64,000 nucleotides of DNA from Eledone cirrhosa (Eukaryota), in assembly GCA_964016885.1 (NCBI GenBank), contig OZ024742.1, forward strand, positions 306,218,001 through 306,282,000, written 5' to 3'. Shown one piece after another: positions 1 to 64,000 of the stretch. Numbering within the stretch: position 1 is the first letter of the stretch; each line of letters begins with the position of its first letter. The notes under the pieces were generated by a model. That model searched no databases. It was not told the origin of the DNA and saw nothing but the letters and a program-made list of their open reading frames with translations. A program made the translations under genes and the position numbers.

Positions 1-158
1 TGTGTGTGAGTGTATATGTGTGTATGTATATATATATGTATGTCTGTATGTGTGTGTGTGTGTATGTATATGTACATGTGTATGTGTGTATATATGTATG
101 TATATATATATATGTATGGGTATATGTTTGTGTGTGTATGTGTATGTATGTGTATATA

Positions 159-225
<67 letters not shown>

Positions 226-311
226 GTGTGTGTGTATGTGTGTGTGTATGTATGTGTATATATATGTAGGTATATATATGTATGTATGTATATATATATA
301 TATATATATAT
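1..311. repeat. (TG)n/(TA)n compound microsatellite
   Basis: Direct inspection; it explains the YIYI/CVCV ORFs. Confidence 0.98.
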
Positions 312-1228
312 CATTTTTATATTTTTATATTCTTTTAATGTCCCCTCATCCTTAACAGCCCTTTTAAACTGCATCTAACTCTTATTTATCACATCTATAT
401 GTATTAGTATAATTTTATCAAAAAAAAAATATATATATATATGTACCCATCAATTAAATTAATTTTGTATCCTTTTCATAGATGTATTTTTTTCACTAAC
501 ATCCTTATCTTAAAACTCTGGTCACCCTAGATATTTGTATTGGCATCACTATTTTATAACAGCAACTGCTTGTATACCTTCTACTGACCACCTGACCTAA
601 TTTCACCCCTAAAATAAGTTTCAATTACTACTATTTTACCATTTGGCCAAATATTAACAGACAGAATATATTTGGTCTTTGTTGGTTTTAGTCAATGAAC
701 AAATAAATTTATATCTGAGGTCAACATATGACCTACTTCTTCCCTAAAGTAATCCATTATTATATTGGATCTTTGTTGGTTTTATTCATTGAACAATTAA
801 AATTATTTCTGAGGTCAACATATGACCTACTTCTTCCCTAAAGTAATCCTTCATTCATAATACTCTTTTCCTTCCAAAACTGAAATCTACTTCCCCTACC
901 TATAATTTAAGGTTCTCATAATGGTATCTATCTTGACCCTCACTATCTCCTGATTGGTCAATTCAAAACCTGTTCCCAAACCGACCTATTGTATTGAATC
1001 TTTGTTCTTATCAATAAACAAGTATCATTATTTCTGAAGACAGCATATATATGTGAAGGTATGTATATTCTCTCTGATAGTTTGTATAAATATTGTACAT
1101 AGATCTATAGAATATGCATACCAATTCTAACACATATATATCCTAGAAACGATCGTAAAATAATGAACTTTTTTGTTTAATATAAGGAACTGCTTCTTTG
1201 TTTATTCATTATTTTTTTAATATTTTAA
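312..1228 (+). mobile_element. Non-coding PLE pLTR-like fragment between (TA)n tracts
   Basis: Flanked by TA runs, with a hammerhead fold near its 3' end. Internal ~95-bp duplication (about 676-758 and 770-850) resembles the region just upstream of and including the HHR 5' half. Confidence 0.6.
1026..1165 (+). ncRNA. Type I hammerhead ribozyme with ~105-nt rod-like stem II
   Basis: Stem I CATTATTT/AAATAATG; core CTGAAGA; stem II ATATATATGTG/CACATATATAT plus GGTATGTATATTCT/AGAATATGCATACC; GAAA; palindromic mini stem III CGATCG; GUA site. Confidence 0.8.
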
Positions 1229-1247
1229 ATATATATATATATATATA

Positions 1248-1720
1248 GTAATAATAATAAATTTGAAGACTAAAATCCAAAGAGGGCTCGATAAGGATAA
1301 ATATATATCAAATATATAAGAACCGTAGAGCAAATATTTATTAGAATAACATATTAAAGCAAAGGATCGCTGCTTTCACCCTTAACGGGATCTTCTGAAA
1401 CTAACAAAGTCAATTGGTGAACGCAGAAGTGAATATTTCAAAAAACGTTGCAACCGGAGGAAGACAGGAAGACGATATTTGGTTCGTGGAAACGTTCCCT
1501 GGCAAAGAACGGGAAAAAGCGAATATAAGACGTCATTATTTGGAGCGGTGAAAAACAATTACACGCAAAAACAAAACCACGTTTATGGTATAAAAGAAGT
1601 TGTAGACTAATATTCCTATTAGGTGGTTCATAGAGACGTTCTCTGGCAACGAACGGAAAAAACGAAGATAATACGTCATATGTGCAGCGGGAAGAACAAA
1701 TGCACGCAAAGACAAAACCA
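1248..1720 (-). mobile_element. Family F1 PLE-type 3' end (tail plus pLTR with internal tandem repeat)
   Basis: Near-identical to 9349-9830; the tail also matches 51480-51584 and 56115-56213. Confidence 0.8.
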
Positions 1721-2013
1721 AGTTCATCTACCCTACCTTCCACAAAATGCCATGATAGAATCATGTGTTTCAACAACAAACTTTTGACCAATCGTTGTGA
1801 TAATCACTTTTACCATATATGGAATTACTCCGTGAGAAGTTCGGCTATTCATTTACCAGAATAAAAATGTTCATTTACTCCAGAATTAGCCATCGAAACG
1901 GCTTGAGCTCAGCCGTCGGGGTCCTACTCGTTCCTATTACCCACTCTACTACCCTAAGTATTGAGTACTTTGGTGCGTTATGGTCCATCTGGTTCCTTAC
2001 CACATTTCCTTCG

Positions 2014-2014
<1 letters not shown>
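1721..2014 (+). mobile_element. Family F3 PLE 3' end with tail
   Basis: Aligns by eye to 43720-43925 and to the reverse complement of the tail at 40217-40300. Confidence 0.85.
1827..1922 (+). ncRNA. F3 hammerhead with mutated core (GTGAGAA)
   Basis: Same fold as 17042-17135, but position 3 is G. Confidence 0.6.
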
Positions 2015-2045
<31 letters not shown>

Positions 2046-2048
<3 letters not shown>

Positions 2049-2220
2049 AACAAGTAAGACGCCGACGGCTGAGCTCAAGCCGTTTCGACGGCTAATGTCG
2101 AAACGGCTTGAGCTCAGCCGTCGGGGTCTTACTTGTTCCTATTACCCACTCTACTACCCTAAGTATTGAGTACTTTGGTGCGTTATGGTCCACCTGGTTC
2201 CTTACCACATTTCCTTCGCT
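2046..2220 (+). mobile_element. F3 mini fold-back element (inverted head plus tail)
   Basis: 2046-2089 is the reverse complement of 2097-2140, followed by the F3 tail; (TA)n on both sides. Confidence 0.85.
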
Positions 2221-2228
2221 ATATATAT

Positions 2229-2262
<34 letters not shown>

Positions 2263-2430
2263 TAGATATAGAATAGCTTTCACCGTATTTTTCAATACTC
2301 ATCTTTTGCCATGTATCTGAGGGTTCTAAACCCCATTATCAGACTAAAATTTATTTAGTCAAATAATACGGTGAAAGCTATTCTATTTTCTAATTTCAAA
2401 CCTGCTCACTGTTTCAAAACATATTTATTC
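2263..2430 (+). mobile_element. Small fold-back insertion in (TA)n
   Basis: TAGAATAGCTTTCACCGTATT (2269-2289) is inverted at 2365-2385; the right arm contains GAAA-GC-TA, like an HHR 3' half. Confidence 0.5.
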
Positions 2431-2431
2431 A

Positions 2432-2468
<37 letters not shown>

Positions 2469-2621
2469 CGTTGACAAATATATCAATATGCCCAGACATG
2501 CAGATATATTGCCGTTGGTATGACAGTGTGGTTTTAGCTCAATGTAGGATAACTAGTATACTACAGAGCCGTTATAGTTATAGGAATAACCATAGAGTGC
2601 TTAGAAATACATTGTTTTATT

Positions 2622-2668
2622 AGCTAACAGTGTTTCATCCATACACCATGGCAGGAATCATCAGAGCC
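2622..2668 (-). ncRNA. Minimal type I hammerhead (F2)
   Basis: GGCT-CTGATGA-TTCC...GGAT-GAAA-CACTG-TT-AGCT on the minus strand. Confidence 0.65.
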
Positions 2669-4126
2669 TATAAACATGAGTATATCAGCAGTTGCATGCT
2701 CCATCGAGCTGCGTCACCAGAACAAGGTTAAAGGACCAATAGGGGGGTCCCGAGGCCAGCGCTATATGGAAAAAGACAGAATACATGATGCACATAATGT
2801 CATAAAATGTCTTAAAAATTTAAAGATTTAAAATTACACCAAAGTTTTATCACTTAAATGGTGCAATAGATGATAAAGAGGTTGGGAGAGGGTAGCAAGG
2901 GATGAGTGAGGATATTACTCAGCATGATCAGAAACAATAGGGAAATAATAAAAAAATAATAATAAAAAGTACAAAAATACAGGGATAAGAAAAGAGATAA
3001 ATATAAAAATACAAAACAATAAAGGAACAAAAAACCCGGAACCCCCCTCCCACTACCCCCAAATTATGAGACAGAGGAAAGCATAGATGCATCAAAGCAC
3101 AAGCAGTGCAAACACAGGGTGCACAGGCAGATTATGAGAGATTGCAAGCATGAGTCTGTGAAAAGAATAGTTGGTTAGCAGTGGTGCAGCCTTACATGTA
3201 TGATAGTCCATATGAGGGATGGTGTACTCCAATTATATCGCCTTGTAACAGGTCGATTCTCCTTATCATATCCGCACCCTACGAACCACATCGATATGTT
3301 CCAGTTCCGAACGTTAAGTGAGATAGCACTATTTTTCCAAAAGCTATACCCAGGGGATTTATCACCATAGGCGGTCAGGGAAATACACCTAAATCTAAAA
3401 TAAAAAATAAAAGAATGTACTAAGAGTTAAAGAGATGTATGGCACATATACAGCCGGTACAGATGTGAGAAAATTGAAAACACGCCAGGCCCGCAGAAAC
3501 TGGCATTCACCAAATCCTCACGTTCGGTCGCTCAATCCAATGTGCCAGGTGAAATTCACTGTATGTCCAAGTTGGCGTTCAACCAATGTATCGCACCGCA
3601 TACAACTGTGCCACTATTCTTTTGACAGACTCATGCTTGCAAACTCTCTTAATCTGCCTGTGCACTCTATGTTTACACTGGTTCTGCTTCGATGCATCTA
3701 TTCTTTGCTCTGTCTTATATTCTGGGGGGGATTTCCGGGCTTTTTGTTCCTTTATTGTTTTGTATTTTTATATTTATCTCTTTTCTTACCCCTGTATTTT
3801 TGTACGTTTTTATTATTTTTTTTAAAATTATTTTCTTATTGTCTCTGATCATGCTGAGTAATACCCTTATACATCCCTTGCTATCCTCTCCCAAACTCTT
3901 CATCATCTATTGCACCATTTAAGTGATACATTTTTGGTGTAATTTTTAGTTTTTAAATTTTTAAGATATTTTATGACATTATGTGCATTATGTGCATAAT
4001 GTACTCTGTCTTTTTCCATATAGCGCTGGCCTCGGGACCCCCCCCCCCCCCCCTGCTGATCCTTTAACCTTGTTCTGGTGACGCAGCTCGATGAAGCATG
4101 AAACTACGGATATACTCATGTTTATA

Positions 4127-4173
4127 GGATCTGATGATTCCTGCCATGGTGTATGGATGAAACAATGTTAGCT
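4127..4173 (+). ncRNA. Minimal type I hammerhead (F2, stem I mismatch)
   Basis: GGAT-CTGATGA-TTCC...GGAT-GAAA-CAATG-TT-AGCT. Confidence 0.55.
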
Positions 4174-4214
4174 AATAAATCAATGTATTTCTAAGCGCTC
4201 TTTGGTTTTTCCTA

Positions 4215-4270
<56 letters not shown>

Positions 4271-4580
4271 GACGAAATAATATCTGAGTTCATTTTGTTC
4301 CAATTTTAATATACGCAGTGAACAGCCAGAGTCGATAGACCCGAGAATAGAATACACTGTTAAAATTATTCTGGCTCCTTGTGTTCTGAGTTATCAGGCA
4401 TATATTGTTGGTGTAGTTAATCAGTCAACAAGGGGAGCAACGCGTTAATAGAGTGAATCGTTGTGCAAGAAATCGGGCTGGATTATCGCTGCGAAAATAT
4501 CTCCTTAATTCCACCACTCCTCCTTTCCACCCCCACCAACCTCACACACATACACATGTATATTCATTATCAGAACAGGT

Positions 4581-4618
<38 letters not shown>

Positions 4619-4624
4619 TATATA

Positions 4625-4700
<76 letters not shown>

Positions 4701-4702
<2 letters not shown>

Positions 4703-4770
4703 TATGTATGTTGTGTATATAATCCGTATGGAGCCCTCTTCGGATTTGAGTCTTCATATTTATTATTACT
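4701..4770 (+). mobile_element. Isolated tail fragment related to F1
   Basis: GAGCCCTCTTCGGATTTGAGTCTTCATATTTATTATTACT resembles the F1 terminus at 56171-56213. Confidence 0.55.
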
Positions 4771-4844
4771 ATATATATATATAAAATAAAATAAAATAAA
4801 ATAAAATAAATAAGTCAAATGATTAAAATTTAGCTTCGTTTATT

Positions 4845-4899
4845 ACTGCTATATATATTTCGGTGACAGCCATCTTTGGCTGTGACCTCTTCAGACAGT
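4845..4899 (-). ncRNA. Minimal type I hammerhead (PLE-A left arm)
   Basis: ACTGT-CTGAAGA-GGTCACAGCCA/TGGCTGTCACC-GAAA-TATATA-TA-GCAGT. Confidence 0.85.
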
Positions 4900-5900
4900 C
4901 CTAATTAGTGTGGTATAGACAAGTACATATGCTGTTGAGGTGTATAACTTTGTCAATACTCTGATATGCCCAGTTCCTGGTTGGGTTGTTATTTCACTGA
5001 GGAACTGGAATCATATGAATTCAAACAAACGAATTTCGGTGTCAAAGGGCCTCTTCTCCTCTCATTGGTCAGTTGTTAGAACATTCCTCCTTCAAAAGTC
5101 TATAGAAATTCGTTCTGAGGCAAGCCAATCTGTAGTTGTTGTTCTTGTTATTGTTAGGTACATCTGACCTCTATTCTTGTGTTCGTAGTTTTGTTATTGT
5201 TGGAGTTAGCTTAAAAAAAATTGATAAAGTGGCAGAAGGAATAAGATAATAAACGAACAAAATAAAATAAATGTCAAACTTCCCATTGGTCAGTTTTGAG
5301 AGCATTCCTCAGTCCAAAGTCTATAGAAATTCTTTCTGGGGTTGGGCTCCCTGTAGAGTTTGTGTTTAATATTGTTAAGTACATCTGACCTCTACCCTTA
5401 TTTTGGTAGTGTTGTGGTGTTGTGGTGAGCTTATGTCTTGCTGCTGCTGACAATTTAGAAGTATCTGTGTGTGTGTTTCTTCATACCACTTGCCACCATC
5501 ACCCGTGGTGGTGGTGGTGGTGCGGGGGTTTTCTTCCATGTATATGAAGAAATATAAGGTAATAAAATGAAGAAAACAGAAAATAAATAATAAATAGAGA
5601 ATAAAGAATAAATGAAAAATTAATGAAAAAGTAATGAAAAAGTAATGAAAATGAATATGGAGAAGTGAAAAATAAAATGAAGATTCAAATAAAGTAAGAT
5701 AAAGTGTGTGTGTGCTATAACCAATCTCAAGGTCAGAAATATGTTGGATAGATTGGTATGAGGAACAAGATGATAAAAGAATAAGATAATCAAATAAAAT
5801 GTGTTTGTGTTATAACCAATCTCAACTTAAAAATAAATATAAGGTAATAAAGTGGAGAGAACAGAAAACAAATAACAAATTAATAATGAGAAATCAAACT

Positions 5901-7851
5901 TGAGATCAATGCGACAGCTTACAGGGTTATATCTAGACTCGGCATAGAGGACAGGACGGCCCCATACCAACCAAGGTAGCCGCGGATTATCCTTAAAGAT
6001 CACAAGCCAAACTTTGAGTCCGACCTCCCTGTCAGACTAATAGCCCCCTCCAGATCTGATCTAGGGATCGTCAGTAAAAGAATACTAGATAGGATTCTGC
6101 CCAAGCTTCGGAAGAAAACTAAATTACAGCAATGGTCATGCACGGGAGAAGTAATAAAATGGTTTAAGATACTACATGAGAAAAGTAAGACTAGCTTTAT
6201 ACAACTGGATATCGCAAGCTACTACTCCTCAATTTCACCCATAGTACTCAATAAGGCCCTATTTTTTTCGCGATGTCCAATACGGACCTAACCCGAGAGG
6301 ATCTGAGCATCATCCACGCCAAACGAAAGAGCTTAATCCGTTTCGATGGAGACCTTTGGACCAGGAGTGATTGGCCAAATAACTTTGACATCACGATGGG
6401 CTCCAGCGACTCAGCACAGGTAACGGACCTGGTTGGGCTCTTCGTGCTGAAGCAGATAAAAGATAAAATCCCCTGCCTGGGCGGCGCATTATATCGGGAC
6501 GATGCTCTATTCATAGTATATGACCACAGCACCAATATGTTGGAGGGAATGAGGAGGCGTATGCGCCATTTCTTTATAAACCAGGGCCTCAGTATAGAAC
6601 TAGACCCAAATAGGAAGGTAGTTAACTTCCTAGACACCACCCTAAAACTGAACACCGAACAACATATAGTCCGAAACGCCGGGATGGGGATGGCCCAACG
6701 GACACCCACACCCGCGTTACCCGGGGGGGGGGGGCGAACCCTATCAACACAGGCAGAACAGAAACAAATAGGCACCATGAGCCCGACACCACAACACAGG
6801 CGTTGGTGACTAGTACGCTTAACCAGCAGATGAAACCCAATATGAGTAGCAGTCTCAGGGGTGACGCTAACCACCTCAGGACCGACGACCCCAACCGCAG
6901 GACACGTGGGGGGGGGGACCACCCCACAATAGATCTCCCAGTGCGGGCAACTACCACCCCACAGATTCGGGCCGTGAAGATAGCAATACGCATAGCGCCC
7001 TAAGGGGAAGCAACAGTGCAGGAACCACCAGCAACCCAACAAATCTCCAACAACTCACAACGCCCCCGTCCCTAAAGAACAGCTTGGCCCGATCATTCTT
7101 TGGAGCACTTGATAAATGCTTCCCGAGGGACCATAGATACCACAGGATCTTCAACAGACACACTGTGAAGCTCTCGTATTCCACCACGAGAAATATGGCC
7201 CAACACATAGCATCAACAGGAGTAGGCTTAAAAACCAGACACAACCAGAAGATGGCAATACAAGCACTCAGCAGAACCATGTGAAAGGAGGGAAGGGCGG
7301 ACGCAGTGCCCACCCAAGAAACCCAAACAGACCCCCCCCCCTCCCACCGTGCCTGGGGGAAGACCACCATGTAACACCTAACGGGAACCCCAATCTAGGC
7401 ACGCAGAGGTCGACCACCCTCTGCAACTGCAGAAACCCCGAATCATGCCCCCCTCCTTGGTAATGAATACCTTAAGAAGAACCTAGTATACGGTTGTAGG
7501 GTTAAAACACCCAACTCCGAACACCTGTACATTGGAGCCACATCAACGAGCTTTAAAGTCCGCTGTAACAGCCATTGCCATTCCTTCAATAAGGAGGCCA
7601 AAAGGAAAAGCACGGCTCTCTCCGACCTGATCTGGAAGCTTAAGCTGGACAGGACCCCGTACTCTCTGGCCTGGTACATAATCAGGAAAGTACCACCCGA
7701 TAAAGGGGGATCTGGCATATGCAAACTATGCCGGAACGAGACGCTCGAGATACTAAGAGGTGGAAGCGGCCTGATAAACCTCAGAACCGACTTCTTCGGG
7801 ACATGCAGACACCTCAGGGCCGGGACCTTCCTCAAGATATATGGACAGTAG
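5901..7851 (+). pseudogene. PLE reverse transcriptase + GIY-YIG endonuclease, frameshifted and internally deleted
   Basis: LKDHKPNF..PVRLIAP, QLDIASYY, FDITMGSSDSAQVTDLVG, LYRDD, NFLD, KLSYSTT, CNCRNPESCP, NLVY..LYIGAT, CKLC, TCRH; stop at 7849-7851. Confidence 0.93.
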
Positions 7852-9123
7852 CAATACAAGAAGATGTGAACTCCCCTCAAGCTATAGGGACTTCTCCAGA
7901 ACATGTAGACACCTCTCGGCCAGACATCCCTCAAGCTATATTGGCAATAACAACACCCTAGGTTGAGAACTCCCCTCAAGCCATATGGACCAACCCAGGC
8001 TGAGCAGACACGATGATAGCCTAGAGATTGATTCTGACACAGCCATTATAATTTGGCCAACTTCTTTATAACACACACATTTTAACTTACTTGATTTTTG
8101 ATTATTCAATTTTTCAATTTTTGAAGTTTGATTTCTCATTATTAATTTGTTATTTGTTTTCTGTTCTCTTCACTTTATCACCTTATATTTATTTTTAAGT
8201 TGAGATTGGTTATAACACAAACACATTTTATTTGATTATCTATTTTTTTACCATCTTTTTCCTCATACCAATCTATCCAACACATTTCTGACCTTGAGAT
8301 TGGTTATAGCACACACACACTTTATATTACTTTATTTTAATCTTTATTTCATTTTTCACTTCTCCATATTTATTTTCATTACTTTTTCATTACATTTTCA
8401 TTAATTTTTCATTTATTCTTTATTCTCTATTTATTATTTATTTTCTGTTTTCTTCATTTTATTGCCTTATATTTCTTCATATACATGGAAGAACCCTCAT
8501 CCCCCGCACCACCACCACGGGTGATGGTGGCAAGAGGTATGAAGAAACACACACACAGATACTTCTAAATTGTCAGCAGCAGCAAGATATAAGCTCACCA
8601 CAACACCAACAACACTACCAAAATAAGGGTAGAGGTCAGATGTACTTAATAATAGCAAACACAAACACTACAGGGAGCCTCACCCCAGAAAGAATTTCTA
8701 TAGACTTTGGACTGAGGAATGCTCTCAAAACTGACCAATGGGAAGTTTGACATTTTTTTTATTTTGTTCCTTTACCATCTTATTCCTTCTACCATTTTAT
8801 CAATTTTTTTGAGCTAACTCCAACAATAACAAAACTACGAACACAAGAATAGAGGTCAGATGTACCTAACAATAACAAGAACAACAACTACAGATTGGCT
8901 TGCCTCAGAACGAATTTCTATAGACTTTTGAAGGAGGAATGTTCTAACAACTGACCAATGAGAGGAGAAGAGGCCCTTTGACACTGAAATTCGTTTGTTT
9001 GAATTCATATGATTCCAGTTCCTCAGTGAAATTACAACCCAACCAGGAACTGGGCATATCAGAGTATTGAAAAAGTTATACACCTCAACAACATATGTAC
9101 TTGTCTATACCACACTAATTTGG

Positions 9124-9178
9124 ACTGCCTGAAGAGGTCACAGCCAAAGATGGCTGTCACCGAAATATATATAGCAGT
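9124..9178 (+). ncRNA. Minimal type I hammerhead (PLE-A right arm)
   Basis: Stem I ACTGC/GCAGT, CTGAAGA, 10-bp stem II, GAAA, palindromic TATATA stem III. Such minimal HHRs are typical of PLEs. Confidence 0.88.
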
Positions 9179-9348
9179 AATAAACGAAGCTAAATTTTAA
9201 ACATTTGACTTATTTATTTTATTTTATTTTACATTACTCCGTAGTAACCAAACCAACCTGCACACTTCGCCGAGTGCTCCAATCTGCATACTGATGTGTT
9301 GGTATACAACCAACATATACTAAAAAAATATATATATATATATATATA

Positions 9349-10138
9349 GTAATAATAATAAATTTGAAGACTAAAATCCAAAGAGGGCTCAATAAGGATA
9401 AATATATATCAAATATATAAAAACCGTAGAGCAAATATTTATTAAAATAACAGATGAAAGTTTAAGCAAAGAATCGCTGCTTTCACCCTTAACGGGATCT
9501 TCTGCAACTAACAAAGTCAATCTGTAAACGCAGAAGTGGATATTTCAAAAAACGTTGCAACCGGAGGAAGACAGGAAGACGATACTTTGGTTCGTGGTAA
9601 CGTTCGCTGGCAAAGAACGGGAAAAAACGAATATAATACGTCATAAATAGGAGCGGTGAAAAACAATTACGCGCAAAGACAGAACCACATTTATGGTATA
9701 AAAGAGGTCGTAGACTAATGTTCTCTTAGGTGGTTCATAGAGACGTTCTCTGGCAATGAACGAAAAAAACGAAGATAATACGTCATATGTGGAGCGTGGA
9801 GAACAATAGCACGCAAAGACAAAACCACGTAAATGGTATAGCAGAAGTCGTAGACTAAAATTCTAACTAGGAGACCGAATGAATCTCCGCTACAGAGTTA
9901 AGAACAAAGTAAATAAATACAATACAGAAGAAATAGAAATAAATAAATACATACACGCAAACAAATACGGACATACACAAGCACGTTTCCACGAACCAAA
10001 GTATCGTCTTCCTGTCTTCCTCCGGTTGCAACGTTTTTTGAAATATCCACTTCTGCGTTTACAGATTGACTTTGTTAGTTTCAGAAGATCCCGTTAAGGG
10101 TGAAAGCACCGATTCTTTGCTTAAACTTTAATCTGTTA

Positions 10139-10143
<5 letters not shown>
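9349..10143. mobile_element. F1 fold-back element
   Basis: Long left arm with tail (minus strand); short tail-less right arm 9983-10143 inverted relative to about 9440-9605. Confidence 0.85.
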
Positions 10144-10210
<67 letters not shown>

Positions 10211-10214
<4 letters not shown>

Positions 10215-10829
10215 AATTTACGTATCGTATATTTGGCAATATACCGTATGTTTAATTAAAAACATTTAGAAGACCATACGCTATCAGTTTTAAAGTGACT
10301 ATGTCACTTACTTCTTTTCGTCGAAAGAAGGGAGAGAAGCTGACAGTCTGTTTCACTGGTTAGCGGTCATCAGAGCCACGTACTCCCCTGCTTTCACTGA
10401 ATATTATAGAAGCTGGATTCTTATGGAATTCCAATTATAATCAGGAGCTGATTATACAGAGCGATTGTCGGTCGAGCAAAAATTAGGTATCAGGATTGGT
10501 GCTCTGAAATAGCGATGTATACATGAATTTCTGTATAGTATATTTGGCAATATACTGTATATTTAATTTAAAACATTTAGAAGACCATACGCTATCAGTT
10601 TTATAATCAGCTCCTGATTATTACTGGAATTCTATAAGAATCCAGCTTCTATAATTTTCGGCGAAAGCAGGGAAGTACGTGGGTTTGATGAACGCCAACA
10701 AGCATATAATAGACTGCCAGCGTCTCTCGTTCTTTCGCCGAATAGTGTATGGTCTTCTAAATGCTTCTAATGAAATTACGGCATATTGCCAAATATAGTA
10801 TACATACATTCAAGTATACATCGCTATTT
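10211..10829. mobile_element. HHR-containing element: ~311-nt direct redundancy plus inverted arm
   Basis: 10212-10290 repeats at 10523-10602; 10603-10829 is inverted relative to 10322-10457 and 10508-10595. Confidence 0.8.
10338..10377 (-). ncRNA. Type I hammerhead
   Basis: GGCT-CTGATGA-CCGCTAACCAGT-GAAA-CAGACTG-TC-AGCT; stem II is weak. Confidence 0.6.
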
Positions 10830-10959
10830 ATATATATATATGTGTGTGTGTGTGGGTGTGTGTGCGTGTGTGTGTGTGTGTGTGCGCGCAGAATGGTTAT
10901 TATATAACTAAATTTGCATTTTTTAAATACGTATAATGAATTTAGCAGAGTCCAGTAAG

Positions 10960-11160
10960 CGGCAAGCATTTACAGGGGAAAGTAGATTAAATCGACCCTA
11001 GTGTATAACTGGTGCTTTATTTTACTTTATTTTATCGAACCCCGTAAGGTTGAAAGGCTGAGCTAACCTCGGCGGGATTTTAAATCAGAATGTAAAGGCC
11101 ATAATTCTATGCTTAGAAGCATGTTGTCCGACGCTCTACCGATACAGCTAATTCACCACC
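10960..11160 (-). mobile_element. tRNA-derived cephalopod-type SINE
   Basis: Reverse complement of the family at 35455-35670 (…CCGCCGAGGTTA…CCTTTCA.CCTTACGGGG…). Confidence 0.8.
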
Positions 11161-12581
11161 CTAGGGAAATTGCATAATTAAAAGTAAGAAGATAAGATAA
11201 AAACAGAAATAATAGAAAAAAGGACAAAATAAAAGGAAAAAGAAAGTAATGGAGGAAAGCTCAGGGAAAACGATGATAAAATTAGGAGTGAAACAATATA
11301 TAAAAAACAGCGATTGTTGACAATTGGGGTGAATTGATAAACCCGTTAGATTGTCAGACTGAATATCATTCGATATATGTTTTGGCCTAGATTACACTGA
11401 GTTCAAATTCCAGGAAAGCGAATGTAATTTTATATCTTTACAGAATTGATAAGTAAAGCACCAATTAAGTACTTGGCTGGTTCTTCTATGTCTTTCTTTC
11501 TTGGAATTAGGTACGTTGTGCAATGGAAAATGTCTGGAGAGACTACTCACAGCGGTCTTTGTTCCGTTAATAGTGGATTATTGAGTGATGGCCGAGCATC
11601 AACATTTCATAAGAAACCTTATATGTCACTGAAAATGTCCAACGATGGAAAGATGTGCAGTATAACACTGATAGGAAATACGTAAAAACAAAAATGCCTG
11701 TGTTGAGATGTAGTGAAATCAGTTAGTTCGACTACAACACTTCAATACATTTATTTTGTCGTCTCCTGTAATATGGAAAACCAATATGGGCCTCATCCCG
11801 ATTTGAACTAATGAAACGTAATAGGACGATATTTTCTACCGCTTTATCAGTTCTACTAATCCGGAAGACGTTCTGAGAATTGTAAAACATAAAAATAGAA
11901 AATAAACAGAATTGAGATTGGGAAAATAATCAAACAAACAAATACCAGCGTAAACGAAAGCAACAAGGACGGAAGTCTTCATATAATGGACAAATGACAA
12001 TACAAAATTAGAGAAAGTAATTTTAAAAAAAAAATTAAATGAAAAAAAGAGGTTGAAACAAAAGAGAGGAAAGAATTGTAAATGAAAAACTGGAGTCACA
12101 AAATGAATTAAAAATAAGTAAAATTAAAAACAAATTAAGTGAAGAAAGTAATTTGAAAAAATTAAAAAGTAAAAATTAAGAAGAAAAGAAATGAAAAGAA
12201 GAAAAACGAATATAAACAAAAAAAAGTCGAGACAAAAATGTAATTACAAAAAAATTGAATTTAAGAAGGGGGTAAAAATCAAATTATATAAAGAAAGAAA
12301 GAAAAATTCGTACATGGAATTAAAAGTGGTCTGTGGTTTAGAAATGTGCTTGGCAACAACGTCATTTTGATTTCGATCTGTATTCCCGGTACCTTTGTCT
12401 GATATTTTGTATGGATTCATCAGTGCTTCTTGAACGAGATTTGACAAACGGAAATTGTGAGAATGTCTGTCTTAAGAAAATATATGAACTAATATGAACT
12501 AATGTGAATCCAAAATATATATATTTCATCTGGTATGAAAATGCTAAAAGATTAACTGTAGGACAGAGGAACGTTATAATA

Positions 12582-12770
12582 ATTGTTTTTACTTTTGGCA
12601 TAAGGCCAGGAATTACCCCAGTGCATTATTATTGCTTTATTTTATCGATCCCGTAAGCATGAAAGGCAAAGTAAACCTCGGCAGGATTTGAACTAAGATC
12701 GTAAAGGGCTATTACTCTATGTGCCAAAGCATGGTGTCTCACGCTTTACCGATACTGCCAATCCACCGTT
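12582..12770 (-). mobile_element. tRNA-derived SINE
   Basis: Same family as 35455-36070. Confidence 0.85.
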
Positions 12771-12779
12771 ATAATAATG

Positions 12780-12905
12780 ATTTCTAATTTAGGCACAAGG
12801 CCAGCAATTTTTGGGGAGGGGAGGAAATGTATAGACCCCAGTATTTGAATGGTACATACGTAAAAGAGAAAAGCAAAGTTGACTTCGGCTGTATTTGAAC
12901 AGAAA
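12780..12905 (-). mobile_element. Truncated SINE copy
   Basis: 3' part and GCAAAGTTGACTTCGGC..TTTGAAC match the family. Confidence 0.65.
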
Positions 12906-13009
12906 ACATAAACACCTGTACATAAATGACACAAAACATTTTTTCTTGTATATAAATAAATATATATATAACAATATGTATATAAATAAATATATATATA
13001 TAACAATAA

Positions 13010-13046
<37 letters not shown>

Positions 13047-13183
13047 AAGGTTAAACAAGGTTCAATGAATAAATCAAAGAATGAGTTTTAAAATAGATTG
13101 GAAGCACTCAACTGTGTGGTTTTCCGGAGTTATTAATATTAATTAAAAATATTAACAAAAATAGACATTCGTGTGATCAAGTA

Positions 13184-13250
13184 TATTTTATTATACATAT
13201 TTCAGAGGTACTGAGCTAACTTCAACAGTACGTCCTCGTCAGATAAAATA
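13184..13250 (-). ncRNA. Minimal type I hammerhead (F4)
   Basis: Stem I TATTTTAT/ATAAAATA; CTGACGA; GTACTG/CAGTAC in stem II; GAAA-TATGTA-TA. Confidence 0.82.
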
Positions 13251-13526
13251 AGATGATGCATGACATACACTGACATAGTAGATGGTTAAGATCCAGTCAT
13301 GTTAGTGAATAAGATATGACAAAACTCAATATTTATATACCTTAAGATTGAGACTTGAAAAATTTTACATAGGGTGCGTGTGAGAAAGTTTAAAAATACA
13401 TAATAGCAATTTACATAACTGTTAGAGATTCAAATAATTTAAATTATTGAAGAAAGAAGAAAGAAGAAAGACAGAGGGAAACCGATGAGGAGAAAATATA
13501 GTTACTAGAAGTATAGAAAGCAAAAG

Positions 13527-13873
13527 ACTATCACATACAACTATATTGGTGCAACTTCATCGACATTTAAATCAAGATTTTCGAATCACAAATGCTCTTT
13601 TTCGAATCCTAATAGGGTAATCTTTGACTTCTTTATCACAACTTAAAAGACAAAAATTGTAAATACTCGATTTCTTGGTGGAAGCTGTGTAATAGTCGAA
13701 TCTACTTGAATTCTTCAATATAATCTAACTGCAATCTCTGTACCATGGAGACCCTATTAATAATTACTAATTATGAAAATTTAATTGACAAAAAAAGTGA
13801 ATTACTCTCAAATTGCCTTCATAAAGCTTCCTCAACATACCAAGCCTCGCAAAAAGTCAGGGAAAAACAGTAA
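13527..13873 (+). pseudogene. PLE GIY-YIG endonuclease C-terminal remnant (absent from ORF track)
   Basis: Manual translation: YIGATSSTFKSRFSNHKCSF … CNLCTMETLLII…LIDKKSELLSNCLH…*. Confidence 0.85.
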
Positions 13874-15961
13874 ATAAATAGGTTCTAATTTTTTGACGTT
13901 TCTTATCAACTGAGTGCGTAAAACATTATAACACATTATAAAACCTTATAATAATTTTTTAATTTTTTATTCTTTTAAGATAAGATTAATGTTAGATTAA
14001 TGGGTTCTATATAGGTATACAAACATATAAATTCTTAACATGATCTCTTGATGAATATGCATATCATTTGATTGTGTAGATACATTTAATTTGATTGAGA
14101 TTCTTGTATATTTTTTTTAATATATAGCTTATATGGTAAACAGTTCTAATGAACCGTAAATCATTCATGCATTTATGTATTTGTGTATTTATTCTGTTGG
14201 AGTATGATAGTTTTACGATTCAGGATGTTTGATTTATATATTTATATTTATTTATATTTATTTATGTATATGCGTCGCACACGATCCTAGTCGAGAAACT
14301 TTTTTCACTTAACTTGATGTAAAACTTCAATTATAACTTTACTAACAATGATTGTATTTATTATTTATTATATGTATATGGATCACTAATATCGTCTTGC
14401 GTTCCGAACAGAGTACTCTATATATATTTGGACAAATGTGTATATCTAGTATAATAACATGCTTCTGGCTACATTTATAAGTACTTTAGATACTTAAGGA
14501 CATTCTAGTGTTAAAATTGTTAAATATTTTCTAAATTATATAAGGATTATTATTTTTTTATTTAATTAAATTCGGATTACCTTCGGGTCAATGAAAATCT
14601 TAAGTTTTCTCTTTCTCGTGTTTGTAGACACTTTAAATATGATATTATACTAAAATATAGATCCTTTAAAAAATGTTCTTGTATTTTTAAATTATATAGC
14701 TTAGATATTTGGCACTTTTATGATCGCAAACAATTTACTTTTTTACTTTGAATCTCGTTCTTATCCTTATGATTCACGAAGTTTGATTTGTATATGTATA
14801 GTATATATGTATTACATGATCCTAACATAATAACCTTAATTTTTAACAATATTAACAGTAACTTATTTATTATATTATATTATATTATGTTATGTATAAC
14901 TGACTAATATCTTCTTGAACTTTAGACAATATGCTCTTTGTGTATATATTTAGACAAATGCATATATCTAATTTAATAATACCATTTTTTAAGTTTAATT
15001 ATAAGGCCTTTAGATACTTTAAGGCATTCTAATTGTTAATTTTTAATTTTTAAGGTTATAACTGTAATTATTTTCTAAATTATATAATGTGAATTATTTC
15101 AATATAAATTTTTTTTTTCATATAATATAAGATAATATACTTTAATATGGATTACCTTCGAGAGGATGAACATATTAAGTATTCCTTCTAATGTTTGCAA
15201 ATACTTTAAATATGATTTTATAAATTAAATATGATAGTATACTTTAATATTAATATAGATATTTATAATCTTTTATAGCCTGAAATATATATACATTTTG
15301 ATTAATTCATTATTCTAAACTAACATAAATGATTTGAAATTTAACGGTCAGCCGGATACGTTTGGATATATATCGTGTATATAATTAATTGTTAGTATAT
15401 TTCTAATTAACTAAGGACTCGAAATTAAACCTTCATATAATTACACCCATATATATTTAATATTTAGATAGATGGATACTTCTAGATAATTCAATAATTC
15501 AAAGATTCGAGTTTAATCTTTCACAAAGCTATGCCTAAATGTTTATTCATGTGTTTGTATAGATATATATAATTTTTGCATTATCCAATCACACCCTATT
15601 CACCCACGACAATACAACCCTCCTCTCTATGCTTTATACTATAAAAATGATTACTCCTTGTCTCTCTATCCTTGATCAATTCTCTTTTGCTTTCTACACT
15701 TCTAGTAACTATATTTTCTCCTCATCTGTTTCTCTCTGTCTTTCTTCTTTCTTCAATAATTTAAATTATTTGAATCTCTAACAGTTATGTAAATTGCTAT
15801 TATGTATTTTTAAGCTTTCTCACACGCACCCTCTGTATTATATGTAAATTTTTTCATGTCTCAATCTTAAGGTATATAAATATTGAGCTTTGTCATATCT
15901 TATTCACTACCACGACTGAATCTTAACCATCTACTATGTCAGGATATGTCATGCATCATCT

Positions 15962-16028
15962 TATTTTATCTGATGAGGACGTACTGTTGAAGTTAGCTCA
16001 GTTCCTCTGAAATATGTATAATAAAATA
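15962..16028 (+). ncRNA. Minimal type I hammerhead (F4)
   Basis: Same fold with CTGATGA core. Confidence 0.82.
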
Positions 16029-16069
16029 TACTTGATCACACGAATGTATATTTTTGTTAATATTTTGAA

Positions 16070-16131
<62 letters not shown>

Positions 16132-16137
<6 letters not shown>

Positions 16138-16197
16138 TAACAGATTAAGGTTTAAGCAAAGCATCGGTGCTTTCACGCTTAACGAGATCTTCTTATG

Positions 16198-16200
<3 letters not shown>
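16132..16200 (-). mobile_element. Short tail-less F1 fragment
   Basis: Matches 9440-9502. Confidence 0.65.
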
Positions 16201-16236
<36 letters not shown>

Positions 16237-16327
16237 CGAAGGAAATGTGGTAAGGAACCAGGTGGACCATAACGCACCAAAGTACTCAATACTTGAGGTA
16301 GTAGAGTGGGTAATAGGAACCAGTAAG

Positions 16328-16421
16328 ACCCCGACAGCTGAGCTCAAGCCGTTTCGACGGCTAATTCTGGACTAAATGAAAATTTATCCTGGTATTTAAA
16401 TAGCCGATCTTCTCAAGGGGT
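16328..16421 (-). ncRNA. Type I hammerhead, U3-A8 core variant (F3)
   Basis: Reverse complement of 17042-17135. Confidence 0.8.
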
Positions 16422-17041
16422 AATTCCATATATGGTCAAAGTGATTGTCAAAAATCAGTAGTAATTCTGTGGTTGCAAATTAGTAGGGGAGATGGTGGCT
16501 AAACCTGCCAGTAGGAGAAAGAGGGGAGGGGGTGGAGTAGACCCAATCAAGCGTTGGTAGTGCCAGCTACAGCTGGGCATGAGGTCAAAGAAGATACAGG
16601 GGAGGGGGGGGGAGGAAGTCGGAACGGTAGGTAGAACAATGGGGGGTAGAAATAGGAAAAAAAAAAAAAAAAAAAAAATACTGAGAGTGAAGAAAGGCAA
16701 ATAAGTGTAAAGAAAAGTAAAGTAAATTAAATTTTACTTTACTTTTCTTTACACTTATTTGCCTTTCTTCACTCTCAGTTTTTTTTTTTTTTTTTTTTTT
16801 TTTGCCTATTTCTACCCCCCATTGTTCTACCTACCGTTCCGACTTCCTCCCCCTCCCCCTCCCCTGTATCTTCTTTGACCTCATGCCCAGCTGTAGCTGG
16901 CACTACCAACGCTTGATTGGGTCTACTCCACCCCCTCCCCTCTTTCTCCTACTGGCAGGTTTAGCCACCATCTCCCCTACTAATTTGCAACCACAGAATT
17001 ACTACTGATTTTTGACAATCACTTTGACCATATATGGAATT

Positions 17042-17135
17042 ACCCCTTGAGAAGATCGGCTATTTAAATACCAGGATAAATTTTCATTTAGTCCAGAATT
17101 AGCCGTCGAAACGGCTTGAGCTCAGCTGTCGGGGT
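17042..17135 (+). ncRNA. Type I hammerhead, U3-A8 core variant (F3)
   Basis: Stem I ACCCC/GGGGT; core TTGAGAA; stem II GATCGGCTA/TAGCCGTC; GAAA; stem III ACGGCT/AGCTGT with TGAGCTC loop; GUC site. Confidence 0.82.
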
Positions 17136-18374
17136 CTTACTGGTTCCTATATATATATATATATATATATATAGCAAACAAGGGAAAGTATCCTGACGGC
17201 ACCGCCAGTTTTTGTTCTGTATACAAATATACGTTAGCCGATATTCATAAGCGTAAAAATTAAAAGCTTTTAGGTTATTTCGTCTTAGTATGTAAGAGGA
17301 ATGAGCTCCTGTGACGACGATTAATGGACGAGAAACGGTGCCGCTCTTATTTGGCTGCCAAGAATAAACCGTAAAAATTCGTATTGAAGCTATAACATAT
17401 TTATTTACGTGGACATCTCGTTATGATCCAAAATTGAACCCCGGTCACGTACCAATCACATTATTTCAGTTCATCACTACCCCTCATATATAACGTTCCT
17501 TCATATTTTCCCATTTCTTATTCATTCGTTTTCTTACTCTTCATTGATAGGGAGTCGAAATATCAGATCCCTTTTTCTATTCGGCAAAAATATTTCCAAT
17601 CTACACAGACATTTTTGTGTTTATATTTTTTCAACTACTTGTCTTTTTTTTTTTTTACTTTTTACCTACTGATTTAAACCCTCACGTTTTAAAAGTTTAT
17701 CTCTCTTTTCTGAATGTATCTATGTATATCTTTCATCGAGGTATATTGGCAATGAATGGAACCACCGTAAACCGAAACAAAAAAAAAACACCTTTTCGAA
17801 CGAATATTTTTTTCGAAATTTGTGTTTCACTGAGTTACAGACAGTTTTGTCTGGCACCGTCAGAAATGCAATGAACCAGTGATTTGTCCATTGAAAGTAA
17901 ATAACCAAGTATGCTATTGTTTACAATCTGCGATGTCAAATATGATAAACATATATAAAATATAAAAGAAAAAATACACAAATAATGATAATATAACAAA
18001 GCGCAAGAAAACAACACAATAACAAGTAAAAGTAAATAAATAACAAAATTGAAAAACCTAGTAAGAATGGCAGAAATAATAAACACATGAATATATTGGT
18101 GAAAGTGAAGAAAAAATGTGAGGGGAAAGAAAAGGAAAAAATACAAAATAATAATAAATAAGAGAAAATAATATATAGAAAGAAAAATATAAAAGAAAGG
18201 AATGAAAGATAGAATGGATAAATAAATGAATGAATGAGAGAAAAAGTTATGTGTACATTTATATATAGAAAAAAAGGAAAGGTAACAGCTAACAAAATGT
18301 AAATAAATAATCGAAGGAAATAAATAAATAAACATGTAATCCAATAGAAAACTGTCAAAGACATTATAGTGAAT

Positions 18375-18620
18375 CAAATCGAGATGTGATGGGATTTTAA
18401 CAATGAACGATATTTTGGGTTATGAACGAAAATAATTTTCGGCAATGGTGATGTAGCTAACTTAGATGTAGTGGGATTTATATTAGTATTGTCAGGAGAA
18501 GTAGGGTGTGAGGGGGTTGATTGATTTTGTGAGAGTTTTCTTTTTTGTCCTACTGACTCTGATTTGGAATCGATCCAATGTGTTACAAAAAAATTAGCGA
18601 ACGTTTAAACATGGGAGGAG
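18375..18620 (+). repeat. Dispersed repeat; second copy at about 20620-21220, interrupted by microsatellite
   Basis: Shared GAACGATATT.TGGGTTATGAACGAAAATAAT and TGTCCTACTGACTC.GATTTGGAATCGATCCAATGTGTT. Confidence 0.7.
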
Positions 18621-19029
18621 CGTATGTGTGTTGGTTTCTAGGGTATATGTGCATGTGTATGAGAGAGAGAGTGAGAGAGAGAGAAAGAGGAAGAGAAGGA
18701 GAGAGAGAGAGACAAAGAAGGAAAAACAGAGAGAGAAAAAAAAGAGCGATAGAGGTGAGAAGTAACTGTGAGAGATTGGGTGGAGTTTTAATTTGTGTGA
18801 TTGACACTGAAAAAATGTGTGATGTATTACAGATTATAGTGGTGTTTATGTTGTTACAGTTTTGTTTTTGTGTGTGTATGCCTGTACATGAATGTGTATG
18901 TGTACAACTGTGTCAATAACTGTATGTGTGTTTGCCTTATAAACTTATTTGTTTGTTGGGACATCAACGGTCATTAAGTTATATCGACATTTTCAAGGCA
19001 TAACCTGTCTCTTTGTAACCGAGGATTAA

Positions 19030-20200
19030 TATGCTCTGGGAACTCTTATGGTTCTTGGAAACAATTTTTATCTCATCACTGTCCAGTTTCTTTAAATGCA
19101 AACACTTTACTTGTGGCTACAGCGGAGATGCCCAATGTGGCCACGATCACAGCGAAACCAGTGTACTCCCTCTGCACATATTAATGGAGAGACGTGCTTC
19201 TACAACATTATTTGGAGTCAGAGAATGTATTGATATTCCGGCTATATTCATGTGTATATATCACTTACACTTTTCTGGCATATGTACGAAGACTAGTGTT
19301 TCTAGATTGACGGTGCATTAAAGTTGTAAGGTAACGTATACATGTGTGAATGTTTGGAAGAAATTGGGCGTTTCTTGTTTTGACAGAAATTGTAGATTTT
19401 AAAACTTATTGTGGCAAAATATTTTGCCCCGTGCTTTTCCAAATGGTTTCTCGTGTTTACTATTTTTGTCTCGTAGTGTTGTTAACGCGTAATATACAGA
19501 ACTTGCTATGATACGCAATGCCTTATTTTGTGTTCTCTGTCATTTCTGGTGGAAGGATTGGTGGGTCATCATAATCTATGAAGGATCCAGTATATTGTTT
19601 GCACACCATCGTTGTTTTCCCTTTTTCTAATTATGTTTGCTCACTGCTTTGCTTTCGTTATACTGTCTTCTATAAATGCTCTGAATGTTCTCGAAGAGTA
19701 GAATCTAATGCTTCTATCTTTTACATGTGTAATATGTTAGTAGTTAGATTTGTTATTAAATGCAATGACTGGCTGCATGTGATATATTCTGGTATTTGTG
19801 AAAAGGTGGGTGAAAATGGATGTAGTACGTGCTACTTAAATCCCGTTCGTATGGAACCAGGCCTCTAGATTTAACTGCAGTATTTTCTGGATAATGGAAG
19901 GATTATGTAAGTGTAATGTCCTCCGTATATAAATCTGTTTCTTTTTACTTTCTATAGTAAATATGTGGAAGGTGGTGAAAGTATTGATTCTTGTGTTACT
20001 CCATTCGGGCAAGCTCTGCTTTTGTACATGCTTCTCTTGTACGACACATAAGCTTAACAGCTTGAGAATTAATTCGGTATCCAGCATTACTTGCTGTTTC
20101 TTATATCGAGTTGATATATCGAGTTTATATATCAGAGCGTAGTGCCGAATGAAGTCAAACACTTTGCAGGGGCCGATTACAGTTAATATATTGTACGTAT
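19030..20200. pseudogene. Highly degenerate LINE (AP-endonuclease-like) remnants
   Basis: Broken motifs only (LCVVQE on minus, FNAKH-like on plus); many stops. Confidence 0.3.
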
Positions 20201-20846
20201 CAGAGTTTGATTTTCTTTATGTTTAAATCATGATTCAGTTTATAAGTATTTTGATGAATGAGTGTATTAAGCTGAACGTAATGTTTCTATTTAGGACGGT
20301 GGGATGCAAAATTTAGATATGTTAAGGATTATTGTTTCTATAATGTGCATAAGAGAGGAATCGTCCTGTAGTATTTTAGTTCAGGTGTGATTTTGTTTCT
20401 TGGAATTCTCAATAAATAGAAGAATGAGAAGAAAGAGTATACAAAACAAAGAAAAAAATAAATAGTATTAATGTAAATAGAATATAAGGGGGATGATAAA
20501 AGTAGATAACTAAATAAAAAAAAAGCGAATATAAAAGTACAAGAAAGAAATAGGGAATGAACGATGCAAATCATTAGAATTTTGTGGAAAAGGTTAGATG
20601 TGTTATAATTATTTTGATCCAAATGTGATAATTCAATTTATAAATGGAACGATATTATGGGTTATGAACGAAAATAATATTCGTCTGGTGTGATGCATGT
20701 GTCCCTGATGCAATGTGGTGTATATTGTTACTGTTAGAGAGAGTAGGTAGTGAGGAAGGTGATTTATTTTTGCGATATATTTTTATACATGCACACACAA
20801 ACACACAAAGACACACACACACACACAGAGACGCACAGACACACAC

Positions 20847-20880
<34 letters not shown>

Positions 20881-20986
20881 GCATATATATACATATATAT
20901 ACACATACATATATGTATGAATATATGCATGTATATACATATATACATATATATATATATATATGTGATATATATATGCATAAAAC

Positions 20987-21064
<78 letters not shown>

Positions 21065-21065
21065 A

Positions 21066-21150
<85 letters not shown>

Positions 21151-21583
21151 TTAATGTCCTACTGACTCCGATTTGGAATCGATCCAATGTGTTCCAATGA
21201 AATCATCGAATTTTTTAACATGAGATTTAGGTTCCTTTATACATCTGTGAAGTACAAGTGTGTGTGAGCTTGCGTATATGTGTGGGGGAAAGAGAAGAAG
21301 TAATGACTATTTGTTTGTGGGTGAAGTGATAGTTAGGCTGTTTATAGACACGGGAGAATGTTTTTTTCTGTTACTAAAGTTTGAGTATGAGAGATGTGGG
21401 GAATGTGGGAGGTTTTTGTTTGTGTGAGTATGTACGTGTCTATGTGTATGCTTGCATTATTGTTGTTGTAGAGCCCCAGGTTAACGTCAAAAATCCTAAA
21501 AAGAAAAGAATAACATTAAATATATAGATATAGTACCTACATCTCTGTTTCTCTTTCTCTCTCTCCCCCTCTTCCTCTCTCTG

Positions 21584-21695
<112 letters not shown>

Positions 21696-21826
21696 AAACC
21701 AACCAGGCATTAACAAGAACAGTTCTTAATAGATATTAGTAGAGAAAGTAGAATACAAATTTTATTTCAATGAAGTTTCGACTGTGATATGCCTCATGAC
21801 ATATAGTGAGATATATTTATATATAA

Positions 21827-21933
<107 letters not shown>

Positions 21934-22319
21934 TATGTATATATGTATATATATAGAGAGAGAGGGTGGTGTCAGGGAGGATGATAAAAAAAAATATATA
22001 TAGATATGTTGATATATATATATATATATATATGTGTGTGTATGTTTTTGAGTGCATGAATGTGAGTATGTGTGAAGTATATGAAATATAAGATATTCAT
22101 ATAAATGGTGAAATATACAAAGATATATAAAGGGAAATAGTAAGGGAAATAAAACAAGGAAAAAAGATAACAAGAAAAACAGAGTGAAAGGTGGAAAACA
22201 GTGTACGTATTTCTTGTTGGAAATCAAATGAGTAATGGTCAATACATCTGCATAGTAGAAGAATGAGGAAGAAATTAAAATATTGAATAATTTCATACAA
22301 GTGCAGCAGAAGGGAAATA

Positions 22320-22329
22320 TTACTACTAT

Positions 22330-22423
<94 letters not shown>

Positions 22424-22451
22424 ACTACTACTACTACTACTACTACTACTA
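22320..22451. repeat. (TAC)n/(TGC)n trinucleotide repeat
   Basis: Direct inspection. Confidence 0.97.
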
Positions 22452-22644
22452 ATTGTTAACATTAACAATATAAGATGCTGTGTTGACACTCGCCAAACAT
22501 TAATTCAGCCATCAAAACATTAACAAAATATAAAACGCATCTGTAGAAAAAAAATACACTTACGCACCTAACCACATACACACACACACAGAAGCATATA
22601 TACACGCAAACACACACACACACACATATATATACGCATATATA

Positions 22645-23290
<646 letters not shown>

Positions 23291-23669
23291 ATTGAGTACC
23301 TAATATTTGCACTAATCGCTGAAGGGCCACGTGTATAGACACAAGGCTTCATACACACAATTTGAACACAAATTAAATTTCTTTAAACAAAACCACCAAA
23401 AAGTAACTGCTATAAACCACATTTCTCAATTATCTAGCACGAGAAGCTAAAAAATAAAATAAGAAAATGACAAACGTGTGATTAGAATTCGGATTGAAAT
23501 CACAAAATGCAAACCCATGACATTATCAATAATCAATTCACCGGGAAAATACCAGAGAGGTTTTATTCGTAACTGAATACTTATTTTTGTGGAGAATTTA
23601 CCCACTAAGTTTTAAATGAACATCATTATCGAAACGTTTAATTGCTAATCTGGAAAGTGTAGTTATATA

Positions 23670-23762
<93 letters not shown>

Positions 23763-23817
23763 CAAACACAAACACACACAAACACACAAACACACACACA
23801 CACATATATATATATAT

Positions 23818-24591
23818 AGTGAGAGAGGGTAGAACACTGGAAGGTAATATACGTAGTGGTAGAGCACTCAGTCCATGGGACGAGTTATGTAGAAGTGGTA
23901 ACGCAACAGTTAGTTCACCAGACCTTCAGCCCATACTGGTCATGGTTATACGGAACAGGAGAACGACTATACGACGCGCATGCGCAGAACTGGTGACTTC
24001 ACCAAATCGGTACAAAGCGACGGGCGAAAGATGTAAGGGAGATAACTGTGAAAGTTCAGAAAAGAAGTTCGAGTTGATAAGAAAATTAGGATGTTGTTAT
24101 TCAATCCACAGCTTTGTAGTTATGCAAGAGGTGTTTCCAGACATGTGGACAACATGTGAAGATTTCATATCTTGAATTTAGACAATCGCTATTGCGTAAT
24201 CTCCTTAGAATGTTTATCCGTTCATCAACACACGGGTAAATATTCGAAGGAGATTACGCAATAGCGATAGTCTAAATTCAAGAAATGAAATGTTCACACA
24301 TTGTCCACATGTCTGGAAACACCTCTTGCATAACTACAAAGCTCAGGATTGAATAACAACAACATTCTAATTTTCTTATCAACTCGAACTTCTTTTCCGG
24401 ACTTTCGCAGTTATCTCCCTTACAGCTTTGGCCCGTAGCTTTGTATCGCTTGGGTGAAGTGACCGTTTCTGCGCATGCGCGTTTGTACGGTTGTTCTTCC
24501 TATTCCGTATAACCATGACCAGTATGAGCTGAAGATCCGCTAAGGTGAAACAATTGTTCTCGGTATGGTGAACTAACTGTTGTGTTACCAC

Positions 24592-24597
<6 letters not shown>
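23818..24597. mobile_element. Family F5 fold-back element
   Basis: Diverged inverted arms at about 23891-24220 and 24232-24595; tail 23818-23890 on the left only. Confidence 0.85.
24525..24562 (+). ncRNA. Minimal type I hammerhead (F5)
   Basis: TGAG-CTGAAGA-TCCGCTAAGGT-GAAA-CAATTG-TT-CTCG. Confidence 0.7.
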
Positions 24598-24649
<52 letters not shown>

Positions 24650-24750
24650 TTTGAGTATATGTTGGTTGTATACCACACCTTAATATGCAGATTGGAGCAC
24701 TCGACGAAGTGCGCAGGTTGTTTGGTTACTCCGGAGGAATTTAAAATAAA

Positions 24751-25273
24751 CTCAAACAGACCCGGGGACCCCCCACCGTTCCCGGGGTAAGACCACCATG
24801 TAACGCGAACAGGAGCCCCACACTAGGCACGCATAGGTCGACCACCCTCTGCAATTGCAGAAACCCCGAATGATGCCCCCTTAGTAATGAATGATTAGGA
24901 AGAACCTAATATACGGATGTAGGGTTAAAACCCCCAACTCCGAACACCTCTAAATAGGAACCACATCAAAGAGCTTTAAAGACCGTTGGTATAACCATCG
25001 CCATTCCTTCAATAGGGAGCCAAAAGGAAAAGTACGGCCCTTTCCGACCTGATCTGGAAGCTTAAGCTGGACAGGACCTCGTACTGTCTGGCCTGGTCCA
25101 TAATCAGGAAAGTTCCACCCGATAAAGGGGGATCTGGCATATGAAAACTATCTCTGAACGAGACCCTCGAGATATTAAGAGGTGGAAGCCGCCTGATAAA
25201 GCTCAGAACCGACTTCTTCGAGACATGCAGACACCTCAGGGCCGGGACCTTCCTCAAGCTATATGGACAGTAA
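24751..25273 (+). pseudogene. PLE GIY-YIG endonuclease remnant
   Basis: CNCRNPE, NLIYGCRVK, FKDRWYNHRHSF, TCRH motifs with multiple stops. Confidence 0.88.
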
Positions 25274-26266
25274 CAACACACTGAGATGTGAACTCCCCTC
25301 AAGCTATAGGGACTTCTCCAGAACATGTAGACACCTCTTGGCCGGACCTCCCTCAATCTATATGGGCAGTAACAACACCATATGTTGGGAACTCCCCTCA
25401 AGCCATAGAGGCCCACCCAGGCTGAGCAGACACCATGATAGCATAGAGATTGATTCTGACACAGCCTTTCTAATTTGGCCAACATCTGTATAACACACAC
25501 ACATTTTATTTTATTTGAATCTTCATTATTTTTATATTTCATTTGTTTTCTGTTTTCTTCACTTTATTGCCTTCTATTTGTTCATAGGCATGCCCTCCCC
25601 ACCACCACAACGAGAAATGGTGGCAGGATGGATGAAAAAACACACACAGATACTTCTTAATGTCAGCAGCAGCAAGACATAGGCTGACCCCAGCACCAAT
25701 ACAACTACCAAAATAAGTGTAGATGTCAGATGTACTTAACAATAGCAAAAACAAACACTACAGGTAGCCTCATCCCAGAAAGAATTTCTGTAGACTTTTG
25801 ACTGAGAAATGCTCTCACAACTGACTAATAGAAGGAGTGACCTTGCCAATCTTTCTAACATTGAGATTGGGTATAACACACACACATTTTATTTGATTAT
25901 CTTATTATATTTTGTTCTTTTACCATCTTATTCCTTCCACCACTTTATCATTTTTTTGGCTGACCCCAACACCACCACCACTACCAACATAAGAGTAGAG
26001 GTCACATGTACTTAACAATAACAAGAACAACCACTATAAATTGCTTCGCCTCAGAACGAATTTCTATAGACCTTTCACTGAGCAATGTTCTCACAACTGA
26101 CCAATGGAAGGAGATGTCCTTCGACGCTGAAATTCGTTTGTTTAAATTCATATGATTCCAGTTCCTCAGTGAAATAATAACCCAACCAAGAACTGGGCAT
26201 ATCAGAGTATTGACAAAGTTAAACACCTCAACAACATGTGTACTCGTCTCTACCACACTAATTCGG

Positions 26267-26321
26267 GCTGCCTGAAGAGGTCACAGCCAAAGATGGCTGT
26301 CACCGAAATATATATAGCAGT
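26267..26321 (+). ncRNA. Minimal type I hammerhead (PLE-A family)
   Basis: Core identical to 9124-9178. Confidence 0.87.
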
Positions 26322-26389
26322 AATAAACGAAGCCAAATTTTAAATATTTGACTTATTTATCTTATTTTATTTTATAAATATATATATAT

Positions 26390-26390
<1 letters not shown>

Positions 26391-26480
<90 letters not shown>
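26391..26480. repeat. (GATA)n microsatellite
   Basis: Direct inspection; a shorter (GATA)n lies at 30370-30393. Confidence 0.98.
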
Positions 26481-29400
26481 TGTTTCTTTTATTTGCCACC
26501 AGGGCATCAAAAGTGGCACAAGTACAATGGGGGAGTTTACAAAACAAGGCGTCCTCAATAAGGAGGAGGCAATAACAATATATAAAAATAAAATAAAATA
26601 TAACAAAAAATAAAATTTATAACAAAGTCCTCAATAGAGAGGAGGCGCCTTGGGGGGTCGCACACACCCCCGAAAAAAGTGTGCAACCCTTCTCCTCAGG
26701 AGCACAGAGAAGGGGTGCTCCCTTGGTCTTTCATCTTCCTCACCTATAGTCTGATGTAGAGTGAAGGCCCATTCACACGGGCCATTCTCGCCACTTTCAC
26801 CCATCTTTCATAGAAACGGCTGGGGTGCAGCACCTCTCTCTCCATCCTGATCCTTCTTCCGAAATGATATCGGAAGAAACGGACCAGTTGTTGGCCAGAG
26901 AGAAAGGTGTCTGACCTCAGTCCTTTCAGACGCGTCCACCATACAACCTCTTTCGCCATGGCTATTACGCACAGAAACACCGCCTCTCCTTCGTTTTTGA
27001 AGAGGGGAGGCGGCTTGATCGTTACAATAGACTCGGTGGTCAAGCGGATTGGTCCCACCCTTGACAGCAGTTGTTCGACATAACCCCACAGATCGGCAAT
27101 GCCCGAGCAGTGTACCAATGCGTGTGCAACGGTTTCCTCGTCGCACACGCATCTGGGACAGATCTTTTTCGATGGGTCCCTACCCGGGCGCCCGTGTCTG
27201 TAGAGCCTTTCTCGAACGGGCAGAGCCCTTCTGTAGCATTGCCAGGCCAGGGACCTCTGGAAGTTGTCCATGGGTCCCGGGCTGAATGTCCTACCGAACA
27301 GGTTGGCCAGTTCGTCTTCCTCCATGCCTAGGGCTTCTCCGAGGGCGTCGTCGCACCTGCTAACCACCAGCCCTCTATAGAATGACGAGGTGGATTCTCC
27401 ACTGACAGCCGGGTCCGCCTGCCAGAGAGCCGCGAGTGCCTGGGCACACTCGGTGTGCCAGGCGCCCAGTTTTCTCGGTCTTTGCTTGACCCAGGATTGC
27501 AGCTCGGTGAGTGAGACGAGTCTGGGAAAGGCTCGCCTCACAAACGGGGCCCACACCGGTTGACCGGAGAGGAATACCTGAAGGTGCCGTAGCCTTAATG
27601 CGTGTTTACGTATCATTAGCCACGGCATACCCAGCCCTCCTTTCGAAGGGTGTTGACAGCAGATGGATCTCCTCACCATAGGAGCCCGCTTCTTCCAAAG
27701 GAATTGGAAGAGTGCGCGCTCCATTTTGGCGAGCGTTTCCCTTGGGCAAGGCACAACGGTCAGGCGGTAGTAGATGACGGACGCTATATAAGTGTTCGCC
27801 ACCTCCGCCCGTCCTTTCAGGGACAGTTTGCACTCGGCCCACTTCTGGGTCAGTGCAAACATCCTGTTCGTCACCTCACCCCAGTTCTTCTCCACCTGGA
27901 GGTCTGGTCCGAACCAGACCCCGAGCTACTTCACCGGGCCCTCCGTCCAGCGCCCGACGACGCCATCGGAGGGCATCGATCTGCCCCTCCACGTGCCGAG
28001 TTGCAGACCGATCGACTTGTCCCGGTTCAGCTTAGCCCCTGTAAACCTTTCGTACTCCTCCAGTAAGGTGCCGATCGCCCTAATTTCCGAGGCCGTCGAC
28101 ACCATTACTGTTACGTCATCGGCGTAGGCTGACACCGCTTTCCGCAATCCCGGTTCCAACGGGATGCCCTGCAACAACTCCAACTTCCGCAGCAGTGGCT
28201 CTAGAGTCATTACATACAGAAGGGAGGAGAGAGGGCACCCCTGTCGGATGGACCGCGCGATTTCGAACGGTTCCGAGAGGTAGCCGTTCACCTTGACCCT
28301 AGAGCAGATGCGGCTGCTGTGCATGGCATTGATCCAGCCCCTGAAAACGGGTCCGAAGCCTGCCGCCGCTAGCACCGCATCCAGGTAATCATGGTCGACC
28401 CTATCGAATGGCTTAGATTGATCCAAGTTGATCAGGGCCCCACCAAAGCCGGGTTCGTTCCCAACCCTCTCTATTATGTATCGCATGAGGTGGAGGTTAT
28501 CGTGGATGGACCTGGACGGGATAGCACATGTCTGCGCATCTCCCACCAGGTTGCCCACGACAAGCGCCAACCTCTTTGCTAGCACCTTGGCCAAAATCTG
28601 TAACTCTGTATTTAGCAGAGTTATGGGCCTGAAATTATTTATATCGTCCCCCTTGTTCTCGTCCTTCCTCACTAGCGTGACTACGCCCTTGGTCACAGCA
28701 CAGGGAATTCTCCCGTTCTGTTGCCAGTTGCAGTAGACCGCCTCGAGGAGTTCGGGGAACAAGTCCGGCATAGCTAGATATTGTTCGTATAGAAGACCAT
28801 CGAGACCCGGGGATTTGCGTTTGCCGCATTGGCTCAGCACGTCCTCTATCTCAGCGGCTGAAATCGGCTCCTCGCAGGACTTCGCCTCCCTGTCCGAGAG
28901 ACGCGGCAGGCCGTCGAGGTATGGACCGAAGTCCACGTCCCCAACCGGCCCCCCGCCCCTTCCGAACAATCCGGCAAAGTGCTTTTGAAAAGCCTCGCAC
29001 ATCTGCTTAGGTTCAAGGATCACCCGTCCATCCTGGTCTCGCAAAGACCGGATAGTGGATCTGCTCCCTCTTTTGGCTTCTGTCACGCGGGCCCAGCTAA
29101 CAGCTTTGGTCCCCTCGTTTCCCAGAGCACGTATTTTGCTTCGGACGATGCAGCCTTCGTGTTTCGCGTCGAAGAACTGGCCCAGGGCCGTTCTCAACGC
29201 TAGCACTCTGGCCACGTCGCCGCTTCTAATTGCCTCTTCTACACTATCTACCAACTCCCTTTCCTTCCTATTTCTATTTGAGGCTAACTCCTTACTAAAT
29301 TCTATAGAGACTACTCTAATCTCTCTTTTGAGAGATCCCCACCATCTGCTGTTGACGATGGCTCCCGTCAACCGCTCCTTAACTAAAGTGCTAATCCGGT

Positions 29401-30368
29401 TCCTGTAATCCTTACTTGCCGGTAAGGACAAGTTGAGCTTCCAGTAACCGGGTCCCTGTCTATGAGTTCTGTCAAGGTTGACCATGCAGGTCACTAATTT
29501 GTGGTCTGAATAGCCAACCATGCGCATTTTTGGACAACTTAAAAAGTCCTTATCTTTAATTCTAACTATGAACCTATCTAGGTACGACCTAGATGATCCG
29601 CTACGATTTGCCCCTGTAAACCTTTCGTACTCCTCCAGTAAGGTGCCGATCGCCCTGATTTCCGAGGCCGTATGTATGCATGTTTTTGTTTTTGTGTGGT
29701 GTTTTTTGTTTGCTGTTGTTGTGAGCTCTTTTGTGTTGGTGTCAGTGTCATGTTTTGGGGAGGGGTTGTTTTCATTTGTGTGTCTGAGGTGTGTTTTCTT
29801 TTTTTTCTTTTGATTGTGTGGAAGTGCTCCTCCTCGTCTGACGACGAACTAGGGTCATCATCCGCGTTGGAGGGGAGGGGTATATTTTCGGGTTGTGTTT
29901 GTGGTGCGGGTGTTTTGGAAATTGTTTTTGTTTTTTGAGTGGAGGGGATGGGTTGGACATTGTTTTGTTTTGGTTTGAGCTGTGGTCGTTGCCATGGCAA
30001 CGTCAAGTTGTCGGTTAACAGGTGGAGAGAATTCTTCCTCTGGCTGACCTTTCTTCTTGACCTCTGCTACTGTGACAGTGGCAGGGGGAAGCTGTAAGTT
30101 TATCTTCCCCTTTCCTCCTTCGAATTTTGGTGAAGAAGCTTCGGCCATTTAAAAAAAAATATTGACTTTTCAACAAGAAAACAATTTTTTTTTTTGGTTT
30201 AACTATTTCGCCTAAAGGCGTAGAATATTTTGAGAGACTGACCAGATCAAAGTTTGACCTGGCAGTCCCTCTACAAAATGGTACAAAAATTAAAGTTAAC
30301 AGACAAGAATTTCTATAGAAATTTAAACAGAACTTACTCAGCAAGTTATACGCGTGTGTCCATCCCAG
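26481..30368 (-). mobile_element. Tx1/L1-clade non-LTR retrotransposon insertion with rearranged 5' part
   Basis: ORF2 homology; AATAAA about 10 nt before (TATC)n at the 3' end; (TATC)n also at the far 5' side; low-complexity ORF1-like segment at 29672-30360. Confidence 0.85.
26744..29605 (-). pseudogene. Tx1-like ORF2 (end of AP endonuclease, RT, C-terminal Zn knuckle) with one in-frame TAG
   Basis: SYLDRF, SDHK, GPGYWKLN, NFRPITLLN, IRQGCPLS, YADD, KGGLG, CPRC..ETVAHALVHC. ORFs 27926-29527 and 26744-27895 are in the same frame, split by the stop at 27926-27928. Confidence 0.95.
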
Positions 30369-31115
30369 AGATAGATAGATAGATAGATAGATAGAGATAT
30401 ATATATAATAAAAATAGGATAATTGACAAAAAAAAGACAACAAAAGAAGATAAGGCAGAACGAAAAAAACTGAAAACCTTAATTGTGTTTTAAATTAAAA
30501 AAGGACACACAACTCAAAGTTATTCAAACATTGAGATTGTCTCACGCAGTTTCGACTCCTACCAAAACGCTAGCGCCAGACAAATTTGACAAAGCTCTGT
30601 CCATGGAGAAAACGACAAGACTAAACAATAACTTACAGCAATTGAGCCATAATAGGTATACAGAGAATGTTATGTGACGATTTAGATAAGGTATTGTTCA
30701 TTTTATAGGAACGATACTGATCAAAAAGAGAAAAAAGGGCAAGAAGAAAGTAATATATCGTATTAAAAATGTAACCCATTGAAAATATACGGGTGAGAAG
30801 AATTAACATATATATACAGTTTGCTAATTCCACATGGTTCTACAATCCGTTAAGGGACCGAATCTCTACATCTAAGGTGTTGTTATAGTACTATTGTGTT
30901 GTTCGGATGTTTTATTCCAAGATAATTTACACTTACATTTTTGTACATAATAAGATGTTAGTATATAGGAAAATGCAGATTAAACGAAATATTCGCCTGT
31001 TATTACCTTCTCTATTCTAGTTGGAAAATGTGTACGACGATTACAATATATCTAACGCTGCATTACGTGTGACCATATTTTAAATTTCATATAATCTCAA
31101 TATTTCTTAAGTCAA

Positions 31116-31205
<90 letters not shown>

Positions 31206-31226
31206 TATATATATATAAATATATAT

Positions 31227-31405
31227 ATAGATGAGATTCTACAAGACTAGAACTGATTCATTCTTCAGAAATCATCAGGATCCTGATGATTTCTGAAGAA
31301 TGAAACAGTTCTAGTCCTGTAGAATCTCATCTATATTAAAACTTTTATACTCTGCTATGTATTGAGTACCTTACTGTGGTTACCTCCGATTCAACCAGGA
31401 ATAAC

Positions 31406-31406
<1 letters not shown>
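31227..31406 (+). mobile_element. Mini palindromic element with hammerhead core plus tail
   Basis: ~54-bp arms centred on GGATCC (31278-31283); the right arm reads CTGATGA-TTTCTGAAGAAT-GAAAC…GTC; unique tail 31336-31406. Confidence 0.85.
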
Positions 31407-31480
<74 letters not shown>

Positions 31481-31481
<1 letters not shown>

Positions 31482-31545
31482 GTTATTCCTGGTTGAATCG
31501 GAGGTAACCACAGTAAGGTACTCAATACATAGCAGAGTATAAAAG

Positions 31546-31551
<6 letters not shown>
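31481..31551 (-). mobile_element. Tail-only copy of the 31227 family
   Basis: Reverse complement of 31336-31406; a partial related copy lies at about 43975-44020. Confidence 0.85.
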
Positions 31552-31582
<31 letters not shown>

Positions 31583-31584
<2 letters not shown>

Positions 31585-31727
31585 AAAAAAGATGAAATCG
31601 AAAATGCAACTGGAGCCTTATTTTAAAAAAATATATATATTTATTTGGTTCCTTTACCGATTTCGCAGTTCTTCTGTTTTTCAAAAGTAGAGTTGAGATG
31701 GAGGGTCTGTGGCTTTTCTCACATCAA

Positions 31728-31803
<76 letters not shown>

Positions 31804-32243
31804 ATATATATGTTTAATGTATAATAAACAATACGATATAATTACCTCATTACCAGAGGTTTCCCGAATAAGACGGATAAAAGAAACGTCTGCATTCGTT
31901 TGTCAAACGAATGCGGACGTTTCTTTTATCCGTCTTATTCGGGAAACCTCTGGTAATGAGGTAATTATATTGTATTGTTTATTATAAATTAAATATTTAG
32001 CTCTGTAACGTACATGGAGCACTCTTCATTCCTCTGAATGTTTCAACGGAAACTTCAACACCTATATATATATGGAGAGAGAGAGAGGGGGGGAGGGGGA
32101 GGGAGGGAGAGAGAGATGGGAGAAAAACCTCAAACCCTCGATCTCAACTCTACTTTTGAAAAGCATAAGAACTATGAAGCCGGTAAATGAAACAAATAAA
32201 TATTCTTAAAAAGACTGCTGTTGCATTTTCGATTTCTTTCCCT
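31583..32243. repeat. Diverged inverted repeat pair enclosing microsatellite and a nested mini element
   Basis: 31583-31725 is inverted relative to 32115-32243. Confidence 0.7.
31811..32062 (+). mobile_element. Mini palindromic element with HHR 3' half plus tail
   Basis: ~90-bp arms centred at 31903; the right arm has GAAA-CCTCTGG-TA; the tail contains GAGCACTC. Confidence 0.85.
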
Positions 32244-32799
32244 TATATATATATATAACTATGTAGGTGTAAAGGCAATAAAAATAGATGCAACTGAACA
32301 ATCATCAAACCAAACAAGAAATAAAGATATTAAATCAATGATCATTTGGAATACAAATAATGAGAATACAACTAAAAGGTGAACAATCTTGAAAGTAAGA
32401 TAAAATAGACTTTTCGATTATATTATTTAAATAGCACATTAGTTTGAAAGATTAAACGATGTTTTGAACGTTAATGCAATTAAGAGTGAAAATACATTTA
32501 TATGAAATAAGAAGAATATTTTATGAAGTTTAAGATACTAATTCCGTTTTGACTATTCCTTAATAAATGGTACCCAGAACAATAATTGGTGATTCAAACA
32601 TGCCATTTGTTAATGGGAAAATGTTGTAATGGTTTAGAACATATAATGAAATTTAAATACTAAATCTATTATTATTCCTCCCTGTTCTGTATCCAACAGA
32701 GTTTGAATACTCTGAGGTGTATATCATGATATTTATTGAAGCCTAGCAGCTTCGAACTTCGTGGTGTTTAACCGCCCATACAAGATAACAATTTTCCCG

Positions 32800-33103
32800 G
32801 ATGAGGCATGCAAATTACTATTGCGTCACGCCTCATGCTGTGGCACATTCTCTGGTTCTAATCTTTTAGACTCGGACACAAACACGGGTATTGACGCTAG
32901 TAATGTAATGGAGCGGAGATATCTGAACAGCGGAACTTGACTGACCTCTCCTTATTCGCGCTGGTCAGCATCGTGACCTCCGATGTCTTCGATTCCCGGA
33001 GTGCGGTTTACCCCGGCCTGAGATCGGTTGTCTCATGCAACGGGAGTCACTGGCTGCTCTCCACGGTAATGCTTTCAGCATCTTGACCGCCCATCACAGC
33101 TGA
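32800..33103 (+). pseudogene. CRE-like retrotransposon restriction-like endonuclease C-terminus, degenerate
   Basis: Manual translation LFALVSIVTSDVF … LMQRESLAALHGNAFSIL* is homologous to 35145-35315. Confidence 0.55.
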
Positions 33104-33499
33104 GATATACCGCCTAGCATAAGATGTAGAATTGTCGCCATACCATCTCCATTGCACTTTCTTCAATGATTAATTTTTACTCACGTCTCTTTTTCTTCAC
33201 TCTTTCTTGATATTATTTGAATTCTTATTATTTTCTTTAATACATTCAATATTACATAATTCAGTTTAACTACACTGTTGTTTGTTAATTATTATTCTGA
33301 AACGATATGTTGTAATCATAGAAGGGACTCGTTCAATTCCATTGTCGAAAATATTAATATATCTTCGATTACCAGTCAATCCTTCAGATCATTAGGAAGA
33401 GAAATCTATTGTCTCAGTTCGACTTTTTTCTATTTACTTCTGAAAGAATGGTATAACAAATAGCATCCGTTGGTTCCAGTTGTTTGATGTACGGAATAG

Positions 33500-33797
33500 T
33501 CTGCTCATGTAATTAACATGTAGTTAGCTGAGCATTCCACATATAGGAATAGCTTAACGTAATCCACAGGATGATTCAGCCGGAGAGAGTTAGTGACAAG
33601 TCTGGCGCTTTGGATAATCGGTAAAGTCATACCGACGAGCTACGAAACAGTTGCCGTCTACTCAAATCCGCCTTAGAAGATGTGACTCGACCCAAGGCTA
33701 TGGTAAATACCAGCGGTCCAATATACCAAACAGTGTGATCGAACCCGGGACATAATGATTGTTAACTATTATTTTACCCATTCGGTCATGCTGCGTC
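33500..33797 (-). mobile_element. Degenerate tRNA-derived SINE (second type)
   Basis: Minus strand has an A-box-like start and B-box-like GGGTTCGATCAC, followed by CCTTGGGTCGA. Confidence 0.5.
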
Positions 33798-34764
33798 TGA
33801 CATATGCCAGAAGTGGAAATTGATCACCACTAATAGTATAAATCGTAAACTCGTTGTTTACGCAGTATTTTAACGTCACCATAATATAATATGAAATCCG
33901 TTATTTGGAAGTTTAAAGTTATCAGTAATGTTTTTTTTCTTCTCAAGCTGGCGCCATGATATTGAATAAGTCAATTCTGAATATTGCAGCAACAATTGTT
34001 GATTTGTTTTACTTCTGTTGGTAATTCAACTATTCTTGAAATACGGTGTATTCAAACGTATATTCATAGATGAACACTTTTAGTGTGATATTCGGTTCTA
34101 ATGATTATAATGTTATAACCATGGAATTAGATATGACTCCGAAAATTCCCATTATATATACACTGGTACACACGGCTACTTTGATTAACTTACCGCGTCA
34201 ATATTGTTCCACAATATGTTCCTCAATGTTGGTCTAATATAATTTACTGAAACGTAATGATTTGGACATTATGTATTTTAGTATTTACTTCACTATACAC
34301 TAATTTTGTCCGATACGATGAATTATTCCTCCCAGCAGTCTATAACATTTTAAACTTCATCAGTTTTTATCATGAAAACAGACACCATGTTAAAGCCGGT
34401 TCCATACAGTGAATAAATTTGTTCACTAATGATATTGTTACCTATGGTAAAAAATCGTTGATAATAACTGAAAAAATCGTGAATGCAAGCGGTCGAAATG
34501 GGTTCTTCCATAGGGTCTTTGGCATGTTAGATGGATTGCATAGCTCGCAGATCTGGTAGTTGCTCCAGGTCAAGCTGCAACACATCCGAATCGAGAGAAC
34601 ACCTGCTCTGATGGTTAGAATGTCTAAGGAAGGAATCGTTGTACAGAATGTACTAGCAAATTCAACCGGCAGGATTCTGAGAGGTAGATTGCGAGAGCGA
34701 TTGGTCCCATTCGGGGGACCAGTCGGCGCAATAGGAGACGGTTGCTTCCGATAGAACGCTCTGG

Positions 34765-34827
<63 letters not shown>

Positions 34828-35144
34828 CATGTTTATGTATTTTGTTTGTATGTGATTTGGATCTTCTTAGGTAATGAAAATAAAATAAGGAAGACAAAGT
34901 TTAAATACGTACTGTAAATATATATAAGTATATTCATAAATATGATACATTTTGAAATGCCTGAACATATACATATTCACAGACTAACGCTTATATAGGC
35001 ACACAATTAAAACATCCACGTATTCAAGTGTTTATATTTTCGTTTAAATTTAAATTTTTTTTAAATGAATAGTTTTCCTTCTTCAGCCATTCAACTACTC
35101 TACAAATTTTGCATTACACATCTTTTACTTCTGACAAATTTCCC

Positions 35145-35315
35145 GGACCCCGTACAACCGAGCTCCTCCGAAAGATCGGAGTGTCAGCGGCCTGTCTGAG
35201 GAGGGAGCCCTGCGAGGTTGGGTGGCTGTTGCAGCGGGTGTCACTGGCCATCGACCGCGGGAATGCTTTTGCCGTCTTGTCAACGGGGCGCACCACTTAT
35301 GCCCTCTTGCCCTAG
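35145..35315 (+). pseudogene. CRE-like non-LTR retrotransposon 3' fragment
   Basis: GPRTTELLRKIG…WLLQRVSLAIDRGNAFAVL matches the QRxSxAxxRGNA C-terminal motif of CRE-type RLE elements. Confidence 0.7.
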
Positions 35316-35454
35316 GCTCAAAGCCCAATCACCCTCCCCTTTACCCTCCCCTCTCGCCTATGACACCAGAACTCTTGCCGTCGCTCCCCTACTTTCTTTC
35401 CTTTTGTTTCCCTTTTTCATTATTGTCGTCATCATAGTTGCTAGTATTATTATT

Positions 35455-36070
35455 ATGTGGATTGGCAGTATCGGTAGAGAGTCGGACACCATGCATTGCA
35501 GCATAGAGTAACGGCCCTTTACGGTCTGAGTTCAAATCCCACCGAGGTTAACTTTGCCTTTCATCCTTACGGGGTCGATAAAATAAAGTATCAGTAACGT
35601 ACTAGGGTCGATTTAAACGACTTTCCCCTCCCCCAAATTATTGGCATTGTGCCTATACTAGGAATCATTAATATTTTGGCAATATAGGTAAAGAGTCGGA
35701 CGCCATGCTTTCTAGCATAGTTACATCCCTTTACGATCTGAGTTCAAATCCCGCCATGTTAACTTTGCCTTTCATCCTTACGGGGTCTATAAATAAAGGT
35801 ACCAGTAATGAACTGGGTATTGCTGGTCTTGTATCAAAAGTAGAAACAATTATTATCGCAGGTGGATTGGCAGAATGGGAGGTGGATTGGCAGTATCGGT
35901 AGAGGGTCGGATGCCATGCTTTGCAGCATAGTGTTACGTCCCTTTGCGGTCTGAGTTCAAATCCTGCCGAGGTTAACTTTGCCTTTCATGCTTACGGGGT
36001 GGATAAAATAAAATACCAGTAATGCACTGGGATAATTGCTGGCCTTGTGCCAAAAGTTGAAAGAATTATT
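35455..36070 (+). mobile_element. Three head-to-tail tRNA-derived SINEs
   Basis: Units at about 35455-35670, 35675-35855 and 35875-36070, with A-box TGGCAGTATCGG, B-box GAGTTCAAATCC and ATT-repeat tails. Confidence 0.88.
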
Positions 36071-37009
36071 ATTATTATTGTTACTGTAAATGATATCATG
36101 ATTAGTAAAATATATTTCCATTTATGTAACTCTTCATTACGATAAAACTCTAACTCCACTGTTCAAAAAAAAAAAAAAGTAACAAACTGAACAGATTTCT
36201 TGAATATCAAATGGTGGCTAATTTCATTTAATAAATTCTACAACACTGCTATGATTTTTACGGAATAAATAAGGAATGCAATCCATCTCCTTGTTGCGTA
36301 AGGATCATTCGATAACACTATGGTGATGATTATTATGATAAAGACAACCATGGTGAGGATTAAGATAATATTGGTAAACATGATAATAACAGTGACTGCA
36401 GTAATAATTTTGATTACCCCCGATTGAACCCAGGATAAACTTATATATATATACTGTATCGATTTCCGTATGTATATATATTTGAGTGCAGAAGTAAATG
36501 ATAAAGTAGAAAATCAAACTTTCCAGCTGTTGTCTTAGGATTGTTAATAAAGAGGATACTGATAATTACGAAAATAATCAGGCAAAGATAAACAGGATGA
36601 AAAATGTAAATACGTTAATGGTGATAAAAGTTTCCATATTTGTCGCATTTATTCACAATAATATTAAAAGTTAGTGTTCATGTAACAAAATACATGAACA
36701 CTATAGTGACTGTTGTTCACAACTGTGTCTAGTTTTACCTACATAACACATGAATATACCACAGAATATTATAAATTTAACAATTATGCAGTTTTAGAGA
36801 TTAGGCATTTTTTTTTCTAGTTCAAACGTTCGCTTCTCAACGACGAAGTTTCAAGCTTGATAGTAATGGATAGCAAGTAGCATAGGACATATTCTAAGAT
36901 TGAAATTTTAGGTAGCATACATTTGTGTTGACATCTCATCTTATTCATATAATATGTATATATATATATATATATATATGGGGTGGGTGGGTATATATGT
37001 GTATATGTA

Positions 37010-37082
<73 letters not shown>

Positions 37083-37378
37083 AGGTAGAGAGAGAGTGTG
37101 AGAGAGAGAGAAAGAGAGAGAGAGATCATAGTTTGACCAAGCCACTAATTCATGTCATTCGTTAAAGAATATCTACACGTATTAAGCAGAGCTTTGAAGA
37201 CGTTCTACATGAATTTAGCAAAAGACGCACTTCATAAAAGAAGAGATGTGTTTTAAAACAAATTAGCAGAGTGAATTTTGAGATATATATATAATCTTAT
37301 GTGTACATACACACACGGACACACTCACATAAATATGCACACACATTATAATTTTGTAATTGTAATTGTTAAAGTTTC

Positions 37379-37460
37379 AATTACTTCTCTTATCTCTTGA
37401 TAAAATTACAATTACCTCTCTTATCTCTTGTTAAAGTTACAATTACCTCTCTTATCTCTT
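37379..37460. repeat. 31-bp minisatellite, ~2.7 copies
   Basis: Unit AATTACCTCTCTTATCTCTTGTTAAAGTTAC. Confidence 0.85.
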
Positions 37461-37669
37461 CCATAGGAAATATCGTTCAGCCATATTGGGTTTGTTTAGA
37501 GGTAAGTAAACTAGCATATATAAGATGTCTATACACTATGCTGGTTAAAGTTTAAAAACTTAGGTAGCATGCATTAGTGTTGAGATCTTATTCATATGAT
37601 ATATTTTGGTTCTGTACATTACATAGAGCGTTTTCTTTTCCTTGATCTATTCTTCGGAAACTCTTGGCA

Positions 37670-37829
<160 letters not shown>

Positions 37830-38141
37830 AAAAATGGAGAGAGAGCATGAAGAATTCACTATCTACTTATGTTGCTATCCATCTTATTTTAAAGTATACA
37901 CTTGGAAATTATATGTCTGCATTTCTATATTGAACATAAATATGCTCTTTACATATTTGTATTTATAAATGATGATAATTCTAGACGCACAAACTCGAAG
38001 CAAACAAACTCATACTCAAATATATTTAGATATATACGTAAATATATATATGTAGCTAGATAAATCTTAACATATCTCCCTCTACACACATACACACACA
38101 CACATATACGCGCACACACACGCATACACAACCACACAGAC

Positions 38142-38186
<45 letters not shown>

Positions 38187-38497
38187 TACTTCTCATATCT
38201 AAATATCTAAAAGGAACAGGATTACATAACTGGATATAAGTTTTCCTTCTATCTGGTTACGGTCAACTTGATTCATCACTAGATTGAATCAAAATCTCCC
38301 CTCAGTCCATTGATGAGTACAATGGATCAGAACATGAATCCAACTAAATCGTATGACTAGTTATTTAATCTCTTTGTGTTTCCATGTCTTTGTTCTTACA
38401 TGTCACAAATACATATCAGATCCAATATACTACTACCGCTAGAGTTCATTGAGTACATATACAATGTTGTACAATATAAAGAACATATGCTTTCCTA

Positions 38498-38567
<70 letters not shown>

Positions 38568-38660
38568 TCCATCGCTCTCTCTCGCTCTCTCTGTCTCTCT
38601 CCCCCTCTCTCTCTATCTATGTTTCTGTATATATAGAGTATATATATATATATATATATA

Positions 38661-39389
38661 ACAATGTTTAGCTCTGGTTTTTAACTATTGACCACTTTGT
38701 CAATATCATTTCTGATTTTTGCGTTTCGCTTCGCTTTTCCTGCCCGCCGAAAATGCGATTCTCGCTGAATCTTTATTTGTATTAATCTCCCGTGTCTTAC
38801 AATTAACTTGTTAATAATTTCTATTGACAGGCTAATTATATAAGTTTATTTTAAACTACTCGGTTGAGAACTTATTCGATTTGTGCTATTTATGCTATTT
38901 TTTGCATGATCTACACCAACTGAATTACTTTGCTGAAATCTGGGGTTATTCCCCTTTTGATTTCCACACGTGGTTTAACTTACCACCGTGTCATTCACAT
39001 ATTTGGTACAGAGGGAAATTACTTGGTGATAACGTGATATTCCTTGTTCGATCGTTATACACAAAGCTTATATTTTTAAGCAGGCTATATTTTGATTTAG
39101 GTGTCACAGAAACTCTACATCGGATTTTAACAGCAATTCCGGGAGTCCAGGTCTGGTTATCACTTATTTTTTATCATTTATTTTGTTTTGACCTGTTTAG
39201 GTTGATTTGATTTTTGGCCTGGGTGGTTAATGCTTTCTTGACCACCTTTTCAGTTTTGTATGGCTTCTTAACATACTGTTTAGCTCTGGTTTTTAACTAT
39301 TGAGCACTTTGCCAGTATCATTTCTGATTTTTGCGTTTCGCTTCGCTTTTCCTGCCTGCCGAAAATACTATTCTCGCTGAATCTTTATT

Positions 39390-39393
<4 letters not shown>
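38661..39393 (+). mobile_element. Retrozyme-like element: 612-nt unit with ~118-nt terminal direct redundancy
   Basis: 38665-38782 repeats at 39277-39393; internal HHR fold; (TA)n flanks; non-coding. Confidence 0.75.
39021..39152 (+). ncRNA. Type I hammerhead fold with variant core GTGATAA
   Basis: Stem I ACTTG/CAGGT; stem II GTGATA/TGTCAC; GAAA; stem III ACTC/GAGT; GUC site after 39147. Confidence 0.6.
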
Positions 39394-39439
<46 letters not shown>

Positions 39440-39445
<6 letters not shown>

Positions 39446-39960
39446 GTTGTATTCCTGTCTGTTTGTTTGTGTTTGTTTGTTTGTTCACCAACTACTCCAA
39501 TGGTTTTGGAAATAGAGCCCCATAATCATATATATTCTGAAACTACATTGTCCATAGTACTTGGATAAGCATATTTCATTTTAATCAAAGTGTTTCCCGG
39601 GGTCACAAACCTCGCTGAAGGTTTTTTTTCCCTTGGATTTATATGAAATTTAAACCATAGGTAAATAACAAGATATGATGCGTATTCACAAAATTTCAGC
39701 AAATTTCAATAATAGTAAGTCACCCCAATAGGGTTTAAACCCCTATTAGGGTTCCCCGGAAGCACAAACCCTCGCTGAAAATCTTTTCCCTCCGATTCAT
39801 ATGAAATTTAAACCATATGTTAATGAGAAGATACGATGCCTATTGACAGAATTTCAGCAAATTTCAATAATATTAAGAAGCCTGATGAAAAGGTTTTCCC
39901 TTCGATGTATATGAAATTTAAACCATAGGTGTAATGACAATATATGATGCCTTTTAACAA
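39440..39960 (+). mobile_element. Possible non-autonomous Helitron-like fragment with internal tandem repeats
   Basis: Starts TATAAAAA…(GTTT)n…AACTACTCC; ~2.5 diverged internal units. No diagnostic 3' end seen. Confidence 0.35.
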
Positions 39961-40127
39961 AAGGTTTGAAGTGATATTTTGAAAAATATTATTTACAAGA
40001 AACAAAATAAGATTTAATAATGTAATTTTGATTTGATATATAACAAAAAATAATGTAGTGGCATACTTTAGTCTGGATCTGACTACCGAAACAGCCGGCG
40101 CTCAGCCGTCGGGGTCCTGACTCTTTT

Positions 40128-40218
<91 letters not shown>

Positions 40219-40309
40219 CGAAAGAAATGTGGTAAGGAACCAGGTGGACCATAACGTACCAAAGTACTCAATACTTAGGGTAGTAGAGTGGGTAATAGGA
40301 ACAAGTAAG

Positions 40310-40401
40310 ACCCCGACGGCTGAGCTCAAGCCGTTTCGACGGCTAATTGTACTGAATGAAAATTTATTCTGGTATTTAAATAGCCGAACTTATCAAGGGG
40401 T
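40310..40401 (-). ncRNA. F3 hammerhead, U3-A8 core (TTGATAA)
   Basis: Same fold as 17042-17135, with perfect ACGGCT/AGCCGT stem III. Confidence 0.8.
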
Positions 40402-41008
40402 AATTCCATATATGGTCAAAGAGATAATCACCAGGATTGGTCACATCACAAGTTAGTAGTAAATCTGTGATGGCAAGTTAGTGGGGGAAGGGGTAGCTAA
40501 ACCTGTCGGTAGGAGAAAGAGGGAGAGGGGGTGGAGTAGACCCATTCATGCGTTGGTAGTGCCAGCTACAGCTGGCTGTGAGGTCAAAGAGGATACTGGA
40601 GAGGGGGAGGGGGAGGAGGTCGAAACGGTAAGTAGAACAATGAAAGGTAAAACTATAAAAGGTACTGAGAGAGAAAAAAAAAAAAAAAAGCAAAATCTGG
40701 TTACTAAGACATAAGTCTCTCGCTATAGCTAGGCTAAAGAAATACATAAATAAATAAATAAACAAATAAGTGAATAAAAGAATAGATAAATAAAAAAAAA
40801 ATATATATATATATATATAATGTAGAATAAAAAAATAAATAATAAAAATAGAAATAAACTAGGTGGGACGGAAATAAAGGGACCCTTATACGAGGTATAA
40901 GTGCGTGTATCGTACGGTGACGGGTCAACAAAGGGGGAGCCAGAATACTAAAGAGACTACCACGAAAATAATAAAGGTTTCTACACCAATCACAGGGCCA
41001 GCAACCAC

Positions 41009-42618
41009 TGAAGGACCACAAATCCGATTTCGACCGTAACCCATCTATCAGGCTTATAAACCCAACGAAGTCCGACATAGGGAGAATCAGCAAAAAAATC
41101 CTAGACCGCGTGATACCAAAAGTCAAGCAACACGCCCGGCTTAGCCTATGGATCAACACCCAGGAAGTTATCTCATGGTTCAGCAATTTGGAGGATAAAC
41201 GAGACACTAAATTTTTCAGTTCGACATAGAGAGCTACTATGCTTCAATCACCTTACCGCTACTTACTGCCGCCTTGGACTTCGCCGAAGCACTTGTACCC
41301 ATCACCGACCAGGAAAGAAAAATCATCCTCCACGCCAGGAAGACATTCTTACTCTTTGACAACTCCAAATGGATAAAAAGAGCTCCTGACTCACCCTTCG
41401 ACGTCAGCATGGGCGCTACGGATTCGGCGGAGGTCACAGATCTTATAGGATTATTCCTTATAGCCAAACTCACCGATATGTCTCCTGCTTTTGGTGGTGG
41501 ATTGTACCGTGATGATGGGCTACTTACTCTTAAAGGGTACAACCCCAGTAGTACAGATCGGGTCCGTAAACAATTAATCAGCTTCTTCCGCGACTGGGGA
41601 TTTAAAATAACCCTACAAACGTCCCTGACCCGAGTTAATTTCCTGGACGTTACCCTCGATCTCAATAATGACATGTACTACCCATACAGGAAACCCAATG
41701 ACAACCTGCACTACATCCACCGCCGATCTAACCATCCAAGGAACATCACCAACAACCTGGTCAAAAACATCTCCCTCCGTATATCCCGTTTGTCAGCTAA
41801 TGAGAAGATATTCGATGAACATGCGTCTTACTACAACCAGGCCCTTAAGCGGAGTGGTTTCCGGGAGGAAATATCCTACTGTCCAGCTCCCATTAGACGA
41901 ACCAGCAGGCGACATCGCCGCTCACGCAATGTAACATGGTTCAATCCTCCCCACAACGCCGAGGTGACAACTCCCATCGGGAAAATTTTCTTTAGGCTCA
42001 TCGAAAAACACTTCCCACCACAACACCGCTACCACAACATAATTAACAAAAATACCATCAAACTCTCTTACAGCACTACACCTAACTTCGCACAAAACAT
42101 CGTCTCCTCTAACAACAAAAAACTCAACCCCGATGGAAGAAACAACCTAAATAGCAGTGGAGAGCCGACCAGGAGGTGCAACTGTCCTGATAGATCCAGT
42201 TGCCCCCTCGACAACAGATGCAGAGACCGTAATGTGATCTACCAGTGCAACGTGAGCACGGACACCTCCAACAAAGCTTATATAGGATTAACCGCATGCG
42301 AATTCAAGACCCGGCTATACCAACACAGACATACCTTCCGAAACCCGGCCCGGCGTCACGCCACTACACTTTCGGGCCACATATGGGACCTCAAGGACAA
42401 CAACATCAACTATGATCTCACTTGGAAATTACTGTCCAGAGCCAACTCTTACACGGGAGGACGCCGTCCGTGCAATTTATTGCTCGGAGGAAACATTACA
42501 AATGCTGTTTTCGACGGACCAACTCCTAAACACGAAAGATGAACTGGTTACTGCATGTAAACACCGATTACGTAGGACTTACCTCGCCCTCAAACCCCAT
42601 AATGACCCGGGGTGGTAG
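41009..42618 (+). pseudogene. PLE RT + GIY-YIG, 5'-truncated, two frameshifts (about 41215 and 42480)
   Basis: KDHK, IRLINPTKSDIG, FDIESYY, FDVSMGATDSAEVTDLIG, LYRDDG, NFLDV, SNHP, WFNPP, CNC..CPLDNRC, NVIY..AYIG, LLNTKDELVTACKH. Confidence 0.95.
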
Positions 42619-43820
42619 ACTAGGGCTATAACACCCTACTTGCCTATTTTGTAATGGGTAACCCCTGCTTGCCAATGGAGACGTAAGATCTTCTTTTACA
42701 TTCTTTTATCGCTTCCTCTATATTTCCTCCTTCTCCCCATCCCTCCCTAGTCATTCTACCCCAGTTCCCTTTCTTTGTCGTCGTCTTTTTCTCGCCCACC
42801 CGAGGTAGCCCATCGGTCATTTGTAGCTTCAGCACCCCCACCCCTCCCCTATAATATTATGATAGATTTGACTGACTCCGCTTTTTATAGCGGAGGTGTT
42901 AGACTTCGGATACTCGCCCCCTTCTTCGACCGCTGTCCCTTTTTTCCATGCCTTCTATATTTCTTAGTGGCATCTTTGCGTTAATTTCTCGTTTATCCAG
43001 TATTTTTTTCTTCTTTTTCCCTTTTTTTTTGGGGGGGGGGGGTATTCCTGTATTAATTTTCCGTTCTTTACTTTTACTTCGTACGATCTTTCATGTAGCT
43101 TGTATAAGACTTTTTGTTTCGTGGCGGTACCCTTAGAGTTAGCACTAGTATTTTTTTGCGGGACCCTGATTTATATTCTCGTACTAGTTTACTTTCCTGC
43201 ACTGGGTGGTTGCTGGCCCTGTGATTGGGGTAGAAACCTTTATTATTTTCGTGGTAGTCTCTTTAGTATTCTGCCCCCCCCCCCCCCCTTTGTTGACCCG
43301 TCACCGTACGATACACGCACTTATACCTCGTATAAGGGTCCCTTTATTTCCGTCCCACCTAATTTATTTCTATTTTTATTATTTATTTTTTTATTCTACA
43401 TTATATATATATATATATATATATTTTTATTTATTTATCTATTCTTTTATTCACTTATTTGTTTATTTATTTATTTATATATTTCTTTAGCCTAGCTATA
43501 GCGAGAGACTTATGTCTTAGTAACCAGATTTTGCTTTTTTTTTTTTTTTTCTCTCTCAGTACCTTTTATAGTTTTACCTTTCATTGTTCTACTTACTGTA
43601 TCGACCTCCTCCCCTCCCCCTCTCCAGTATCCTCTTTGACCTCACAGCCAGCTGTAGCTGGCACTACCAACGCATGAATGGGTCTACTCCACCCCCTCTC
43701 CCTCTTTCTCCTACCGGCAGGTTTAGCTACCCCTTCCCCACTAACTTGCCATCACAGATTTACTACTAACTCGTGATGTGACCAATCCTGGTGATTATCT
43801 CTTTGACCATATATGGAATT

Positions 43821-43914
43821 ACCCCTTGATCAGTTCGGTTATTTAAATACCAGAATAAATTTTCATTCAGTAGAGAATTAGCCGTCGAAACGGCTTGAGC
43901 TCAGCCGTCGGGGT
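43821..43914 (+). ncRNA. F3 hammerhead with mutated core (TTGATCA)
   Basis: Same fold; position 8 is C. Confidence 0.6.
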
Positions 43915-43922
43915 CTTACTTG

Positions 43923-43976
<54 letters not shown>

Positions 43977-44126
43977 TATCCCGGTTTCAATCGGGGGTAA
44001 CCACAGTAAGGTACTCAATATGTATATACATATATATATATAAATATTGAGTTCCTTTGAATTTATGGATGCTTAAACCAATGAACGTGATGTTTAAACC
44101 AATAACCACACTAAGTAAGGTAGTCA

Positions 44127-44198
<72 letters not shown>

Positions 44199-45059
44199 AT
44201 GTGTGTGTCTGTCTATGTTAAGGAATATGGAATAATTGACATGTATAATGTAGAAAATGGTTTGTGGAACTTCTATCCTCACCGCCATTTTTGGCAGTTT
44301 AAATATGGGATCCATGAGCTAGTGGGATGACCTTCGTATAAATCAGTGTTTCACAAATGATCAGATGGTATAGTGCCCACTATTACTTTCACTCCCTAGG
44401 CTATTTAATGACGGCATATGTTTAGTAGCTAATATAAAACAAAGGTTGGTGTAAGATGAAAAATGTTATGTTCGTTATGTTTGGTATGTTACTGATTTTC
44501 CAGATATTTTCGGGATTCTAGAAACCATGTTAGGGTTCATTGTCTAATCAAATCGCTTTTGCATTCCGCTTTTATGGCTCCGAGATATGATATATTTTCG
44601 CCCTCTTGATTTTCTCGCCAGTGATTTGAAGATTAAGTTAGCAAAATACGTTGAGATATATTCTGTCTTCGAAGTATTAACGAAATACTAAGATTATCAC
44701 CTGCAGCAGTAATAGCTGCCGTTATCTGTTGTTCTTGGTATATATTTCATCGTATTTCGTATTTTTCATCTCTGCGTGTTTGACTATAGAGATTGTGAGT
44801 AAATTCATGTAATCTACATGTAAGTGGTGGCTTGTCGCTGTCTATGGAGTCAGTGTAAATGTGTTAATGGATGTATAATTTTCTTTCGTACTTTTATATG
44901 GGTATGTGTAAGGTTGTGGATGTGTGTCAGTGTATTTGGAAATTTGTTGGTTAGAGTTTGTAATTTTATGTGCATATATGCATAATGATGAATATGTATG
45001 ATGACAATTCCTTAGCATATATATCTATATATCTATATAATTATATGAGCGATGAAAGG

Positions 45060-45265
45060 TTGAGGGCGATTCACTATGAGGCTGTGCTTTGGAAACCACA
45101 AGCAGTCACTAAAAACAGGGGCCGCAAGCTCTCCTATCCGGATGTCATCCCCAGATGTTTTGGTATTGAAATCCAGGATTTGGCGGCGGCAATGAACGAC
45201 AGACCAACATGGAGATCAATTGTTGAGTCCATTTCGGCTGAGGTTGCCGGATGGTGATGATAATG
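45060..45265 (+). pseudogene. RTE-like LINE 3' end
   Basis: VLWKP…RGRKLSYPDVI…AMNDRPTWRSIV, followed by a (TGA)-like tail. Confidence 0.7.
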
Positions 45266-45364
45266 TATCTAGATCTTAGTGACCGCTAGATTGACAATAC
45301 GTGTATGCAATTACTTATGTATGAGTCATTCCATGTGAAGTGAAATTATGATTATGTACATACA

Positions 45365-45697
45365 GTACTGGAAAGCGGCTCAGCGACCGTATCTGTATCA
45401 GTGAGCTGCTCAACATTACCAAATTTGACCAATTACATCAATTGTCAAGTCAAGAGTACTCAAATTATAAAGCCATATAAAAAGATCGACTCGTGGAGTG
45501 AGAAGGTTAGGCTTGGAAGGAAGGTTGGCTTGTAAGAAAAGCAAAGGCCGGCAGCCAACATGATGGCTTGACAATGTCAATTTATGGACTGGACTTGATC
45601 TTGGCTCTTTGAACTTTGCTTCTGGTGATCGAACTTTGTGGAGAGAGATATGTTAATGCGCAGTCTGCAATTGGTGGAGTTTAGCGTCACAAGAAGA
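45365..45697 (+). pseudogene. RTE-like LINE 3' fragment
   Basis: Reverse-complement homologue of 54575-54900. Confidence 0.75.
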
Positions 45698-45865
45698 CAT
45701 GCAGTTATTTGTTTATGGACGTACACTTATATGAAAATTCCTGTCTTGAAAAATAAATATTAGAATTGATATAAGCGTATAACCTCGCCCCCAAAGGCAG
45801 TGCCCCAGAATGGACTCACTTAAATAGGTACAATAATTTAAAATACAAAAGAATTTCCGATTTCG

Positions 45866-45926
<61 letters not shown>

Positions 45927-45962
45927 CATACACATGTATATGCACGTATCTATATATGTATA

Positions 45963-46109
<147 letters not shown>

Positions 46110-46350
46110 CATAATATGTATTATGTCATCATCGGTAGAAATAAGATCCATTCGGCGCCCGTTATTCCATGCTTACGTGTATATACACAGAGATAACGAT
46201 AACTGTGACGTCAGTGGCGCTGCTGCTGCTGCTGAACATGATGTCCATTTTAGGGAGAGAGTGAAGTACAGAAAAACACGTTTTAAACAAAATTGTAAAA
46301 GACAGTGTTTTGTATATATATTCTGTTTTAAAGCAACTGAAACCCTCTAA

Positions 46351-46389
46351 GTAGTAGTAGTAGTAGTAGTAGTAATGGTGGTGGTGGTG

Positions 46390-46425
<36 letters not shown>

Positions 46426-46459
46426 GAAGAAGAAGAAGAAGAAGAAGAAGAAGAAGAAG

Positions 46460-46489
<30 letters not shown>
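46351..46489. repeat. (TAG)n(TGG)n(TAG)n(AAG)n compound trinucleotide repeat
   Basis: Direct inspection. Confidence 0.97.
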
Positions 46490-46490
<1 letters not shown>

Positions 46491-47111
46491 GTTTATTGGA
46501 TGATGGAGCGTAGCGGTCGGAGTAGTAGGAGTGAAGAAGTAAAGGATGATTAAAAATGGAGGTGAAAGAGACAACATTTCTGCATCGATCGAAAGACAAG
46601 GGAGATAACTTATGAGCAAGTTATGTAGTTAAGCTTACTAATCAAGGGAGCGACAGAGAATAACGGTGGGAAGAGACCCCTGAGAGCAAACACTCCAAGA
46701 AACTAATAGATTACAGAAGCTTATACACACAGAGCAAATATGTAGAATATCATATACACACATACGACACACCTACGCGTTGTGTTAAAATTGTACAAGC
46801 AGCTGGATTTTTTTACGACATACGCTTGCTCAGACATAAGCACACATTTGCAAACACATACACACGTTTACACACGCATACACACACGTATAAATCAAGT
46901 AAACTAAATAAATATAATAAACAAATAAACTAAATAGATACAATAAAAAAATATATATAATGAAGAGAAAATAGGAATGGTAGTCAAGGATTTGGAACTG
47001 ACAGAATGACATGTAAAGAAAATGAAAAGTCATGAGCGAGTTTGAGGTGGTAAAAATAAATCTTTCACTTCCTCCCCATCCTCATCCTTTTCGCTGTACA
47101 CACAGATATAC

Positions 47112-47208
<97 letters not shown>

Positions 47209-47267
47209 AATATAAATATATATATATATATAAATATATATATATATTTATATAAATATATATTTCT

Positions 47268-47335
<68 letters not shown>

Positions 47336-47462
47336 ATGTATATATCAGCGTGTGTACGTTCGCACGTATGTGCAATCTCGTCAATGCATACATACACACA
47401 AAAGCGCACACATGCACATGTACATACACACACAAACACACACACACATACACCCCCCCCCC

Positions 47463-47494
<32 letters not shown>

Positions 47495-49019
47495 AATACA
47501 TACTTACAGCAAATAAATGATAAGAATATATGGTAAATGAAAGTAACTAAAATTATATTATATATTTTTTGTTTGTAAAATAGTAAAATTGAAATAATAA
47601 AATAAAATGCTATTTAGAAAATGAAAGGTGTTATCTATTAAACGGGGGAGCAGAGAAATTTGAATGGAAGAGATTCTACCATTCGAAACAAACATTGCAT
47701 TAAATAAATGAAAATAAGAAGAAAAGTAAATAAATTGAACACATATAAAGATCTGGAAAGAGCCAGCATATTTTGATAACTTTTTTTTTTCAGAATTTGT
47801 TCTCTTTTTTATTGACATTAGGCACACCTTCAAGAAGCAATGTCTATAGTAGGGTCTCGTTTTGTATTAGTCAAACATAGGGAAACAGCTTGGCAATAGC
47901 TAGATTAAATATAATCAGTAGAATTCGAAGTTGCTGTTCGTTAAATACCTTCGAAGTCGGTGTCTACAATCCATTCGATAGGAAACAAATATGTAGTATA
48001 GTAGTAAAATGGATCACGTGCATTCGTCACGTGTATATTCCATCTCTAAATTCTATGAAAAATTGTGACGATATTTATTTTGATATTTATATTAAAATTA
48101 TGCCAAAGTGTAAATTATTTCACACATTCTCCCATCATGTTGTGCCATTGGCAAACACAACGTCTTTCTGATCTAGAGTCCGAGAGTTTGAATTCCTAGA
48201 TTTCTAAAACACGAGTAATGGAATGTGACTTTTGAGAACTGCAATATCTCTGAACTCGAGGGGAAAAAAAACATATTTCTTATCTCTGACATTTTGCGCT
48301 AGATATTTCTCATCTCCGTGGTATACAACAACCCCACGGAAAACATTGTATGATGTTTCACAATCTACTCCAACACCACATTTCAGGCACATTTTATATA
48401 TTCATCTGGTCCTTGTAATTTCGAGGATAAACTTGGGATTTAATTTTTCTAATAGTTCTCGCATGTAGATAAGTCATAAAGATATTCTGACAGTTATACC
48501 CTTCTCAACATGGTATTCGTTTCTTCAGTGAAATCGAATCACGTGTTTATAAGTGCATTACTGACTTTTTACTCTGCTAAAGATATTTGTTACATTGTTG
48601 TTATCGTTATGTAATCAGCCTGATCAAACAAGCATCTGGTAGCCCTCAGTGAGACTAGGATTTCTGACACTCACATACTAGCCCTTATTTTGGACAACTT
48701 TTAGAAATACGCTACAGGATACAAATTAGGGACCTACATGGTCGACCTTGATTGAACTCATAGACAGAGAATCGTTTACTGGAACTTAACTCGTTGTTCA
48801 CGGTGAGTAAATATTACAAGGACCGGGTATGCACATTAGTTAAGCGCAGTTGTCAAGGGCAATCGTCTAGAGCAGTTAGTGGAGAGATCTCAAGAGAGCC
48901 ATTAGAGTAGAAGTAATAGCTTTTCTTATATTAGTAGCAATAGAACAATAAGCAAAATATAGAGGAGAGAGGGAGTTATTATCTAAATTAGTAGAGGCAA
49001 GTAAGAGTGACATTGCATC

Positions 49020-49330
49020 CGACGTGTTAGCTACAATATTGGTTCTAGATCATTTCTTCAATGCAAAGCACGAATGTTTCATTGTTAGAACTAAGTCCAG
49101 TTCTCTAACACTCGATGGAACAAAAGCTGTCCGATTGGCCCATGTTCAGCGTGGCAATAAAACCACAATTCATTCTTTACGAAACAAATGTGTTCGACCT
49201 GTACGACTCAAAGCAGATATGTGCTTTTTTCCAGCAGCACTTTCCAAGACTGTGCGAAGCAAGCGGGGGTAGTGAAATGGTGATGGGGCATAGTTCCTAC
49301 CATAATGGCCTGTTGTTGGTCTCGGCGGAA
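49020..49330 (+). pseudogene. Degenerate LINE AP-endonuclease remnant
   Basis: ILVLDHFFNAKH resembles the GDFNAKH motif. Confidence 0.35.
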
Positions 49331-49843
49331 GTTACGAGGGCTGCAAAGAGCCAATAACAGCAGCCGAGAAAGAGGAAGCCCTAAGCGGCTGCACGAGACG
49401 CAAATCATCTGGTTTGGATGGTCTAACACAGGCATGACAAACGTGCGGCCCTTTGAAAAGCACACCTGCGACCCGCACAAAGGCTTTTACAGCGCGAGCA
49501 TGTTTAATCTTCGTAATATAAAATGTTTTAAATGTGTTGTAATGTGCACAATTAGTTGTGGTATGTGACCCAGGTGGCCCTCGGGGAAGCCTAAGCTTGA
49601 AATGCCTGGTCTAACATACGTATTTTACGTATACCTGCCAGATATATTATCCGATGTCCATGAAGGTGTCTACTGCAAATTAAAGCAGAACAGGAGAATT
49701 TCCAGCTCTGAAATTTCCAGCTCGGGGTGGAGCAATTCTGATATGAGATAAGACCAGAACAAGGAAGACTGATAACCTCAAGATTCGTAAAAACGCAAAC
49801 ATTCACAATATATATTTATATACACCCACACACACATATATGT

Positions 49844-49972
<129 letters not shown>

Positions 49973-51097
49973 CAATATCGGAGAAAGCTTTTTAGAAGTG
50001 CTCAAACTGATTAAAAAAAATGAGGAAGTAAATTACCGCCAAAAAAACAATACATGCGCATGACAATGAATTCTGAAAGGAATTCAGGCCACGTGCTAAG
50101 AACTCAATTGGAAATTGAAAAAATATCTATGTGTGAACAACATTTGATGACACACACAGATATTTTCTCGGGCAAAATAACAGAATGAGATATAAGAAAC
50201 AATCAATATTCATATATAAAAAATAAACAAAGAAATGCTAACCTTATACCGGGAATTTTTTCAAATCTGTTACTCCAAGAGTAAATAAATAAATACAATA
50301 TCGGAGAAAGCTTTTTAGCGATACTCCGGCCAAATTCCAACTCACTCAACAAACATTAAGAAATAAGTGATTATATTCCCAATTATGCGTTCCGGGTGCT
50401 AACTAAAAGTATATATATGTATATATGTGCGTGTGTATGTGTTTGAGTGCGTGTAAATGTGTGTGTGTATATGTATATAATTTTATTTCGTTTCACTTTA
50501 TTCCTCCAAAGTATCTGAAAGTGAATACTTTTTCCTAATTTTGATGGACGTATTGATACATTTCGTTTCTTTTTCCAGTGTCATTTCTTTTTCATCCCGT
50601 GACAATGGTTGATATATTGGGTCTTATCTCTTCACTGATTGACTTGACTTGGTGTCTTATATAGTTTGGACTTTATTAGATTTCATTTTGCTATTCTGTT
50701 GGATTCTACACTATAGGTTTTGGTGGTGATTATTTGTAATCTTACATATATGCATATTTCCTGATGCTCATCAGTAGGTGTTTGATACAATCTGTTCATA
50801 TAACTGACCGCCAGAATAATGACCAGTCAACAAATTTGATGTCCTTTCTCAAATAAATTATTCATCAGCTAAAAACGAATATGTTTATCGTGTTTGGATT
50901 TCATGTAAAACAAGGGATTCTCTTTCAAAGGGCTCATTTCTTTACTGGTTTTACTCATAGACTGAGCCTATACTGATGGAAGACTTTGATTTAATAGATC
51001 TTATCGGAACCCGGACTTATTTTTGAAAGCCTAACATACATTTTATCAAGCTAATTTAAATTACATCATTCACAGAAAAGGAACACATGCAAACACC

Positions 51098-51302
<205 letters not shown>

Positions 51303-51311
51303 CTGTGTATG

Positions 51312-51360
<49 letters not shown>

Positions 51361-51362
<2 letters not shown>

Positions 51363-51584
51363 TAAAATAACAGATTAAAGTTTAAGCAAATAATCGCTGC
51401 TTTCACCTATAACGGGAATTTCTGAGTTTCAGAAGATCCCGTTAAGGGTGAAAACAGCTTCTTTGCTTTAATTTTAATCTGATATTTTAATAAATATTTG
51501 CTCACTGGTTTTTATATATTTGATGTATATTCAACCTTATCGAGGCCTCTTTGGATTTTAGTCTTCACATTTATTATTATTACT
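51361..51584 (+). mobile_element. F1 mini palindromic element
   Basis: Inverted head centred at about 51427 (TCTGA-GTT-TCAGA), followed by the F1 tail. Confidence 0.85.
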
Positions 51585-51614
51585 ATATATAAATGTGTGT
51601 GTGTTTGTGTGCGT

Positions 51615-51888
51615 GGGAGGTAACCTAGGGGTAAGGGTGTTGGACTTACGACCATAATGTCGTGGGTTCGACTCCTGGGTTTTGTGTTGTGTTCTTGAGC
51701 AAAATATTTCATTTCAGGTTGCCCCAGTACATTCAGCTGAAAATGAGTACCAGTAATAGTTGGCAGTGTAATCCTGCAATGGACTGGCGTCCTGTCCAGC
51801 AGGTGTGTCTTATTCTCTCAGTCGCTTCACGCCATGAAACTGGTATAAGCACCGGCCAAATGAGCCTTCTGGCTTAAGATAGACTTTT

Positions 51889-51890
<2 letters not shown>
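51615..51890 (+). mobile_element. tRNA-derived SINE with CORE-like central segment
   Basis: B-box GGGTTCGACTCC; GTGTTCTTGAGCAA; CCTGCAATGGACTGGCGTCCTGTCCA; truncated copy at 57322-57485. Confidence 0.75.
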
Positions 51891-51978
<88 letters not shown>

Positions 51979-52110
51979 GTCGAATAATATACACCATTTC
52001 ACCAGTACCACAAAAATAATTACTGGTCCAACCCACCCCGCCGCACACACAAACGTGTATGCGCACACACGCACATATATACACACACGCGTACATTAAC
52101 ATACAAAGAG

Positions 52111-52194
<84 letters not shown>

Positions 52195-52891
52195 CTCCGT
52201 ACACACTCCTCCGTATAAGACAGGAGCTGAAAAATATCTTTTAACATGTTAAAATATCCCCCACACAGTTACAGACACATTTCTACTGACCATCCCTCTA
52301 CCACGAATTACTCTGTTACACACACACACTTGTCTTAATAGGCATTTGAACTGTCAACAGGCTGCAGTTCGCACACACATCCCTGCTGACCATTATCACA
52401 ACAACGAACCTCTTTACTACTACTACACACACACACATATTTGTTTTGAAAGACTTATTTTTCAGTGACTTCTCAATCAGCCGACAAAAATCTACATTTG
52501 GCGCAAAATCAATTTTTAACATTCACATGACCTCTACCGACCAATCAAAATTGTTTTGACCACAAGAATTTTTGCAACACGAATTGGCGCAAAACTTATT
52601 TTAATACCGCTGGAGCCACTTTTTTAACATAAAAACAGGTAGAATTTTCGAAACTAATCAGATTAGAGCAGACATCATGGACGCTCTATCTCAAAATTAT
52701 TTTTGAAAAGCATTAGAAATGCGCAACCGGTAAAACTTAAAACCAAAACTGAATACTAACCAATACTATTACTAATTCTTACTTATTCCTAATTAAACTA
52801 TTTTTCACTGTGAACAATTTGTCAGAAATTTCTTTTCCGTTTACCAATACAGCTTAACTTGTGTGTTACACCTCGATTCTTTTAAATATGA

Positions 52892-52922
<31 letters not shown>

Positions 52923-53383
52923 GGCTGTTATATATATATAGTTATAGAGGTATTATTTACGCTTTAATTTATATTTTTAATTATCGTGTGTATACTCTGC
53001 CTTGAATAGGTTATAGATTCCATACACTGGTGATTTTTCCCTGTTTTATTGATAGCGTACTCTAGTGTGTTACCTTTTCAACATATTGTATTTTAAAGAG
53101 CTCAGGATTGCCTCTCCTTTGAGCACATTATTTACAGGGAATGACGAGTGTCTATGGCTCCGTTAATGTATCGTGATATTTCGCTCCTTATAACAGTCTT
53201 TCCTCTCTCTCTGTTTGGTTGAGCACACTTCTCTGAGTGGTTTTGGGCTGCCCTTTCTAGCAGCTCGTCCCTCAGAGGCCAATGGTTCACTGCCCTTAAA
53301 CACGCTGAGACTTCTCCCTCCAACGTGTAGCTGGAAGGTCGCTTTAAAAACTCTCTTAGTGTTGTCTGAAATGTATAGCCTTA

Positions 53384-53463
53384 CAAACGCTGATGAACCG
53401 GGGTTATTTCATTTCTTTCAACAAGTTACTGGCGAAACAGATCACTTTGGATTTGTACGTGTT
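53384..53463 (+). ncRNA. Type I hammerhead (array copy 1)
   Basis: CTGATGA; CCGG/CTGG stem II; GAAA; ACAGATC/GATTTGT stem III; GUA site after 53457; stem I imperfect. Confidence 0.8.
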
Positions 53464-53911
53464 TTATATAGTTATAGAGGTATTTATTTACGCTTTAATT
53501 TATATGTTTAATTATCGTGTGTATACTCTGCCTTTTTTAGCTTATAGATTCCATACACTGGTGATTTTTCCCTGTTTTATTGATAGCGCACTGTATTTCT
53601 CTCTAGTGTGTTACCTTTTCAACATATTGTATTTTAAAGAGCTCAGGATTACCTCTCCTTTGAGCACATGATTTACAGGGAATGACGAGAGTCTATGTAT
53701 CGTGATATTTCGCTCCCTATAACAGTCTTTTCTCTCTCTCTGTTTGGTTGAGCACATATCTCTAAGTGGTTTTGGGCTGCCCTTTCTAGCAGCTCGTTCC
53801 TCAGAGACCAATGGTTCAATGCCCTTAAACACGCTGTGACTTTTCTCTCCCACGTGTAGCTGGACGGTCGCTTTAAAATTCTCTTAGTGTTGTCTGAAAT
53901 GTATAGCCTTG

Positions 53912-53990
53912 CACACGCTGATGAACCGGGTTATTTCATTTCTGTCAACAACTTACTGGCGAAACAGATCACTTTGGATTTGTACGTGTG
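53912..53990 (+). ncRNA. Type I hammerhead (array copy 2)
   Basis: Stem I CACACG/CGTGTG; CTGATGA; 7-bp stem III; GUA site after 53984. Confidence 0.88.
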
Positions 53991-54574
53991 TTATATAGTT
54001 ATATAGCTATTTATTTACGCTTTAATTTATATTTTTAATTATCGTGTGTATACTCTGCCTTTCATAGGTCATAGATTCCATACACTCGTCGTTTGTCCCT
54101 GTTTTATAGATAGCGCAATGTATTTCTCTCTAGTGTGTTACCTTTTCAACATATTGTATTTTAAAGAGCTCAGGTTTTCCCCTCCTTTGAACACATGATT
54201 TACAGGGAATGACGAGAGTCTATGGCTCCGTTAATGTATCGTGATATATATATATATATGCTGTTGATGTATTTTTTATTAATTGAGGGCTTGTTTAAGA
54301 GTTACCACAAGCTGGGAATATATATATATATAATGGTTGTTATGGAAGACTTTTCAATGCAGATGGGTATATCTTCGGGTAACAAAATTAACTACCAGTA
54401 GGAAGAAAGAGGATAGAGAGGAAGAGAAATGTAAAATTTATCATCCACTTCATTCCCTGTTTCCTACTGTCAGTTGAATTTGTTACACGGAGTCTTATCC
54501 ATCTGCATTATAGAGGCTTACAAAAGATATTTTTCATATCCACAATCCTTCAAGCAAAATTAAACTCTCTCATT

Positions 54575-55440
54575 CTTCTTGTGACGCTAAACTCCACTAA
54601 TTGCAGACTGCGCATTAACGTGTGATATCTCTCTCCCCAAAGTTCGGTCACTAGCAGCAAAGTTCAAAGAGCAAAGATCAAGTCCAGTCCTTAAATTGAC
54701 ATTGTCAAGCCATCGTGTTGGCTGCCGGCCTCTGCTTCTCTTAACACCCGACCTTCCCTCCAGGCATAACATACTCATACTACGAGTTGATCTTTTTATA
54801 GGGCCGTATAGTTTGAGTACTCTAGACTTGACAATTGATGTAATCGTCTAAATTTGGTAATGTTGAGCAGCTCACTGATCGCTGAGCCACTTACCAGTCA
54901 TAAGCCTCATAACGTGGTTCTGAAATGTAGAGAGCTTCTGAAGTGACCTTGTCGTCCTAATAACACAGTCAAGACCATATAAAACAACTGGAAGGATGTA
55001 ACTATCAAATATCTTAGTCTCCAAATGACAGGAAACTCGTTTTGATGCTAGTTGAAAACTGCCCAAACCTAAAGCGAGTCGATATTGCGCAGCAACCATT
55101 ACATTGTTGTTTGATGATAGTTTGTGACCGAGATATACAAACTCCGTAACTTGAGCAATTTACTGGTTGTAGATTGTGTTGGAAATTGACATTGTTTTTT
55201 TCAGTTGTCATACATTTTGTTTTGGAGATATTGATGTGTAAGCCAGCCTGCAGCAAATGTTTGGCCAGTACATTCAGAAAGTCGTGCAGATCAGTTCTAG
55301 AGTGACTCAAGATGGCCAGATCGTCTTCATAGCTAAGATTTGACAGGATTTTACCTCCTATTTGATAGCTAGAGGAGCATTCTTCTTCAGTTTGGTAGAT
55401 AAGTGCAGCTATATCTATACAGAAAAGAAGTGCTGATAGT
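54575..55440 (-). pseudogene. RTE-like LINE RT and 3' end, degenerate
   Basis: NLSYEDDLAIL, GLHINISKTKCM, ILPVVLYGLD, RSRGRQPTRWLDNV. Confidence 0.85.
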
Positions 55441-55681
55441 ACTGCTTAACTCACTTCAAGACGTCTATACAGCGTATAGTTCCAAAGTCTGTTCTGATAT
55501 ATGCTGTTGATGTATTTTTTATTAATTGAGAGCTTGTTTAAGAGTTGCCACAAGCTGGGAAGTTTCACGTTGTCAAAAGCTGGTCAAAACACTCTCATAT
55601 ATACATATGAATGATATATACACACACACATATTCATATGTATATGCGTGTGTATGTGTGATCGCCGCCTTAATACACACG

Positions 55682-55722
<41 letters not shown>

Positions 55723-55763
55723 GCACACACACACACACACACAAACACATACAAACACACACA

Positions 55764-55857
<94 letters not shown>

Positions 55858-55958
55858 AAAAAGCAAGTAAGCTAATCAGAAGAGAAAAGTGATTAATTAT
55901 GCAGATTACAAGCCGGTAATGTATTCATGAATCTTTGTTCTCTCATTCATTTTAAATG

Positions 55959-55994
<36 letters not shown>

Positions 55995-55998
<4 letters not shown>

Positions 55999-56209
55999 TA
56001 ATATAACAGATTAAAGTTTAAGCAAAGAATCGCTGCTTTCACCCTTAACGGGATCTTCAGAAGATCCCGTTAAGGGTGAAAGCAGCGATTCTTTGCTTAA
56101 ACTTTAATCTGTTATATTAATAAATATTTGCTCTTCGGTTCTTATATATTTGATATATATTTTCCTTATCGAGCCCTCTTTGGATTTTAGTCTTCAATTT
56201 TATTATTAT

Positions 56210-56213
<4 letters not shown>
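55995..56213 (+). mobile_element. F1 mini palindromic element
   Basis: Perfect ~63-bp arms centred at 56059 (GATCTTC-A-GAAGATC), followed by the tail. Confidence 0.9.
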
Positions 56214-57300
<1,087 letters not shown>

Positions 57301-58208
57301 ATATATATATATATATATAGTGAAGGCACTTCATTTCATGTTGTTCCAGTATACTCAGCTGGGGGTTTAACCCTGCGATGGGCTGGCGTCCTGTCCAATG
57401 GGAAGCGTTGTACTTTCAGTCGCCTCACGCCATGAAACCGGGAAAGGCAACGTCCAGATGGTTTAAGACAGCGATTAGACTTTAGATTTTATATATATAT
57501 AAACACATATTTATATATATATATAATTTGTATAAAATAATTGAATACTTGTCACCATAATGATTTGAATAATACGTTAACATGATCTCTGTTTACTAAA
57601 CGTCTATTTTGTGTAGTGAATCATATTCAATCAATGTATATATTTGTTGAATAGATGATATGGAACATAATAAAATATGCTTCTAGGAATGTTCTTGGAA
57701 AAACAAGTACAATGCAACCGAGAAAATAATATGAATAAAATTTAGTATTAATAACACCTGCGATTCAAGTTCGAAACTTAGACACAATAGCTTAATTTAC
57801 TCTCATCATTATCATACCCTAGGGAAAAACATGAAACGATACTAAGAACTATAGAACGTGAAGTCTAATTAGGAAAATATAACTTTCTGTTAGAGGTTAC
57901 TTATAGCTTTTTAAATCAATGGTTTCTGCGGATTAATATAGAAAAATAACGAAGTCTGAAGAAAGAGGAAGCTAACTTACCACTTCTCCTGCATTTCTAC
58001 ATTTATCTGTTTCACACCTATCTATTTCTGTTGCTCTTCCTAGGCGACAGATCCTGCCACAAATAGTCATGCCTATTTCCGTGTAAGCGCTATCAAGAGA
58101 GAACGAAGTGATTCTATGTATCTCCCTAAGCATTTATGCATTATATATATATATATATACGTGTGTGTGTGTGTATATATATATGTGTGTGTGTGTGTCT
58201 GTGTGTCT

Positions 58209-58254
<46 letters not shown>

Positions 58255-58964
58255 TTCATGTATGAATAGAAACATCTATTAATGTAAGCGTAAATTGTTA
58301 CATTTGTTTTGTTTATATACATATATATTTGCCCTTTTGTTGTTATGAATTTAATTAAATGGAAAACATTCCTGTGGTGATATTTTGAATAACAATTAAA
58401 CACGTAAAATCAAATGTCAAATTGCTGGAATGTTTTACATATTTTAAGCCCTCTCTTAATAGAATTTTCTGGAATGTTAATCAACCGGTGTTGTATTTTT
58501 ATTTTTGAAGACGCAATTTTCAGAGTTACATCATACGGATTATATGGCATGTGGAATTATTTCCTAAAGTCATTGCGAAATTTTGTTAAAAGATGCTGTG
58601 GATTTGTCTATGCAAACTCCCCCAGTAATAGTGACACATATACTAAATATGGCCATACCAAATTGCGGAAAAAAAAAATGTCGTAAGGGTATCTGATTTC
58701 ATATATAATATGCGGATCAAAAACCGTAGAAAACAATTTAGAATACCTAGACTTGGACATCATTGCGATATATCTGGGATATCGGTTCCGGTGAGTAATC
58801 CAGTTTAAATTTAATCCTTCTGAGTACGAGAAATTCAATTACCAATTATCACCCCAAAAAGGATGAATGGCGAAGTTGACCATATTTGAACCAGAACGTA
58901 GGGATTCGTAACAAATTCTCCAAAGTATTTTGTCTAACGCTATAACGATTTTGTCATAATAATT

Positions 58965-59100
58965 GTTTCTACTTTTGGTACATGGCTAGCAATTATACCA
59001 GTATTACTGGTGCTTTATTTATCAACTCCATAAGGATGAAAGTCAAAGTTAACCTCGGCGGGATTTCAACTCAGACCGTAAGCTGCAAAGCATAGCGTTC
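58965..59100 (-). mobile_element. tRNA-derived SINE (a more degenerate copy precedes it at about 58845-58950)
   Basis: CAAAGTTAACCTCGGCGGGATTTCAACTCAGACCGTAA matches the family. Confidence 0.75.
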
Positions 59101-60679
59101 TCTCATAATAATAATGGTTTATTTTAGTTGGCCCAAAACCGTAAGACAGGAAATCAATAAACAAGAGAGAGTAGGGAATTTAGTATGGATTGAATCCCTG
59201 AAATGATCACTAACAATATTGACTCGTTAATAATAAAAATAATAATAAATAATACTAACAGTACAGAACAATAAAACAAGTATACGGAAAAAGTCCCATA
59301 AATGGTAGCACGCCACACCCAAACTTACATTAACTTGACTTGACACATCAAGTTACAGGAGATCCCTCGCATGTCTCGCCGTCAGAAATGCAGTGAATAT
59401 GCAATTAGGCCATCCAATATAAAACCAGCGGCACTGTTGTTCACGTATTGCGAAGACTGCAGACTCATATGTTATCTCTAACACCATACTATTGGAACAG
59501 ATTGTATTCTTGCTATTAGAATGAGTTATTTAAACATATGCTTGAATATCAAAATTTTAATTTTCCTATTGTTCGTCAGCACAGTTTTGCTATAGCTTTG
59601 TTATAAATATTTGAACAAAGAACAATGTTCTGAAGCACTGAGCCGAATCAAATTCTCATCACAAACTCGATGCTCGTTCCAGTGACAGACTGTATGTATT
59701 TGACTCTTTGGTTCTAAATTTGTAACAGCAGATTCCTCCTGTTTTATTTAATAAGTGAAAGGAAAGGCAATATGGCGTAGTTCAGCATCGATGAAGAGTT
59801 GAGAATGTGGCAATGGAGAACCCTAGGTGAATGGAATTTATTTTTATTAAAGCAAATAGTGGATTCTAGGACATAAATTCGTTTGTTTATTAAACAAAAA
59901 AGACGTAATCGAATTAAATTCAAAAAACAAAAAAAAAAGACAAAATTACAGATTAAACTATTTCAAGTCATGTATAAAAGAATGTGTTAACGGTGATTAA
60001 GTTGTAACCTAAATTTCAAAAAAACCTATTTGTAGAAATGACAAAACAAACGCGTAGAAAAAAATGTTATAAGGATGGGTGTGATAAAAGACTTGTGTAT
60101 GTCAGATAGAAAAGAGAGAAACAGTTAATTAACTGCAGATCTGCTGTGAAATCCTGCAAATGTTTGTTTTAAAAGGCTTAATGTATTTGGAATGTTATTA
60201 GTTAATAGCCTGGTCAATCTGGGACAGATTCATTTTATACTGTTCAATAAGGTATACAAACATATAAGATGGAGAGCTCACTCCAAAATAACGATATATA
60301 TACAGTGATGAACTGATGAATATCATGATAACACGTGATATTCAGAAGGCCAACTTCCAATTTAAATAATATCCCACAAAATAGATATGGATTATTGACA
60401 CAGGCTGTTAATTTTACTTTTCACGAATAGAAGGGAATTTGTCATCGTTCAATAGTAGTTCCTCTGCAATTAATGCAACTGACGCGCAACATATAACAGT
60501 ATTGTGCACGCCTGGAGATTCTTTCCTGAATCATTCTAAACACATGCTTGTAGTATCGAAGGTGAGGTTTCTGAATTCGGTGAAATAGAATTCAAGCTAG
60601 CCCCTTAGGAGTGACCCCATTTCTGCCGCTTGTGTTTGCCATCGTATCATTTCAGTTATTACCCAAGATTCATGACTAT

Positions 60680-61050
60680 AGGTAAGGATTGGCACGAATA
60701 CTGAAATATAGCGAGTTTGGCTTTTATACCTACCTCCTTTCTTGCTATAACCCAATACTGCAGCTGTCGATTTACTCCATCAGCTTCTGCAATTCTTGCA
60801 CTTAATTCAGCCTGCTGCCTTCCACCCTCTTTAATACGGCCCCAACATACTTGAACTTCTTCACCTACTGTAACTCAACGGACATGTAATGTGCACAGTG
60901 TAGACGTCATTGTGAGAACTAGTGCCTCAGTTTTTGCAGCACTAATTTTTATTCCAGCCGTGAAACACTCGGCATCAAACCTATCAAGTACAAGTCGGAG
61001 ACCAACTTCTGACGAATTACGTAATACTATGTCGTCTACAAATTCCAGCC
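60680..61050 (-). pseudogene. RTE-like RT remnant
   Basis: EFVDDIVL, GIKISAAKTEAL, KFKYVG motifs. Confidence 0.7.
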
Positions 61051-62108
61051 GACTATTGTAGACTGTGGTCTTATTCATGCCAGTCACCTATCTGATACTT
61101 TCTTCAAACCAGCAAACATTCTATAGCTATCAATTTTTAATTTTTCTCTGTGTTTTATCGTACACCGCTAAGATATTCTTGCACTTTATTCGCTGTAATA
61201 TATCGGCATTCCAGCTTCCCACTGCCTATTTCCTCCTTATGCAGCTTGATATTGGCCATCTGCATTCAAATGGCTCCTATGTGTTTTTAATGGTATTATT
61301 CTGACTAGTCTATATTTAGATGTGTGAATATACCTTTAACATTTCATTACCATGACTTTGTAATTATCCAACTGCCACGCTTCATTTTGATGATCCAAAC
61401 CAACTCTCTCTTCCTGTGAATAGTAGATCTGATATTGTCATAAACTGTCCTTACGTTTCATTTACTATATTTGACAAGTTTACGTATGTGTTTGGCTACT
61501 TTACATTTGGTTACTTTACTTTTTTTGTAGTGATATTCAACTCGAACCCTCTTGAATTGTCCAGGTTACCAAAACTCTTCAATACATTGCGACCTCTGAT
61601 CTTTTCTGCTTACAGCTGAAAATTCTCTACCACACATTGCCGTACAAATATGTATGTAATCTACTTCCATTCCCCTTTATAAGGTGTTTCCTAAACCCGC
61701 ATTGCTGCACTCAATCCTTTACTATATTTTTACACTCTGTCTTATCAACTCCTTGCCAATTATCTCTTCGTTGGGTGAACTGAGAGCATTCAATATATAA
61801 TCTTTGCAGTTCATTATAACTAATCTACCAAATTCTAATTACCGTCTTCTCTGGATAGATGCCTTCAGCTAACCTCGCTCTCCTCGATCTTCTAAGTCTG
61901 AAGCACTTTTTAATTGGTCATTTAAACGTACAAATTTAAAGGCATGCTGTGACTACTCTCACAACAGTTAAAATATCTATCACAGCTTGAATCAACCAGA
62001 CCAATGAATTACAGCACCAATAAATTGTTGTTTTGCACCGCTGAGTATGCTCCCCTGAGACGATCTAAAAATGTTGAAACGTCCGTTGCTTCCACGTGTG
62101 TGTTTCCC

Positions 62109-62141
<33 letters not shown>

Positions 62142-62877
62142 CAAAATCTAAATAACTCCGGGAAATGTGTTTTAATTTACATTTTTCAAATGTGTTTTGT
62201 TGAGATAAGTCAAACAAACAAAAAAAGAATATCAATTTATATATAACGAATTCAAGTCATATTTCGATAATTTCAATTGAAAGTACATGTCACCTCACAT
62301 ACGTACACATACATACATAAGTATGTATATATAAATGTATTTATGTACGTAAGCCTGCATGTATGTGTGAAATTATATACGCATATATATATGTATGTGT
62401 ATATGTATGAGTGTAAGCATGTATGTGTGTATGTATGTAAATATAATATATATATATGTATGTGTGTGTGCGCGTGTGTGTGTGTGGAAGTGATCAAGTG
62501 TGTGTGCTACGGATAGACATTTCTAACCGTTACATAATCTTGTTTGTTTACTATTATATATTGTATTAGTTCACTTTTTCTTTTCGTTTTTTTACTTTAC
62601 ACATTCCTTTTTATACTTTTTTGATTTGAAAGATAATTGTAAGTTATAAAAATAATAATAAAATAAAACGTTGGATATTCTTTTAGATACGTGTTTCGTT
62701 ATTTATTTGAAATAAAAGTAAATCTACTTAAAATATCATCGCACACGTAAGTATTTTCGTTTAAAATTTACTGAAATAACGCAACCAATAAAATTCAGTT
62801 TAATGTCAACTAGTCATCAATTTGGACATGAAGACAACATACATAAACTTCTGCTGTCGAAGGTTCCCTGTACATAC

Positions 62878-62916
<39 letters not shown>

Positions 62917-63045
62917 CGTTATTGTGTGCATAGTATGAATATATATATATATTTATATACAAACACACACACATATATATATATACAATGTGTGTGTGTG
63001 TGTGTGTGTTTGTATATAAATATATATATATATATTTATATACAA

Positions 63046-63085
<40 letters not shown>

Positions 63086-63125
63086 GTGTGTGTGCGTATT
63101 TGTATATAAATATGTATATATATAT

Positions 63126-63255
<130 letters not shown>

Positions 63256-63406
63256 TAATATGTGTAGAAGTAAACACAGTAAACCCGTGTCTAAAATTAC
63301 GAGGGTAGATTACACCACAAATGTTATATATCATTCAACCTGAATCATATGGGATGTTAGAAGATTTCTTACAAGATGTCTCATACATACCATATCAATA
63401 ACCATT

Positions 63407-63502
63407 TCATCTCCCGGACAGACTAGAGATTTAATCTGTTTCGCCCTGAATGAATCCTGTTTGTAACAAGTAATCCGTAGGCATTTTGTCAGCAGGAGAT
63501 GA
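63407..63502 (-). ncRNA. Type I hammerhead fold with CTGACAA core
   Basis: 10-bp stem I TCATCTCCTG/CGGGAGATGA; 8-bp stem III ACAGATTA/TAGTCTGT; GAAA; GUC site. Confidence 0.72.
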
Positions 63503-63727
63503 GACTAAATGTTACATAACACCTATAACGATAAACTCAATAAAGTTTACACCTCGTGCGTTGAAAGTCATATGCGGTGCGAGTGGTTAGGCTAGAAATA
63601 ATAGCCTATTTACACTCATTTTTATAAGCTCAACAGATAAGGAGCCGAAATACAAATAAAATATAGAGTTATTAACAAGCAATTAACAAGCTCAAAGTAT
63701 AAATACTGAGCATTATATTTATAATGA

Positions 63728-63922
63728 GGGCGGTGGATTGGCAGTATCGGTAGAGGGTCGGAGGCCATGCTTTGACGCATAGAGTTACGGCTCTTGCCAT
63801 TCTGAGTTCAAATCCCCCCGAGGTTAACTTTGCCTTTCATCCTTACGGGGTCGATAAATTAAAGTATCAGTAATGTACTGGGTAATTGCTGACCTTGTGC
63901 CAAAAAGTAGAAACAATTATAA
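63728..63922 (+). mobile_element. tRNA-derived SINE
   Basis: Same family as 35455-36070. Confidence 0.88.
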
Positions 63923-64000
63923 TTATGTTATAGGTGTTATGTAACATTTAGTCTCATCTCCTGCTGACAAAATGCCTACGGATTACTTGTTAAAAACACG

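Follow-up and report, generated by a model that had tools for sequence, protein, structure and literature searches.

[quoted passage not shown] Palindromes have been described at the 5' ends of pseudo-LTRs (pLTRs) (PMC3846280), and non-coding DNA has been found captured between pLTRs (PMC3846280); of the non-coding elements that acquire pLTRs in trans, one case on record has two direct pLTRs and an inverted one (PMC8557442, PMC3846280). Biochemical work on the anole Poseidon protein has demonstrated that it cleaves and extends both strands of its target and prefers AT-rich DNA; two internal start sites of its RT define the tail, the RNA 3' of these sites is needed, and uncleaved RNA is used in vitro (PMC11167929). 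As an alternative origin of inverted ends, self-priming has been put forward, with an antisense template on which palindromes act as the priming sites (PMC3846280). A link between retrozymes and PLEs was proposed in PMC4209133 and PMC7229834, suggested again in PMC7761336 and PMC8969392, and is the thesis of a preprint that argues it from co-occurrence and pLTR homology (bioRxiv 10.64898/2026.07.22.740005). RNA circles as templates for PLE copies of more than one unit are already found in PMC4209133. In the literature searched, no description of inverted arms on retrozymes and no paper on cephalopod hammerhead ribozyme (HHR) or retrozyme families was found; the main text of PMC7229834 does not contain the word "inverted", and in bioRxiv 10.64898/2026.07.22.740005 it stands only within a reference title.

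Both the geometry and the PLE hypothesis have been published previously, and the element described here is an added example. It lies at positions 10212-10829 of a 64,000-nt stretch of DNA from Eledone cirrhosa, which was analysed as a whole and is called the window below. An earlier note on this DNA had claimed that the element links retrozyme-like RNAs to PLE machinery; the layout fits such a link, but the link itself is not new, being already in print. The element behaves as a PLE-mobilised non-autonomous insertion. Four of five architectural features of PLE insertions were found, namely a partial tandem of the pLTR type, an adjacent inverted 5'-truncated copy, a 3' extension at one end and a microsatellite target. 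The fifth, a terminus in common with an autonomous partner, was not found among the PLEs of the 64-kb window.

Read on the minus strand from 10603 to 10212, the main arm consists of 1.26 copies of a 311-nt non-coding unit (GC 0.38) with one type I HHR. In a self-comparison, 10523-10603 matched 10212-10292 with 92.6% identity over 81 nt at a period of 311, and inverted matches were obtained between 10356-10456 and 10602-10702 and between 10507-10595 and 10742-10829. This confirmed the tandem period of approximately 311 nt, the minus-strand block order and the joined inverted arm with a decayed HHR (core remnants at 10685-10718) that had been read from the sequence earlier, and coordinates were recovered for each of the blocks A', D, C, B, HHR and A. 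The main arm opens with A' (10523-10603), a 5'-truncated upstream partial copy that forms the terminal redundancy and is the equivalent of a pLTR. It is followed by block D (10507-10522), the internal copy of the 16-17-nt extension that terminates the inverted arm, and by block C (10457-10506), a 50-nt single-copy internal segment that contains GAGCAC and whose first 6 nt pair with its last 6. The 5' part of block B (10402-10456) starts with a 21-nt hairpin (10435-10455), the truncation point of the inverted copy. Beyond the HHR, a 33-nt segment (about 10285-10317) carries a 7-bp hairpin at 10293-10309 and has its first 8-9 nt in common with A', and block A (10212-10292), the 3' end of the main copy, stops 129 nt past the HHR cleavage nucleotide. 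All six frames of 10212-10602 are interrupted by stop codons in a six-frame translation, no frame of at least 120 aa overlaps the element, and the RT plus GIY-YIG frame of an autonomous PLE is absent.

The inverted arm occupies 10602-10829 on the plus strand (228 nt) and reads B-HHR-A-D. By block alignments it is a 5'-truncated copy that aligns to 10456-10213 of the minus strand plus D, and it alone carries the optional 3' extension, or tail, of 16-17 nt (10813-10829). It is not a fold-back arm in the literal sense of the earlier note, because the symmetric parts of the two arms are 145 nt apart and the arm lacks the 33-nt segment and all of block C. The arms meet head-to-head at 10602-10603 with a 2-nt TA microhomology, and as no microsatellite lies in between, a single event is indicated. 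Arm against arm, 29 mismatches were counted in 224 aligned columns when four block alignments were summed (13%, in addition to the 33-nt indel), compared with 6 in about 80 positions (7.5%) for the tandem copies, a difference that is not significant (Fisher p 0.23). Among the three copies of A, that of the inverted arm has 8 private substitutions and the others 3 and 3 (p 0.058). The idea that the two arms were copied from different templates found no support in these two tests.

The left HHR (10318-10401, minus strand) has an exact catalytic core, with the core sequence at 10373-10367, the GAAA at 10354-10351 and C17 at 10342. Helices III and I have 3 bp each, and helix I is continued by a predicted internal loop and long distal stem, which might allow the loop 1-loop 2 tertiary contact that is canonical for retrozymes. 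Helix II is damaged: 3 bp are possible with two extra unpaired bases, and a 2-nt gap is seen relative both to the right arm and to a look-alike HHR at 56484. In a comparison of three sequences no compensatory change in helix II was found, and the activity of the left HHR appears uncertain. Its fold energy cost of 8.0 kcal/mol was rejected as a sign of inactivity, as five other local HHRs span 2.8-12.9 kcal/mol. Chance does not account for the left HHR: a descriptor of core plus helices recovered it and matched only 3 of 5000 dinucleotide-preserving shuffles of the element. Applied to the whole window, the same descriptor yielded 9 real sites, whereas 40 shuffles gave 0.075 on average. A descriptor requiring base pairs at the foot of helix II misses the left HHR, and dropping that rule recovers it.

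The HHR of the inverted arm (10657-10742, plus strand) has a broken core at 10685-10718, although its distal helix I is still well paired. It is changed at C3, in the GAAA box and at U16.1, and by established HHR chemistry it is predicted to be dead. An Rfam search gave no gathering-level match in the whole 64-kb window, recognising neither an HHR of the element nor any other. The matches of an E-value scan were discarded as microsatellite-driven miRNA/scaRNA hits and two long-hairpin miRNA hits, all far under threshold, and a Baculoviridae_NAE match to the block A hairpin at 10525-10545 (E 1.8, 19 bits versus a threshold of 51) was taken as chance. The locus thus has a single HHR per strand and no run of at least two consecutive units that each hold a complete HHR. 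It is therefore unable to excise a monomer and inert as a source of circles, and the element was not filed as a retrozyme.

On its left, the element adjoins an (AT)n(GT)15 microsatellite (10144-10211), the target site and possibly the left copy of a target-site duplication; on its right follows (AT)6 plus an imperfect GT run (10830-10885), possibly the right copy of a duplication of about 40 bp. Counts in the window are 19 for the order (AT)(GT), 2 for (GT)(AT) and 1 for the four-part pattern. The flanking order would favour a target duplication of about 40 bp, without proving it.

The window holds at least six further elements that have inverted arms and 3' ends facing outward, at 2573-4222 (arms 86.5% identical), 4792-9231 (95.9%), 9436-10150 (97.0%), 16313-17150 (98.8%), 40300-43924 (96.3%) and 56237-56873 (88.1%). 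Two of these six flank RT plus GIY-YIG frames, and the broken PLE frames in question (41211-42542 and 6255-7851) sit inside the inverted arms. In the frame 41211-42542 the linker is CxCx5C and CCHH is absent; DKT and an RWR/RWK motif are present in its homologues. These are traits that PMC8557442 gives for the Hydra clade. By these motifs, on which the assignment to the clade rests, the local autonomous PLE frames look Hydra-like. In Pfam, the PLE frame 41211-42539 and three of its homologues went unrecognised. Among 120 listed of the 193 homologues of a local reading frame, one bears a species name, Argonauta hians (37% identity). Hydra-clade PLEs insert into (TA)n, and in the same source the clade is recorded mainly in cnidarians and a few other aquatic invertebrates (PMC8557442). 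The local Hydra-like frames are candidate helpers.

Three HHR-bearing PLE-type families were noted (4772-9328 and 24627-26392; 12949-13527, 15683-16076 and 56944-57299; 2467-4222). In fam1, fam2 and fam4 (fam1 to fam4 and F5 are labels coined in this analysis) the 3' ends, read by eye, lie 53-58 or 149-159 nt past the cleavage nucleotide. In the element, the inverted arm ends at 146 nt, the main arm at 129 nt, and the redundancy starts at 50-51 nt. Fam3 differs, with 3' ends at 15 and 98 nt by eye. With four families and ends read by eye, the likeness in 3'-end spacing between the element and the local families is suggestive only. The three families have tails of 93-106 nt, which exceed the 30-40 nt given in PMC8557442 by a factor of about three. 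The element tail of 16-17 nt is shorter than both the published length and the 83-106 nt of local families. The terminal repeat of fam3 (43780-43924 on the plus strand, 40217-40420 on the minus strand, 1785-2270 and 16200-17173) contains an apparent hammerhead variant, which by eye has a long helix III and a U3-A8-like core and which the descriptor did not recover.

Set against the described systems, the element resembles EN+ PLE insertions in its pLTR, its inverted 5'-truncated copy, its extension at one end and the HHR in the repeat, as well as in its microsatellite target and the palindrome that opens the inverted copy (PMC8557442, PMC3846280). Unlike them, it has no RT or GIY-YIG frame, an internal region of 50 nt and a tail of 16-17 nt. 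The palindrome opens the inverted arm, yet the arm junction is not symmetric about it. With the metazoan non-LTR retrozymes (PMC7229834; bioRxiv 10.64898/2026.07.22.740005) it has in common a non-coding unit within 150-450 nt, a GC content below 50%, a type I HHR, a stable predicted circle, a genomic copy of more than one unit and PLEs in the same genome, whereas its 1.26 units, one HHR per strand, inverted arm and tail set it apart. Non-autonomous PLE derivatives, such as MRC1 and other non-autonomous Chlamys elements, are likewise non-coding and form pLTRs in trans (PMC8557442). However, Chlamys-type derivatives have 3' sequence in common with a known autonomous family, and none was found for the element in the window. 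The N-terminal-EN clade that includes Chlamys is also described as without canonical HHRs (PMC8557442). In Schistosoma, pairs of min-HHRs on opposite strands, 100-700 bp apart, have been read as truncated PLEs (PMC4209133). The two HHRs of the element, about 310 bp apart and on opposite strands, are similar in arrangement, but with its short helix II and its long distal stem in helix I the element HHR is nearer to canonical type I than to min-HHRs.

A second small two-arm element was observed at 56244-56930, with its main arm on the minus strand and an inverted arm at 56647-56873. Its HHR at 56484 is built like the left HHR of the 10212-10829 element, and the last 39 nt of its tail repeat the 5' start of its main arm, which gives a unit of about 430 nt. 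In a comparison of the HHR regions of the two elements, 4 and 0 of 1000 shuffles scored as well under two scoring schemes, a significant likeness, though one partly expected for any two HHRs. Outside the HHR no significant likeness between the two elements was found (862 and 551 of 1000 shuffles equalled the upstream score), and collinearity of D-C-B was tried and was not significant. Upstream of the HHR core both elements have a hairpin with a CTC loop, at a distance of 76 nt in 56244-56930 and 77 nt in 10212-10829, a resemblance without statistical support.

Two properties of the 311-nt sequence bear on whether it is a real unit. As an HHR-sense circle it has a predicted fold of -71 kcal/mol (z -3.4), more stable than all 100 shuffles, compared with a z of -1.4 for the antisense circle. 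Two of 30 control windows (drawn from 58 eligible, 20 shuffles each) scored lower than the element, and both overlap PLE-type elements. The inverted arm, moreover, ends precisely at both borders of block C, the ends of which pair over 6 bp; such pairing, a feature chosen post hoc, was found in 12 of 15512 background 50-mers and in 66 when 2 nt of slack were allowed. No further copy was found in the 64-kb window by BLAST or nhmmer, nor in GTDB genomes (one exact 22-mer), phages or plasmids, these being prokaryotic sets that are little informative. With one HHR per strand and no other copy in the data searched, neither 311 nt as a family unit nor a retrozyme by definition is established. Position 10457 need not mark any junction; in the PLE model it is just the 5'-truncation point of the inverted copy.

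No significant likeness of the element to any PLE terminus in the 64-kb window was found; when block C was compared with eight local PLE tails, the best p was 0.016 and the other seven were 0.24-0.76. GAGCAC was considered as a same-strand link to the PLEs and rejected, since the window has 17 occurrences of it and both PLE tails that carry it do so on the antisense strand. A motif of the type GC[AT]CCAATC, picked after looking, has four matches in the window, three in PLE tails and one in block C, all in sense orientation. A short stem-loop followed by CCAATC is seen at 9276 (plus strand), 24698 (minus) and 13105 (minus), all within tails that belong to two PLE families, and once more at 10502 (minus), where block C starts. 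It is a possible protein-binding signal and may serve as a lead only, given that an unbiased alignment test was weak and the distance to the HHR differs.

We regard as probable, though well short of certain, an old single insertion of a non-autonomous, retrozyme-like and HHR-bearing RNA element of about 311 nt, in effect a mini-PLE, copied in trans by the RT/GIY-YIG protein of a PLE. The candidate enzymes in the window look Hydra-like, and their tie to the element is that of candidate partners only. A source locus elsewhere would have produced an RNA in which the 3' end of the unit continues into its 5' start, in the form of either a tandem transcript or a circle cut by the HHR and religated. 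By analogy with the biochemistry of Poseidon (PMC11167929), both strands of an AT-rich microsatellite would have been nicked and two cDNAs primed from internal sites that lie 3' of the cleavage nucleotide, at 129 and about 146 nt. The sequence itself shows that the left product comprises 1.26 units and passes one uncleaved or religated HHR site, and that the right product, a unit without block C and the 33-nt segment, stops at the 21-nt hairpin. It shows as well that the two meet head-to-head at the 2-nt microhomology. Staggered nicks may have duplicated about 40 bp of (AT)(GT), and later decay has killed one HHR and damaged helix II of the other.

The left product passes one HHR cleavage site, re-enters the unit and ends about 50 nt before the next site. 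A linear monomer cut at both HHRs yields this product only with a template jump, whereas a circle or an uncleaved tandem suffices. A circular template is compatible with the locus, not required by it. Within the preferred explanation, a linear tandem or a template jump is the likelier course, and a circle has somewhat less than an even chance. The earlier proposal of a circular or tandem RNA inserted in the manner of the window's PLEs is therefore upheld in part. The two-arm process is supported because outward 3' ends and inverted arms are shared with the PLEs of the window, and continuity of a tandem or circular template because the main-arm copy passes one HHR cleavage site and re-enters the unit; a circle is not established. 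It is also conceivable, but doubtful, that the locus is the scar of a true 311-nt circular retrozyme that a Hydra-clade PLE copied from both target strands, with block C as a minimal RT-binding element. As with the RNA that Poseidon needs, block C would then sit immediately 3' of the start site, and the arm cDNA would have made one lap and halted on meeting C again.

Overall, a non-autonomous family was judged the probable origin and a one-off deleted PLE a rather unlikely one, with a small residue of belief for all remaining readings together. The deleted PLE would have been a long autonomous element, consisting of inverted pLTR, truncated pLTR, body and pLTR, that lost nearly all of its body, during copying or later, and kept 50 nt; the 311-nt period would be accidental and there would be no small RNA family. 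The outer geometry of such an element is identical, microhomology deletions of Penelope copies have been described (PMC3846280), A' plus D amount to 97 nt and so equal the local PLE tail length of 83-106 nt, and no second copy was found in the window or the prokaryotic collections. Chance loss sits less well with the self-closing block C (12 of 15512 in the background), with an arm that ends at both of its borders and with the unusually stable circular fold. The element HHR, furthermore, combines a long distal helix I with a 3-bp helix III, whereas the HHRs at 9129 and 15970 have a weak 2-bp helix III, and inspection of the six frames by eye revealed no Hydra-like N-terminal peptide.

Partial duplication and inversion in place of a solitary HHR repeat, by replication slippage or repair, would suit a context rich in microsatellites and palindromes as well as the 2-nt junction microhomology. 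Such a local rearrangement is nonetheless improbable, since both 3' ends face outward into microsatellite, like those of the six other elements, and block D of the arm occupies the place of a tail; the A of the arm, with its 8 private substitutions against 3 and 3, is not clearly the daughter of either other copy. A DNA transposon of the MITE type in TA-rich DNA, bounded by terminal inverted repeats that are some 70 nt long, might be read from A (10213-10283) and 10743-10812, which are 86% identical as inverted terminal repeats. The ends, however, are unequal by 16-17 nt, a third copy lies internally, each arm holds an HHR and the geometry equals that of nearby PLEs that encode an RT; the equal terminal inverted repeats and the short, fixed target duplication of a MITE were not found at 10212-10829, and this origin is very improbable. 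Least credible of all is a chimeric or fold-back read in the assembly. The region is dense in repeats, and PLE structures are known to trouble assemblies (PMC8557442), but artefactual copies would be nearly identical, and here the divergence is 13% plus a 33-nt indel between the arms and 7.5% between the tandem copies. Such divergence all but excludes an assembly artefact and points to an old insertion.

The element bears on two questions, how PLEs form their tandem and inverted ends and whether PLEs mobilise animal retrozymes by way of RNA circles. A 311-nt non-coding unit with the full insertion signature of a PLE is a small extra line of evidence, and if a family exists it could serve in vitro work as a compact substrate; a lone decayed copy that lacks relatives settles nothing. 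Should the doubtful reading as the scar of a circular retrozyme be true, 10212-10829 and 56244-56930 would be mechanistic evidence that PLEs mobilise retrozymes, beyond the phylogenetic, and the 311 nt a substrate for asking whether PLE tandems come from RNA circles. A better retrozyme candidate, judged on sequence, is the array at 52935-54247 (plus strand), which consists of about 2.5 tandem copies of a 528-nt unit flanked by (AT)n. Two type I HHRs with a long helix III, with cores at 53390 and 53918, lie in its consecutive units.

The window as a whole is AT-rich, dense in microsatellites and packed with retroelements. Between 4700 and 10890 a chain of elements was observed, each inserted in (AT)n beside another. 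At each of its two ends the fam1 PLE borders on an F5 copy at the 3' end of the latter; the 10212-10829 element comes directly after. Its neighbour at 9348-10151 likewise has two arms (97%). The internal repeats of this neighbour are 140 nt long and its tail about 87 nt, and a degenerate HHR may lie near 10082-10120; it was also noted at 1229-1723, 51168-51594 and 55960-56223, and a near-perfect fold-back copy is centred at about 56059. Broken frames of a non-LTR retrotransposon with RVT_1 and zf-RVT domains lie at 26744-29848 on the minus strand. A dispersed repeat of about 200 nt, which we take to be SINE-like, occurs at 10974-11162, 12570-12822, 35446-36075, 58953-59081 and 63727-63929.
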